Shown here: in pieces, positions 1 through 51,752 of the stretch | Position numbering within the stretch: the stretch's first letter is position 1 | Layout: every line of letters starts with the position of its first letter | Assembly: GCA_030167865.1 (NCBI GenBank) | Contig: JALAGF010003431.1 | Coordinates: forward strand, 1 to 51,752 | Direction: 5' to 3' | Source: Craspedostauros australis | Lineage: Eukaryota | Length of the DNA stretch: 51,752 nt | Made by a program: the position numbers and the translations under genes | Notes under the pieces: generated by a model | What the model saw: only the letters and a program-made list of their open reading frames with translations | Told to the model about the DNA's origin: nothing | Databases searched by the model: none

Positions 1-963
1 GTCACCGTACAGATTGCCGATGCTGCTGATGCCGGTCTGGCTGACGTCAATTTCGACGCCCAAGACCTTTGCGGCCTTGTTGATCTGGCTGATGGCCCGC
101 GTGACGTGGGTGGGGACGCGGACGACGTCATCGCGTTCGGCGATGCATTGCAAGACGGCGGCCCTCACCCAGTACATAGCGTAGGTGGAGAACTTACCCC
201 CGATCTCTGGATTCCACCTATCAATGGCACGTGCCAGACCTATGGCACCTTCCTGGACCAGATCATCTCGCGAAAGCGAGTTGAGCTTGCCGACGCTACC
301 GCCGTAGCTATTGCCGGTGTTGCGTTTGCCAGGTTGCGACTGCGATTGGAACGATTGCTTTCCGGCGATCTGGTTGACGACGTAGTGCACTAGCCCCATG
401 TTTCTGGTGACCAAGGTGTCACGCGCGCACTGTCCATCGATCATGGCATCCTCGTACAGGTCAAGTTCATCGCCGTACCCGGATGCCTTGGCGCGGACCG
501 AAAGGAGCGGCATGGACTTTGATGGTGACTTGGATGCCAGGTCAGTCTCAATATTCTTGAGGCGTCTCATCTCAACCGCCTGTCGCAGGAGCTCCGATTC
601 CTCTTCGGCAGTCAGACGGGGCATCCTGGAGGGAGGAGAAGGCGCTGTTGCTGTCCTCCTGCCTCTGCGCGATTCCGTTCGAGTCAGAGTGGTAGCCGCA
701 GTCATTGCAAGTGCCGATGTTGGCCTTGGAAGTGCCTCATGCAAGGGGCGGCTGGTGAAGGCGTTTGCTGGTGCCATCGTAGATGCTGGCGTGAAGGCCG
801 ATGCCGATGTTGAGGCAGGTTGGGCCATTGAGAAGGCCTCGCATGGGGAGGTGGTCGTGCAGAGTGTGGTGCACATCATCGCCATTGCGACCCATGTCCT
901 CCTTCTGTGGCGTCCTGCCTGTTGCCGTCGTTGTTGCTGCTGTTGCTGCTGTTGCTGCTTCAT
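1..963 (-). CDS. Nucleus-encoded, plastid-targeted RNA polymerase sigma-70 family factor (3' part runs off the window edge)
   Basis: Absent from the ORF track because there is no stop in the window. Manual translation from ATG 963 gives MKQQQQ..RRRTWVAMAMMCTTLCTTTSPCEAF (signal peptide with +1 Phe), region 1.2 'MPRLTAEEESELLRQA', region 2.1 'ARDTLVTRNMGLVHYVV' and regions 2.2-2.4 'DLVQEGAIGLARAIDRWNPEIGGKFSTYAMYWVRAAV..DDVVRVP'. The frame stays open to position 1. Confidence 0.93.
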   Translation of the reverse strand, partial: MKQQQQQQQQQRRQQAGRHRRRTWVAMAMMCTTLCTTTSPCEAFSMAQPASTSASAFTPASTMAPANAFTSRPLHEALPRPTSALAMTAATTLTRTESRRGRRTATAPSPPSRMPRLTAEEESELLRQAVEMRRLKNIETDLASKSPSKSMPLLSVRAKASGYGDELDLYEDAMIDGQCARDTLVTRNMGLVHYVVNQIAGKQSFQSQSQPGKRNTGNSYGGSVGKLNSLSRDDLVQEGAIGLARAIDRWNPEIGGKFSTYAMYWVRAAVLQCIAERDDVVRVPTHVTRAISQINKAAKVLGVEIDVSQTGISSIGNLYGD

Positions 964-1585
964 CGTGTCGTTGGACTCTGTCGTTGGGTGCTGTTTGTTG
1001 AGCGGTGAGTTTGTGAATTGTTCGGCAGGTTGTTGGAATGCAGATGTGCGATTTTATGAAACCGTCCAGGTGGAGGATGATGCGAACCGGCAAACAAGAA
1101 GGATCGAAGCGACCTCGGTTGTTGGGGTGATGTATCTGGTCTTTGTGACCTGATTGAGGAGAGCAAGTGCGAGTGATGTGTCAGCACTGACTCCTTGTTG
1201 TGCTGATCTCTTTCCTTTTCGCACAAGAGGTGGCCAACCGTAACCGAGAGAGTTGAGTTGGTGTTGGGTTGGGCTGAGTTGTAATACGGAGTTGGTCTGT
1301 GTCAGATCGTATGGTGTGATGCGAAGATACAAGTGGCGACAAGAGTGGAATGGTCAAACAACACAGTCACCAGCATCACCAGCACCAACAACATCAACAA
1401 CATCGTCATCGCGTGCGTGATGTTCGTCTGCGTTGTCCCTGTTTGTTGTTCGGGTGCCATCAGCGAGGTTGTGACTCTTCTGACGTCACAAAACTTCGTT
1501 TTTTGGAGCCGTTTCTGAGTCATTCTGATCGAGATGGCAGTCTATCCAGAAGAATATAGGCCAGGAAGTGAAAGAAGACAGAGAT

Positions 1586-1747
1586 GTGATGAATGTGTGG
1601 ACATCATCAACCAAGACCGACCCACGGTAGTCAAACCATCCCAAACCAAACAATGAGGATTATGGACATCATCAATCAAGAGCCATACAAAAGTGGCCAC
1701 GGCATCGAAGGCGAAGCAATGAGGAGTCTGGACAGCATCAATCAAGA
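1586..1747. repeat. Three degenerate ~31-nt direct repeats (core TGGACAKCATCAAYCAAGA) separated by unique 34-35 nt spacers
   Basis: Copies at 1586-1616 (gtgatgaatgtgtggacatcatcaaccaaga), 1651-1681 (caatgaggattatggacatcatcaatcaaga) and 1717-1747 (caatgaggagtctggacagcatcaatcaaga); period 65-66 nt. Confidence 0.8.
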
Positions 1748-2260
1748 CTGTTGATCTTGGGAGATTAGTGCGGAATTCGATTTGCATGAGGCTGTGGTCG
1801 TCACAACAGCATCCAATTTAGTGCGTCCCTTTATTCTGTGAACACTAGTTACATTTGAAACGTTGAACAATTAATACCAAAATAACAATTACAACTTACC
1901 TTACGAATACGGACATAGACGGACAACCAAATATGGTACAAAATTGACATCATATACAATTACCCCGCGACTCTTGTTTCAATTATATTAAATATTGCGT
2001 ATTTACCGCATGTATCAAAACCAACAGAATCCAATCCATGATGGCAAACACAACTCCACTTCCTCCGCGTTGCCAACCAACCATCACCCTGGTGCTGTCT
2101 GTTCACCAAGGATGTATCATAATACGTACCATACTTGCATCGCAATCATAACCACCACCATTGACGTCAGCACTCAACTTACTAAATATTGCGGCCTCCC
2201 CGAAACAAGGTTCAGCCGTACTCGCAGCCATCGAGCCAACACAAGACAAGGACGAGGACC

Positions 2261-4735
2261 ATGTTGCACACAAGCACGAGTATGAAAGCTGAGGTGGAGG
2301 CAGCTACGAACGGTCATGGTGGCGAGAGTGGTGTGGAGGAAGCACCATGCGTGAGATCGCTGATCGAAGGAAGATGGACGCCGCGGCCTTGTCATGAACA
2401 GACCCCGCAGCGGTTGGCAACGTGCATCTCCAAGATGTCGATGTCACCGCCATCGCCGTCATCATCGGTACCGTCAACATCATCGCCCACGATGCGGGAT
2501 GGCACGCAGGGATTCTTCGAACCGACGGTACCGCACGCTGCCACGTGCTCTTCAACGAGCTGCTCTCCCATCATCATCCAGGAGAGGTACATTCTGTCGG
2601 TCGTCACGGTGAGCGGGTCTGCAGGTGATTCCATTGCAGCTGCTGCCAACACCGGCAATGGGAACAGTGCCAACGCGGAGACGCGGAAGGTCTGCTTCCT
2701 TCTCCACGAGCTGTCGATCCCGAGAGATCCGACGAGTCGGACGAAGACGGAGCCGATCCATCGCCTCGTCGTAGATTACGATGTCTCCATCATCCAGTGC
2801 TTCTGCCACACGCTTCCCAGCCACTCGCAGGACTCTGATGAGACGCTCATGATTGCTGCGCTGTCGACGGAGGGATACGTCTTTTTGCTGGTGCTGCGTG
2901 ACAGTGCCAGCGTCAGCAGCCCAACTAACAGAAACAGCAGCAGCAACTACAACTACAACAACAGTATCGGCAGTACCGACCACCAAAGCACCCATGAGAG
3001 CGCGTCGGTGCCGAAGCTCGAGCTCAATTACGTTTGGCACACAGACCGAGTTGGGGCCAGCAACTTCGCCGTCCGATTGAACCTGCCAACATCCGAGAGA
3101 GATCACCCTTCCATCTCGATCCACATCGGTTATCAATCCAACCACATCGAGTGCTGGCTCATCGTTGCGAGAGAGGACGCGCTGGAGTCGCCTTACGTCA
3201 GGACGAGGAGACCGCTGAAGAAAGGGAGCATGGCAAAGACTAATCCGCCCACGACCAGAGACACGTTCCTCTTTGACAGACCCGATGTGGTTCAGATATG
3301 GAGCGGGTTGCTCGATGGGCCAATTCGTGCACTGTACTCCTTCACGTTCGGGCAGGATGCGACCAGCGCCAGCATCCGGACTAAGACGGGCAAAGCGGAT
3401 AGTTTCCACCCTCCTGCAAACAGCGCCGCCAGTACCACAGCCCAAGCCTATCCACGGTCCCTACGCTTCCCCCAATTCATCAATCGCAATGGATCCGCAC
3501 AACATGGGCACGGTCACGGTCGTGGAAATGGGCACCCGGGTCAAGGCCAAGGTCAAGGCAACGTTATCATCCACGCGGACATGGAGAAAGATGATGCAGC
3601 GTACCTAATCGTCATCATCCAATCAACGCAGAACGAGAATAGTGCACAAAAATCGGCAGCAGCAAGACGGGGATCTACGCCCGCTAAAGAGGAACCCATC
3701 TGCCGCGTTGAGATGATCAACCTCGAGAGTGTCCTATCGGCTTGGAATCAGCTCCAGAAAGAGATGAACGGGCCTCAGCATGTCACGTTGATGGATCATG
3801 CTGTCCCGCAGGAAGTGAGAATCAACGCCACATCGAAGACCTCGGACTCGAACATTTCAACAGGTCACGGTGGTGGTGGAAGCACCATCAGTACGAGTAC
3901 GGATGGAAGAGCAAGGAACCAGTCATCGTCAACGCGGCTGCCTCCGCTGGTCCCATGCGTTGGAAGCGATGTCATCCGCACTGTGCACGGCGATTCGTCC
4001 AGTCATCGGTGCGGCGTGACCATGTCTGATGGAAGCGTCCTCTTCCTCACCGCTACGAAGACCAAGAACAACGGCGCTTCATGGGGGACCTTCAATGAGG
4101 TAGATTGCAACATGCTGATGTATCCATCGATCGGATGTGGCATCGCAGCAATTCGCGGCAAAACCAAGCACATGATATGCTGCACACGAAGCGGCACTGT
4201 CTTCATTATCCCCGCGCACAAGGTTCATCAACCCATCAGTGAATCCACAATCCTGACCACGAGCTACCCGGAGGATACTGACTTCGATTCACCGGTGACC
4301 TACGTCCAATCCTTCCAAGCGGGGAACCTCCTTCTGAAACACGGCAGCGAGAGGGTGAAGCTCCCTGTGCTGATCTTTGGATGGACCAATGGCATCATGG
4401 ACGTGTACGCGTGCAGTTTGCTACCATCCAGTTTGATCGAGGATTCCACAACAGTTGCAGCGACGCAGATGAAACCAACCGTTCCGGTGGAGCAGCAGGT
4501 GCTGATTGAAGACTGCTGGGAGAATGGGTCGATCGAGCTCCTGTTCCAACTCCTCGAGCATCTGCAGGACGATCCGAATAATCCGTTGCTGCGAGATCCA
4601 ATGTGGAAGGCAGCGCTCGCGGAATTCGTGGAGCTTTCGGACTATCCCGACAGCATGGTCGATGTCATGATGGAATCCGAGATGTATCCTGCTATGCGAT
4701 CGACCCTCCTTTCCTTGTCCACAGTTTCGGATTGA
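2261..4735 (+). CDS. Hypothetical protein (~825 aa); probable beta-propeller with low-complexity insertions, C-terminus weakly ITFG2-like
   Basis: Long uninterrupted ORF (track 2189..4735; first ATG 2261, start uncertain). It alternates hydrophobic beta-strand-like segments (IAALSTEGYVFLL, CGVTMSDGSVLFL, ICCTRSGTVFII, VLIFGWTNGIMDVY) with S/N/G-rich linkers. Confidence 0.75.
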   Translation: MLHTSTSMKAEVEAATNGHGGESGVEEAPCVRSLIEGRWTPRPCHEQTPQRLATCISKMSMSPPSPSSSVPSTSSPTMRDGTQGFFEPTVPHAATCSSTSCSPIIIQERYILSVVTVSGSAGDSIAAAANTGNGNSANAETRKVCFLLHELSIPRDPTSRTKTEPIHRLVVDYDVSIIQCFCHTLPSHSQDSDETLMIAALSTEGYVFLLVLRDSASVSSPTNRNSSSNYNYNNSIGSTDHQSTHESASVPKLELNYVWHTDRVGASNFAVRLNLPTSERDHPSISIHIGYQSNHIECWLIVAREDALESPYVRTRRPLKKGSMAKTNPPTTRDTFLFDRPDVVQIWSGLLDGPIRALYSFTFGQDATSASIRTKTGKADSFHPPANSAASTTAQAYPRSLRFPQFINRNGSAQHGHGHGRGNGHPGQGQGQGNVIIHADMEKDDAAYLIVIIQSTQNENSAQKSAAARRGSTPAKEEPICRVEMINLESVLSAWNQLQKEMNGPQHVTLMDHAVPQEVRINATSKTSDSNISTGHGGGGSTISTSTDGRARNQSSSTRLPPLVPCVGSDVIRTVHGDSSSHRCGVTMSDGSVLFLTATKTKNNGASWGTFNEVDCNMLMYPSIGCGIAAIRGKTKHMICCTRSGTVFIIPAHKVHQPISESTILTTSYPEDTDFDSPVTYVQSFQAGNLLLKHGSERVKLPVLIFGWTNGIMDVYACSLLPSSLIEDSTTVAATQMKPTVPVEQQVLIEDCWENGSIELLFQLLEHLQDDPNNPLLRDPMWKAALAEFVELSDYPDSMVDVMMESEMYPAMRSTLLSLSTVSD

Positions 4736-4831
4736 ATTGCAGAATCAAGGAGCACTCGTCACGTGTTGCATTATCGGGATGGCACGCATAAGTATCGCAT
4801 TACCCCCAAGATTATGAATCAGAGAATATAA

Positions 4832-4868
4832 GAGTACAGTAGAGTAGAATAGAGTAGAGTATAGTACA
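4832..4868 (+). repeat. (AGAGT)n-like pentanucleotide microsatellite downstream of the stop codon
   Basis: agagtacagtagagtagaatagagtagagtatagtacag. Confidence 0.7.
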
Positions 4869-5204
4869 GTAACACGCTCGCGCCCTGTGCGAAGTTGCAA
4901 GGATGACGGTGGAAGCGAGCTGAGGTGGTGGTGGTGTGGGTAGTTGCAGACAGTGGCAGGTATTGTCTTGGTTCGATGGCCTTCCCTCTTGTCTCGTGTT
5001 GTAGCGTGCTCAACAACAACAGATCTGAACAACAAAGCAACACAAAAATACCACCAACACAAACGCACAAAAGGGAAGACGAACAGAGATAGCCACAGAA
5101 AGCAACTGAAGATCTGCAACAAGCACCAACACAAAGACAGAGTCAGAGTCAGAGGGACGCCGAAGCCACAATAGTATTATATACTAAAGGGGACGTTCGG
5201 AAAG

Positions 5205-5971
5205 ATGATGGACCCAATGGCAAACCTGGACGCCGGGGCAGCAGCACCCAGCGCCGACGACGATGAGAAGGACGTGATTGATTTCTCCACGCTGCGGCTG
5301 AATGTGCAACGGATTGACAAGACGAAGTCAGTGATGGGCATCGCATCGGGCTGCGTTGCTGGAATCCTGGGATTGACAGGATGGGAGGGACTGGGTACGT
5401 CGGACTAGTGGCATGGCGTTGTGCCAGTATTCTGCAGCGCAGTGTGCTGTGCTGTGCCGTGATGGTATGGCATGATTTGGCGTGACATGTCGGCTTCGCG
5501 AGGTTATTATTATTCTGCTGCTGCTGCGGTTGTTACAACTGCTGCGATCTTCTTGGAGATGGATCAGGATTGGCCTTGTGCTGCTTCACCATCCAACTTA
5601 TGATACGAGTGTGGCAATACGATGTGGTCAACTCACTCTTCGCATATCCTTCGGAACTGCTTGTCTTGCATACCCACGCTGGGCCGATCTCTCTCTCTCC
5701 CTTTCCGTGTTGACGATGCGCACACGAATACAACCACAACCTCAACTACCACTGCCACTACAAATATTTCCACGAACGGACGCACACAGTGTGTTTTGCC
5801 ATCCTGCAGTCCATCGTGCTGCTCAGCCTTTGGGCCTTCAAGATGAACTTCCGACTATACGCTTGCACAAGACAGTCATGGTTCTCGTACATCTCGGCCA
5901 ACCTGCAACAAAATGCGCTGTCATTCACGTTGTTTTGGACGTTGTTCTATGGACTGGTGTATCTGTATTGA
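5205..5971 (+). CDS. EMC6: ER membrane protein complex subunit 6 (Rab5ip/EMC6 family); 2 exons 5205-5394 and 5790-5971
   Basis: Exon 1 encodes 'NVQRIDKTKSVMGIASGCVAGILGLTGWEGL' and exon 2 'CFAILQ..SFTLFWTLFYGLVYLY*', both EMC6 signatures. The intron GTACGT(5395)...ACACAG(5789), 395 nt, joins in phase (G+TG = Val). Confidence 0.93.
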
Positions 5972-6106
5972 GAGCATGCGTTCCCATTCCCATCCCACGG
6001 GCGGCAAACAACATGTAACAAATGAAATCTCTGGAGAGAGCGAGCTCTTTCACAAACGTAAAGTTATACTTGTACGTCATGGGTCCCCTGTCTCAAACTC
6101 AGCATT

Positions 6107-7552
6107 CTACGTCAGCGTTTCCCTTTGTGCTTCCTTCTCCATCTTGACGGCCGTTCGCAGATGCTGAAGGAATTCGAAGGTCGATGATGATGCCCCAGAA
6201 GAGATATCGCACATGTGGAGTGCGTGGGTCTGCAACGGAAGGCGTCGTAGACTTCTCCCGCTCAAGGATTCTGCGTCTGTTGCGCATGCCAACAGCCTTT
6301 GCGTGATGTCACTTCCATGAACATCGTTCGTCTCTCGCTTGATCGCGTTTGCAAAACTGTCAAGGTGTGCGGTTGCACTGGTGCTGCCGTTGCTACCATT
6401 GCCACCATTGCCATTCCCATTGTTGCTATCCATCAGAATCCCAGTCCGTTTCAGCTCGTGAATACAAGAGTGCAGGATGTTGTACCGTGCCTCCAAGTTC
6501 GGCATGCCGATGCGCAATTTCAGGTCCACTCGATCGATGAAAGCAGCATCCACAGTCTTTGTGAGGTTAGTCGTCGCAAGCACAATGACGTTGGGGAATG
6601 ATTTCAAACGATCGAGTGACGTGAGCAACGAATTGACAGCGCGCATGGCATCGGAAGGATCGCCGCCGGAAGCATTGCCTCTGGATGCCGCGAGGCTTTC
6701 CACCTCATCGATCAGCACGCAAATCAGGGTGGTTGGGTCATCTTCCACCATATCGCGCACCAATTGGAACAGACTGCTCACGAGCTTGCCGCTGGTGGAG
6801 AACCACTTGGAGAACAGAGAGTGTGATCGTATGTCGAGCAGCACCGCCCCTCCTCTGAAATGATGACGGAGCCGGATGACCAGCTTTTGCGCCAGCGCGC
6901 GACAGAGACTCGTCTTGCCCGTCCCCGGTGGGCCATACAAGAGGAGGATTCTGTTCCAGCTGATGATGTTCGATGAAACTCCCTTTTGCGAGAACATCAG
7001 CGTGGAGATTGCGTACTGCAGCAGGCTGCGTTTGATGGATGGCTCAAAGACGAGGTTCTGCCACATCCCATCAAGGCTGTTGTGTGGCAGTGGCATGCTA
7101 TCACATCCTGCTGTCCACTCGTCGTCGCCGCCACCACCGCCATCAGCTGGATCCAGTTCTTCCGTGCTGATTTCCTCTCGGCTGAGTTGATACACGTGCA
7201 CGTTTGAAGGATTGAGAACGAGCAAGTGCTTGCTGCTGTTGATCACGTCGTCCTCTACCGATGTGATGCCATTCGTGTCCTCGATGGTAATTCGCTGGAA
7301 GTGGCTGGATAGAAACGAATCGGCTGACGGCGTCACTTCTGATGTCAGCGATGATGATACACCGCGTTCTCGTACGTATCCATCTCGGATGTGCCAGGTA
7401 TCTTGGTGCTCTGAAAGATGTGACATGAGCTGCTCTTGCAATCTTGACATCGGCACCATGAGATGATCGTGGGCAACAGCTTCCATGTGAAGTTGGTTCA
7501 TCATGTTCGCAAGGATGGTCGTCTTCGTTTCGCACTTTTCATTCGGCGACAT
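6107..7552 (-). CDS. PCH2: Pachytene checkpoint 2 / TRIP13 AAA+ ATPase
   Basis: 'IISWNRILLLYGPPGTGKTSLCRALAQKL' (Walker A), 'SHSLFSKWFSTSGKLV', Walker B 'VLIDEVESL', 'DPSDAMRAVNSLLTSLDRLK', 'DAAFIDRVD' and 'LSGRSLRRLP' are TRIP13/Pch2 hallmarks. Confidence 0.95.
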   Translation of the reverse strand: MSPNEKCETKTTILANMMNQLHMEAVAHDHLMVPMSRLQEQLMSHLSEHQDTWHIRDGYVRERGVSSSLTSEVTPSADSFLSSHFQRITIEDTNGITSVEDDVINSSKHLLVLNPSNVHVYQLSREEISTEELDPADGGGGGDDEWTAGCDSMPLPHNSLDGMWQNLVFEPSIKRSLLQYAISTLMFSQKGVSSNIISWNRILLLYGPPGTGKTSLCRALAQKLVIRLRHHFRGGAVLLDIRSHSLFSKWFSTSGKLVSSLFQLVRDMVEDDPTTLICVLIDEVESLAASRGNASGGDPSDAMRAVNSLLTSLDRLKSFPNVIVLATTNLTKTVDAAFIDRVDLKLRIGMPNLEARYNILHSCIHELKRTGILMDSNNGNGNGGNGSNGSTSATAHLDSFANAIKRETNDVHGSDITQRLLACATDAESLSGRSLRRLPLQTHALHMCDISSGASSSTFEFLQHLRTAVKMEKEAQRETLT

Positions 7553-7890
7553 GCTTGATTCGTTTCAATGGTGAAGCGATGGGTGGAATACAGATGAGAC
7601 CTTCGAGCCAGCGGGAGTCAACGAGACGATGATGGATGGGCAACTGATGCAGCCGTGCTTCGAGATGACCCCAATCTACTTGTGCTTGGCGAAGCGAGAA
7701 CTCGGGGTGTTTGTGCAGCGGCGTCAATATAGTCGAAGTGTATCATACAATACGTTGCAGTATGTGCTTGCAATTGTACGAACTACTCGTAGGTGTGGTC
7801 CTCCCTCCCATGGTGTGTGTCCATGCCACAAAGGCATCGCGCGGTGTTGCTGTGAGTGGAAGCGTGTGGGCAGATTTTGTTCTTCGCTCG

Positions 7891-7915
7891 TTTTGAAATT
7901 TGAATTTTGGCGCCA
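7891..7915. promoter_or_regulatory. E2F-like site (TTTTGGCGCC) next to two CHR-like TTTGAA hexamers, ~350 bp upstream of PCH2
   Basis: Sequence ttttgaaatttgaattttggcgcca; function is inferred from animal and plant consensus sites. Confidence 0.45.
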
Positions 7916-7982
7916 TGTCGATCAATTCGACTGGGTTCACCAACGACGAAAGTTGATGGTCTAACCTCGATGTAGTCTACTG

Positions 7983-8052
7983 TGATGCGAAATATCAGTA
8001 TTCATGGTTCGGAGAGCACACTGATGCGCAAAATATCACCAAACATGGTTCG
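7983..8052. repeat. Imperfect tandem duplication of ~30 nt
   Basis: tgatgcgaaatatcagtattcatggttcg (7983-8011) vs tgatgcgcaaaatatcaccaaacatggttcg (8022-8052). Confidence 0.6.
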
Positions 8053-8193
8053 ATCAATTGAGCAAGCGCTGCATTCGAGGAAAAGTATAGTAGTCTGACA
8101 AGACAACGAACCAGGAATCACGCTAAAGTAGACGCAATCGAGCTGTTCATGTGAAAACGGAGATGTCGGGAGACCCCGGAGGAAATCTGCTTG

Positions 8194-9432
8194 TCATACT
8201 TTCGCGTTACTTCGTTTGGGCGGCGCAAATCCAGCAAGATCGGAGCTGTTCCTCTTTTTCTGTCGTTTTATTTCCGTGCCATTCGAGCTTGGGATGGCGA
8301 TGGTCCTGTATTGTATCCCCTCCGCTGTCATAATTGAAACCCGAACAAAACCACCGGAACTACCGTCCCTCGCGACCGCCAGCATGACCAAATTCGCCAC
8401 AAGACCGACCGCCTCATGTTTATCGTACTGCGTGAAGGGTCGGTTGCTTGCCAACTCATCGATGTGTCCCATCAGAAACGTCGATCCTGACCCGCTCACG
8501 CTGTATGACCCTTCGTCGAGCAACGTACCCCCCGGAAGTATGGAATAGATGAACGACTCCTTCTCCACCTTGTCGTACCCGGCGCAGATCAAGCTTGCCA
8601 TGAGTTCATGTGATGCGTTCGTAACCACATGGCGCAAGTAATGCGCCATTTCGGAGAGGGTGGGATCGACGCCGTACTTCCACCGGCGACTTTGAAACTT
8701 GGCACGTGCTTTCCTTGCCAGCCACTGCGTATCTGCCGCGCTGCCAGATCGACACACTACACATGATGTCACCTCATCGCTGCGCCCGGGGCCAGTTGGA
8801 TCAAGGTCTTCTTCGACGAAGAGTCTCACGGCATCTCCATCTCTTCCGCACTCGTGGTCTCTATCGTCATGTACGTCGCCTTGAACATGGGGAAGGTCGG
8901 AGTCGTCCGCATCTTCTTCATCATCATCATTCTCAAAAGAGCTGGTGTCGTGTTCGGGAGGCTTCTGCTTGTGGTCCTCACTGGTGCTGCCTTCATCGGC
9001 TGTTCTCGTAGTCATGCCATCATCAATATCTTGACTTTCAGTGTCATCGTCGTCAACCACATGGAGATCTGGGGCATCAAGCTGTCCATCCCATAACGTG
9101 GTGATCTTGTGCGCGAGCCGATTGCTCACGTAACCAGAAACAGATGTCCGCGTATCAGCTCCCACGATGACGCCATCTCGAAACTTGATCGCGACCAAAG
9201 TGGTTCCCATGTCCACTTCGCCAGATCTGGATGTTTGCATTGATCCTGGAAGGAAGGCTGGGGAAAGAGCATCATCCTGATCGTTGCTGTGACCACCTCT
9301 CGTTGCCGCAAATCCAAATGATTGTGGTGACGACTGTGGTGATGGCGGTGAACGAGAGGCACCGACCCACACGTGGCCTCCGAAGGCCAGCAGCGATACA
9401 AAGTAGACCACTATCGTTTCAAACGATTTCAT
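8194..9432 (-). CDS. 20S proteasome beta1-type subunit (PSMB6/Pre3 family) with an N-terminal signal peptide and a large acidic insertion; likely periplastid-targeted copy
   Basis: First ATG 9432 gives MKSFETIVVYFVSLLAFGGHVWVGA (signal-like). Then 'GEVDMG|TTLVAIKFRDGVIVGADTRTS..YVSNRLAHKIT', 'CRSGSAADTQ', 'ASLICAGYD', 'SGSGS' and 'ARDGSSGG' are beta1 motifs, with the catalytic Thr1, Asp17 and Lys33 equivalents present. Confidence 0.9.
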   Translation of the reverse strand: MKSFETIVVYFVSLLAFGGHVWVGASRSPPSPQSSPQSFGFAATRGGHSNDQDDALSPAFLPGSMQTSRSGEVDMGTTLVAIKFRDGVIVGADTRTSVSGYVSNRLAHKITTLWDGQLDAPDLHVVDDDDTESQDIDDGMTTRTADEGSTSEDHKQKPPEHDTSSFENDDDEEDADDSDLPHVQGDVHDDRDHECGRDGDAVRLFVEEDLDPTGPGRSDEVTSCVVCRSGSAADTQWLARKARAKFQSRRWKYGVDPTLSEMAHYLRHVVTNASHELMASLICAGYDKVEKESFIYSILPGGTLLDEGSYSVSGSGSTFLMGHIDELASNRPFTQYDKHEAVGLVANLVMLAVARDGSSGGFVRVSIMTAEGIQYRTIAIPSSNGTEIKRQKKRNSSDLAGFAPPKRSNAKV

Positions 9433-10063
9433 TGCGCGGTTGTTTTGGGAGTATGGCGTGGATCTGTCGCGAATGTACAATTCAGAAAGAACTACTCCAT
9501 GGATAGTAGATCGTACTCTGTCTGGAACACCGTGTGCTGCCTGCGCCCTTGGTTTGATCTCCTCGATGCCCCCCTCTGTGTCACGATCTTTGTCGTTTTG
9601 CCTCCTGTCACCAGATCCCAAAAATCGCGCGAAAACGTCTTATCGATTCATCGGATTTCAATGGTGGACCAGTTCGACTAACATGTCAGTATCTCAAATC
9701 GCGGGTGGATCCTCTTGTTGACACCACAGCATCTTGTTACCGGTGTTCTCTTGAAGCAGGGTGGTGGTTGTCTTCCCTTCGGGTACTGGCAGGAGATGGT
9801 ATCCCTCCCCGCGATGATGGCTTGAGGAAACAGGACCCCGCATCAGATCGAGTTGGTTGGAGGCTCACCCGCAGAGATATCATTCATTGCAGCGCTTGAG
9901 ACGTAGGGTTACGAGTGGAGTGAAGTGAAGTGAAGCCCTTGCTCTCTCGAGAGTAGAGCACCAAGCCATTGAGAAATTCCTTGGTCAAGTGTCAGATCAT
10001 CTGAGACCTGACGAGAATTCCGCACTTCTCGCACAAAGGCAGGGCGCAGCGACAGCAAGCAGC

Positions 10064-12215
10064 ATGGGCGACAGCGAAATTGGAGAGAAGCAGCCGCTTC
10101 TCGCGGCAGGCAAGAAGGTTCAAGATGCCACGAGCAATGGCCTGGAGATGGATACCGATGCCATTGACAAGCGGCCAACCGTCCGAAGCGACGTGCTCGA
10201 TGTCTTCCGGCTCGGAACTCCCATCTTCATCACCATGCTGGCGTGGGTTGGTGTAAGTGCTTTGCCCGATTGGTACTGAATGCAATCGAATGTGTAGATG
10301 ATTCCAATTGCGGAATGCTCAGCTTGATTTGAGGGATTGTGCAGCTGTATTTCTGTCGGCGTTCGTGGCTACCTATTCGTTCATTCTTCATGATTGATGT
10401 GCTTCTCATCCACGAAACTACTGCACCATTGCTGATTGTTGCATCATCTTCTGTGCCTCCGCAAATCACTATTACATATTATATAATATTGTCGTGAACG
10501 ACAACGGCGGAACACCACCCACCATCCGCCTTCGCGAACGCCTTTGCAATCGCCTTCGAACAGATGAAAATGACGGAGTCGGGGCTGCTGGATCATGTGT
10601 CTAGTCAGGCGACGAACGCGGTCGCCTTGAGCGACATCTGGACCATGTGCACGGCAATGTTGATTGCTGGTCGGTCGTTGGATATCTTGGTGGGAGGCGC
10701 CGTCGGCGCCGGCAACCCCAAGCTGGCAGGAATCTACTTGCAGGTCTCGTGCTACTGCCTGTCATGGGCGGCCCTGTTCGTCTTTGTCTGCTGGAATCTA
10801 GCGGCGCCTTTGTGGTTGGTGCTTGGCGCAAATTCTGAGCTCGCCAGCATGGCGGGGTACTATGCACGCATTCTTGCCTTGAGCATCCCGGCGCAGGTCC
10901 TCTTTGGACAGCTCTCGCAGTTCTTCTCGGCACAAAAGATCATGCACCCCGAAATGAACGCATCGTTGGTGGCTTTGGCCCTCAGCCTAATGCTAGGATT
11001 CATCCTGGTGGTTGGCATCGGACTTCCAGGTTTCGAGGGCACAGGCTTTGCCATGTGTCCAGTTATCACAACGTGCGCGGTGTATACGCAGCTCGCTGTC
11101 ATCACCTACGTATACGTCGGCCGCCAACGTCTCCATGGCCCTGCATGGGATGGATGGGCGTATCACGAGATCACGTGGCCGCGAATCAAGACCTTCTGCT
11201 GGCTCTATTGCCCGACTGTTCTTGGCATGGCGTCTGATTTCTGGCGCGTAGCCGTGATTACCGCCATCGCTTCAAAGTTTGGGGAGCATGAGACCGCTGT
11301 CTTCAACGCAAGCTACCGGTAAGTTTGGGGAGACTGCGGGTATGGTACCTTACCTACGAGTTCCATACCATACGAACATGCGTGGCGAGTTGGAATTATG
11401 CACCGCAGATTTACGTGTGCGAGAGAGAGAGAGATCAGATCATTGCCATCGTTCATATCTATTTTGAATAACACCATGCTTGGAATCTTGTTGCATGGTC
11501 GATCCCAACAAGATGTACCCATGCATCCTTGTTTGCAACTTCCATCACTAACCCGGGTACTCGTTCCACTGTCCAATTTTACAACATGACGCACCTGTGA
11601 TGTGGCACCATGTGGTGTTGTGCGATCTGATGCTCATTGATCAACGTCCAAAGCGTGATGTGGATGGCGCTGATGGTCATGGTCGCTATATCAGGCGCTT
11701 GTGGCATCAACATGTGCATACGGCTGGGCAAGCTGGATTCAAACGGCGCTCGCCAGGCTGGATGCGTCGGTGTTGGAATGTCCGCATTTGTTTCAATCAT
11801 CATGGTGGTGTTTGAAATGCTCGCGCCAGGTTCATTCTGGAGACTGTTTACCGATGATAGCAACCTGCATTCCATCTTGGATGAGATCAAGGTTCCTTTT
11901 GGCATCGCACTATTCCTCATGAACACTTCCGTCGCCCTCGAAAAGATTCCATACTGCATGGGTCGCACAACGACGGTACTGTGGATCAGCGTCGTTGCCT
12001 CTTGGGGCATCCAAATCCCGGCTGTGTACCTGCTGACGGATCATTGGCGCAATGACTTGACAGGATTGTTTTGGGGATTGGCGATTGGGCATGGCGCTAT
12101 GGCGATCTTGTACGTCATCGTCATCCAACAAAGTGATTGGACGAAATTCGCAAGATTGACACACCTTCGATCAACAGAAGCCGCTGAGGATGACAAGGCT
12201 GTTCACACAGATTGA
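10064..12215 (+). CDS. MATE (multidrug and toxic compound extrusion) family transporter; 3 exons 10064-10252, 10564-11318, 11654-12215
   Basis: Multi-TM protein with MATE-like motifs ('DILVGGAVGAGN', 'LSQFFSAQKIMHP', 'MCIRLGKLDSNGAR', 'GLFWGLAIG', 'SDWTK'). Introns GTAAGT(10253)..CAG(10563) phase 0 and GTAAGT(11319)..AAG(11653) phase 2 both restore the frame. The start codon is uncertain. Confidence 0.9.
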
Positions 12216-13088
12216 TACGGGCGCTGTTTTTGGCACGCAGCAGAGGTGTTGAGGAATGGCGGACCATACTACTCGTATTCTGCGCACATTCGCATTCGAG
12301 CATGGTTCTTGAGTGAAAGATGCCTCATACCGGTACCGGTACCATCACCGTGACGATGGTGTTACATAGGCTCATGACACAGTTACGCACAAGCGACAGC
12401 AACTGCACAATTTGATAACATACCTACATTACGAAACTTATGACGCAAGAAACTTTGGTTGAATGCAGAGTATCGGTCGCAATGATGATGCTCCGTATAC
12501 GAGTAGCGGCATTGCATCTACCTGTGTGCAGAAGGGCGTCTCTCTCTAGACAGAGTTTCGACCGAGCAAGATATTAACAACCATCCCGATACGAGCTGCG
12601 CCCTCGTTGGCATCTCCTGACCATTCCCCCAAATCGATGAAGTGTTTCACCAAGGCCTTTTTGTGGACTTTGGGTTCCTCCAGTATCTGCCTCTGTCTCT
12701 GCATCCGTATCACAGCGCTCTGGCGTGATTCTCAACATGTGCAGCGCTTTGGCCTGCGGGCACCATCTTGCGTGGGCAGAGTTCCAGTACGGTTTTTGAT
12801 CGATTGCTGCGTTCACGCTTCTTGATGCCCTGCCCCAAGAAGCACCTGCAGATTTGCAGAAAATATCCCGCCTTTTTTTGGTCTCCACCTCCCTGCGCTC
12901 CTTCTGTGTTTCAGCATCCGCAGGAGGAACGAATCATCCGCAGCTAATTGCAGTGAAGCGTGCTCGTCGTACTTGTTGGTATAATATAATATACTACTCT
13001 CCTCGTAGCATCGTGCTGCTTTGGACGCGCATCACCACCCTGCATCACCGGCATTCGTTGACCTGCACGAGGCAACGACGTCACATGC

Positions 13089-13481
13089 TCAATCACTCCC
13101 CCGGACGACCTGAACGCCAGGCATTTGCAACAGCTTGAGCTTCTTGTGCCCTTGGCGCAATTTGAACTCCACTCGTTTGAAATCGAGCTTGCGCACGGAA
13201 TGGGCCTGCTTGCGGAATTCGCTCCTCGCGTACTGCGTGGTCGTCGTTGGCGTTTGCGCCCGTTCTTGACTTGCTTCCGCGGATGCAGTGGGGAATGCGA
13301 GGTTGGTAAACGATGGTGTCGGTGTGGCGGAAGCAGCGCGATCCTTCTTGAGAGATTCTCGCAGGATCGTCCTGTACAGCGAAAGCACGTCCTTCTGCAG
13401 ACCGGAAAGCCTTTTGCCAGCCTTCGGTGCTGCTGCCGACGACATGGATATCCTCGTTGTGCTTGTGATGAGCGACGCCAT
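13089..13481 (-). CDS. SDHAF1: Mitochondrial LYR-motif protein, succinate dehydrogenase assembly factor 1-like
   Basis: ATG 13481 and an S/T/R-rich presequence, then 'LSGLQKDVLSLYRTILR..ARSEFRKQA..DFKRVEFKLRQGHKKLKLL', matching the SDHAF1/Sdh6 pattern. Confidence 0.82.
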   Translation of the reverse strand: MASLITSTTRISMSSAAAPKAGKRLSGLQKDVLSLYRTILRESLKKDRAASATPTPSFTNLAFPTASAEASQERAQTPTTTTQYARSEFRKQAHSVRKLDFKRVEFKLRQGHKKLKLLQMPGVQVVRGSD

Positions 13482-14302
13482 TGTCCAAAGTACGTGTGCT
13501 ATACGGAGAGTGACAGAGTGACCATTCGGAGGAGTGCTCCTTCCATAACAGTAGTAGTAGTAGTAGATTATGGCATCATAGTCGTACAGCGAACGAGACC
13601 TGGATACGTGGCTGGTCTGTTGGGAGACAACAAAGCCAGTTTTGCGTTCGACAAGACTCACGCCATCGCTGCGCACGCTTCTCTGCTTTATTGTGTATGT
13701 CCGCGACCGTGTTGGTGTTCGTTAATTGTCCGTGACATGCTGATAAGAGACTTAATAAGTACGTCCGCAACAACACGAAGCGTCGCGTGCAAACACGATC
13801 GGAGCGTGTCCGGTGTGAGAATCGCAGCACAAAGGGCGAACAAGGCCAGAAGAGACGGCGCTTCTCTGGAGGCTGTTTGTTGCAACGAAAAGACGACAGA
13901 ACCAAGAACGGATCGCGCAAGTGGAGATAAGAACACGAGGAACACACAAAGAGGCAGAGCGAGCGAGAGAGAGAGAGAGAGAGACAAAGAGCGCATACCA
14001 TACCATACATCGCCAATAAGGGGGGATGAGAGATGGACTTGTGCCTTCCTTCCTGTGAAGCAATAGCAATAGCAATAGCAATAGGGTCAGAGCACTCGCG
14101 CAGAGTGTAGAGCACACAAGAGTGGCATATTCGCGCAGTACCATAGAGCGGCGCATAGTTGAGAAGGGTACTCCACCAGTCGGACTACTCTACCATCAAG
14201 GCTACTCGACCAACACTATACCAACACTCGTCCCATACCTGCAATACCTGCCATACAAACATACGTGTACCTACTACGGACACACCATATGTAAAGTGGA
14301 GC

Positions 14303-17300
14303 ATGAAAGAGCAGAGTGAACCAAGTGAGACTGCTGACGCAGGAGATGCTTGTGGGTTCGACACCAACGACACTATCGACACTAACAACGACACTATCGA
14401 CAACAACGACACCAACGACCAAAGCGACGTGAACAGTGGTGGCAACCTCAGCGAAGAAGCACAGGCGAATTCAGACCGTTCAGGTCCCAGCCACGAGCCT
14501 GCTCGAGAACCCGATCAACCACACCGAGGATCTGCAACACCTCCGCCATCGTGCGCTGCTCCTCCAATAGATGCACAACGGCAGAGTCACGATCAGGCGC
14601 AGACGCAGAATCAAGACCCGGAATCCTCGGCTGCGATCGGCCCGCAATCGCCACTGTCGGAGGCTTCGTCGATCGCATCCACTGCATCAACCGCAAGGAG
14701 ACGGCAGAACAGGGGGGACTTTGCGGACGCCGGCATTCAGACACAAGGAGTGTTGGCATCAGCATCAGCATCCTTTGCAGCACGCCGTCTCCAACCCGCC
14801 AGCGTGTCGAATCAGTGGCAACCGCTGTGTCGTTGCGGAGGCGTTGCGAGAAGCGGGAAATTCCTCCTCAATTCACATCATTACAACCCCTACGGCCCAT
14901 GGCCGCGCCTGCCACCGCCACCCAACAGCTTTCGTCGGTGTCCGACCACAGCCTCGATCGCTGCCTCCACGCTCGCTCCCATGCCATCGCCACCAGCATC
15001 TCCGACATTGTCTTCCTCCTCTTCCGGATCGTCGTCAGCATCGTCGTCGTCTGTGTCAAGAATGTCATCGATCGAATCGTCAAGAAGTCCGCTGGGTCTC
15101 CTGCAGGGAACTGGCACCAACAGAAGCCCGACCCGGCAGCAATCGCAACATCAACATCAACAGCAGGAACAACAGCGAGAACAACGGCAGAGCATAGCTG
15201 CAACGATAGCCAGCCACCCTTCCCTCGTGCCATTGTCAGCAATTTCGCCCATCAGCACGGCAGGAGCACCATCATCATCCTTGGACCAATCTACTACCAT
15301 CTTCGTCAACGGTGCCTTTCTCGACAGCGCGTCCATCGCTGAGCAACTCAGAGCAAGTATCCAGCACAATGACAGAACTGTCATCACGCTGCGGAATGTG
15401 ACCATCGATCATTGGGTCGTCCGTGCACTGCAGGACTTGTTTCATGCACGACGGCTGTACGCTACCGAGGCAAATGCCAAAACAAATGTCAATGCACTAC
15501 GGGTCGCTGATGCCTCTCCTTCACCCGGAACTGAGAAGCGAAATGGCACAAGCCAAGACACTGTCAATGCTGCCAATGCTGCTTCTGCTGCTGATGCAGA
15601 TTGCATGCCGCCAGCGTGGATCAAGCTGCACCTCACACATTGCATGGAGATGCTCACTGACGTCTTTGAGGCAATACATCGGTCGCGCAGCGTGTCCGAA
15701 TTGATCTTCACGGGCAGCCTACCAATTGCGCACAACCCGCGGTACTCGTTGACAACGGACTCTCTCAGGGCCCTTTCCTTGGCTTTGCAGCCCATCACCA
15801 GCAGCGATGAAAATGATGGCAAAACCACTCAAAAGGACAACGCCAGCGCGACGAAGGCAGAATCCACTAATGTCGCTGATGGAGCGCATGACGAAGAAAA
15901 GGAAGACAGCAAACCGAAAGCAAAGCCAACCAGGGAGGAAAATGCAGGCTCATCGTTGAAGACTCTTTGCCTACGAGGGACTCGCATCCCTCGTGAAGGG
16001 TTGATGTACCTGTGCCGGGATGGATTGGGAAATCCGGACTGCCCATTGGTTACGCTGCGGTTGTCCCAGGTCCACTTTCAAGCAACTGATGTGGTCTTGT
16101 TGGCAGACGCGTTAGCAAGCAACCGCCGTCTCGAGGTCTTGCTCTTGTCTCATTGCAAGCTCTCTTCCTCGGCACGAACTTCCCGCCCAATTGCATCGCG
16201 TTCGATCGGTAACAATGCGGCACGCCATGTACGTACGACACTGGTGCCAATCGGCGGGCTCCGACCACCAGATACTGCGCCTAGTTCGTCAGCTTCTCGT
16301 GCCATGGTCCGGGACGCACCAACCTCTCCAGTCGCGGCATCCATAAGCCCAGCAAATCAGCGATTTGATCACTCTGGTGCCGCTTCGTCGGATGGCCCAC
16401 GAAATCCACGGCAGCAATCAAGCGTTGACTCGCGTATACATCAGCAGGCCTCTTCCTCCCAACCGCCGGCAGACCATCGCGATGGTGCGGGTGCCGAAGA
16501 CGGTACCACCAATCGACGCGGTGTGGATGCTTCTCACAATGTCGAAAACGACGACGACGACGAATCCATTGAATCGATTGAATCGCAGCCATTGGTCCAG
16601 CCAAACGAGCACGACGACGAGGCCACAGCGATGGCGCTGGTGCTAGAGGCGTTAGAACACCATCCGGCTCTGCAGTGCTTGCTCATTTACGGCATGCGGA
16701 TCGTGTCGCCAACATCATCAACGGGGCGTGGTGCAAAACTGAGCAAAGGAGAGAACGACACAGCCACAAATGACGGGCCGCCGCCTACAGTCGGAGCAGA
16801 TGGCAGTCCCGGCAATCAGGGTGAGAGACAACGCGGGCACAGGGCGGTGCAAGCTCTACGAAGATTTCTCGAGGCACCCACATGCCAACTCTGGCATCTG
16901 GGCTTGAAGCACAACATCGACCATCACCACAACAGCTCGGGCAGGCCTGGCAATGGAAACCGACGCCGCCGAGGTCAAGAGCAGCGCGGCAATCCCCACG
17001 GCATAGCACGTCACCGGCAGCAGCAGCAGCGTCATGGCCAACAGCAACAGCAGCACAATGCGGCTCTCGTTCAACCACGAAATCCAAATATTGAGCAAGA
17101 CCGATCGCTTGGCATACATCCCATAATCGAGGCGTTGCGGACGAACAGAACCGTAAAGTATCTACAGTGCTCGGGCAATGGCATCACATCCAACGAGTTG
17201 GAGCAGCTCAGTGCGGTCCTGGTGCAGTCCGGCAGCACGTCGCCTCCAACCCTCGCAGGTTTGAACTTGACAGACAATGCCATCGACGACGACGGGCTGC

Positions 17301-18013
17301 GCGCGCTGGCAAGCCGGTTGCACAAAGTCAAGTGCTTACGGTTCCTGGATCTGCAAGCCAATCCATTCACCGATGATGGCAAGGAAGCATTGATCGGCGC
17401 ATTGAAGAACAACTGGGAGTTAGAGAGGCTTGATTTGGACGGGACCCCGCACGAAATGAAAGCATACTACATGGCGTTGAATCGAGGTGGGAGACGGTTG
17501 CTGTTGCAAGCTTCCGGCGGCGGCGTCGCTGCTTCCGTCGCGAGAAAACCGAATTCCGATGGTGCATCCTCCTCCTCCGAGCACTCCCTGACCACAGAAC
17601 CGCGCGTCCCAGCGGTACCTCTCGGACTTTGGCCCGTCGTGTTGGCACGTGTCAACCGGCTGCAATTCGGAAGATCTGGACACAACTCTCACTTGGACGT
17701 CCTGAATTGTTTGATCCGCGGCCCTGCGCTCTTCGAGCGCCCACAATCTCTTGCTGCGCACGCACCTGCAGGGAACGGATCGGTTCCGCAGCCACCCCCA
17801 GCAGCAGCTGCAGTCCCAGATGGTCGTGCACCGCTCGGAGGCCGAAAGCAGGCCCCGGAGACCGGCAACAGCAGCAACAGTGCCACCGCCGCCGCCAATC
17901 CAGACCGCGACAGACGCACGGCATCTCTTAAGAGAGAGGCAGCAGTGGACTTTGCACCCGCGAGCAAACGTGCACGCATTCATCACCCATCCAAAAATGG
18001 ATCAAGCATTTGA
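14303..18013 (+). CDS. RNI-like leucine-rich repeat protein with long low-complexity insertions (diatom-expanded LRR family)
   Basis: Track ORF of 1284 aa (first ATG 14303). RI-type LRRs include 'LRTNRTVKYLQCSGNGI', 'LAGLNLTDNAIDDDGLRALA', 'LRFLDLQANPFTDDGKEAL' and 'NWELERLDL'; the C-terminal cap reads 'LNRGGRRLL..PLGLWPVVLARV..LIRGP'. Confidence 0.88.
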   Translation: MKEQSEPSETADAGDACGFDTNDTIDTNNDTIDNNDTNDQSDVNSGGNLSEEAQANSDRSGPSHEPAREPDQPHRGSATPPPSCAAPPIDAQRQSHDQAQTQNQDPESSAAIGPQSPLSEASSIASTASTARRRQNRGDFADAGIQTQGVLASASASFAARRLQPASVSNQWQPLCRCGGVARSGKFLLNSHHYNPYGPWPRLPPPPNSFRRCPTTASIAASTLAPMPSPPASPTLSSSSSGSSSASSSSVSRMSSIESSRSPLGLLQGTGTNRSPTRQQSQHQHQQQEQQREQRQSIAATIASHPSLVPLSAISPISTAGAPSSSLDQSTTIFVNGAFLDSASIAEQLRASIQHNDRTVITLRNVTIDHWVVRALQDLFHARRLYATEANAKTNVNALRVADASPSPGTEKRNGTSQDTVNAANAASAADADCMPPAWIKLHLTHCMEMLTDVFEAIHRSRSVSELIFTGSLPIAHNPRYSLTTDSLRALSLALQPITSSDENDGKTTQKDNASATKAESTNVADGAHDEEKEDSKPKAKPTREENAGSSLKTLCLRGTRIPREGLMYLCRDGLGNPDCPLVTLRLSQVHFQATDVVLLADALASNRRLEVLLLSHCKLSSSARTSRPIASRSIGNNAARHVRTTLVPIGGLRPPDTAPSSSASRAMVRDAPTSPVAASISPANQRFDHSGAASSDGPRNPRQQSSVDSRIHQQASSSQPPADHRDGAGAEDGTTNRRGVDASHNVENDDDDESIESIESQPLVQPNEHDDEATAMALVLEALEHHPALQCLLIYGMRIVSPTSSTGRGAKLSKGENDTATNDGPPPTVGADGSPGNQGERQRGHRAVQALRRFLEAPTCQLWHLGLKHNIDHHHNSSGRPGNGNRRRRGQEQRGNPHGIARHRQQQQRHGQQQQQHNAALVQPRNPNIEQDRSLGIHPIIEALRTNRTVKYLQCSGNGITSNELEQLSAVLVQSGSTSPPTLAGLNLTDNAIDDDGLRALASRLHKVKCLRFLDLQANPFTDDGKEALIGALKNNWELERLDLDGTPHEMKAYYMALNRGGRRLLLQASGGGVAASVARKPNSDGASSSSEHSLTTEPRVPAVPLGLWPVVLARVNRLQFGRSGHNSHLDVLNCLIRGPALFERPQSLAAHAPAGNGSVPQPPPAAAAVPDGRAPLGGRKQAPETGNSSNSATAAANPDRDRRTASLKREAAVDFAPASKRARIHHPSKNGSSI

Positions 18014-18919
18014 AATCCAAATAATGTGAGCAAGATGAATCGCGTGAATATCCGTTCAGAGACACAGGTGGTCTTATGCAACAGAACGGTATTGCATGCT
18101 GTCCCTGTTTCCGCGTCAGTCTTTGCCGTTATTTACAGCTGCGCGAGCATGATCTCGAGCATAATATTACTTTTCTCTATCGTAGAGAAGTACAAATGCT
18201 CTGCTCGAGAATAGACGCAATCTGCACTGCTCTATCCGTTTCGTATTATATGTTCGAGCCATTGACGGCAGCTTCACTGGAGAACACCTCTCTTGTGCCA
18301 TGTGGTCCGGTTGGATGGACTGCGCAGGTCGTACTGCTACCATCGGCCATTGTTGTGCAACTGTCCAGGATACGAGTAAAGTACAAGGGCCCTCAGCGTA
18401 TGTAGGTACCACACGCACGTTGTAAACAACTAAAGGTTTTACATTATTCTGGTCACTCCACTGTATTGCTCTCCAAAGTCTTCAAAACGTACCTCGTTGC
18501 TCGTATGGTGTTTGTGGCCTCCCTCCACTCTCCGTTTGTCGCCATGTCCGTGCGTATTTCTAGTCGTGCGTACGAGGCACAAATGACCACACACGTTTTC
18601 GAAGAGTTTCGTGACAACAACACACAGAACCATTCTGGAGATGGCGCCACATACGACTGCTTGGCAGTTTCAAATCACATTTTCCTCACAGACGTTGCGC
18701 TCTTGCGAGTTCCTTTCCCACCGAAGCGACGCAAGGACACAGGGTCAAAAGAATCTGAAGCAGACCATCACCAATGACTCGTTTCCACGCTCTTCAAGAA
18801 GTCACAACCTCCACATCACCGCTGCCGTCGCTGCCAACATTGCTGCAGATATCATCACACGACGAGTGTGGACAGAACGCGTCATTCGCGGCTTTGACTC
18901 CACTAACATCCACGCCAAG

Positions 18920-20623
18920 ATGGCTCCCGATGACACAGCGACTGCCATGAATGATGGTGGAAATACAGTTCTCAACTCTTACTACGGATCGATTGAACCT
19001 GACGCGAGCCGCCTCTCGACCAGCTCTGCTGCTGCTGCTGCTGCTGCTGCTGACGTTGACGTTGACGTTGACACAAGCGAACAGAGTCCCCGAACCTCGA
19101 GGCCGGCGACGTATTTGGACATAGTCGTCGAGAATGAAGGGTTCCGCTACTTCCTCATGAGCTACATGATCACCCACGCAGGCGAATGGCTGACGTACAT
19201 CGCCACGATCAGTTTCATCGAGGAGCAGATGGATCAGCAATCCCGCACCGCCATATCCCTCTTGATATTCATCCGATTGATCCCGAACGTGCTCCTCTTC
19301 GGTTTAGGCGGAAGCTTGGCGGATTCCGTCGATCGCCGCAAGCTCATGATCCTGCTGGATGTCTGCGGCGCGCTCTGCTCCCTGCTGTTCATCGTGGCAT
19401 ACAACTTGGAATCCATAGCGCTGATCTACGTCGTGGCATTCGCGCAAAACTGCGTCGCTGGATTGTACGCGCCGAGCTGGTGCAGCATCCTTCCCATGCT
19501 CGTGGATGACAATGAAGAGCATCTGCAGAAGGCGAATATCATGGCTGGGTTGGCATGGTCAGTCATGATGGCGCTGGGCTCAGCGCTGGGTGGATATGTG
19601 ACCAGCACCCTCGGAAGTACGGCATGCTTCTTGCTCGACAGTCTCACGTACTGCGCCAGTGCTTACCTTCTTCGTCTAATATCTGGCAGCTTCAAAGTGA
19701 CGGAGCTGTACAACGAAGATGGGAGCGCGAAGCGCCCACTGAAAGATGAAGTCCAGGCAAACGCTGTAAGCGTTGAGGGAAGTGACAAGGACGATGATGA
19801 TGCCAGCAATGACAACGACGACGGTGACGACGACGGTGACGATGAAGAGGATCAGCACAAACGGACAGCAGGTTCTGTGCCGCCAAATACAGGCACGATC
19901 GCAATGACGATGGAATGCCTTGACTACCTCAGGAACTCCGACTTTGGCCTGCTGGTACTGATGAAGGGTTCCTCATGCTTGGCATACGGAGGTGTCGACA
20001 TCCTCAGCGTCGCGATCTCCGAACAAGGCCCAACAGCCAACGCTTCGACTCGCCTGGGTACTATCTTTGCCTGCGTTGGCGCCGGCTGCCTCATCGGCCC
20101 GTTGGTGTCGGAGAACTTCACTAGTCTGGATCGTCCGTGGACGTTGCAGATATCTTGTATCGTCTCTTTCGGCCTAATCGGTGCCGGGCTTTCCGCCTGG
20201 GCCGTCGTCGACTCATTCTGGTTGCAATGCGTCTTCACCATTGTCCGGGCGAGCGGATCGTCAATAGTGTACATCGATTCGGACATACTCTTGCAGAAAT
20301 TCGCGAAGCCCACAATGCTGGGGCGGGTAATGGCTTTGGACTACGCCTTTGCGTTACTCGCTGAAAGTCTGACGGCATTCCTGTGCGGGTACATCATGGA
20401 TTCCAACCCTGAAGTATTCACCGTGAAGGCGATGAGTTCGTGCCTGGCAACCACCTCGCTCCTCTTCATCTTGTTCTGGTCTTGGTATCATGTCACGGGG
20501 CATGGCGCAACGCACCCGGATGTCATCGCAGACGCACAGCTCGGGGGAATGTGCACAAGCACAGCGACTGAGAGCGCCGGCGGCCGACAGAAAAAGCAAT
20601 CCTCTCAGACCTCCCTGAAATAG
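18920..20623 (+). CDS. Major facilitator superfamily transporter (MefA/DHA3-like), paralogue A
   Basis: About 12 hydrophobic segments; MFS motif A 'GGSLADSVDRRKLMILLD'; 'LLQKFAKPTMLGRVMAL'. First ATG 18920. Confidence 0.92.
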   Translation: MAPDDTATAMNDGGNTVLNSYYGSIEPDASRLSTSSAAAAAAAADVDVDVDTSEQSPRTSRPATYLDIVVENEGFRYFLMSYMITHAGEWLTYIATISFIEEQMDQQSRTAISLLIFIRLIPNVLLFGLGGSLADSVDRRKLMILLDVCGALCSLLFIVAYNLESIALIYVVAFAQNCVAGLYAPSWCSILPMLVDDNEEHLQKANIMAGLAWSVMMALGSALGGYVTSTLGSTACFLLDSLTYCASAYLLRLISGSFKVTELYNEDGSAKRPLKDEVQANAVSVEGSDKDDDDASNDNDDGDDDGDDEEDQHKRTAGSVPPNTGTIAMTMECLDYLRNSDFGLLVLMKGSSCLAYGGVDILSVAISEQGPTANASTRLGTIFACVGAGCLIGPLVSENFTSLDRPWTLQISCIVSFGLIGAGLSAWAVVDSFWLQCVFTIVRASGSSIVYIDSDILLQKFAKPTMLGRVMALDYAFALLAESLTAFLCGYIMDSNPEVFTVKAMSSCLATTSLLFILFWSWYHVTGHGATHPDVIADAQLGGMCTSTATESAGGRQKKQSSQTSLK

Positions 20624-21434
20624 CACAGAGCAGAGCAAACGGAGCAAGTTGAATCATCTGCACTTTGACAGGAGAAGCGAAGCAGACAAATGTTCCAGCG
20701 CATGTGATCCTCCTGTCCCACAGCTAGGGAGGGACGACTAGAGGCCAGAGGAGTAGAATGGAGTATTCCGGCGGGGGGAGAGCATTTCTCAACTCGTTTC
20801 GGGAGGTTCAAGATGGGTTGATTGTGATTGTCTGCCTATCTGCGCTCTCTAGATATCTCCAATAGCGTGTAGCTTGGAACACGTGCAAACGCAGATTCCT
20901 CCGGAACGTGCACACCACCATAGCCCACCAAAGATGTTCCTGGAATGACAACTTTTTGGTGGTTGTGCAACTGTTTGAGAAGCAATGAGAAAGCCTCGAA
21001 TCTCATGATTGCAATCAGCGGAGCGCGACTCAAATTATCACAAACTCCAAACACGACCATTTTTCGGATTTACGATTCGCTGTCAGATCATCATGAACCA
21101 ATCAGAGAACGAGAATCGGAATTATGTGTTGTTGTCTCTTCCGCCTACACACCTTCACGGACGATTCCTTCTTGTTTTTCCCGCTCAGCCACGGAGTAGT
21201 CCCCAGAAAGACGCACCAAGGCAACGTCATTCCCGAAGACCCTCCTCGAGCGCACCTCGCGATACTCGTGGCCTCACAGAGCGACAGCGTGAGGTGAGGA
21301 AAGAGGGATTTATGGGGTGATACTGACACAAAGTCCCACAATCCTCCGAGATCGTTTGCGTTGGGCACAAAGTCCTTTTTGAAGCACTATCCCGTCGATT
21401 TTTGAGATCGAGAACGCAGACAGCCTCTGCCAAC

Positions 21435-23117
21435 ATGACCCCCAAGTCCTCGCTCGATGACGCAGGTCCGCACGCAGATGTCAATGCAGATGCGAGCGAG
21501 AATCCGAACAACAACAATGGTGGCGACAACTATGGGTCCATCGCTTTCGCCAACGGCATGGACAGCACTGTGGACCCGTCTGCGACTACTAGCGCCGGCA
21601 AGATGGAACAGCCGCCCGACCAATCCAAGTCGGTCTCGTACTGGGATTTGATGTCCCACAGCAGCGGTTTTCGGTACTTCATGTCAAGCTACATGATCAC
21701 CATGGTCGGCGAGTGGCTGACGTACGTGGCAACGATCACCTTCATCGAGGAGCAGATGAGTCATACATCCCGCACCGCCATCTCCATCTTGATCCTCATT
21801 CGGCTGATCCCGAACGTCTTGTTCGCCGGCGTCGGTGGGACCTTGGCAGACACCGTCGATCGTCGCAAGCTCATGATCGTGCTGGATATCTCCGGCGCGC
21901 TATCAGCGCTCTTCTTCATCGTGGCTTACAATCGACAATCCATCGGTCTGATGTATGCCGCCACATTCGTGCAGAATTGCATTGCCGGGCTGTACGGGCC
22001 CAGCTTCTCGAGCATCCTTCCGATGCTCGTTCCCGTCGAAGGAGAGTATCTGCAAAAGGCCAATGTCGTGGGGGGCATAGCGTGGTCCTTGACGATGTCG
22101 GTTGGATCGGCGTTTGGTGGTTACATAGCCGGGGTCTTTGGGAGTAACGTCTGCTTCCTCCTTGACAGCCTCACCTACCTTGCCAGCGCTGGTCTCCTTT
22201 TCTGCATTTCCGGAAACTACAAAGCAACCGAGGTCTTCGGCGAAGATGGAAGCACCAAGCCCTTGCTTAAAGATACACACAACAAGAATTCCGCGGCTGC
22301 CACGAACGAAGGCGGCGGCGACGACGACGCAAAAGGATCGCGAGATCCCGAGCCTGAAAAACAGGGCGTCGTCGCCATGACTCTCGAATGCCTGGACTAC
22401 CTCAACAACTCGTACTTTGGCTTGTTGGTCTTCATGAAGGCTTCGTCATGCTTCGCATACGGTGGCGTTGACGTCATCAATGTCGCAATATCTGAAGAAG
22501 ATCCAACCGCCAACACCTCGATGCGCCTGGGTTTCATCTTCGCCTGTCTCAGTGGCGGTGCTCTCATCGGCCCCTTCGTATTCGAGATCTTCACCAGCTT
22601 GGATCGGCCATGGACTAGCCAGATAGCTTGCATTGTGGCTTTGGTCTTCATCGGGATTGGGTTGGCGGGTTGGGTGATCTTCGATGCCTTTTGGGTGCAA
22701 TGCATATTTGCCACCATCCGAGTCATCGGGTCAGCGACAATCTACATTGATTCGGACCTGATGCTGCAAAGGTTCACCAAGCCCACCATGCTGGGACGCG
22801 TGATGGGACTGGTGTACTCAACGTCACTGTTCGCAGAAGCCGCATCGGCATTCCTTTGCGGATACATCATGGATCTGGATCCAGAATTCTTCACCATTAA
22901 AGTCATGAGCACAATCCTTTCCGGCATCGCTTTTCTCTTCGCGGCACTTTGGACGGCCTACCACTTGTCGGGACGTGGCGGCGCTCATCCAGATGCACTC
23001 AAGAATGCGCAGCAGCACCAAGCAAAGGAGGTTGCTGCGCGCAGCAGAGACGTGAGCCGTGCATCATCGAACGTGACGGAAGCAGCAGACCCAGTCAATC
23101 TTCCAGAGATTGCATGA
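21435..23117 (+). CDS. Major facilitator superfamily transporter (MefA/DHA3-like), paralogue B
   Basis: 'GGTLADTVDRRKLMIVLD' and 'LQRFTKPTMLGRVMGL'; colinear with, and highly similar to, the upstream MFS gene. First ATG 21435. Confidence 0.92.
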   Translation: MTPKSSLDDAGPHADVNADASENPNNNNGGDNYGSIAFANGMDSTVDPSATTSAGKMEQPPDQSKSVSYWDLMSHSSGFRYFMSSYMITMVGEWLTYVATITFIEEQMSHTSRTAISILILIRLIPNVLFAGVGGTLADTVDRRKLMIVLDISGALSALFFIVAYNRQSIGLMYAATFVQNCIAGLYGPSFSSILPMLVPVEGEYLQKANVVGGIAWSLTMSVGSAFGGYIAGVFGSNVCFLLDSLTYLASAGLLFCISGNYKATEVFGEDGSTKPLLKDTHNKNSAAATNEGGGDDDAKGSRDPEPEKQGVVAMTLECLDYLNNSYFGLLVFMKASSCFAYGGVDVINVAISEEDPTANTSMRLGFIFACLSGGALIGPFVFEIFTSLDRPWTSQIACIVALVFIGIGLAGWVIFDAFWVQCIFATIRVIGSATIYIDSDLMLQRFTKPTMLGRVMGLVYSTSLFAEAASAFLCGYIMDLDPEFFTIKVMSTILSGIAFLFAALWTAYHLSGRGGAHPDALKNAQQHQAKEVAARSRDVSRASSNVTEAADPVNLPEIA

Positions 23118-23575
23118 TGCGAATGCAGCACAGCACAGATGCGTAAGGCTGCCTGTTCACGGATGTGGGCACGTAGGTACACACGCACGAACGAACGAAT
23201 CGACGGCAACGGGATGAACAAATCCTTTCTAAAACAATACTAGTACAAGTAAGGGTGGTCTCTGCCGACAAGTCTTCAGCGGAAGAATTCTGCTCTTGCT
23301 CGATGTATGCGGAGAGCAGCAGGTGACTGTACTCCAAGTACTCCGACAATTGATGCGAGGTTGGCGCATTGGAGATGAAGCAGCGCAACTGCATGCGTTG
23401 GGAGTAAGCTCGCCGTCGAGCGAGTGAATTTGGTTGCTTGCATGCCCACTCGTGCATCCATGCATCCATATAGTACCAACAGTAGAGTATGACACAATGT
23501 TGTGCGCGCTCTACTCACCGCGTTCTGCTCGTGCTTCAGTCGCTGACTACAAATGGCACGACACCATGTTGCTCT

Positions 23576-25006
23576 TTAGTTGGCGTACCACGTTGCATCC
23601 AATCCCAGGTAGAAATCATACTTGACAGCCTTGTCGAGCACTCTGGGGTTGAGCTTCTCCTTGTTCTCCTCGAGCTCGTACTTGGTCTTGAGGTTGGCGT
23701 TCTGATCCATGATCCATTTCGTCATGGCGGTCTGCGATGTGATGGAGTGCCTCTGGATGGCATCGGATGCGAACAGCGCATCTCGGAGGTTATCAATGTT
23801 GATATGCGGAGCGCGGCATTGTTGGCTCGGCTTGAACATGTCTGGGAATTTCGCGGCCAAGTTGTCGGCGGCCTTGTTGATGATATTGCGATCGGATGCC
23901 TTGGCAACGCCCGGCAGATCCACCAGTTTCACCGGCTGAGCTTTGTTGATCTCCAGGAAAAGATCTTGTGGGGTCGTCTCGTCCTTGGATTTGGCAGCAG
24001 CATCGATGTCGACGGCTCGATCGGTCTCCGTTTCTTGGTGCTTCCGGTCAGAATCGTAGTACACTTCGACGAGGATCTTGTCAAAGTCGAATCCGGCCTC
24101 TATGGCCCTGCTGTCATTCTTCAGCTGGGAGAGCATGCCCACGCGGTGCTGACCATCAACGATCTTCAATATCCCATCCTTGTCCTCGTACATGCTGATG
24201 ATGCCCGGCAGACCGAGGTGCAGCGTCTTGAGCTTGTCGGACACCATCTTCTTGGATCGATCCTTGCGGTATATACGCTGCTTCTTCCACGTCCGCATGG
24301 ACTCCAGCACATCGATGGGGACCAGATGGACGCGCTTGTAACCCCAATCCGAAAGCACCTTGCCGAGCAACGGATGATCGCCAAAGTTGACCGCATCCTT
24401 GGATGCAGCTTGGTTTTCGTCGGTGTGTTGACTAGCGGATGGAGGTGCCGCTGCCGACACAGCCGACGACTGCCCCTTTTCATCTTGTGTCGGCGTCTTG
24501 GCCTGCTTGGATGCCTGCAGTTCCTTCTGCCACTTGTCGAACTGCATCTTGCGCTTGAGCGCCGCCAGCTCCGCATCGGCCCGCGCACGTTCGGCCTTCC
24601 GAAGGTCCTCCAGCGCCCTCTGCTTGTCCTTTTCATTCTGCTTCACGGTCGCCGCCATCTCCTTTTCCATCTTGGTGAGCTCCGCCAGCGCGTGGGCCTC
24701 CGCGATGCTCTGTTCCGGAACGTGCGACGCCGTCTTTTCGTTCTGCTCCATCTTCTGCTTCTTCTCCTCCACCTTCTCGTACTTGTGAAGCAGCTCGTCG
24801 CGCTCTGATTCGTCCAGAGATTCCGTCAGTGCCTTGGCGGCCGTCACCCGCAGATCCTTGAAGAAGCTGGTGGTGGAATCGAGGATCGTCGCCTTCCGCT
24901 GTTGCTGGAATCGGTAGATGCTGTCGGGTCTGCGAAGAACGTGCTTGCCTTGCGCCATCACCCGCGATGGCTGCGATCGCAGCACCACCAGCCGCATCGA
25001 CGCCAT
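23576..25006 (-). CDS. ParB/Srx-superfamily (DGQHR-motif) protein with an N-terminal coiled coil and a putative mitochondrial presequence
   Basis: ATG 25006 gives an R/S-rich, acid-poor N-terminus (MASMRLVVLRSQPSRVMAQGKHVLRR), then an E/K/A coiled coil. The C-terminal domain has 'WKKQR', 'LPGIISMY', 'LKIVDGQHRV' (24157-24143) and 'LFLEINKAQPV'. Confidence 0.8.
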   Translation of the reverse strand: MASMRLVVLRSQPSRVMAQGKHVLRRPDSIYRFQQQRKATILDSTTSFFKDLRVTAAKALTESLDESERDELLHKYEKVEEKKQKMEQNEKTASHVPEQSIAEAHALAELTKMEKEMAATVKQNEKDKQRALEDLRKAERARADAELAALKRKMQFDKWQKELQASKQAKTPTQDEKGQSSAVSAAAPPSASQHTDENQAASKDAVNFGDHPLLGKVLSDWGYKRVHLVPIDVLESMRTWKKQRIYRKDRSKKMVSDKLKTLHLGLPGIISMYEDKDGILKIVDGQHRVGMLSQLKNDSRAIEAGFDFDKILVEVYYDSDRKHQETETDRAVDIDAAAKSKDETTPQDLFLEINKAQPVKLVDLPGVAKASDRNIINKAADNLAAKFPDMFKPSQQCRAPHINIDNLRDALFASDAIQRHSITSQTAMTKWIMDQNANLKTKYELEENKEKLNPRVLDKAVKYDFYLGLDATWYAN

Positions 25007-25373
25007 CCTGATAGCTCTGGTGGTTCTTGCGTTCAATGGGTTGCACCGCGAGTGTGCGCTCGCAACTGATATGATATTAAATTATATTAGACTCTTTGTC
25101 GCCGTTGCGTGGGGAATCACTCCGTTCCCACTATTCTATTCCGACCAATTGTTTACAATAGTATTAGTTGTATACGACCACACACAGACTCGTTGCAACA
25201 CCCACGATGAGGAGAGGCGATGAGGCAGATGGAATCTTTGGGTGTGAGGGTTTGCGATCTTGCGGGTGGATGCAGTGGCCGATGCTTTTGTGTTGTGCTT
25301 CTACCAGGTTTTGGTGAGAAGCGGGAGACAGACAGACTGCGCGAAGAACAAAATGAACGTGACTGTGGTCGCG

Positions 25374-25379
25374 AAAAAA
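25374..25379 (-). terminator. RNA polymerase III terminator (T6) of the tRNA gene
   Basis: TTTTTT on the minus strand 4 nt after the tRNA 3' end. Confidence 0.75.
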
Positions 25380-25383
25380 GGTA

Positions 25384-25455
25384 TTCTCCTGCCCGGATTC
25401 GAACCGAGGATGTGACATTCAGAGTGTCAAGTGATAACCACTTCACTACAGGAGA
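25384..25455 (-). tRNA. trnQ-CUG: tRNA-Gln (anticodon CUG), 72 nt, intronless
   Basis: Minus strand TCTCCTG TA GTGAAGTGGTTATCAC T TGACA CTCTGAA TGTCA CATC CTCGG TTCGAAT CCGGG CAGGAGA A. It forms a full cloverleaf with A and B boxes and is followed by a T-run. Confidence 0.95.
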
Positions 25456-25840
25456 TTCGATAACCGTTTAGGGATTGTTGCAGGCTTGCCATGAATTTGT
25501 AAATCTATACACTTATTGAATCTTTGTTCCATTTGTTAGTGACGCGAACGTGGACAATGCGTGCGTTGCCACAAGAAGAGATGCAACGTGGCCAACAAAC
25601 ACGAACACAGACGTGAATGCTTTCCGCATACGTTGCTCAGATTCCTGAGGAACGGAAGGTTGCTTCATTCGTCACCAACATCGATACCAACAGCAACGAT
25701 GGCGCCGCGTGAAGGCATCTTGTGCGTACAAGTACCTTGCTGGTAGTGTTGACATCACTGATTCCACAATCACAACTTGTGAAGACCTCGCTAAGACAAC
25801 ACATCGAAGTTCTGTGATACTCGCAACGACGGTCAGGAAC

Positions 25841-26881
25841 ATGAACATGAACATGAACACCAGCATGGATGTGAACGCGAATGGCAGAGCATGCAAGATG
25901 AACGCCATCCTCCAGGTCATCATGATGATGGTGACGCTTCAGCTTCACTTGCAACCTGCCGTTGCTTTCGCGCCGGTGTCCACCGCTGCGTTGATGCAAC
26001 GCTGCCATCACAAGCAGCATCAACAACCGCAAAGATTGGCCCAGCTCGCATCCTCTGTCATTGAGGCACCCGCGACGGTCGAATCTTCGGAAGTTCTGCG
26101 GGTCGATTGCATGCCAGAACCCTTGCCCGAGACGCTGAAGAACGACTACTACTTCCTGCGCCATGGCCAGAGCACGGCCAACGTGGCGGGCATCATTTCT
26201 TCCGCACGGTCGCTGGCGTACAGCACGAAGCATGGATTGACGGGGCTGGGTTACGAGCAGGGCATGTCATCAGCCAATCCGCTGCTGGAAATGATGCGAT
26301 CCAACCGCAAGGAGAGCAGAACGGACATCGTCTTCGTGACCTCGCCGTTCGCACGCGCCAAGCAAACCGCCGAGGCCTGCCAAGGCGAGATGCGCCGCCT
26401 TCTGGAGTCGTCGGACACCACCGAGTTGGAGTACACCATCCAGGAGGAGATCGAATACGACGACCGCCTGATGGAGCGGTACTTTGGACGATTGGACGGT
26501 GAAGCGCTGTACACGTACGCCTACGTGTGGCCCATGGACAGAGTGGATGTGACGCACACCGCGTTCGACGTGGAATCCGTGGCGGCCGTTTGCACGCGGT
26601 TCCGCGAATTCGTGATGAGCATGGAGGCGGAGAAGGAGGACGCGATCATCGTGATGGCGTCGCACGCGGATGTCTGCCAGATCTCGCAACTGTACGCCGC
26701 CAATGTGGAGAACGTGGGCGAGTTCAGCTCGTACCGATTCGCCAACGGCGAGGTGCGGAAGATGGCGCTGACGGATGAGCTGCTGCCCGAGCCCAGTCCG
26801 TTGGAGGCACCGAAGCGTGGCACGGTCCTTTACACGGAAATGGTTGCGGCCGCCGATGCTGTGGAAGAAAACGAGGAATGA
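25841..26881 (+). CDS. Plastid-targeted histidine phosphatase (phosphoglycerate mutase-like superfamily)
   Basis: Signal peptide 'MNAILQVIMMMVTLQLHLQPAVA|FAP' (ASAFAP motif; start may be 25841 or 25898). Catalytic 'LRHGQS', 'TSPFARAKQTA', 'LMERYFG' and 'ASHAD' are present. Confidence 0.9.
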   Translation: MNMNMNTSMDVNANGRACKMNAILQVIMMMVTLQLHLQPAVAFAPVSTAALMQRCHHKQHQQPQRLAQLASSVIEAPATVESSEVLRVDCMPEPLPETLKNDYYFLRHGQSTANVAGIISSARSLAYSTKHGLTGLGYEQGMSSANPLLEMMRSNRKESRTDIVFVTSPFARAKQTAEACQGEMRRLLESSDTTELEYTIQEEIEYDDRLMERYFGRLDGEALYTYAYVWPMDRVDVTHTAFDVESVAAVCTRFREFVMSMEAEKEDAIIVMASHADVCQISQLYAANVENVGEFSSYRFANGEVRKMALTDELLPEPSPLEAPKRGTVLYTEMVAAADAVEENEE

Positions 26882-26950
26882 GATGGAATCTTCGGCTTGC
26901 GCTGGATTTTGAGCTCGTGTGGTATGTAGAAGCTGGACTGGGCTGGGCTT

Positions 26951-26982
26951 TGATGTGATGTGATGTGATGTGATGTGATGTG
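26951..26982 (+). repeat. (GATGT)n microsatellite
   Basis: tgatgtgatgtgatgtgatgtgatgtgatgtg, downstream of the phosphatase stop codon. Confidence 0.9.
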
Positions 26983-28405
26983 TTATGCTCTAGTTTCCGA
27001 ACTATGGTGTGATCAATGGCATGATCATGTCATACCTATTATACTATAGCTCGTAAGAGGAAGAGTCGGATAGAAATCGAATACTGTGCCCACCTCACTA
27101 CCATACTCTTACCTGTACCTATGTTGAGGAGCATTGCAAGTGGAGCGGGGTGGAGCAAGGACTCATGTTCTTGATCTTCAGCCATCAGAACAGCTGCGCA
27201 GGTGACTCCCACCATCAAGAAGAAGTGAGAGATAGCGTGGAGATTGTACGACCACAGGAATGATACGACGAACAACAACGAGACATGATCTGCCACAGAA
27301 TTCGCGCCACAAGAGTGAAATTTCTCTACGGAGGGAGGTGACGCTCAGATTCAAGGGAAACCGAGACCTCGGAGAAATGGCGAAAACTATTCTCGGGGTG
27401 ATTCCTTCGGGGACTAAAAGGCAGCAATGACGCTTTTTCACACCGACCACGTTTGCGCCCTGTGCCAGTCCAGTCCAAGAACGCTGCCACATCACACTTC
27501 TGGAAGCGTCTGCGGACATCTGAACATTTATCAACGCGTATCGAATTCTAGATCCTATCAAGAGTGCCGACAGCGTTTTTTTCCTGCCTTGTACACAAGG
27601 CAGACGACAGGCTAATTGTTTTGAAGGAGCTAAACGAGATCCTGGCGACGGGGCGCAATGCGTCGGTTCGACAAAGCTCAGAACCAAGAACACACAAACA
27701 AGGCCGAGCTTGGGCGTGTTGCTATTCGTATCTGTTCGTGTGCGTGCATTGTTCGGCGGAGAAAATACTCGCAGAGCGCACAGGAAGCAGAACAAGAACG
27801 TAGCTCGTGCAGCACGCGCTACGCACAATCGTGCGGTAGCGGCCACCGCGTTCTCGGGATCGCTGCGTCTGTTTTCCCTCTCCCCTTGGTGAATCTGACA
27901 CTCGCGCTGCGTCCTTGGCTGAATCAACACAGAAGAGGATCGCTACCACTGAGCGTGTCCACCCCCACCACATTCCATTCCACAGCCTCCACACTCGCCA
28001 TCTCCACATCCCCACCTGCAATTGAGTCCGAAGCAGCGACTGAGAGAGTCAAACAGAGTGCACTCTAACAACATTCTGCTTCGGGCAAAGGAGATCAAGA
28101 GAGAAAGACAGAGGACATCGAAGCAATCTCCCTCAGCTGAGACCAAACCAATTCAAGCCAAATCACATTGAGGCACACCACTGCAAGCCACATCACAGCA
28201 AGCCAGTTGCAGCGACCACTCCTGCCGCAAGCATTCTGAGCGCCAATACCAACACCAATACAAGCTATCAATTGGCGGGCATCGCAATCGTCGTCCAACA
28301 GGCAGCCAAGGCATCAAACAAACAGGCAAGCACGAAAGAGCAAGAAGCGCGAAAGGTCAACCAAGAAACAGAACAACAAGTTTCGCCAAAACAGCCTGTG
28401 CGACA

Positions 28406-31400
28406 ATGGCACAATCCCGATTGCGCGTGCAGCTGCTGCGGTCCCAAAGCCAGCAGACTGACCACCAATCGGACAACCGCCATCATCAGCATCACCATCG
28501 TCATCACCATCGTCATCACCATCGTCAGAAGCAGAAGCAGCAGGAACCAAAACATCAACGGAGACCGAAAACGAGGAAGCGCTGTGACAATCACAACGCC
28601 CAGAGCAACATCAAAGTCAGAATGATGGGCGCAATTGCATCGGCCGCAATCGTGGTTGCTTTCGTGTTTGCTGTGGATGCTTCGCTACCTTCCATCGTGG
28701 TTGCTGCCGCCGCGACAACGACGATAGCATCGTCCTTGAGCGGCCATTCCTCTCCATCCCATGCACTGCGCCATGAACTGCACGAAAAAGCCTCCCACTC
28801 CGATCAAATGACAGCTTCTGGGCCGGTGGAACCAATGCAGATCACACTGACGAGTATTGTCACCCCAGCTCCGCAGCACGTGCCGCAGCATGCTCCAAGC
28901 ACACAGCAGCTGTTGTCACCTCTCCATGACTCTCATGAAATGATGGATCAGACCGGTGCTACGCTAGATACTGAGGAGGATTACAACAACGACAACAACA
29001 ACAATCACGACACCGACAACGGTATCAACATTGATGCCAGGATCAATATCGGCGAGAGCCACGCTCTGGAAGTGCCTCAGCATCACTTCCCACCAGAGCA
29101 ACAGCAGCAACAACAGCAGCAGCAACAGCATCAACTTCAGTTGCAACGGACGCTCATGGCGATAGACTCCAACTCTTCAGCTTCCATCGCCAAATCATGC
29201 AACCCGAAGCAGCCCTTCAATGAGGCAAAGTACCAGACATCCTACACGGTCGGCGTCCTGGCCATCCGGGGTGTCGAAAGCGCCTTCAGAGAGTTCAACG
29301 CGACCTTCGCAGACTACCTCTCCGCCACTGCGGGCCGCCATTTCGTGGGCGCGAACATCACGTTCCGCATGGAGGCACTCAACTTCAGGACCGTGTTCGA
29401 GAGCGTCGCTGACGAATCCGTTGATTACGTCTACGTCAACCCATCCGCATTCTCCTGCATCGAGTCGCAGTACACCGCAAGATCGCTCGTATCGCAGATC
29501 TCCAGACGGAAAGTGCAGGGCAATGTCTACGACCTCAAGAAGTTTGGCGGGGTCATTGTCGCGCGCTCCGATCGCGACGACATCACCTCCGTCCTGGACT
29601 TGGAGGACAAGATCGTCGCTGCGGCGAGCATTTCGGGCTTGGGCAGCGGCCAGATGCAATTCCTCGAGATGATCAACAATGGCATGTCCTACATCAACGA
29701 CCCCAAGCAGCTCGTCTTCACATCCAACCAGGGCAAGGTGGTGCAAGGCGTCCTCAACCGCACCTTCGACGTTGGCTTTATCCGGACGGACCAGCTCGAG
29801 CGATCCAAGGACTGGAACGGCGACCCCGTCAACCTCTTCGACTTCAAGATCATCGACGCCAAGGAGAATCTAGAGATCGACGGCGAGCCCTTTCCCTTCT
29901 CAGCCTCCACGCCCCTCTATCCGGAATGGAACTTGGCGGCGCTGGATCACGTCTCCGATGAGATATCGCAGGAGGTCCAGTCAGCCATGCTTGCCATGTC
30001 AGAGCATGCCGAGGTTGTGCAGGAGTACATTGCGTGCAAGGAGGAACACGATTTCTCCATCGCCGACACCGACGGCGCCTCATCCTTGGAGGAATACTGT
30101 TCCGAACAGGTCGTGTTCCAACGGCATATCGACAACGGCGGTCAGGTGCGTTGCGATACCACCTTAGAAGTCGCGCAACTCGCGCACACCGCCATGCAGC
30201 TGGGGAAGAATGCTGGATGGCAAACCACGCTCAGCTACATGCAGCTACGAAGCATGCAGGAGGCGACGGGATTCATTCAATTCGATCCGACGGACAACAT
30301 CTGGAAGTGCGTGCGATCGGCGAGCATCTATGACTCCATCTCCTGCCCCGCCAACTTTGTGCGAAAGTCAGAGTCCGAAGTCCTCGAGGGTTGCGACCGC
30401 GCAGGGTTGATGTGCGCCAAAGGCTACCAATGTCTGTGCTCACCGTGCAAGCAGGTCAAGCAATGCGTCACAGGGGCGTGGGTCGGTGATAAATGCATCA
30501 GCTACAGAGTCTTGTTGCCCAGCATCATCCTGCCGTGCTTCTTCATTTTGGCGGTCGTCACACTCTGGTGCTTCGAACTCAAAAGGCGGCAGGCCGACGC
30601 CGTCTTCCACGTCCAACCGGAGGACCTGGTCTTCATGGACCCGCCCGTCGTCATCGGACAGGGCACGTTCGGACAGGTCCTGCTGGCGGAATACCGTGGC
30701 ACGCAAGTCGCCGTCAAACGAGTCATCCCGCCTTCGGATCACAGGAAGAAATCCACGTTGGACAACATCATGGCGAAATCCACAGGCCGCACGAAGCATC
30801 CCAATGCTGGCGTCGGCAACAGACGAAGTCGCGTGAGCATCAGCGTCGATGGCAGAAACCACAAGCACGACAATCGTCCCAACATCACAGCCAGTACCGG
30901 CGATGGCGACTCATCCTCGCATCATGTGCACACGCAGGTAGCGGAGGACGGCTACCGCGACTTGGAGACGCAGCACCAAGGATCAGGATCCGAATCGCTC
31001 AACTTAGGACTCATGTCGCTGGGACCTGGCATCTTGCGACGCAGTCGCAACAAGGGATTATCCTCCTCCCTCGACGGTATCCGCTCCGCCACATCCTCCA
31101 GCCGCGGCAGCCGAAGTTACGCCCGCCTCAAAGCAGACTTCATCATGGAGATGAAGCACCTGGCGCGTTTGAGACACCCTTGCATCACCACGGTCATGGG
31201 TGCCGTCATCTCGCGAACCGAGGAGCCGATGCTGGTGATGGAGTACATGGGCAATGGCTCCCTCTTCGACGTGCTTCACAACCCTTCGATTCCCATGGAT
31301 TCTGTGCGCAAATTCCTCATGCTGCAAAACATCGTGCAAGGACTGAGGTTCCTGCACTCCGCCAACCCGCAGGTGGTGCACGGCGACCTCAAATCGCAGA

Positions 31401-34303
31401 ACGTGCTGGTCGATTCCAACTTCCGTGCCAAGGTGACCGACTTTGGTTTGAGCGCCAAGAAGACCATGAACGCGGTTGGCACACCGTACTGGATGGCCCC
31501 GGAGCTGCTGCGCGGTGAATCCTCCAACACGGTCGAAAGCGACATCTATTCCTTCGGCATTGTGTTGTTCGAGATCTTTTCGCGCAAGGTGCCGTACCAT
31601 GGCGAAGATCATGAGAATGTGTTGGTGGACGTGTGCAACTTATCCCGCAACAAACGGCCTAAACTTCCAAACACTTGCACCGAGCGGATCGTCAACATGT
31701 ACGAGCAGTGCGTCCACTTCGATCCCACGCAACGACCCACTTCCGAGCAGATGGATCTGTTCCTGAAGGTGGAGAAGGAAGTGATCGAGCACACCGATAC
31801 TCTGGAAGCCACGAATAAGGAACTCGAAGAGGCGAATCATCAGATCGCCGCCGCGGCGGCACTGCAGTTGCAGCACTTTGCCTGCATGTCGCATGAGATC
31901 CGCACCCCTCTGAACTGCATCATCGGGCTGTCCAGCTTGATGGAGGAGTCGGATCTCACGGCACAGCAACGCGAGTCGATGCAAATGATTGTGTCATCCG
32001 GAAATCTCCTGCGTTGCATCGTCGACGATGTGCTCGACTACTCCAAGTTGGAATCCGGCAACGTCGTCATCGACGTGCGGCGCGTGAACTTGCAAGTGCT
32101 GCTCTCCAGCGTCATCCAGTCCATCCGCATAAGCCCAGTCGCTGAATCCAAGCACCTCACCATCCGATGCGATTACAGTCCTTCCTTGACGGAGCACTTC
32201 CAAATGGACAGTCGAAGGTTGCAGCAGATCCTGTACAATCTGCTGAGCAATGCCATCAAGTTCTCCAAAGCTGGCGGCCAGGTGGAACTGAGCGTGTCGA
32301 TCCTGAAGAACGCCCGATCGACGACGGTGTCGCACCCAGATTCGGGACGCATCATCCGCTTCGTCGTTCTCGACCACGGCAAGGGAATCGAACGCTCCGA
32401 TTTCAGGAAGATCTTCGAGCCCTTCAAGCAGACGCGCACCGGAATCGAGAACTTGGACGGTGGGACAGGCCTCGGGCTGGCCATCACGAAGCGGTTGGTG
32501 GAAGCCCTTGGCGGCTGCATCAACGTAGATTCGATCGTCGGGTCATGGACAAAGTTCACTGTGGATTTCCCATTCGAAGGGCAAACCGCGGCTCTCGAAA
32601 AGGCGGCAGATCGACTCAGCAAGGCGGAGATTTGCTTGATCGGCGAACCTAGCGACGACACCCGGCAAGCAATGAACGTCTTTGGTCTCTTCTCAATCCG
32701 GATCGTGCAATACAACGAGCTGACGACATGCTTGGAGAAGATCAAGAACAGGCGCAACGACCAGGAAGCACGTTCGCTCATCTTCCTGATGCAGGAGGGC
32801 AAGTACGACCCTGCAGCATTCAATCGTTTACCGCCGCATTCACAGGCCTCGTTGGTGACCTACGGTCCCAAATTCATCGTGAAGCACGCCAAGTTCCACT
32901 ATAATTCGCTGACGGACGTCTTCCCCATCGTGTTGCTGGAAACGCTGGGAAGCTGCGTGTCCAACATCAGCCCAGTGATGAACTCACGCCGCTGGTCGCA
33001 AATCGATCCCAAGCACGTCGCGCAGGCCAGCAGCAAGATTCCGATGTCCGACCTGCGCCTCATCATTGCGGATGATAACATCGTCAATCAGAAGGTGCTG
33101 AAGCGCATCGTCAATCGGCTGGGCATCAAGCACGCCAAGGTGGTTGGCGACGGGAAAGAAGCTGTGGAATTGGAGGCCAGCGAAGAATTCGACATCATCC
33201 TCATGGACATGCAAATGCCCGTCATGGATGGGCTGGAGGCGTGCAAATTGATCAACAGACGCGTCGGAGGTCATCCACGCGCAAAGATCGTATTCGTCAC
33301 GGCTCACGTTTCCGATGAATTCAAGACAACCTGCCTGGAGAATGGCGCGACGGGATATCTTCCCAAGCCATGCACCATCGACAGCGTCAAGAGCGTCATC
33401 CAAGAAGCAGCTCCGATGGTGAAAGATTCATCCGCAGGCGCTTCGTCAGATGAGAAGGCAGACAGCGAAGGGGGATCGGGCCCGCTCTACCCGGCGCATC
33501 CAAGAAGGACGACACTCACGCAGACGACGATGTCGATGGCGGCGGCGGAAGCAGCGTTGACTGCATCGTCCACGGGAACAAGCCAACCGGCAGGCGAGGG
33601 GGTCACAGTTGCAGAGTCTTCATTGAGCCCACCCCCAGTTGCAAAGCCACCACTATTCTCGTCGCTGGCTGATCATACGCCCAAATCGCCAGCCGGGCCT
33701 CTACTTGTACCGCTGCCACCTGCCGGTTCATCGCACGGCGCATCGAAAGAAAGAGCTGCCACTGCCGGAGGTGTCGGGGAAAGCACTTCAACCAATCACG
33801 CTCGAGGATCGGCGGTGGAAGCGTTGGAAACAGCACCGGTAGCAGAGATGGCACCAGTACCGCCTGCGTTTGCACAACAGAAGCAAGCTCCTGCGCTCAC
33901 ATTCAGCGATCTTCGCGTTCTGATCGCCGATGACATCGTCGTGAACCAAAAGGTTCTGAAACGTATCGTGAATCGTATCGGCATCAAGCACGTGAAGGTG
34001 GTGGACAACGGCCGCAAGGCAGCTGATCTGGAAGCCGAGGAAGCCTTCGATGTCGTGCTCATGGATTTACAAATGCCAGTCATGGACGGGCTGGAGTCTT
34101 GCAAGATCATCGTCAGCCGGACGCCCACCATGTCGGAAGGCAATCGCCATCCGCCTGCAAAGATCGTGTTTGTCACGGCGCATGTTTCGGAAGAGTTCAA
34201 GACCAACTGCATGGCCAACGGTGCTGCGGGGTACCTTCCGAAACCTTGTTCCGTCGGCAGCGTGAAAGACATACTCATGCGTGTCCTGTCGATAGAAGAA
34301 TGA
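28406..34303 (+). CDS. Single-pass receptor: PhnD/phosphonate-binding-like ectodomain - Cys-rich region - TM - Ser/Thr(TKL) kinase - HisKA - HATPase - degenerate REC - REC - REC
   Basis: Uninterrupted 1965-aa ORF with a signal-like stretch from ATG 28622. PBP domain ~29243-30000 ('YTVGVLAIRG', 'VNPSAFSCIE', 'FGGVIVAR', 'DVGFIRTD', 'TPLYPEW'); TM ~30509-30575. Kinase motifs GQGTFG, VAVK, HGDLK..N, DFG, GTPYWMAPE, DIYSFG. H-box 'SHEIRTPLN', N 'NLLSNAIKF', G1 'DHGKGI', G2 'GGTGLGLAI'. Two receivers: 'ILMDMQMPVMDG' and 'VLMDLQMPVMDG'. Confidence 0.95.
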   Translation: MAQSRLRVQLLRSQSQQTDHQSDNRHHQHHHRHHHRHHHRQKQKQQEPKHQRRPKTRKRCDNHNAQSNIKVRMMGAIASAAIVVAFVFAVDASLPSIVVAAAATTTIASSLSGHSSPSHALRHELHEKASHSDQMTASGPVEPMQITLTSIVTPAPQHVPQHAPSTQQLLSPLHDSHEMMDQTGATLDTEEDYNNDNNNNHDTDNGINIDARINIGESHALEVPQHHFPPEQQQQQQQQQQHQLQLQRTLMAIDSNSSASIAKSCNPKQPFNEAKYQTSYTVGVLAIRGVESAFREFNATFADYLSATAGRHFVGANITFRMEALNFRTVFESVADESVDYVYVNPSAFSCIESQYTARSLVSQISRRKVQGNVYDLKKFGGVIVARSDRDDITSVLDLEDKIVAAASISGLGSGQMQFLEMINNGMSYINDPKQLVFTSNQGKVVQGVLNRTFDVGFIRTDQLERSKDWNGDPVNLFDFKIIDAKENLEIDGEPFPFSASTPLYPEWNLAALDHVSDEISQEVQSAMLAMSEHAEVVQEYIACKEEHDFSIADTDGASSLEEYCSEQVVFQRHIDNGGQVRCDTTLEVAQLAHTAMQLGKNAGWQTTLSYMQLRSMQEATGFIQFDPTDNIWKCVRSASIYDSISCPANFVRKSESEVLEGCDRAGLMCAKGYQCLCSPCKQVKQCVTGAWVGDKCISYRVLLPSIILPCFFILAVVTLWCFELKRRQADAVFHVQPEDLVFMDPPVVIGQGTFGQVLLAEYRGTQVAVKRVIPPSDHRKKSTLDNIMAKSTGRTKHPNAGVGNRRSRVSISVDGRNHKHDNRPNITASTGDGDSSSHHVHTQVAEDGYRDLETQHQGSGSESLNLGLMSLGPGILRRSRNKGLSSSLDGIRSATSSSRGSRSYARLKADFIMEMKHLARLRHPCITTVMGAVISRTEEPMLVMEYMGNGSLFDVLHNPSIPMDSVRKFLMLQNIVQGLRFLHSANPQVVHGDLKSQNVLVDSNFRAKVTDFGLSAKKTMNAVGTPYWMAPELLRGESSNTVESDIYSFGIVLFEIFSRKVPYHGEDHENVLVDVCNLSRNKRPKLPNTCTERIVNMYEQCVHFDPTQRPTSEQMDLFLKVEKEVIEHTDTLEATNKELEEANHQIAAAAALQLQHFACMSHEIRTPLNCIIGLSSLMEESDLTAQQRESMQMIVSSGNLLRCIVDDVLDYSKLESGNVVIDVRRVNLQVLLSSVIQSIRISPVAESKHLTIRCDYSPSLTEHFQMDSRRLQQILYNLLSNAIKFSKAGGQVELSVSILKNARSTTVSHPDSGRIIRFVVLDHGKGIERSDFRKIFEPFKQTRTGIENLDGGTGLGLAITKRLVEALGGCINVDSIVGSWTKFTVDFPFEGQTAALEKAADRLSKAEICLIGEPSDDTRQAMNVFGLFSIRIVQYNELTTCLEKIKNRRNDQEARSLIFLMQEGKYDPAAFNRLPPHSQASLVTYGPKFIVKHAKFHYNSLTDVFPIVLLETLGSCVSNISPVMNSRRWSQIDPKHVAQASSKIPMSDLRLIIADDNIVNQKVLKRIVNRLGIKHAKVVGDGKEAVELEASEEFDIILMDMQMPVMDGLEACKLINRRVGGHPRAKIVFVTAHVSDEFKTTCLENGATGYLPKPCTIDSVKSVIQEAAPMVKDSSAGASSDEKADSEGGSGPLYPAHPRRTTLTQTTMSMAAAEAALTASSTGTSQPAGEGVTVAESSLSPPPVAKPPLFSSLADHTPKSPAGPLLVPLPPAGSSHGASKERAATAGGVGESTSTNHARGSAVEALETAPVAEMAPVPPAFAQQKQAPALTFSDLRVLIADDIVVNQKVLKRIVNRIGIKHVKVVDNGRKAADLEAEEAFDVVLMDLQMPVMDGLESCKIIVSRTPTMSEGNRHPPAKIVFVTAHVSEEFKTNCMANGAAGYLPKPCSVGSVKDILMRVLSIEE

Positions 34304-35428
34304 GAGTACTTGGCACGGAGATGAAAGACGGGATTGGGGAATGACGCCGAATCAGTGCCGATACGCCTTCGTCGTATGATCGTCACAAGAGGAGAACATG
34401 GAGATGACGAGGCACGAATGGACCGTGATAAGTAATTGATCCTTGATGCACTCTATTGGTGCATGCTCGTACTTTATTCTAGAGCGCAAACACTTTTGAA
34501 GGACTTTCAATCAAAACCTCGTCTGAGTTGGTGTGCATTCTCAGATTCGGACTCGTCGAGTGACCCTTGGCTATCACCATCCGGTGCATTGTGGATTGGT
34601 GCTCTACTCGCCACATGTTCGTTGTCCTCTCTGTGGTAGCGAATCGTGTCATGGGCAATCGGAAGGGGACTGGTGATGTGCGTGAAAAGAGGCGAAAAAC
34701 GGAAGCTGGCGGTGCGAAGAATCGGAAGCGAGGCGGTGATGGGCACACGAACACACCAGAGTAGTCCCCCTCCAGAGAACTCGGAGTGTCATTGTCGGAG
34801 TCCAAGTAGAGTTGGGTGTCTTTCTTTGCGTTTTATATATTCTTTATTATGTATCTCGCTCTTCCTTGCAGTTGCTTGTGTGTACGAGTTGATAGCGGTA
34901 TGGAGATGGTATCGTAAGTGTAGTACCACGCTAAGTCTCCTCTCTCTTTGGAGAGACTGCGGAGGCGCGAAGGCTTGAATGCATCCGTACGACTCGCAGT
35001 ATGGTGCGGTATGAATCACGACTATTCATCAGATCTTCGTATTGCGACGGAGAGATTGCCACCGTCGCATTTCGTTGATGCGACGCTATTTTTTGCGTTG
35101 CCTCATTCGTTCGCTCATCAATCCCTCGCTCTGGCTTCTACCTCGCTGTCAACATCAGCTGACACCATCGGCCAGAGTATCTTCGTTGGGTTTGTCGCAT
35201 CGGCTTGTTCCCTCCCCCTCTTGCCAACGACGTTGGCCCATTACAGTGATTCGGTCTTCGTCGAAGCCCGTGCAAAATTGTTGCTGGCATTGCTGTTGTG
35301 AATGTTCCCTCCCCTTCACAATCAAAATGCCCCATCTCCGACTCTTCTTGCTTGTTGCCATCGCTTGGCCGTCTGCTGCTCTCTGTGACGTGCTGACCAC
35401 CCAAAATCGCAGATCAGCATTGAGTACT

Positions 35429-36424
35429 CTATTGGACTGGACGCGAAAGCTCCGGGCTGAGATGATCGTTCTTGCGGCGGAATATGTTGCGCATGCGATG
35501 GACGAGCGACCGATGTCGGCGGTGATTGCGCTTCGTTGGCTTGTGTACAGATTGCATAGATCCGCTGGCAGAGTCGTGCCCGTTGGAGAAGGCACCGTTC
35601 ACGGTATTGTTCTTCACCCAAAGTTGAATCGTGCTGTCGTCGATGACTCCCAGCCCCTTCGGTTGTTGTTGGGGCTGTTGGGGCTGCAGCTGCGGCTGTG
35701 AGTGCGCCGTGCGGAATATAGATGCCCGGTTTCCACTCCCGTCAGAGCTGATCTTGGAACGCTTACTTTCCCTGCGCTCGTATGCAGCTCCATCCGTCGT
35801 GCTGACCTTGGTCGGCTGATTCTCGTAGTTGATGGCCGTGTTGCTCTTGCCTTTGCTGGTGCGCGCCGCATGACCATTGTCGATAGCCTCCTCATGCGGA
35901 AGCATGCATCGCATTCCGTTGTAGTAGTCCTCCTTGTACATGGTCTGGAGCTTGCAGTTGAGCTCATCCATGTCATCGTAGGAGATGAGACGTGAGTCCT
36001 GCTGAAGCACAGGCAAAGGGCTGAGGACGGGAGAAAGGATGATGGTCGGGATGTGTTCGCGGGTCTTATCGACTGTCTGCTTCACGGAGTGGTCGTCGTG
36101 ATGCGCGTTGCTGGTGGCGATAGGCGCTTCGTAGGGGTATCGGGATGGATACAAGTGCTGTCTCCGTTGCTGCTGATGCTGTTGGTGTTGACGATAACGC
36201 TGCTGCCTGCGCTGTTGACGTTGGTGGTATGAAGCTGATGGATGTTGCGATTGCATCTGGAGGAGTTGGTTTCTGTTGCGTGGATGTCTTGTGGTGGTGT
36301 GATCGCTCGTACGAGTATTGTGAGAGTGTGGAGCAGCTTTGCGTCGAAGTCCTCCGTCATTCATGCTGCTGGCTGCCTTGTTGGCTGCGCGGTTGGTTTG
36401 CATGGTGATGTTTGCTGTATGCAT
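35429..36424 (-). CDS. Hypothetical low-complexity (Q/H/S-rich) protein, 331 aa
   Basis: Longest ORF in the interval, ATG start, poly-Gln/His tracts like those in neighbouring genes; no recognisable domain. Confidence 0.55.
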   Translation of the reverse strand: MHTANITMQTNRAANKAASSMNDGGLRRKAAPHSHNTRTSDHTTTRHPRNRNQLLQMQSQHPSASYHQRQQRRQQRYRQHQQHQQQRRQHLYPSRYPYEAPIATSNAHHDDHSVKQTVDKTREHIPTIILSPVLSPLPVLQQDSRLISYDDMDELNCKLQTMYKEDYYNGMRCMLPHEEAIDNGHAARTSKGKSNTAINYENQPTKVSTTDGAAYERRESKRSKISSDGSGNRASIFRTAHSQPQLQPQQPQQQPKGLGVIDDSTIQLWVKNNTVNGAFSNGHDSASGSMQSVHKPTKRNHRRHRSLVHRMRNIFRRKNDHLSPELSRPVQ

Positions 36425-37853
36425 TCTTGTGTGTTTTGTGTCTTGGTTTGTCTCCTTGATTTGTGTCTGGTCTGGGCTTGTGCCGTGTTGCGCTGTCGAG
36501 ATTGATCACTTGTTCGTGGGCGTCCCTGATGTCGGTCTTGGCGGGTTGGTTCGGAGGGCAGGCGAGATGGCGATCTTGTTTGGGCGAAGGGCGCGGTACG
36601 AGTGTTGGCATGCACGAGTGGTTGTGGCGCGTCTGGTGTTCCGAACGAGGTCGAGAATTTGTGTTTGTTCTGATGTTCTCTTGTTGTGGACTGTTGGGAT
36701 GCCGTTCCTGTTTTTATGATGGCGACCGCTTTCTTTCTTGCTTTCTTCCTTGTGCGATTGTGCGATTGTGCGATTTGGTGATTTGAATCGAGTGCAATGG
36801 AGCCAAAGTATGGCACATGGCGGTCCATGGTACTCTCACATAGTCGTAGAGCAGAGGACCTCCTCCAAAGAGTACTTGCATGCGGTGCTGTCTCTCTCTG
36901 CCACTGCGCGCTGAACTGAGATGTGTGCATCATTTGGGCGGCCGCTTTTGTTGGCTTATCGACCGCACGCCTCCCAAATGTTGTCACGATTGGATCGGCA
37001 CGATCTCGGAACCATGTGCATGGCGTGAAAGGCCAATCGAACAGTTATTTTCAAATGTGGCACGTTGCCAACCGACGAACTTACTTAACATTCCTCATTC
37101 CCATTCCGTCCGGCGCTGTCTTTTCGGACAATACCACGACTCCATGCGCCAACCGACTCCTCTCAGCTCTCTCGATGAACCCACCAACGTCGTTCGCACA
37201 GAATGCAGCGGGCGTTGCCTCCCACTCATCACACGAGAAGTATCCTCGATCATCCTCGCATCACCCACACACACAAGGCACACACACCCGTACCTACATC
37301 ATACTCTGCCCGTACTCGCACTCTGTCCTGTCACAACTTGGTATTCGTACGATTGATGGCAATTCCTCTGTTGTCTAGTACCATATGGTGGGCATGTATG
37401 TAAGCAACACACACACAAACACTCTACTATGCTATATTCTGGAGATAGAGATAGAGGGCTAACATCCGTCCGCACGAATAGTTTTGCATTGTTAGCACGT
37501 GTAACAGAAAGTGTGCTGTCCTATTATACAATACGAGAGACCGTGCTGCACGTAGCATATTACATATTCTATTATAAAATATTATATAATATAACAGTAT
37601 AATAATATGTACTCCATCTACGGTCGTATCCGCACTGCCATACTCGGACGGACACGAATGTAATCCACATCTCATCCGTGAGTACGCCACGAAACAAACA
37701 CCAACCACTCATCACCCACGCCATCAACCCATCAGCGGTTCGGTGAAAGAGGATGGGACTCAGGACCAAAAACACACCAACGGAAAAACTCCTTCATGCT
37801 CACCGCTTCGTCGATGATCAGAGCTCTTGCCACCTCCACTCGTACCAAACTGC

Positions 37854-40800
37854 TTACTTGCGCATCTTCATCCTCGTGAAGAAGCTCCGCAATCGTTCCA
37901 CCGTCTCATTCATGGTTGAATCACGCCATTGGTTCCCACTGGAAGTCAACCACTGAGGCAATTGTTTGGCAACACGACTGTCGGTTTGGTACCGCTGATC
38001 CAGCAGCACGATGGCGGCGTGGTCGTTGGCATGGCGGATGGCACGTCCGACACTTTGGTTGACGGCACGCATGCAGAGGTTGTGATAGTATGCCTGGGAG
38101 GACAGCGCGTTGCCTCCACCGTCGCGTTGTTCGTCCAACAGCTTCATTTTCTCCTGCAAAATCGGATCCGTGATGTCGGCGTACGGCAGGCCAACGATGA
38201 CCACACCACGACCCAGTTCGTTGGCGAAGTTGATTCCCTCCGACAGCTTGCCACCCACGACGCTGAATAACAGGGCGCCATTCCCGCAACCATCCAACGC
38301 CGCGTCGCCAAATCCCCGCAGCACCTTCTCCACGTCGCTCGATGACTTTGGTTCTTGGAAAACGCGTTTGATGGATCGCAGATCCTTCCAGATCACCCCG
38401 CCCTGCTCTCGTTTCCAGAACTCGATCAACTCCGATTCGTACTTGTAGCTGGGCAAAAATACGACCACGCCATTCGGAATGTTACGGCAGATTCGGAGCA
38501 ACGCCATGCCCAGTGCCCGGCATACGGCTGGGGTGGACCGTTGCTTGTGCCGAAAGTCCAGGACGGTGGAGTTGACCTTGCCGATAGCTTGAAGTAGCAC
38601 ATTGCTGGGTGACACGACGTGAGAGCACGAAAAGGCCGTGAAACGACCTTGGTGCAAGACTGGCGCTGCATCGTTGGCAACGCAGGATGGTGTTGATGGA
38701 GTGGTCTGGAAGAAGCGATCGGCCGCCCCTGCCGCATCGATGAGATCATGATTGTCTTGGCGATCGTTTCCCGCGGACATCGTTGTGTTGCCCAACGAAC
38801 CGAACAATTCCGATGCCACATGCCCGAAGGGTCGGAGCGTGCCACCGACCAAGCACAAGGCATGAGGTTGCTCCAGCAAGTCCTGGCAGTATTCGGATGG
38901 GTGCAGCAGCACGTATCGAATTTGTGACGCTGTTCCGTAGTCCAGGAGAATCTTGCCATGGCGCGACGTTTGGGATAGCTTGACCAAGAATGTTTCCAGA
39001 ACGGACATGGGTGAAACGTGCTTGGAGAGGGAGGAGTTGCTGTGAAGGTCGCCGACGCTTTGATGTTGCTGTTGCGTATCGACGGATCGTTCATGATTCA
39101 TGAATCCGAGCAGCTTCTGCGACAGCCTGGACTCCTTCATGTAACGCAGCAATGGGTAGAGATTGATATTTGCCAACTTGAGCTCGATCATCAGCTGTGA
39201 CGTGGGGATCAAGTTTGACGAACGCGTTGATGCTGCTGCCGTCGCCTTTGCCTGTCGTTGCTTCGCCTTTTTGAAGTGCTTCAAGATGTTCTGGCAGATC
39301 ATTGCGAGTTGTCGCAAATAGTGCAAGTTACGGCTCCCCAAACGTCGCAGATACTTCTGAACGTACTTTTGGAGCTGTTGGTTGGCGGCCTGAACGACTG
39401 TGATCGACAGTGCCGCACCAAACATGTTGGTCATGATTTCGCTGAGATTGTGCGCCTCGTCGATGATGACGACATTGTCCTTCAATGATAGCTGCAGCGA
39501 TTGCCGTGTTTCCTTGGACACCAGCATGGAATACGGCAGCACGATCAATTCCGCAGCTGCGATGGCTTCACGCGACGCGTAATAAGCGCATGTCTGAACG
39601 GCCTGCCCAAGACGCGCAGTCTCCTCAATGTCGGTCGGCTGCGTGAGGAGGTGCAATGCCAATGTGGACACAGCATCTGCATCGGACTTGTATGGACATC
39701 CAGATGACGACGACGACGACGATCGTTTGACATTCGATTTAGAGGTGCTCTTTTGCAGATCCAAACACGTCTCCGTCCAGTCTGCATCGTTCTTTTTGCT
39801 TTTGCCCTTGAATTTGGGGTCCATCGCAAGGTACCCACAGACGCCCGCAGTTGACCTGCTGCCAAGCGCAATCGCACGCAGAGACTTGCCCCAGTGGGTT
39901 TTGCGCACTTCCGCAAGGAATTGGGACAGCTGCGAATGCGTGCGTGCGGCGTAGAGTATCTTGCGGACACCGTTGCCAGATTGCGACGCTGCATTTGCCT
40001 TTGCTTGTTTCGACGATGATGCTTTCACTCCAAATTGCTTGCGCGTCGTTGCGTTGCTCGTACCGACCAGTAACGACCCAGCAAGGCGATTCGCATTCAG
40101 CAACAGACCTGGCTTGTCTGCAGGTACATCAGTCTCTGTGCCCCTTTGGTTGCTGTTCATCTTGGAGATGATCTTCGTTGCACCTTTCGCACCATTGCCA
40201 TTTCTCTTCGAATTTTCCTTTGCGCTATCATAGTGATCGTCGCTAGCATCATCATCACTTTCACTATCATCATCGTCGAGATCGAAATCGCGGCCACCAA
40301 ACATACCAAGCCCAATGCGATTCGTGTCTGCGGAAGCTCCGATCCCATCACTGTACTCCGGCAAGCAAAAATCGACCTCTTTTATGTCGGTCCGTTGTTT
40401 CGATGACGACTTTGCATCCCTTCGGCGCTTTTTCTGAAGATGAGGCGAGGTCTGCGACCGGATGGCGCTCCTGAGCCCATGTATGCGTTGCTGCTGAATG
40501 ACATCCGCACGCTTGATCTCGTCATAGCCGTCATGTTCATATGCCAACTGCAACGGTTGCCGTATGCGAATCAAGGCTCTGTCCAAGTCACGCCTCGCCT
40601 TGACCGCATTCTGCAGTGTGGAATCGCCATTGGCTTGCAGCTGACCGGTCTCCTCGATGTCGGTGGGCACATCGGCAGTTGTGGCAAGCTGCCTGGCTGG
40701 CACAGGAGTATTCATATTCAAGCCGCTGCTTGCATGCTGACGTACGGCAGTGCCTGTATGTGGAAGAAGATCTGCAGCAGAGCACCGCTGACAGTCGATC

Positions 40801-41102
40801 TCCTCCTGACGTTTGAGCCACGCAATCGTGGAGCATGCCAATGAAAGAGATTTGCCGGTGCCTGTGGGGGATTCCAGCATGAGCACGTGCGTTCTGCTAT
40901 TTCTGGTTGCCACGGCGTCGCCAGCTTTCTTGTTTCCGTCCAATCCATCCAGCACAGCTTGCATCAGCTGCACCTGCTGTTGGTAGGGCTCGGCGTACGG
41001 AAAGGGAACATCTGCAACTGCCAATGGTGGCAGCGTTGGAGTGGCTGCGTCGTGTTCACAGTCATCCTTGCTGTTCATGGTAGACTCCTCCTCATGGACC
41101 AT
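37854..41102 (-). CDS. DDX11: ATP-dependent Fe-S DNA helicase DDX11/ChlR1/Chl1 (XPD family)
   Basis: Q motif 'FPYAEPYQQQ', Walker A 'LESPTGTGKSLSL', 'YAARTHSQLSQF', four candidate Fe-S cysteines (GVC, TCLDL, GCPY, TCAYYASR), 'IDEAHNL', 'GGTL', 'VVFLPSY', 'VVGGKLSEGINF' and 'CMRAVNQSVGRAIRHAND'. Confidence 0.96.
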   Translation of the reverse strand: MVHEEESTMNSKDDCEHDAATPTLPPLAVADVPFPYAEPYQQQVQLMQAVLDGLDGNKKAGDAVATRNSRTHVLMLESPTGTGKSLSLACSTIAWLKRQEEIDCQRCSAADLLPHTGTAVRQHASSGLNMNTPVPARQLATTADVPTDIEETGQLQANGDSTLQNAVKARRDLDRALIRIRQPLQLAYEHDGYDEIKRADVIQQQRIHGLRSAIRSQTSPHLQKKRRRDAKSSSKQRTDIKEVDFCLPEYSDGIGASADTNRIGLGMFGGRDFDLDDDDSESDDDASDDHYDSAKENSKRNGNGAKGATKIISKMNSNQRGTETDVPADKPGLLLNANRLAGSLLVGTSNATTRKQFGVKASSSKQAKANAASQSGNGVRKILYAARTHSQLSQFLAEVRKTHWGKSLRAIALGSRSTAGVCGYLAMDPKFKGKSKKNDADWTETCLDLQKSTSKSNVKRSSSSSSSGCPYKSDADAVSTLALHLLTQPTDIEETARLGQAVQTCAYYASREAIAAAELIVLPYSMLVSKETRQSLQLSLKDNVVIIDEAHNLSEIMTNMFGAALSITVVQAANQQLQKYVQKYLRRLGSRNLHYLRQLAMICQNILKHFKKAKQRQAKATAAASTRSSNLIPTSQLMIELKLANINLYPLLRYMKESRLSQKLLGFMNHERSVDTQQQHQSVGDLHSNSSLSKHVSPMSVLETFLVKLSQTSRHGKILLDYGTASQIRYVLLHPSEYCQDLLEQPHALCLVGGTLRPFGHVASELFGSLGNTTMSAGNDRQDNHDLIDAAGAADRFFQTTPSTPSCVANDAAPVLHQGRFTAFSCSHVVSPSNVLLQAIGKVNSTVLDFRHKQRSTPAVCRALGMALLRICRNIPNGVVVFLPSYKYESELIEFWKREQGGVIWKDLRSIKRVFQEPKSSSDVEKVLRGFGDAALDGCGNGALLFSVVGGKLSEGINFANELGRGVVIVGLPYADITDPILQEKMKLLDEQRDGGGNALSSQAYYHNLCMRAVNQSVGRAIRHANDHAAIVLLDQRYQTDSRVAKQLPQWLTSSGNQWRDSTMNETVERLRSFFTRMKMRK

Positions 41103-41282
41103 CGGCTCCTTCTTGTGAATGGCTGGAGTTCTTCTTTCGATTGTGTAATTGCTCTCTTCTGACTTTCTTGTTGTGTTGTTTGGTTGATTTCTTGGTTGCT
41201 TCCTTCCTTCCTTCCTTCAACTGTGCGCAATGGCACGCAGAACACGACCAAGCAAGCACGAAGATGGAGATGAAACACGCAA

Positions 41283-41306
41283 TTCAAAAATGTTTCGCGC
41301 CAAAAA
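41283..41306 (-). promoter_or_regulatory. Consensus E2F site (TTTGGCGCGAAA) followed after 4 nt by a CHR-like TTTGAA, ~190 bp upstream of DDX11
   Basis: Minus strand TTTTTGGCGCGAAACATTTTTGAA; function is inferred. Confidence 0.55.
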
Positions 41307-41469
41307 TGTGATCGACCCATTCGAACACACTTCACGCTCTTTTTCGCAACCTATGGAATTAGTCTAGAGAGAAAGAGATGCTCAACTCGAACAACCCAAC
41401 TGTAGAACCATGTGCGCATGATGCTTGTAACATATAATAGGTGCACATCGCTCGTACTCCACGATGAAT

Positions 41470-42009
41470 TCATTTCGCATCCCCAACCTCCAACGCCTTG
41501 GACAGCAACCACAATGGAATCCAAAAGTAGGGTGCGTAGATGGAGATGCAAATTGCCTTTTGTGCCATCGTCATGTTGGGAGATGTGGCGAAGGTTGCCC
41601 AGATTGGAATCAACGTCGTGCACACATGAGCGCAGTATACCAGCGTGAGTTTGCGGAACCACTCGGGATAATGGTGTTGCTGTTGCTGCTGCGTGTTGTC
41701 GGCTCTCGTGTGCGTCCTCGTCATGACGCGCAAGGCCACGAAGAAGTACGGCAATTGCAACGCGCATTCGCACAGGATGAATGATGCGAACCAAGCCACG
41801 TTGACCTGTTGGTCCTCCTGCAAGGATTGCCGGTATCCCATCAACCGATCCCCTGAATGGTCGGCGTAAAATTGAACGACATCTCGCAGGAGCTGGGGGT
41901 ACAGGAAGGATCCGAAGGCACCCTGTCCGTCGATCAACACTGTGATGGGGATGTGGCTTGCGAAGAATGCAAGGGCCACGTTGCGTTCGAAGCCTCGCAG
42001 GATCTTCAT
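41470..42009 (-). CDS. TMEM97: TMEM97 / EXPERA-domain membrane protein (sigma-2 receptor-like)
   Basis: 'FFASHIPITVLIDGQ', 'GDRLM', 'WFASFILCECALQLPYF', 'YCAHVCTTLIP' and 'IYAPYFWIP'; four TM segments. Confidence 0.9.
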   Translation of the reverse strand: MKILRGFERNVALAFFASHIPITVLIDGQGAFGSFLYPQLLRDVVQFYADHSGDRLMGYRQSLQEDQQVNVAWFASFILCECALQLPYFFVALRVMTRTHTRADNTQQQQQHHYPEWFRKLTLVYCAHVCTTLIPIWATFATSPNMTMAQKAICISIYAPYFWIPLWLLSKALEVGDAK

Positions 42010-42458
42010 GCTTCGTGTTCTTCTTCTTCGTCTTCTTGATGTCGTTGCTGGCTTCGATATTGCGTGCTGCTTGGTGTGCGAAGGCTTTGGAAGAGCGAGG
42101 CTCTGTATTCACTCTCTGTGCCTGCCAACTCCATGGAGCGAAAGAAAAGCGACTGTCGCAAAATGCTGTTGCCTTGCAGGTTGGTTGTCAATTGTTTTGT
42201 GGTCTCTCCTTTTTTCGATCGACCTCTGTGGCTGCCACCACCCATGGATGGCAACGACGTTGCCGTTCCCCAAATCCACACGACCGTGTCCACGCACTCC
42301 CTTGACATCACTTCGATCAAATAAAACAAAGCAGCACACCACATGTTGCGTAGCAATGTACAACTGTGACAGCACAAATTCACATCTACCTCACCACATC
42401 TGGTTGTATCTATGGATATTTGTCTAAGTTATCATGGAGCAAAGTCCTTACACCATTC

Positions 42459-42479
42459 AGAGTAGAGTAGAGTAGAGTA
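42459..42479 (+). repeat. (AGAGT)4 microsatellite
   Basis: agagtagagtagagtagagta just beyond the EXS gene stop codon. Confidence 0.8.
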
Positions 42480-42508
42480 TATTACAGCACGCTCACGCTC
42501 ACATTCAC

Positions 42509-44782
42509 TCACAGAATATCACGATGATACGCCGCCAGCAATCCCAAACCTGAGAATGCCACAGCGTAGAAACTCAATTCTCCAAGGATCTGCAAATCGC
42601 GCAGCATGGACATGTCGTTGGACATCCACATGCCGTTGGTCGTTTTGGTGTTGGCGTGCACGATCGTTGCATCCGTGTCCTCGCCGCTGCTTACCGACAT
42701 GCTTGTCAGTCCGATGGAGGGGCTGGCCTTGCTGTTGCCAGCATCCTTCGTCGTCGTCTTTTGGCCGTCGATGGCGCCGGCATCGATACCACCAGCACCA
42801 CCATCATCTATGTCATGATCGCGCAGCAACTCGAATCCCCATGATGCCTCTTGCAGTTTGGGATTGCTGCGCGAGACGTTGACGGCTTCGTTCTCCACCC
42901 GAAGCAAACCCCACAACGTTCGCCGCAGGATCTCTGCTGACGCGATCGCTGCATTGAAGTAGGCGGAAACATCGCCTTGGAATGTGGCATTGAGGATGCC
43001 TGCCTTGTTGAGGTAATGGCGCGGTATGAAACTGAGCGTCCAGCAAAATCGCAGAGCGAAATTGATGACGAAGATGCACCAGTAGACGCTGGTGCGGGAG
43101 TAAATCCTCCGCTGTCGGAATTGCAGTCGCGGGAAGGAGGAGAAGATGGATCGCGATGTTGTCCCTATTTTCGCTGCTGTGGCCGAAGTTGTTGTATCGT
43201 CGACGAGCACGAACAAATTCCAATCCATGAAGACATCCCACCAGATCTGGTAGAGCGTGGCGAAGACGAAGGAACCCAGCCAGAGGCTGGTCTGCTTCAT
43301 GTTCGGATTGTAAATGCCAAACAGGGCGACTTGCGCAGCGATGAAGTACTTCAAGGCATTCCCCAGATAAGGCCATCTCTTCTTGTTGTCGTAGGATTGG
43401 CGCAGGTTCTGCAGGAAGCGCCACCACAGCGGGGATGCCACGCACATCGGGAGCAGCCAGGTGTGGAGGATCCAGTTGTTCTCCAAGGGACGGTCGGCGG
43501 TGTCCCACCCGTACGATTGCTCCCACCATCCTCTGAGGCCGGAGAGGAGGTAGAAGCAGGTGAAGCAGATGTCCTGCATGGGACGCACAGAAGATGTGAT
43601 GATATCTCCGATGAAACCATCTCGGAAGGTGACGTTGTGCAAGGGTGCGCTGGTGGTGAGGTAGACGATCTTCCAGAAGTCCTTGCGGCGCGACCATGGG
43701 AGGATGGCCTGGATGACGCTGCCGAAGAATAGGACGAGTGGGAAGACGGGCGCGGCGATGGCGGCGACGCCATGGAGGATGGTGGCATCGGCCATGCCAT
43801 CGACGTATTTGCCACCTTCCGCACTGCTGATGGTGAAGAGGAACAAGGTGATGAGGATGAAGAGGAGGTTGTTCATGGCCGCTTTGGCAAGGTCGAGCGG
43901 ATTGGGAGGCTCCGGCTCCTCCAGCAAAGCCTCCACAATCTCATCGTCATACTCGTCATCGATGCTGCCACCAATAACATCGTTGACGTTGTCCGCATCA
44001 GCATCCATGCTGATTCCATTGCCAACGGCATTGCCTTTGGTGCCACCGTTGTTGTTGCCGCTGATGCTGATGCTGTTGTTGTTGTTGTTGTTGTTGTTGT
44101 TCGAGATTGTAGTTTTCATCGACGTTGGATGAGCTGTGAAACCATCGTTGCCGCCATCATGCAGCGACGAAGGCAGACGTTGCGGTGGCTGCGAAGGAGG
44201 AGAAGACGATGACGAAGCAGAGGCTACCGCTGGTGAACTTGATGATGAAGCTGCTGCTTGATCTTCTACCACCCCGTCGGGCTCCAGTCTTTTCTGTGAC
44301 TGTCCGTGTCTGTGTGATGGATCATCCTCACCGCCGTCAACGCCGTCAACGCCGTTTTCGATATCGTCGTCATCATCGTCGTCGTCGTCTTGATCTGTGT
44401 CATCGGCATCATGGTGCTCGAGATCCCCACCGTAACCACCGACGGATGAGTAAGCCCCGTTCTCTCGAATCATGGCATTGACAACGGCCATCGTGTTGGT
44501 GTCGGGCGCTGGCTGAAAGAGCAGATGACCCACCATCCTGGTCCCCACGGTGCCCGACCAGACCCAGAGGGCCAGCGCCGCACACCACAGCAGCAAATTG
44601 ATCTCGAACAAGGACCGGAAGACCCTGAGGCTGGGTGGGTGCCGCGTGAATGCCGTGACGACCGCGAGATGATGCGGCGGCTCGCCATCGTGCGTTTGGT
44701 TGTCTGTCAGCAGGAAGATGCAGATCAGCAGCGGGATCACCAGCACGGCCCGCCTCAGTATCGAGGAGCGGGTTGCCGCCAT
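42509..44782 (-). CDS. EXS-domain protein (XPR1/SYG1/PHO1/ERD1 family) without an SPX domain
   Basis: ATG 44782. 'VTFRDGFIGDIITS', 'PLWWRFLQNLRQ', 'PYLGNALKY', 'YQIWWDVFMDWNLF', 'NFALRFCW' and 'EILRRTLWGLLRVENE' are EXS motifs. Confidence 0.92.
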   Translation of the reverse strand: MAATRSSILRRAVLVIPLLICIFLLTDNQTHDGEPPHHLAVVTAFTRHPPSLRVFRSLFEINLLLWCAALALWVWSGTVGTRMVGHLLFQPAPDTNTMAVVNAMIRENGAYSSVGGYGGDLEHHDADDTDQDDDDDDDDDIENGVDGVDGGEDDPSHRHGQSQKRLEPDGVVEDQAAASSSSSPAVASASSSSSPPSQPPQRLPSSLHDGGNDGFTAHPTSMKTTISNNNNNNNNNSISISGNNNGGTKGNAVGNGISMDADADNVNDVIGGSIDDEYDDEIVEALLEEPEPPNPLDLAKAAMNNLLFILITLFLFTISSAEGGKYVDGMADATILHGVAAIAAPVFPLVLFFGSVIQAILPWSRRKDFWKIVYLTTSAPLHNVTFRDGFIGDIITSSVRPMQDICFTCFYLLSGLRGWWEQSYGWDTADRPLENNWILHTWLLPMCVASPLWWRFLQNLRQSYDNKKRWPYLGNALKYFIAAQVALFGIYNPNMKQTSLWLGSFVFATLYQIWWDVFMDWNLFVLVDDTTTSATAAKIGTTSRSIFSSFPRLQFRQRRIYSRTSVYWCIFVINFALRFCWTLSFIPRHYLNKAGILNATFQGDVSAYFNAAIASAEILRRTLWGLLRVENEAVNVSRSNPKLQEASWGFELLRDHDIDDGGAGGIDAGAIDGQKTTTKDAGNSKASPSIGLTSMSVSSGEDTDATIVHANTKTTNGMWMSNDMSMLRDLQILGELSFYAVAFSGLGLLAAYHRDIL

Positions 44783-45770
44783 TTTGCCCTGGAGCAGAGC
44801 GGAGTGGAGTGCTGTGGAATGATGTGGAGTGCTGTGGATGGGTTGAAGGGCACAGCGGAACACGCGACGAGCACTGCTGAGCAGGCGGGCTGTTGCGTAT
44901 GGTATGTGTGGTGCCAGTACTGTGTGGGAATCTGTCCCTGAATCTGCGACAACGACGTGCTGGGCTTCTGTTTGTGTCTCTTGCGCAGTGGCGGAGATGG
45001 TCACGCTCTGGAGACAATGAAGGACGATCAGCTGCTTGTGTGCATGCACGACAAGTACAGTTTTAATGGAGTCTGTGATAGAGCAGAGTGGAGGATCGAT
45101 AGAGCAGAGTAGTCTACTCTCTTCCCAGCTACGCTTGCAAATGTGGTGGCAAGCGTAGTCGTATGGCTATGGCGGAGTGCCAGGCACTGTTCTGTGCATC
45201 AACCAGACCACACACGAAACGACGCCTCCTCAACGACTGGTTGTTCACGTGTGACTATGGCGCCAACAGAGTGAAGAGAGGCAGCAATCGCGCGCATTCT
45301 CTCTCTGTGTCGCAGTGTCTTGCCTTGTGGCCGAACAACGGGTTGGTTGCAGTGCTTTTTGCGCTGACGCGATTTCTCGCGATGGCGTTCTCCATCCACA
45401 GCGAACTTTTTTCCCTCTCGTTGCGCGCACCCGTCACAAGATGACTTTTGTGTGGGGCTTATGTCAAATCGGTCCATCGAGTCATTTCGTGCACCGAACG
45501 ATAGAAAAGAACTAAGCGAGTTCCGTTGAACGGAATCTGGTCTTCCTCATGACGACCTCCACGATGACGCGAATCGTGTGAGTTGCGCACACAGTTTGGC
45601 GCGCGTTGGTTGATGGTTGATGGGTGCCGCGATCTTCGGGATGACGCGTACGACTATTGATGGTCAGTGACAACATACCAACAATGATACCATCCGCAAC
45701 ATCAACCATCTCCTCATTCATGTGATAATTCGCAACACGACACTATTCTAATAACAGTACAGCTGCGAAG

Positions 45771-47495
45771 ATGAAGCGAAGGGCCAATGCCTCAAAGGCT
45801 CGCATCCCAAAGGCAGCGTTCATCCTTTTGGTTGGGTCGGCCATGGGCGGTGTTGGTGTGGCTGCTTTCATTCCGAGCCCATCTTCAGGCTTGTCACTTT
45901 CGTTGTCACCTTCGTTGTCACCTCCGTTGTCACCTTCGTTGCCATCGAGATCTCCAAGACCTTCAACAAGTTCAACACATTCAATTTCATCATCATCATC
46001 ATCATCATCATCATCGCGACTGACGGCAACTAAGTCACCACCTGGCGTCCCCATCGATGCATCCGGTTGGCCCGGCAAGTTTCCTGCCAAAGAGCATTGC
46101 TCCCGATGCGGGTTGTGCGAAACCACCTACGTCTCGCAGGTGCTCGATGCCTGCGCCTTCCTGGGTCCTTCCATGAGCCGGATGGATCAGCTGGAGCAGG
46201 AGGTGCACGGCCGTCAACGTCGTTACGAGAAGGAGATGGCGTGGTCCGACAAGTTCCTCAAGAAAGGATACACAAAGCCAGAAGCATCGTCGACGGCGAC
46301 GGAAGAATTGCCGGACGAAGGGCGGTTTGGTGTCATGGCGGAGCCCATGAAGTTGGCCAAGGGTATCGACATTCAGGATGCGCAATGGACGGGCGTGGTC
46401 ACGAGTATCGCAGTCAGCATGTTGGAGACTGGGCAGGTCGATGCCGTGGTTTGCATCGGCAACAGCGAGACAGACAGCGAATCAGATGATGCATCATCAT
46501 CATCATCATCGCGGTTTGCGACGCCGGAACCAATTCTGGCACGCACCGTCGACGACGTGCTCAAGGGACGCGGCGTCAAGCCCTCCCTGGCACCGAGCCT
46601 GGCAGTTCTCGATCAGATCGAGCAGGATCCCACCATCCGAAGATTGCTCTACTGCGGCGTGGGGTGCTCCGTGCAGGCATTCCGCATCATCCAGGATACA
46701 TTGAACTTGGAACAGGTCTACGTTCTGGGGACCAACTGCGCGGACAACAGCCCGACACCCAAGGCTGCGCAGAACTTCCTGCAGCAGGGTCTTGATCTCG
46801 ACATGTCCACCGAAGACGTGCAAGGATACGAATTCATGCAGGACTTCCAAGTCCATGTCAAGCTCAAAGATCGCTACATCACCAAACCCTACTTCACCTT
46901 GCCTGGCAATATCGCAGAGCCATCCATCGCGCCATCCTGCTTGACTTGCACGGATTACACCAACGGCCTTGCCGATGTCGTGGTGGGGTACATGGGCGCA
47001 CCGTTGGGCAACGACGGAGGCAGTCAGCGCATGGATGAGGCCTATCAAACCATCACAGTTCGCAACGGCAAGGGCTCGAAGATGGTCAAAACCGCTGTCC
47101 AGCAAGGACGGTTGGCAATCGGAGATGTGGCAACCGGCAAGGGCTCGCATGAAAAACTCGCATCCCAAACGGTCACATCCGACAGCATCATCGTATCTCG
47201 CAGCGGCATCGGCGCAGTCCCGGAACAGGGCATGCCAGCTTGGTTGGGCAACGTCATGGCATTCGTGATCAGCAACACCGGGCCCAAAGGCATTGCCTTT
47301 GCACGGTACTCCATCGATTACCACTTGCTGCGCAACTACTTCTATCTGCTCGACCTGCACGGTTCGCCCCAGATTGCCAAGGACAAGATGCCGCAGTATG
47401 CATGCAACATCGTGCAGCAGTACCTGAAGTCAGACAAGAAGTTGATGGAACTGCAGGGCGCAATTTTGGAAGAGGTGGCGACGCTGAAGCTATGA
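45771..47495 (+). CDS. HCAR: Plastid-targeted FrhB-family Fe-S flavoprotein, 7-hydroxymethyl chlorophyll a reductase (HCAR)-like
   Basis: Bipartite presequence (..AAFILLVGSAMGGVGVAA|FIP plus a Ser-rich transit peptide). Motifs 'PAKEHCSRCGLCET..CAFLG', 'AQWTGVVT', 'CGVGC.VQA', 'VLGTNCADN', 'YEFMQDF', 'APSCLTCTDYTNGLAD..GYMG' and 'GPKGIAFARYSIDYH..RNY'. Confidence 0.9.
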   Translation: MKRRANASKARIPKAAFILLVGSAMGGVGVAAFIPSPSSGLSLSLSPSLSPPLSPSLPSRSPRPSTSSTHSISSSSSSSSSSRLTATKSPPGVPIDASGWPGKFPAKEHCSRCGLCETTYVSQVLDACAFLGPSMSRMDQLEQEVHGRQRRYEKEMAWSDKFLKKGYTKPEASSTATEELPDEGRFGVMAEPMKLAKGIDIQDAQWTGVVTSIAVSMLETGQVDAVVCIGNSETDSESDDASSSSSSRFATPEPILARTVDDVLKGRGVKPSLAPSLAVLDQIEQDPTIRRLLYCGVGCSVQAFRIIQDTLNLEQVYVLGTNCADNSPTPKAAQNFLQQGLDLDMSTEDVQGYEFMQDFQVHVKLKDRYITKPYFTLPGNIAEPSIAPSCLTCTDYTNGLADVVVGYMGAPLGNDGGSQRMDEAYQTITVRNGKGSKMVKTAVQQGRLAIGDVATGKGSHEKLASQTVTSDSIIVSRSGIGAVPEQGMPAWLGNVMAFVISNTGPKGIAFARYSIDYHLLRNYFYLLDLHGSPQIAKDKMPQYACNIVQQYLKSDKKLMELQGAILEEVATLKL

Positions 47496-47705
47496 TGTGG
47501 GTGGGGGGAATACATGAAGTCGAAGTGGTGATTCTTGAAATGCAGCATTATATGTAAATATTAACTTGCGCACTCGTGGAGCGCTCGTGAATTAGATTCG
47601 AATGGCAAAGCACGGAGATGAAATGAAGCATGGATGTGGATGCATTCTTGTGCAAGGATGAAAGTGGAGGGCTTCTCCACGATGGTTGCGGTGAGGATTC
47701 CCTTC

Positions 47706-50700
47706 TCAAACTGCCTGTTCTTGGGCGAGGATGCCTTGGCGGTAGGCATCCAAGGATTCATCGTCATAGAGACAGAAGCAAACTTCCTTGATAGTCTGAT
47801 TTGTGGCTGGCGCCGTGCTGGCCTCCTCCAGGTACTCTGCGATGGCGCCAATGATCCAGGCTGCCGTCTCGCCCTTATCAAGTCCTGCTCTGCCGCTGCC
47901 GATGCTTGGCAACGCCACATTCGCAAAGTTTTGCGAGGCGGCCTTCTTCAGCACGTTCATTACGGCCTTCTTGATCGCCTCCTTCGACCCATTCGCCCCA
48001 TTCGCCTGGCTCTGCGTTGGCGAAACGACAAAGATGATATGGTCGGCCGGCAACGAATGTCCACCTGTCATGCACACATCCGAGGTGCCCAAAGTCTGCG
48101 AGATAGTCGACGTCGATGCTGGCGGCGATGGGGGAGGAGCTGCTACCGCTGGAGGTGCGGATGAGATCTCCAATACGATGAAGCTGTTGGGTGGGATCTT
48201 GCGGTTATGGCTGCTGCTTTGCACAAAGACTTGCGCGCCGGCAGGGAATTGAGCTGGAGCAATGGTCTCCTTCTTGCCGCAACCAATGCCCAGGAAGGTT
48301 CGCGCGTCGTTGCCACGGTGGAATGTGCCATCCGACTCCAAGCACAGGAGGTCCTTGGTGGCTGAGATATTTTCCTTCTTTTGCACGCAATAATACGGCG
48401 TGATGTAAGGCTGGTTCGCCATCGCCGCAATGTCGCGGAAGGTTTTCGTCACCGAGGGTGCAAGGAATTTGCGAAAGTTGAGAGGTAGCCCGCCATTGTT
48501 GTTGGTTGCGGCGTTGGCGTTTGCGTTTGCCAGCGCAGGAGCGGGTGTGGGAGCAGGGGTGGGTGCACCAGTTTGAGAAGCCCTCAGCAAATTGACTTCT
48601 GCTTGCAGGTTGACGCCGGCCACAGCCTTGACGCGTTCGCCCACCATGCCAGAGAGGCTCAATCCAGTGTCAGTTGGCACCACAATGGCTTCTGTCTTGG
48701 ATGCGGCGATGTCGCCCTTCACGACTGTCAGACGCAGACCTTCTACAAACGTTCGACTGTTCAACACCGCCAGGCCAGACGCTGATGGCAACGAACGATC
48801 CTCGCTTTCGAGCTTGATGAATGCAGATCCCGATGTCTTCAATCGCTTTGCTGACGGTTGGGCTGCATTGCCACCACTCTGAGCTGTGCTTGCGGCTGTG
48901 GCTGCTCGTTTGGTTGCTCCCGTCGTCCCGGCTGGGCTGCCGGAAAGGACAGGAGAGCAGAGGTTCCCATCAGCAGCGACTGTTGTCTTGTCTGTAGTCA
49001 AACGCAGCAGGTAGCGGATGTTGACTTGGCCGATGTCGTACACGATGAATTCGCTCACATCACAGCTTGGTCGGGATGCGAGTGATGATTTCGTCGGCTT
49101 GCCCAGCGGAACCTTCACCACGTCCGTGTCGCTCATTGTGTGTTGCTGCTTCGGATCATCTGGGATATCTTCGTACGTTTTGGGATCGGGAATGATGTCC
49201 GACAGTGCATGAGTGGAATGACTCCCAGGCTGCGCTTTGTCCATGTACATGTCCCGTGGCGTTTCGAACACCTTGCCCAGACTCACATCGCATGCCATCA
49301 CGAGCATCTCCGACGACCCATCCGTACGGCAGTAGTTGGCGCTCTTGCCCAGCATATCGGCGAAGTAGATCCCCTTCCCGAATCTGTAACCGCTCATAGG
49401 TGCCTCCGGTGGCGCGATGCGCAATCCCTGGCTGAGGATGCCGCTGTAGTTGCTGATGCGGCTTCCGTGCCACAGCAGCCGCCTGTTGCCCAGCTTCTTG
49501 GAAGGCTCAAATCGTGATGCCTCACCTTCGCGTTGGACCGCAAACGCATCCAGCAACCGCAATCCTCGGCTACCCCAGTTGTTGCCGCCCCAGCCACTCA
49601 CTCCTGGCGCGGATGCGTTCCTGGTGTTCTCGACGTATGTTTTGAGCAGCTTGTACTCATCTCCGTGTGGATCCAATGGTGCGAGTTCGGTTTTGAGCTT
49701 GTCATAGGCCACGTCCATCGGTGACTTGGCCTTGGGTGCTTCGGCATCAGTCTTCATGGCAGCATCGGATGCCTGCAAATTGATCAGTTCGTCCACCATC
49801 TCCACCTTCTCCTTCAACACCGACATGGTGTCGATCATCTTGGGATCCGTGCTGGGGCACTTGGAGTAGAACTGATTTGACAGCTGCTGCAGCTTGCCCT
49901 TCTTCATGACATCCGACATCGACGCTGCGGATGCACCCGATGGCGATGCTGAACCTGCGGCTGATTGTGGATTCAGAATCTTCTCGATCTCCGCCAGCAC
50001 GGAATATGCATCGCGCAGCTGCGCCTCCGTCATGTTGCCGAGCGGCATCTTGGAGACGTCAAAGTTAACACGCAGGAGCTGCTTGGCCGCGATGCCCTTG
50101 TCGAAGATGGAAGCGATGACGGGATGCAATCGCATGCTCAGGCGGGACGTGGAATCGCCGATCAAGAGCTGGTTGCTGGATGCGGATGGGGTGGATGTTG
50201 CCGGTTTCTTCTCGTCTTCGTGGGACACATCCAGTTGGAAGAACTTGCCGGGATGTTTCACGAACGACTTGCGATCCGCCCATTTGTTGCCGGTGTACTT
50301 GAGGTACAGCTTTTCGAATTCGGACTTGGCATCTTGCACCGCATCGTAGCGATCAAGCTTGTTTCCACCGCCTCCGGTACCAGCAACACGACCCCAGACT
50401 CGCCATAAGTAGCAGTGGGTTGGTTGCGGTTCGTTGTCCGGGATGAGGATCTGAAGCCTGTACTGCGAGTTGGTCCCGGTGGATAGATCCGTCATGCAAA
50501 GCATGGTGTCGTAGAGCTCCACCGCAAACGATTCCTTCTTGTCTGGCATCGCTGCAGCAGTCGTTGTGCTCGTGCTTGCACCCGCAGATGGCTTGGAGTT
50601 CTTCAGTGCATCGTACGCCTCATCGAGAACGTGGTACGTCGCATCCTGTCCAGAATCGGGATCGACGCGTGCGCGACTCAGATGCAACTTCGCCGTCCCC

Positions 50701-51566
50701 TTCCGCACCTGCTTGATCTTCATAGGATTGCTGCTGGATCGCTTGTTCTTTGGCAGCAGATGAGGTGGCGTGGGCAGCTTCTTTCCAGTGACGAACAACC
50801 GCGTTTGCGGCGGAATGGGACCGCCCTGCAGCGAGAGAGCGTCCTTGACGGCGTCGTACCATGTGGAGTGATCCGTGTTGACTTCGTCAGGGATTTGAAT
50901 GGACGTGCACTTGGTATCCTCCACACCCTGGCTGTAGGGACATGGTCCCCACGCCAGAGCGGCCTCGCAGACGTAGCAGCAGTAGTAGGTGGAGAAATGC
51001 AACGGTTTGCTCGCGCAGCAGCCATCTTCCTTCTTTCCCAACGGACCGACGCCAAACACGATGGACTCCGCCAGCATGCGCACCAAATCCACTGGGCTGG
51101 TGCCCTTGATGACGGGGATCTTGTTGGCCTCCAGCACGGACTTGACCGCCGCGATGGGAAGCTCCGTCGGTTTCTTCGTGGTGCAATCGCGGATGGCCCA
51201 CACGATATTCGCTTGATCACGCACCGCCTTGACTTCCGCGATCTTCTTCGCATCCGTGCGCTTGGCGTAAGGGCGGTACTTGAGGATGTAGTTCTCAATG
51301 CGAACCTGATCGACAGGACGCAGATCATCGAATCCGCCGATCTCGTCGGTGGACGAGGGTCGGTTGTTCACGGTCTTCTTGGATGCGAAGAAGGCGCTGG
51401 CCTTGCTCCAGTTGGGCTCGAAGCCATCGAAGTGACGGCTCTTCTTCATGACTGCGATGCGCAGCGTGCCCTTCGAAATCGACGACTTTGAGGTCTTGCA
51501 TGTGGAACGCGAGCTCTTCGCGTAATCCGTCATGAACGGAAAGTTGCTGCTGTTGGTGCTCGCCAT
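47706..51566 (-). CDS. PARP1: PARP1-like poly(ADP-ribose) polymerase: degenerate zf-PARP - PADR1/Zn3 - WGR - regulatory - catalytic - C-terminal macrodomain with an inserted domain
   Basis: First ATG 51566. Motifs '[13 protein letters not shown]..FDG', Zn3 '[19 protein letters not shown]', 'WRVWGRV', 'KMPLGNM', catalytic '[43 protein letters not shown]' (H-Y-E triad) and macro '[15 protein letters not shown]'. Confidence 0.95.
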   Translation of the reverse strand: [1286 protein letters not shown]

Positions 51567-51752
51567 GGTCGCTCCTGCTATCCGTTTCTGTCTGCGGCGA
51601 GTATGAGTGTGGTTGTGCTCTGAATGGGTCTTGTTGCTGTGATTGATGATTGATTGTCTCTGATTGAGATTATGAGCCCGATCAGTGAGTCGACCAATCG
51701 TTTGAAATGAAGAGTGTAGTCGAATTTCTGGGATTTTCAAACTAAGCACATA

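Follow-up and report, generated by a model that had tools for sequence, protein, structure and literature searches.

Does a single diatom gene encode a receptor that joins an extracellular binding protein to both a eukaryotic-type protein kinase and a histidine kinase (HK), and if so, what might such a protein sense and how might it report? Diatoms are major primary producers, and their perception of the chemical surroundings is little understood. The question was raised by a gene of the nuclear genome of a diatom, probably a raphid pennate to judge by the nearest relatives, found in a stretch of 51,752 nucleotides that is called the window below. Positions 28406..34303 of the forward strand, on which all features described here lie, form one uninterrupted frame of 5898 nt, running from ATG to TGA in the standard code and encoding 1965 aa. 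A preliminary description had read this frame as a sensor, a Ser/Thr kinase and a hybrid histidine kinase in one polypeptide; the single frame, the domain order and the intact catalytic motifs were borne out by ORF analysis, Pfam searches and location of the motifs.

The N-terminus and the extracellular part

Hydropathy detected only two hydrophobic segments in the 1965-aa protein, aa 73-100 and aa 700-722. The first (28622..28705), starting with MMGAIASAAIVVAFVFAVDA, is a signal peptide or a signal anchor. The signal-like peptide announced earlier therefore exists as a hydrophobic segment, but not at the N-terminus, as it starts at Met73, behind a His/Gln/Arg-rich low-complexity stretch (28406..28621, aa 1-72). 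Because of this arrangement, the start may be Met73, or else the segment may be a signal anchor; aa 1-72 are either a cytoplasmic tail or, if translation begins at Met73, an untranslated leader. They are not conserved, and homologues begin directly with the hydrophobic signal segment. Next comes an extracellular Gln/Ser/Ala/His low-complexity spacer (28706..29191, aa 101-262), which is not conserved in alignment A1. A Pfam search of aa 1-275 gave no significant match.

The ectodomain proper (29234..30280, aa 277-625) was assigned by Pfam, AF2, Foldseek and VIA-align to the type-2 periplasmic-binding-protein (PBP) fold, with an inserted helical segment. The Pfam match is to Phosphonate-bd (PF12974), over aa 299-538, with 76.8 bits for a cut-off of 27. 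The AF2 model reached a pLDDT of 92.8, and VIA-align superposed its residues 12-364 or so on XAC2383 (Z 24.1), ArrX (23.2) and PtxB (22.3), with PhnD1, AioX, GpxB and HtxB also in the Z range of 20-24. As modelled, the fold is that of the PhnD/PtxB/AioX class. For XAC2383, no function is given in the accessible parts of the literature mentioning this protein. A sequence search with the ectodomain against solved structures returned only GlnH, with an E-value of 0.21, and the output of a profile search with alignment A2 against the same structures was dominated by kinase matches.

PhnD contacts its ligand through two Tyr and an STS-H motif (PMC5700983). Mapped through bacterial intermediates, residues Y47, Y93, S127, T128, S129 and H157 of E. 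coli PhnD correspond to F327, G381, G411, L412, G413 and Q442 of the diatom protein: all six phosph(on)ate-contacting side chains are replaced in this profile alignment, made at 12-13% identity. Its score and E-value are circular, since the same four bacterial sequences stand on both sides. A single-sequence hhalign comparison differed from it by a 3-residue register shift at the STS loop, and also on the equivalent of PhnD D205. The profile alignment was preferred because its bacterial rows, those of all four bacterial PBP-HKs, retain the Ser and the His of the PhnD pocket in the same columns. The sensor can thus be called PhnD-like, as it had been, for its fold and Pfam family, but not for its ligand side chains. 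Binding proteins of the PhnD/PtxB group serve an ABC transporter; the domain described here is fused to a TM helix and to signalling domains. The pocket-equivalent positions are nearly invariant among 16 HK-type and 28 other diatom PBP sequences from many species (the latter being 27 PBP-kinase proteins lacking an HK, plus P0049), and ectodomains of HK-type and cyclase-type diatom receptors are 46-58% identical.

Modelled as a homodimer, the ectodomain scored 0.72, against 0.00 for the best of three controls; the three runs shared 100% of contacts, and the partner pLDDT was at least 80. The predicted interface comprises aa 353-361, 512-529 and 606-616. In the calibration, this mark was reached by 21/30 solved same-chain pairs and 0/23 solved single chains from microbes, and by 17/29 pairs and 0/30 single chains from eukaryotes, but there by only 1 of the 7 devoid of an older solved relative. 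The model supports self-binding of the ectodomain, short of a demonstration. Between ectodomain and membrane lies a Cys-rich stalk (30281..30502, aa 626-699). Twelve Cys are counted over aa 544-697, and nine positions (C635, 647, 663, 670, 676, 678, 681, 687 and 697) do not vary among 17 sequences; a Pfam search of aa 599-745 gave no significant match. The single transmembrane helix (30503..30571, aa 700-722) is followed by a conserved juxtamembrane segment (KRRQAD..., 30572..30643, aa 723-746), whose spacing is fixed: 24 aa separate K[KR]QAD from the kinase G-loop in 11/11 pattern-matching sequences, out of 22 examined.

The two cytoplasmic kinases

The membrane-proximal kinase (30644..31768, aa 747-1121) is a TKL-type Ser/Thr protein kinase, matched by PK_Tyr_Ser-Thr over aa 909-1116 (161 bits, 3.2e-47, above the curated cut-off, like all Pfam matches reported for this protein); its closest solved relative is CTR1 (1.1e-40). 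The motifs are GQGTFG at 751, VAVK with Lys771, the alphaC Glu915, HGDLKSQN at 992, DFG at 1012 and APE at 1031-1033. HGD replaces HRD here, as in 16/17 HK-type and 25/27 guanylate-cyclase-type (GC-type) sequences, and lack of the Arg makes this a non-RD kinase. A Ser/Gly/Arg-rich insert of 130 aa (30731-31120, aa 776-905) separates beta3 from alphaC. An unspliced in-frame intron was considered as an explanation and dismissed, since an insert of variable sequence stands at that site in all homologues. As every catalytic residue is kept, the domain is most likely an active non-RD kinase, and it probably autophosphorylates at the least, perhaps in its Ser-rich insert, to tune the receptor. This activity may nevertheless be dispensable: in 3 of the 17 family members (P0011-P0013) DFG is replaced by N-[VI]-[SG], the other parts being kept, and the diatom relative P0049 consists of PBP, HATPase and REC, with no kinase domain. 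A dual output, by Ser/Thr and His-Asp phosphorylation, is possible.

The second half starts with a putative signalling-helix/coiled-coil linker (31769..31870, aa 1122-1155), delimited by sequence comparison and fixed length. S-helices are coiled-coil segments some 40 aa long, with an ERT signature at their centre. The window protein reads EHT instead; ERT is found in 12/17 family members and in the 4/4 kinase-less diatom HK-REC relatives shown. Then come the HisKA/DHp domain (31871..32059, aa 1156-1218; Pfam 9.1e-15), with the phospho-accepting His1163, and HATPase_c, the catalytic (CA) domain (32207..32578, aa 1268-1391; 5.1e-23), with its N box at 1282, G1 at 1323-1327, F at 1337 and G2 at 1352-1357.

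Further on, a degenerate receiver-like region had been noticed before, and the structural model agrees with this. A Pfam search of aa 1392-1555 gave no significant match, Response_reg included, and Foldseek alone gave weak matches, of E 2e-3 and worse. The AF2 model of aa 1392-1552 (pLDDT 84), however, retrieved receiver domains in 50/50 listed VIA-align matches (102-124 residues aligned at an rmsd of 2.3-3.2 A, with Z 10.0-11.2). Beta3 ends in FLMQE, where the family consensus is VCLxQED, and the acceptor Asp is absent. Segment 32609..32974 (aa 1402-1523) is thus predicted to be a true CheY-like receiver fold that lacks its acceptor, i.e. a pseudo-receiver.

Two Response_reg domains complete the protein. 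Receiver 1 (REC1; 33062..33400, aa 1553-1665) has DD at 1556/1557, Asp1601, Thr1632 and Lys1654; receiver 2 (REC2; 33917..34285, aa 1838-1960) has IADD at 1840, MDLQMP at 1885 with Asp1887, FVTAH at 1922 and LPKP at 1944. Between them runs an Ala/Ser/Pro-rich low-complexity linker (33413..33910, aa 1670-1835). The two receivers are identical at 80 of 118 aligned positions, and a second receiver is present in only two of the 17 family members, P0001 and P0002; by this comparison receiver 2 is a lineage-specific tandem duplicate of receiver 1. Pfam detected no HPt domain (PF01627) in the protein, nor in the 54 further ORF translations of the window. The complete His-Asp phosphorelay previously proposed was thus not confirmed, and the protein is a hybrid histidine kinase with two receivers.

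A diatom family and the origin of the fusion

Among the 120 matches listed, at least 16 database proteins have the order PBP-TKL kinase-HisKA-HATPase(-REC). They bear automatic names only; the 8 with a named source belong without exception to Nitzschia, Cylindrotheca, Seminavis or Bacillariaceae, P0008 being the Seminavis orthologue, and two (P0006 and P0011) carry MMETSP labels. MMETSP entries are transcriptome-derived. In the literature we found neither a description of this diatom PBP-kinase-HK family, nor one of any membrane receptor with a eukaryotic-type protein kinase between its sensor and a two-component HK. The system therefore appears undescribed, as had been suggested, but it is not unique to this locus; it belongs to a family that is small, conserved among diatoms and unstudied.

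The kinase G-loop, Lys, alphaC Glu, HxD Asp, Asn, APE Glu and Arg1110 are kept in 17/17 family sequences, and DFG in 14. For the histidine kinase, the H-box His is kept in 16/17 and the N, G1, F and G2 boxes in 17/17; the REC Asp and Lys are kept in 16/16, the incomplete P0017 being left out. Such residue conservation indicates purifying selection. In 19 of 22 sequences, 79 aa lie between the kinase 'RP' and the H-box His; P0003 and P0015 show this spacing too when their second RP is taken, and P0007 carries an insertion. Such constancy points to a rigid coupling of the kinase domain to the DHp.

At least 27 further proteins among the 120 matches have PBP and kinase domains and no HK; for 22 of these, a cyclase domain is among the precomputed ones. 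They represent the diatom PBP-TM-kinase-guanylate cyclase receptors, with or without a phosphodiesterase (PDE), which the preliminary description had correctly mentioned. They share with the window protein the PF12974 ectodomain and its pocket positions, the Cys-rich stalk, the TM, the juxtamembrane segment and the HGD-type TKL kinase. Their output is a class III cyclase, whereas that of the window protein, in which Pfam found no match to the Guanylate_cyc domain present in its sisters, consists of signalling helix, DHp, CA, pseudo-receiver and receiver. One of these receptors is annotated in Seminavis robusta as 'Receptor-type guanylate cyclase gcy' (P0043).

Separate domain phylogenies grouped the sensor and the kinase with the cyclase receptors, and the HK module with diatom HKs. 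In the HK tree, 22 kinase-linked modules formed one clade (SH-aLRT 97), nested in a 43-row diatom-like HK clade (99) that excluded bacterial PBP-HKs and cyanobacterial PK-HKs. In the kinase tree, 52 diatom-type kinases fell into one clade (99), with 4 cyanobacterial kinases outside it, and the 30 cyclase-linked kinases clustered together (87). HK-type ectodomains were nested among the cyclase-type ones in a 23-row clade (92), in a tree rooted on four bacterial PBP-HKs with long branches, whose key supports of 86 and 92 are not starred; both this tree and the kinase tree were 'quick' searches. HK-type and GC-type proteins are alike in sequence as far as '...RPxxExLDLxLK', at the end of the kinase domain; past this point, the HK-type continue with the 'ERT...LN..LE.AN...QLxHFACMSHEIRTPL' helix of kinase-less diatom HKs. 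These comparisons put the fusion junction at the start of the signalling-helix linker, around aa 1122. They also indicate that the N-terminal half (ectodomain, stalk, TM, juxtamembrane segment and TKL kinase) is homologous to the diatom PBP-kinase-guanylate-cyclase receptors, that the rest (signalling helix, DHp, CA, pseudo-receiver and receivers) is homologous to diatom hybrid histidine kinases, and that a single fusion, in the ancestor of this small family, brought the two together. The earlier proposal that a hybrid histidine kinase replaces the cyclase agrees with both the domain trees and the sequence shared up to the kinase end.

Mechanism, ligand and known systems

The reading we favour, with a probability of about 0.6, is a dimeric single-pass cell-surface receptor, made of a cyclase-receptor-like half and a hybrid-HK half, whose His-Asp output is switched by ligand. 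A small extracellular ligand would close the PBP cleft, the PhnD mode of phosph(on)ate binding being improbable. The altered geometry of the ectodomain dimer would be transmitted through the TM to the kinase domain, then by the fixed-length helix to the DHp, and would thereby switch autophosphorylation of His1163. The phosphoryl group would then pass to Asp1601 of REC1 and/or Asp1887 of REC2, and on to an HPt protein and a response regulator encoded by separate genes.

The TKL domain may also phosphorylate other proteins, as a second output. In another reading it is solely a transducer, comparable to the kinase-homology domain of animal receptor guanylate cyclases: a nucleotide-binding, dimerising relay from the membrane to the output helix. 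Having no protein substrates, it would leave one His-Asp output and no 'dual chemistry'. The domain occupies the same place as the kinase-like domain of receptor cyclases, and a profile to which the cyclase sisters contribute most aligns with natriuretic peptide receptor 1 across both kinase and cyclase (1.2e-69). The linkers flanking it are fixed in length, the three members devoid of DFG retain the rest, and the PBP-HK P0049 does without a kinase domain altogether. On the other hand, a purely structural module is not expected to keep the catalytic Lys, alphaC Glu, HxD Asp, Asn and APE in 17/17 HK-type proteins, nor H[GA]D in 26 of the 27 PBP-kinase proteins without HK (25 HGD, 1 HAD; P0043 has no HxD). 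We consider the pure transducer unlikely, though it deserves more weight than the other alternatives. An artefact of assembly or gene model, fusing two adjacent genes, would fit with the failure to find a full-length transcript for 28406..34303 in the sequencing runs searched: no run listed as RNA contained the stretch, and the only run that did, of guessed RNA type, yielded a single identical 934-nt contig (33577-34510) covering the locus in part, and three short low-complexity matches at 28481-28526. We regard it as nearly negligible, because the frame is unbroken over 5898 nt, the same order recurs in at least 16 proteins from independent sources, including the two with MMETSP labels, and the junction linker is fixed in length and conserved in sequence.

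As to the ligand, a sensor of phosphate, phosphite, phosphonate or arsenic oxyanions would account for the 76.8-bit PF12974 match and for the nearest solved folds, which bind phosphite, phosphonate, phosphate, arsenite or arsenate; sites that could hold an anion are also present, namely the conserved Arg288 and Arg460 and, where a helix begins, a loop rich in Ser and Gly. AioX, a solute-binding protein, stimulates AioSR (available part of PMC8050422), and diatom sensing of external phosphate is stated to be unknown in the portion of PMC11448323 at hand. The window also contains a histidine-phosphatase-family gene and an EXS-family gene, which count for little since gene order means little in eukaryotes. 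Such a ligand is improbable, given the loss of all six PhnD side chains in the alignment at 12-13% identity; moreover PF12974 includes, according to the accessible text of PMC10942540 and the VIA-align matches, a sterol binder and glycerol-phosphate binders, a diversity by which the family does not fix the ligand. Even less probable, in our opinion, is that the receptor responds to an anionic organic signal, such as a sulphated sex pheromone or infochemical of benthic pennate diatoms. The sections of PMC4726125 available report that SIP+, an acidic, sulphated metabolite, induces a transmembrane guanylyl cyclase/phosphodiesterase in Seminavis robusta, which the authors hypothesised to be the SIP+ receptor via its extracellular domain; they do not mention PBP or kinase domains in it. 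The sister-family protein P0045 combines PBP, kinase, cyclase and PDE, and among the named listed matches the HK-type occurs only in pennate genera. A pocket nearly invariant across many species is nevertheless unlike what species-specific pheromone receptors would have.

Since this pocket is almost invariant in HK and guanylate-cyclase versions alike, diatoms may read the same molecule through three chemistries. The idea is improbable: cGMP, His-Asp and Ser/Thr phosphorylation would all report one extracellular molecule, the superfamily would be a plasma-membrane sensor of a key anionic cue, and binding would differ from that of every solved PF12974 protein. If it were true, the cue might be a sulphated signal, phosphate or a different nutrient oxyanion. 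As a conserved and well-delimited surface receptor, the family provides a putative ligand-binding domain that is predicted to fold well and could be expressed for screening. It can further be seen as a case of natural receptor engineering, one sensor-TM-kinase cassette being followed by a cyclase or an HK output, with the junction mapped to a few residues.

Outside diatoms, bacterial sensor hybrid HKs with PF12974 (P0075-P0077 and P0115), as well as AioX/AioS, likewise have a PhnD-class domain that reports to an HK with a receiver. AioX, however, is a separate protein acting on the AioSR two-component system (PMC8050422, same part), and the bacterial PF12974-HKs have PAS domains between sensor and HK, where the window protein has a eukaryotic protein kinase. 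Their HK modules fall outside the diatom HK clade, and their pocket retains the Ser and His missing from the diatom proteins. Cyanobacterial HstK-type proteins, fungal group X and Dictyostelium DhkG resemble the window protein in combining, within a single chain, an ePK-like domain with a hybrid HK. The cyanobacterial P0085, P0097, P0113, P0116 and P0119 have AAA_16/GAF domains, for which Pfam found no match in the window protein, and no ectodomain; P0085, P0097, P0113 and P0119 lie outside the diatom kinase clade (support 99), and four sequences labelled as bacterial PK-HK, together with P0116 (labelled 'other'), lie outside the diatom HK clade. In the consulted part of PMC6324907, fungal group X combines S/TKr and GAF, and DhkG carries a TyrK domain with its HK, which contradicts the previous statement that known fusions of this kind are all soluble AAA/GAF types.

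Animal receptor guanylate cyclases, such as natriuretic peptide receptor 1, and Venus kinase receptors are similarly built, with a PBP-type ectodomain, one TM, a kinase-like domain, a coiled coil and a dimeric output. The ectodomain of animal receptor guanylate cyclases belongs to another PBP class, and their kinase-homology domain is catalytically dead, having lost the catalytic Asp. In the window protein, by contrast, the catalytic residues of the kinase domain are intact, and the output is an HK. Venus kinase receptors terminate in a tyrosine kinase (PMC2680970 and PMC4026697, available parts).

Domain organisation of the receptor

The receptor gene (window 28406..34303, + strand) is one unbroken open reading frame of 1965 codons, running from ATG to TGA in the standard code, with a G+C content of 0.55-0.57 that matches the surrounding window (0.51-0.585). 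Five Pfam families, each over its curated cut-off, were found in the product: Phosphonate-bd (PBP; aa 299-538, 76.8 bits), PK_Tyr_Ser-Thr/Pkinase (PK; aa 909-1116, 161 bits), HisKA (aa 1156-1218), HATPase_c (aa 1268-1391) and, in two stretches, Response_reg. As an observation, the preliminary description of a single-frame receptor joining a PhnD-like sensor, a Ser/Thr kinase and a histidine kinase (HK) with receivers was fully borne out, each named motif being at the kind of place described. The phosphorelay had also been called complete, which was overstated: Pfam finds no HPt domain in the protein. Hydrophobic segments are limited to two, aa 73-100 and 700-722, so that the residues between them are predicted to be extracellular and all those past aa 722 cytoplasmic. 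The first 72 residues, rich in His, Gln and Arg, have no counterpart in homologues, which open straight with a hydrophobic signal segment, and Met73 may be the true start. At the other end, a 934-nt contig from a small public run, for which an RNA type is a guess, is identical to window 33577-34510. It covers the final 727 nt of the frame and 207 nt past the stop, and would give a 3′ UTR of at least 207 nt if it is RNA.

The kinase domain alone best matched CTR1 (1.1e-40), then TAK1, MLK, DLK, RIPK1 and CSK, which upholds its assignment to the TKL group. Between beta3 and alphaC lies an insert (aa 776-905, 25% Ser+Thr) which we do not regard as an unspliced intron, because a variable, low-complexity insert is present there in every homologue. 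Behind the HK, aa 1392-1552 have no Pfam match. Their model consists of beta-alpha repeats (pLDDT 84); Foldseek matches were weak (best E 2e-3) and include the CikA pseudo-receiver, and with VIA-align (48,161 chains) all 50 matches listed were receivers (Z 10.0-11.2, rmsd 2.3-3.2 Å, 102-124 residues aligned). Given this receiver fold, and a beta3 end reading FLMQE, without the acceptor Asp, the region (aa 1402-1523) is a pseudo-receiver. The two true receivers, REC1 (Asp1601) and REC2 (Asp1887), both have the DD, D, T and K residues and share 80 of 118 aligned residues; their block occupies window 33062-34285, with a 166-aa Ala/Ser/Pro-rich linker between them. Among the 17 family members described below, a second receiver is found only here and in P0002, an unnamed metagenome protein that is the closest relative among the matches listed (68% identity, full coverage), which makes it a lineage-specific tandem duplication older than their split.

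A receptor family of diatoms

Residues 280-1965 were searched against 5.8 billion proteins; 7998 candidates were scored, 857 matched at E ≤ 0.001, and domains were assigned by custom HMMs in the best 120 of these and the query. Within this set the PBP-PK-HK architecture is found in 17 proteins, the query and 16 others, so the uniqueness first attributed to it was overstated. Scores fall from 1146 bits at rank 16 to 826 bits at rank 17, where the cyclase types start, so that few proteins with the full architecture are likely to have been missed within the searched lengths of 1080-3439 aa. Organism names are attached to eight of the 16 (Nitzschia (MMETSP), Seminavis robusta, Cylindrotheca (MMETSP), C. 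closterium, a Bacillariaceae MAG, Nitzschia inconspicua twice, and Nitzschia sp. Nitz4), all of which we take to be raphid pennate diatoms. Judged by these homologues, the gene belongs to a conserved, uncharacterised receptor family, so far of diatoms only, whose database entries were named automatically ("activated protein kinase catalytic subunit alpha-1", "signal transduction histidine kinase", "Guanylate cyclase"). Two members bear MMETSP labels; such entries are presumably peptides predicted from transcriptome assemblies, in which case the fusion is one mRNA in these relatives.

The same best 120 matches contained 27 PBP-PK proteins without HK (22 with a precomputed guanylate-cyclase domain; five with no cyclase listed, at least three of which, P0044, P0046 and P0047, stop inside the kinase domain), five diatom-type PK-HK proteins without PBP, and four bacterial PBP-HK proteins. 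In two of the five PBP-less proteins, P0029 and P0031, FG-GAP/VCBS repeats replace the PBP ahead of the same kinase-HK-receiver cassette. The diatom transcriptome protein P0049 (label "Amphi...") has, in aa 78-1081, the PBP ectodomain of these receptors and, behind it, HATPase and receiver, and lacks a protein kinase domain. Its ectodomain groups with those of HK-type receptors, and the branch leading to its HK module is very long; this could be a kinase-less variant occurring in nature, or else a product of transcript mis-assembly. P0045 (1625 aa) joins PBP, kinase, guanylate cyclase and cyclic-nucleotide phosphodiesterase in one chain and resembles, at class level, the pheromone-induced transmembrane GC/PDE of Seminavis (PMC4726125). 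The authors of that study hypothesise that the GC/PDE extracellular domain binds the sulphated pheromone SIP+, and the parts of its text consulted do not mention PBP or kinase domains. Differential expression of 17 cyclase genes is given in PMC8027222.

Full-text literature searches returned no description of a PBP-kinase-histidine-kinase receptor. A survey of 34 HKs of the diatom Fistulifera solaris (PMC6324907) names, in the text consulted, only PAS, GAF, CHASE and ethylene-binding types, and its figures or supplements may depict the present type uncommented; it also cites TyrK-HK fusions in Dictyostelium (DhkG) and S/TKr-GAF HKs in fungi. Nothing on this type was found in the consulted text of PMC6944256 and PMC3019232.

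Across the 17 sequences, conservation of the catalytic residues is high. The G-loop glycines, Lys771, Glu915, His992/Asp994/Lys996/Asn999, Pro1032/Glu1033 and Arg1110 of the kinase are invariant (17/17), as are the N, G1, F and G2 boxes; the H-box His is kept in 16 of 17 (Asn in the truncated P0017), and Asp1601, Thr/Ser1632 and Lys1654 of the receiver in 16/16. The catalytic loop reads HGD rather than HRD in 16 of 17 HK-type and 25 of 27 cyclase-type proteins. DFG is present in 14/17, the exceptions being the Cylindrotheca-type clade P0011-P0013, with N-[VI]-[SG] instead; one of these three also has HTD for HGD, and all keep every HK and receiver motif. The kinase of the window protein is probably active. 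Loss of DFG in one clade, together with the kinase-less P0049, suggests that the His-Asp relay may manage without kinase activity.

Origin of the fusion

Trees of the kinase (56 rows), HK (91 rows) and ectodomain (49 rows, with four bacterial PBP-HK domains as the root) were made by quick search, with SH-aLRT support only. In the first, 52 diatom-type kinases form one clade (99), apart from four cyanobacterial HstK-type kinases; 30 cyclase-linked kinases cluster (87), HK-linked kinases fall into four clades of unresolved order, and the five PBP-less PK-HK proteins adjoin P0009, an HK-type receptor (99). The HK tree unites all 22 kinase-linked HK modules in a single clade (97). This belongs to a larger clade of 43 rows (99), the rest of which are 12 kinase-less diatom-type HK-REC and nine HNOBA-HK-REC proteins; bacterial HKs, including PF12974-HK and cyanobacterial PK-HK proteins, are outside it. 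In the ectodomain tree, HK-type sequences lie within the cyclase types, sharing a 23-row clade (92) with P0049 and five sequences of cyclase type.

HK-type and cyclase-type proteins can be aligned as far as "...RP(T/S)xE(Q/E)LDLxLK"; past this point the latter read "RLDVENVEPG..." and the former "(V)ExKVKERTxRLExLNxELExANxKIASASAMQLQHFACMSHEIRTPL". This helix also stands ahead of the H-box in kinase-less diatom HKs (P0050-P0054, and P0061-P0074 with DRT/ERT). Since the shared sequence ends at the kinase/helix border and the helix recurs in kinase-less HKs, the fusion junction is placed near aa 1122. The most economical reading is a single fusion of the PBP-stalk-TM-TKL part of a receptor-cyclase lineage with the signalling helix-DHp-CA-pseudo-receiver-receiver part of a diatom hybrid HK, and the trees suggest that the FG-GAP forms arose by a subsequent ectodomain swap on the same kinase-HK chassis. 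The likely direction, though not a proven one, is replacement of the cyclase by the HK. It is indicated by the rooting of the ectodomain tree and by the occurrence of cyclase types in a wider range of taxa (one carries the label Rhizosolenia, which we take to be a centric diatom). The exchange of cyclase for histidine kinase proposed in the preliminary description thus holds in outline, and diatoms use the same receptor chassis with either output. HNOBA is a helical domain usually preceding guanylate cyclase domains; in the diatom-type proteins P0061-P0074 it lies immediately ahead of HisKA-HATPase-REC, a second sign of cyclase/HK exchange at the signalling helix.

Linker lengths are nearly constant. 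From the juxtamembrane K[KR]QAD to the G-loop there are 24 aa in all 11 pattern-bearing sequences (22 examined), and from the KRP motif to the H-box His 79 aa in 19/22; P0003 and P0015, two further homologues, have the same 79-aa spacing from a second RP. The relative P0007 has a 29-residue insertion within the otherwise fixed signalling helix, possibly an unspliced intron in the predicted gene. Such constancy is the pattern that a mechanically coupled helical relay would show.

Ectodomain, signalling and gene neighbourhood

Residues 262-720 were modelled with AF2 from an alignment of 48 sequences; the model had a mean pLDDT of 92.8 and was placed in the PhnD class by both Foldseek and VIA-align. 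XAC2383 was the best VIA-align match (Z 24.1, rmsd 2.3 Å, 257 aligned), before ArrX (23.2), PtxB (22.3), PhnD1 (20.8), AioX (20.2), GpxB (20.1), HtxB (20.0) and a bacterial sterol transporter (19.4). The PBP fold takes up model residues ~12-364, and the Cys-rich part comes next. Ligand contacts of the class are two Tyr, an STS loop, a His and a capping residue (PMC5700983, as far as consulted). E. coli PhnD was aligned to the diatom profile through the four bacterial PF12974-HK domains; the score being circular, the alignment alone was used. At its 12-13% identity, Y47 corresponds to F327, Y93 to G381, S127/T128/S129 to G411/L412/G413 and H157 to Q442, with E177 at D462 and D205 at W508, and all six side chains that contact phosph(on)ate in PhnD appear to have been replaced. 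Bacterial PF12974-HK rows keep the first Ser of the STS and the His. "PhnD-like" is therefore right for the fold class (Z 20.0-24.1) and misleading as a guide to the ligand, which cannot be named from the fold, PF12974 ligands spanning phosphite, phosphonates, arsenite, arsenate, glycerol phosphates and even sterols. Phosphate sensing in diatoms is stated as unknown in the consulted part of PMC11448323. In the window protein the equivalent region is lined by conserved Arg288, Arg460, Asp462, Glu507/Trp508 and a Ser/Gly-rich loop, SISGLGSGQ (aa 408-416). Pocket-equivalent positions are near-invariant in 16 HK-type and 28 other diatom PBP rows (27 PBP-PK without HK and P0049), which favours the view that paralogues differing in output recognise the same ligand or a shared ligand moiety.

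Ectodomain residues 15-435 were modelled as a homodimer in three runs, beside three controls. The score was 0.72 (best control 0.00), with contacts 100% alike between runs and partner pLDDT of at least 80. The dimer mark is reached by 21/30 solved one-chain pairs and 0/23 solved single chains of microbes, and by 17/29 and 0/30 of eukaryotes, only 1/7 for those without an older solved relative. A symmetric dimer through aa 353-361, 512-529, 606-616 and 631-633 is thus supported by the model but not shown. We propose that ligand-driven PBP closure would alter this dimer, and that the change would be relayed by stalk, TM and short juxtamembrane segment to the pair of kinase domains, then to the signalling helix, continuous with DHp helix 1, setting the balance of His1163 autophosphorylation. 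Phosphate would pass to Asp1601 and/or Asp1887, and on to an HPt protein and response regulator encoded elsewhere. The H-box sequence HEIRT fits HExxT, a motif that accompanies phosphatase activity in HisKA kinases, and the HK may be bifunctional. The likeliest first kinase substrates would be the receptor's own Ser-rich insert and linkers; a separate Ser/Thr output is possible, and the data can be explained without it.

The adjoining genes are ordinary eukaryotic nuclear genes, and no PBP, kinase, HK, HPt or receiver was found among the neighbours in the window. The receptor gene is preceded, at 1.5 kb, by a gene of the histidine-phosphatase superfamily, branch 1 (25841-26881, +), and followed, 8 kb downstream, by one for an EXS-family membrane protein (42509-44782, -). 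Both families include members linked to phosphate metabolism; their closeness here may be due to chance. Domain matches also marked a TRIP13-like AAA ATPase, a proteasome subunit, an LRR protein, an XPD-type helicase, an FrhB-type reductase and an EBP-like protein, together with a sigma-70-like factor (region-2 match; 1-1053, -) and a large PARP with zf-PARP, WGR, regulatory and catalytic domains and a C-terminal macro domain (47706-51566, -). Two MFS_1/MFS_3 transporter genes side by side on the + strand (18641-20623 and 21435-23117) are likely a tandem duplicate, and MatE transporter matches are divided between two frames (10498-11319 and 11631-12212, both +), which points to an intervening intron or change of frame.

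What the first reader, a model, noticed from the sequence alone, without database searches (positions are those of the whole stretch)
47706..48780. PARP1 writer fused C-terminally to a macroH2A1.1-like ADP-ribose reader domain
Seen: after the catalytic domain and a basic linker (PSAKRLK) come 'GLAVLNSRTFVEGLRLTVVKGDIA..EAIVVPTDTGLSLSGMVG', 'GGHSLPADHIIFVVSP', 'VALPSIGSGRAGLDKGETAAWIIGAIAEY' and 'IKEVCFCLYDDESLDAY'. From memory this tracks macroH2A ([90 protein letters not shown]). The NAAN hydrolase motif is absent. Established: macroH2A1.1 binds auto-modified PARP1 in trans, and macro-PARPs (PARP9/14/15) have N-terminal macrodomains and no WGR. Inference: a Rosetta-stone fusion giving built-in PAR feedback; BRCT and ZnF2 appear to be missing.
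Basis: partly seen in the sequence, partly recalled or inferred. Interest (0 to 1): 0.8.

Follow-up and report, generated by a model that had tools for sequence, protein, structure and literature searches.

The report
Diatom PARP1 fused to split macrodomain
A diatom-type gene encodes a DNA-damage-type poly(ADP-ribose) polymerase that carries at its tail a macroH2A-like ADP-ribose-binding domain, itself interrupted by a small domain of unknown fold; this rare natural "writer plus reader" fusion does not appear in the papers searched.

Summary
One uninterrupted minus-strand ORF (51566-47706, 1286 aa) encodes zf-PARP, PADR1-like, WGR, PARP_reg and a PARP catalytic domain with the H-Y-E triad, then a macrodomain. 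Its best solved relatives are macroH2A1.1 macrodomains (E 2.7e-21).

About 163 residues replace a 5-residue turn: two disordered linkers and a ~113-aa module. The module folds at pLDDT 93.6 but matches no Pfam family and no solved or viral structure. The two halves still model as a whole macro fold (TM 0.93 to 1yd9).

The fusion is conserved but rare. 4 of the 120 best PARP1-like proteins carry Macro: Seminavis robusta, Stephanopyxis turris, one unnamed record and the deep stramenopile Cantina marsupialis. In the two other diatom-like homologues the module sits at the protein's N-terminus instead.

The glycine matching human G224 is kept in 6 of 6 fused proteins, so ADP-ribose binding is likely but unassayed. 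I found no paper describing a PARP1-type enzyme with a macrodomain. BRCT and a second zinc finger are absent. Verdict: a real new variant, moderately interesting.

The parts
47706..51566 (-). Whole CDS, 1286 codons plus TGA, no intron needed
   Evidence: The start matches the N-terminus of the Seminavis homologue.
51285..51527 (-). Single PARP-type zinc finger (residues 14-94)
   Evidence: Pfam PF00645, E 4.8e-14, one stretch.
51051..51230 (-). PADR1 N-terminal helical region (113-172), weak here
   Evidence: PF21728, E 0.0065, 17.3 bits, below the 25.7 cut-off. Homologues P0003, P0004 and P0158 pass it; Seminavis P0002 (22.1 bits) does not.
50871..51026 (-). Cys-rich Zn3-like ribbon (181-232)
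   Evidence: No Pfam hit. C200 and C209 are invariant in the 7-sequence alignment. The assignment is an inference.
50262..50513 (-). WGR domain (352-435)
   Evidence: PF05406, E 4e-10.
49704..50147 (-). PARP regulatory helical domain (474-621)
   Evidence: PF02877, E 2.5e-24.
48999..49568 (-). PARP catalytic domain (667-856) with H700, Y734, E839
   Evidence: PF00644, E 1.4e-51. The triad is invariant in 7 of 7 sequences.
48777..48998 (-). Low-complexity linker (857-930) with basic KRLK and the conserved 'FIKLESEDRSLPSAS' lead-in
   Evidence: The lead-in is conserved among the diatom homologues.
48570..48776 (-). Macrodomain, N-terminal third (931-999), with D953 and G973
   Evidence: phmmer stretch 7-71 to macroH2A1.1; HMM match 934-999; residues.
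48498..48569 (-). Pro/Ala/Asn-rich linker 1 (1000-1023), predicted disordered
   Evidence: pLDDT below 50 at model residues 75-98.
48159..48497 (-). Inserted ~113-aa module of unknown fold (1024-1136), with conserved KKENxS and VQSSSHNRKIP motifs
   Evidence: AF2 pLDDT 93.6, pTM 0.86. No Pfam, PDB or BFVD match. Homologous modules occur in other protist proteins.
48096..48158 (-). Pro/Ala/Ser-rich linker 2 (1137-1157), predicted disordered
   Evidence: pLDDT below 50 at model residues 212-233.
47709..48095 (-). Macrodomain, C-terminal two thirds (1158-1286), with the PSIGSGRAG loop (1220-1228) and Y1267
   Evidence: PF01661, E 4.5e-14; phmmer stretch 235-354; residues.
47529..47705 (-). Sequence downstream of the stop, covered by the same public contig as the macro C-half (possible 3' UTR, tentative)
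   Evidence: A 681-nt contig of run X1 equals window 47529-48202 with 0 differences. The run's RNA nature is only a guess.

Best explanation
This is a real, single, intron-free gene of a diatom-type alga. It encodes a PARP1-family poly(ADP-ribose) polymerase with one DNA-break zinc finger, a Zn3/PADR1 region, WGR, the autoinhibitory helical domain and an H-Y-E catalytic domain. It has lost BRCT and a second zinc finger and gained a C-terminal macroH2A-like macrodomain.

Shown:
- the domain order and the intact ORF;
- conservation of the fusion in other stramenopiles;
- the macrodomain belongs with the macroH2A-type group;
- its pocket residues are those of the ADP-ribose-binding 1.1 form;
- it is interrupted, in a turn after the first long helix, by a flexibly tethered ~113-aa module of unrecognised fold, and the two halves still model as a complete macro fold.

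Inferred: after DNA-break-triggered automodification, the macrodomain binds ADP-ribose or the ends of PAR chains on the same or a neighbouring molecule. It does not hydrolyse them. This would hold the enzyme on its own product and damp further NAD+ use, which is the job macroH2A1.1 does on PARP1 in trans in animals.

The inserted module is inferred to be a second binding or targeting module, because it recurs at the termini and in tandem in unrelated proteins. In the two full-length N-terminal-module homologues it lies next to the DNA-binding zinc finger. Its ligand is unknown.
For: - ORF of 1286 codons without a stop.
- Pfam: zf-PARP 4.8e-14, WGR 4e-10, PARP_reg 2.5e-24, PARP 1.4e-51, Macro 4.5e-14.
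- H700, Y734 and E839 are invariant in 7 of 7 aligned PARP1-like proteins.
- The five best PDB sequence hits are macroH2A1.1 chains (2.7e-21 to 7e-18). macroH2A1.2 scores 8.3e-15 and matches only in the C-half. macroH2A2 scores 1e-8, PARP14 9e-10 and MacroD-type 1e-5 or weaker.
- The model of residues 925-1286 superposes on macroH2A1.1 (1yd9_B TM 0.93 of target, rmsd 1.8; 7ny6 TM 0.92), with disordered tethers around the module.
- Tree of 132 macrodomains: the 5 diatom-type PARP-fused rows form one clade (SH-aLRT 99). It is sister (91) to a clade (95) holding all 19 histone-fold macroH2A rows. Most of the PARP14-like multi-macro rows lie on the other side of the drawing root, across a weakly supported split (66).
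- Pocket residues: the glycine matching human G224 is G in 6 of 6 fused proteins; D953 is D in 5 of 6; S1224 and G1225 are kept in 6 of 6; an aromatic at 1267 is present in 5 of 5 rows that have the column.
- There is no gap against human 1.1 in either pocket loop. A review states that G224E abolishes binding, that 1.2 has a 3-residue insertion and that macroH2A2 has two proline insertions (PMC8232725, passages).
- The same review states that macroH2A1.1 binds and inhibits automodified PARP-1.
- Same fused architecture in Seminavis robusta (P0002), Stephanopyxis turris MMETSP (P0272/P0004), an unnamed Logan record (P0003) and Cantina marsupialis (P0158).
- A public contig identical to 47529-48202 spans the module end, the macro C-half and the stop.
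Against: - No binding, hydrolase or PARylation assay exists for any member.
- The position matching the macroH2A 'PTN' asparagine is Asp in the 5 diatom-type rows (N only in Cantina), and the loop reads GLDK/GYDK where macroH2A has GFPK. Affinity or specificity may therefore differ.
- The 163-residue insertion could disturb or gate the pocket. The 362-aa model is only moderate (pLDDT 74.7, pTM 0.56, 11 sequences) and says nothing reliable about how the module sits on the macrodomain.
- Nothing covers the junction between the catalytic domain and the macrodomain. The only run found is of guessed type and covers only 47529-48202 plus a short 30-36-base patch at 51671-51708 upstream of the ATG.
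- The tree is a quick, unrooted search on rows chosen by likeness to the query. The sister branch (91) is not starred.
- Cantina's macrodomain does not group with the diatom ones and has S at the D953 position.
Confidence: 0.6

Rival explanations
1. Feed-forward reader. The macrodomain binds ADP-ribose, but its role is to bring or keep the polymerase at chromatin that is already ADP-ribosylated, spreading the signal. It would not cap chains or damp activity.
For: The same pocket-residue and fold evidence applies. The loss of BRCT, an interaction domain in other PARP1s, could be compensated by a PAR-dependent recruitment domain. That last point is an inference.
Against: The nearest characterised relative, macroH2A1.1, is reported to inhibit automodified PARP-1 (PMC8232725, passages). 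Nothing here discriminates between the two outcomes.
Confidence: 0.2
2. Ligand-dead scaffold. As in macroH2A1.2 and macroH2A2, the macrodomain no longer binds ADP-ribose and serves as a protein-interaction or structural domain. The insertion would then be the functional part.
For: The domain is interrupted by a large insertion. Asp replaces the 'PTN' Asn in the 5 diatom-type rows, and D replaces the P of GFPK.
Against: The G224-equivalent is G in 6 of 6. There is no 3-residue or proline insertion in the pocket loops. Pocket loops are conserved across homologues that are only 48-56% identical overall to this protein.
Confidence: 0.12
3. Writer-eraser fusion. The macrodomain is a MacroD-like (ADP-ribosyl)hydrolase that trims the enzyme's own modification.
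For: Macrodomain hydrolases are widespread. MacroD-type chains are weak hits of the C-half (E 2.6e-5 to 1e-3). Two related fragments were auto-named 'O-acetyl-ADP-ribose deacetylase' by a source.
Against: The best relatives are macroH2A macrodomains; that these are non-catalytic is my recollection. From my recollection of the MacroD motifs, the positions of the catalytic Asn and Asp are V963 and G976 here. The N-half gives no significant match to MacroD-type chains.
Confidence: 0.05
4. Annotation or assembly artefact. Two genes (a PARP and a macro protein), or an intron read through, give a false fusion or a false insertion.
For: No read evidence spans the catalytic-macro junction in this organism. 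The protein's exact sequence is not in the 15-billion-protein collection.
Against: One open frame of 1286 codons. The linker and lead-in are conserved in frame in four other full-length proteins, two of them from transcriptome assemblies. The insertion encodes a domain that is conserved at 59-60% identity in P0002/P0006 and folds at pLDDT 93.6. A public contig runs unbroken from inside the module through the macro C-half.
Confidence: 0.03

Closest known systems
PARP1 of animals and other eukaryotes (Clade 1 'DNA repair' PARPs)
   Same: PARP zinc finger, PADR1 region, WGR, regulatory helical domain and catalytic domain with H-Y-E. The best non-stramenopile hits are PARP1 proteins, for example Capsaspora, Naegleria and many animals.
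   Different: Only one zf-PARP stretch, no BRCT, and two extra C-terminal elements: the macrodomain and the inserted module. Neither review of PARP evolution mentions a Clade 1 PARP with a macrodomain in the passages I read (PMC4245714 and PMC2964712).
macroH2A1.1 macrodomain (human 1zr3/3iid, rat 1yd9, Capsaspora 7ny6/7ny7)
   Same: Best sequence and fold match. Shares the N-terminal lead-in strand, the G224-equivalent glycine, the PSIGSGR.G phosphate loop and an aromatic before DxES.
   Different: No histone fold. Attached to a PARP. A 5-residue turn is replaced by a 163-residue excursion. Asp stands in place of the PTN asparagine. It is therefore not a macroH2A histone, only a macroH2A-like macrodomain.
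Macro-PARPs PARP9/14/15 (Clade 3)
   Same: Macrodomain and PARP catalytic domain in one polypeptide.
   Different: There the macrodomains are N-terminal to the catalytic domain (PMC2964712, passages). The PARP14-like protein found here (P0005) lists no WGR, PARP_reg or zf-PARP family. Their macrodomains fall outside the query's 46-row group in the tree, most of them across a weakly supported split. PDB hits to PARP14 macros are 11 or more orders of magnitude weaker than to macroH2A1.1.
Cantina marsupialis PARP1-like protein (P0158, EukProt transcriptome)
   Same: zf-PARP, PADR1_N, WGR, PARP_reg, PARP, then a C-terminal Macro at 1195-1309. 44% identical over the catalytic part.
   Different: It keeps BRCT and has no inserted module. 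Its macrodomain sits on a long branch inside the macroH2A-containing clade rather than with the diatom ones, and has S at the D953 position. One origin of the fusion is neither shown nor excluded.
ALC1/CHD1L (macrodomain fused to an enzyme it regulates)
   Same: Works-like analogy only, from recall: a PAR-binding macrodomain in cis controls the activity of the attached enzyme.
   Different: A different enzyme and a different macrodomain class. Not tested here.

Membership tests
PARP1-type (Clade 1) poly(ADP-ribose) polymerase | WGR + PARP regulatory domain + PARP catalytic domain | tested here: met
   PF05406 4e-10, PF02877 2.5e-24, PF00644 1.4e-51.
PARP1-type (Clade 1) poly(ADP-ribose) polymerase | H-Y-E catalytic triad | tested here: met
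   H700, Y734 and E839 are invariant columns in 7 of 7 sequences.
PARP1-type (Clade 1) poly(ADP-ribose) polymerase | N-terminal PARP zinc fingers Zn1 and Zn2 | tested here: inconclusive
   One zf-PARP stretch only (14-94, E 4.8e-14). A second finger is not detected in this protein or in P0002, P0003, P0004, P0157 or P0158.
PARP1-type (Clade 1) poly(ADP-ribose) polymerase | PADR1/Zn3 | tested here: inconclusive
   PADR1_N scores 17.3 bits, below the 25.7 cut-off. Homologues P0003, P0004 and P0158 pass; Seminavis P0002 (22.1 bits) does not. The Cys cluster aligns.
PARP1-type (Clade 1) poly(ADP-ribose) polymerase | BRCT automodification/interaction domain | tested here: not met
   No BRCT family at E<=0.1. 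There is an alignment gap where P0158, P0157 and P0161 have BRCT. Rhizarian PARP1s are also reported without BRCT (PMC4245714, passage).
PARP1-type (Clade 1) poly(ADP-ribose) polymerase | DNA-break-stimulated PAR synthesis | not testable with these tools
   Needs an enzyme assay.
macroH2A-like class of macrodomains | Macro fold | tested here: met
   PF01661 4.5e-14. Model against 1yd9_B: TM 0.93 of target, rmsd 1.8.
macroH2A-like class of macrodomains | Closer to macroH2A macrodomains than to MacroD, PARP14-type or other classes | tested here: met
   PDB phmmer ranks macroH2A1.1 first, by 11 or more orders of magnitude over PARP14. In the tree the diatom clade is sister (SH-aLRT 91) to the clade with 19 of 19 histone-fold rows. 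This was a quick, unrooted tree on rows chosen by likeness.
macroH2A-like class of macrodomains | ADP-ribose-competent pocket of the 1.1 form (G224 kept, no 3-aa or Pro insertions) | tested here: met
   G973 aligns to the second G of human GGEVG without gaps. It is G in 6 of 6 fused proteins. The criteria come from PMC8232725. Binding itself is untested.
macroH2A histone variant | N-terminal H2A histone fold | tested here: not met
   No Histone family in the protein. In the phmmer screen with a macroH2A N-terminus (19 hits), the PARP-fused proteins were not among the hits.
MacroD-type (ADP-ribosyl)hydrolase | Catalytic Asn/Asp of the NAAN...GGG[VLI]D motifs | tested here: inconclusive
   The motifs are recalled, not taken from a call. 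By position these residues would be V963 and G976. MacroD chains match only the C-half, weakly.
Macro-PARP (PARP9/14/15, Clade 3) | Macrodomain(s) N-terminal to a catalytic domain lacking WGR and PRD | tested here: not met
   Here the macrodomain is C-terminal, and WGR and PRD are present. Clade 3 definition from PMC2964712 passages.

The most novel reading that the evidence does not exclude
The ~113-aa 'KKENxS...VQSSSHNRKIP' module is a previously undescribed protein fold and binding domain of marine protists. It is an obligatory partner of diatom PARP1. It moved from the N-terminus beside the DNA-break zinc finger (Stephanopyxis-type) into a surface turn of the macrodomain (Seminavis-type and this gene). 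There, together with the macrodomain, it forms a composite two-ligand reader: ADP-ribose plus DNA, chromatin or another nucleotide-derived mark. On this reading the PARP1-macro fusion is an ancient stramenopile invention that independently records the PARP1-macroH2A1.1 functional link.
Probability: 0.2. Interest if true: 0.75.

Novelty: new variant of a known kind. Interest (0 to 1): 0.55.

Why it matters
In animals, macroH2A1.1 is reported to bind automodified PARP1 and restrain it (review passages). A natural fusion of the two partners in a distant lineage is independent 'Rosetta-stone' evidence that this link is old and functional.

It also offers a compact, single-chain system for asking how reading ADP-ribose feeds back on writing it. 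Comparable natural variants exist with the macrodomain whole (Stephanopyxis-type) or interrupted (this gene).

It shows that diatoms, whose two first model genomes were reported to have no PARP at all (PMC2964712), can have an elaborate PARP1.

The inserted module is a confidently folding domain with no match in Pfam, the PDB or BFVD. It recurs in at least 12 other protist proteins. It is a new, testable domain family.

Tried and rejected
- **Whole genome:** none is held for this window. I could not ask about PARG, macroH2A or other PARPs in the same organism.
- **RNA evidence:** no RNA holder was listed. The one run found (X1, type guessed) covers only 47529-48202 plus a 30-36-nt patch upstream.
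- **First alignment of the C-terminal region (A1):** it put the N-halves of uninterrupted macrodomains under the module, so I discarded it. A4, anchored by full-length homologues, was checked by eye and used instead.
- **Module, searches without a usable match:**
  - Pfam at E<=10: 0 families for the module itself.
  - PDB sequences at E<=10: 0.
  - Foldseek PDB: best E 0.025, TM 0.20.
  - BFVD: best E 0.023.
  - ESM Atlas: first hit 0.92, to unnamed bacterial clusters, with recognition 1892 below the 2300 mark. I treated this as uninformative.
  - Word-indexed search for longer proteins with the module: only fragment P0006.
- **Earlier findings of the scan:** nothing by place, sequence or words.
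- **Other copies:** tblastn found no second copy of the module, macrodomain or PARP domain in the window.
- **Literature:** seven searches and passages of five papers gave no PARP1-type enzyme with a macrodomain. I did not open the supplementary tables of PMC4245714 and PMC2964712, which list all PARPs and architectures and could contain one. The paper behind 7ny6/7ny7 was not found in the library.
Full report
**What is there**

The minus strand of the window carries one open frame from the ATG at 51566 to the TGA at 47708-47706, 1286 codons with no stop. The frame stays open upstream to the window's end. However, the methionine at 51566 aligns with the first residues of the Seminavis robusta homologue, so I take it as the start.

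Pfam finds the following:

| Domain | Residues | E-value |
|---|---|---|
| zf-PARP | 14-94 | 4.8e-14 |
| PADR1_N (below cut-off) | 113-172 | 0.0065 |
| WGR | 352-435 | 4e-10 |
| PARP_reg | 474-621 | 2.5e-24 |
| PARP catalytic | 667-856 | 1.4e-51 |
| Macro | 1158-1236 | 4.5e-14 |

There is no BRCT family and only one zinc-finger stretch. In an alignment with six other PARP1-like proteins, H700, Y734 and E839 are invariant.

**The macrodomain**

- phmmer of residues 925-1286 against all PDB sequences puts macroH2A1.1 chains in the first five places. These are Capsaspora 7ny6 at 2.7e-21, rat 1yd9 at 2.9e-19, human 1zr3 at 4.2e-19 and two carrier fusions of the same domain.
- macroH2A1.2 follows at 8.3e-15 and matches only in the C-terminal part. 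PARP14 scores 9e-10, macroH2A2 1e-8 and MacroD-type enzymes 1e-5 or weaker.
- An exhaustive HMMER search of 1.84 billion representatives gave 626 hits at E<=0.001.
- After the PARP-fused relatives, the nearest macrodomain hits include histone-fold macroH2A proteins, two of them named 'core histone macro-H2A.1-like' by NCBI. SAP/HeH-macro proteins and PARP14-like multi-macro proteins are also among them.

I built a quick maximum-likelihood tree of 132 macrodomains (179 columns, LG+G4, SH-aLRT support only, unrooted). The rows were the best domain of each hit that filled at least 80% of the profile.

- The five diatom-type PARP-fused domains form one clade (99).
- It is sister (91) to a clade (95) that contains all 19 histone-fold rows, the SAP/HeH-macro rows and the Cantina PARP-fused domain.
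- Most PARP14-like rows lie on the other side of the midpoint root, across a weakly supported split (66).

So 'macroH2A-like' is right as a class. It is not a macroH2A histone, because there is no histone fold.

The PDB match comes in two stretches. Query 7-71 aligns to 7ny6 residues 25-89 and query 235-354 to residues 95-206. About 163 residues therefore replace a 5-residue turn.

An AlphaFold2 model of residues 925-1286 (11-row alignment A4, checked) has mean pLDDT 74.7 and pTM 0.56.

- Two segments fall under pLDDT 50: model residues 75-98 and 212-233, which are protein residues 999-1022 and 1136-1157. They flank a compact alpha/beta unit.
- Foldseek superposes the model on macroH2A1.1 with TM 0.92-0.93 of the target (1yd9_B rmsd 1.8). 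The two halves are thus predicted to come together as one complete macro fold, with the insert hanging from a turn after the first long helix.

**The inserted module**

Residues ~1024-1136 fold on their own with mean pLDDT 93.6 and pTM 0.86 from a 17-row alignment. Nothing recognises the module:

- no Pfam family at E<=10;
- no PDB sequence at E<=10;
- Foldseek PDB best E 0.025;
- BFVD best E 0.023.

A weak match does not prove a new fold, but none was found.

The module is a family:

- 12 of the 150 best representatives match only this part of the query.
- It stands at the N-terminus, at both ends, or in two or three tandem copies separated by charged low-complexity linkers. One of these proteins has a VWA domain. 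One has an F-box-like hit just under Pfam's cut-off.
- Sources that carry names are Odontella aurita, Pseudictyota dubia, Seminavis robusta ('expressed unknown protein') and an EukProt transcriptome of Flectonema neradi. Contamination of the last cannot be excluded.
- Near-invariant residues are E42, K48, P81, S96, N98 and R99 of the module.

**Conservation of the fusion**

The word-indexed search with the catalytic half listed the 120 best of 876 PARP1-like proteins (707-2251 aa, E<=1e-40). 4 of the 120 carry PF01661:

- Seminavis robusta P0002;
- P0004, whose 90% cluster includes Stephanopyxis turris MMETSP0794 (P0272);
- an unnamed Logan record, P0003;
- Cantina marsupialis P0158, a deep-branching heterotrophic stramenopile (placement from recall).

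My own Pfam scans confirm the domain order in P0002, P0003, P0004 and P0158; P0272 is 90%-identical to P0004 and aligns in the same order. P0272 and P0158 come from transcriptome assemblies, so there the fusion is on one assembled transcript.

In Seminavis, and in fragments P0006 and P0011, the module is inserted in the macrodomain as it is here. In P0003 and P0272 the macrodomain is uninterrupted and the module is the first domain of the protein, upstream of the zinc finger. Cantina keeps BRCT and has no module. The module therefore accompanies all four diatom-type full-length proteins but has changed place.

**Is the pocket intact?**

A review states that macroH2A1.1 binds ADP-ribose and that G224E abolishes binding. 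It adds that macroH2A1.2 has a three-residue insertion in the adenine site, that 1.2 and macroH2A2 carry D or E at that glycine, and that macroH2A2 has two proline insertions in the phosphate loop (PMC8232725, passages).

- Here the stretch 929-988 aligns to human 1.1 without a gap.
- SGMVG aligns to GGEVG, so G973 corresponds to G224 by my counting from D203 (that numbering is recalled).
- PSIGSGRAG aligns to PSIGSGRNG without a gap.

| Position | PARP-fused rows (of 6) |
|---|---|
| G973 | G in 6 of 6 (also 19 of 19 histone rows) |
| D953 | D in 5 of 6 (S in Cantina) |
| S1224, G1225 | kept in 6 of 6 |
| 1267 | Y or F in all 5 rows that have the column |

Two differences from macroH2A stand out. 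Asp replaces the PTN asparagine in the 5 diatom-type rows, and GLDK/GYDK replaces GFPK. By position, the residues I recall as catalytic in MacroD enzymes would be V963 and G976. That comparison rests on recall, not on a call.

**Transcription in this organism**

No RNA holder was listed. The one run found is of guessed type. It contains a 681-nt contig identical to 47529-48202, running unbroken from inside the module through linker 2, the macro C-half and the stop, and 177 nt beyond. Apart from a short 30-36-base patch at 51671-51708 upstream of the ATG, nothing covers the rest of the gene.

**Mechanism**

Shown:
- a PARP1-type enzyme with an intact triad is covalently joined to a macroH2A1.1-like macrodomain;
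- the macrodomain's pocket residues are conserved over homologues that are only 48-56% identical overall to this protein.

Inferred:
- The enzyme senses DNA breaks through Zn1, Zn3 and WGR as PARP1 does, and modifies itself.
- The macrodomain then binds ADP-ribose or PAR chain ends in cis or between neighbours, without hydrolysis. This holds the enzyme on its product and limits further NAD+ use, as macroH2A1.1 is reported to do to PARP1 in trans.

My estimates:

| Claim | Probability |
|---|---|
| The fused gene is real | about 0.93 |
| The macrodomain binds ADP-ribose | about 0.7 |
| The net effect is damping rather than recruitment | about 0.4 |

The module is most likely a second binding or targeting unit. 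Its ligand is open.

**Literature**

Seven full-text searches gave no description of a PARP1-type or WGR-containing PARP with a macrodomain. I also read passages of these papers:

- **PMC4245714** places macro-PARPs in Clade 3.
- **PMC2964712** describes Clade 3 macrodomains as N-terminal to the catalytic domain, and lists Phaeodactylum and Thalassiosira pseudonana among the species in its table of PARP-less genomes.
- **A 2026 fungal PARP preprint** found no macrodomain in fungal PARPs.
- **PMC11766942**, on oomycete PARPs, describes WGR-REG-CAT only.

I did not open the supplementary tables. The proteins themselves are in public databases with automatic domain lists, so the architecture is visible there but, as far as I could see, not discussed.

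**Verdict**

It should be completed by the split macrodomain and its unknown module. It is a new variant of known kinds, moderately interesting for ADP-ribosylation biology and for domain evolution.

Noticed in passing
window 45771-47492 (+): The convergent neighbour gene encodes a 574-aa FrhB/FdhB-like protein (PF04432 3e-23, PF04422 2.7e-15). It has an N-terminal hydrophobic leader and a Ser/Pro-rich stretch. Its frame ends at 47495, about 210 nt from the PARP gene's stop, so the two 3' ends nearly touch.
   Followed up: partly
window 42512-44776 (-): An EXS-family membrane protein (PF03124 2.3e-55) with long Asp, Asn and Ser homopolymer runs in its N-terminal half.
   Followed up: partly
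window 51671-51708 (-): A 30-36-nt stretch about 105-140 nt upstream of the PARP start codon equals the first bases of four otherwise different contigs of run X1, which then diverge. It occurs only once in the window. It could be a shared 5' leader, a dispersed repeat or a library artefact. Unexplained.
   Followed up: partly
P0007 and P0013 (Odontella aurita and an unnamed record), central region: Between their N- and C-terminal copies of the module, these proteins share a conserved ~150-aa region (LIWNDIADLDLSC...GGWL[ED]VDMN...) with no Pfam hit. This is another unannotated domain that travels with the module.
   Followed up: no
P0016 (140 aa, unnamed record): A short predicted protein joins the start of the PARP regulatory domain directly to the module. 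It may be a chimeric assembly or an alternative transcript of a related PARP gene.
   Followed up: no
P0158 (Cantina marsupialis), residues ~1040-1110: Between the catalytic domain and the macrodomain there is a further BRCT-like stretch (BRCT_3 E 0.0086, below cut-off). A long acidic insertion lies near the macrodomain's C-terminus.
   Followed up: no
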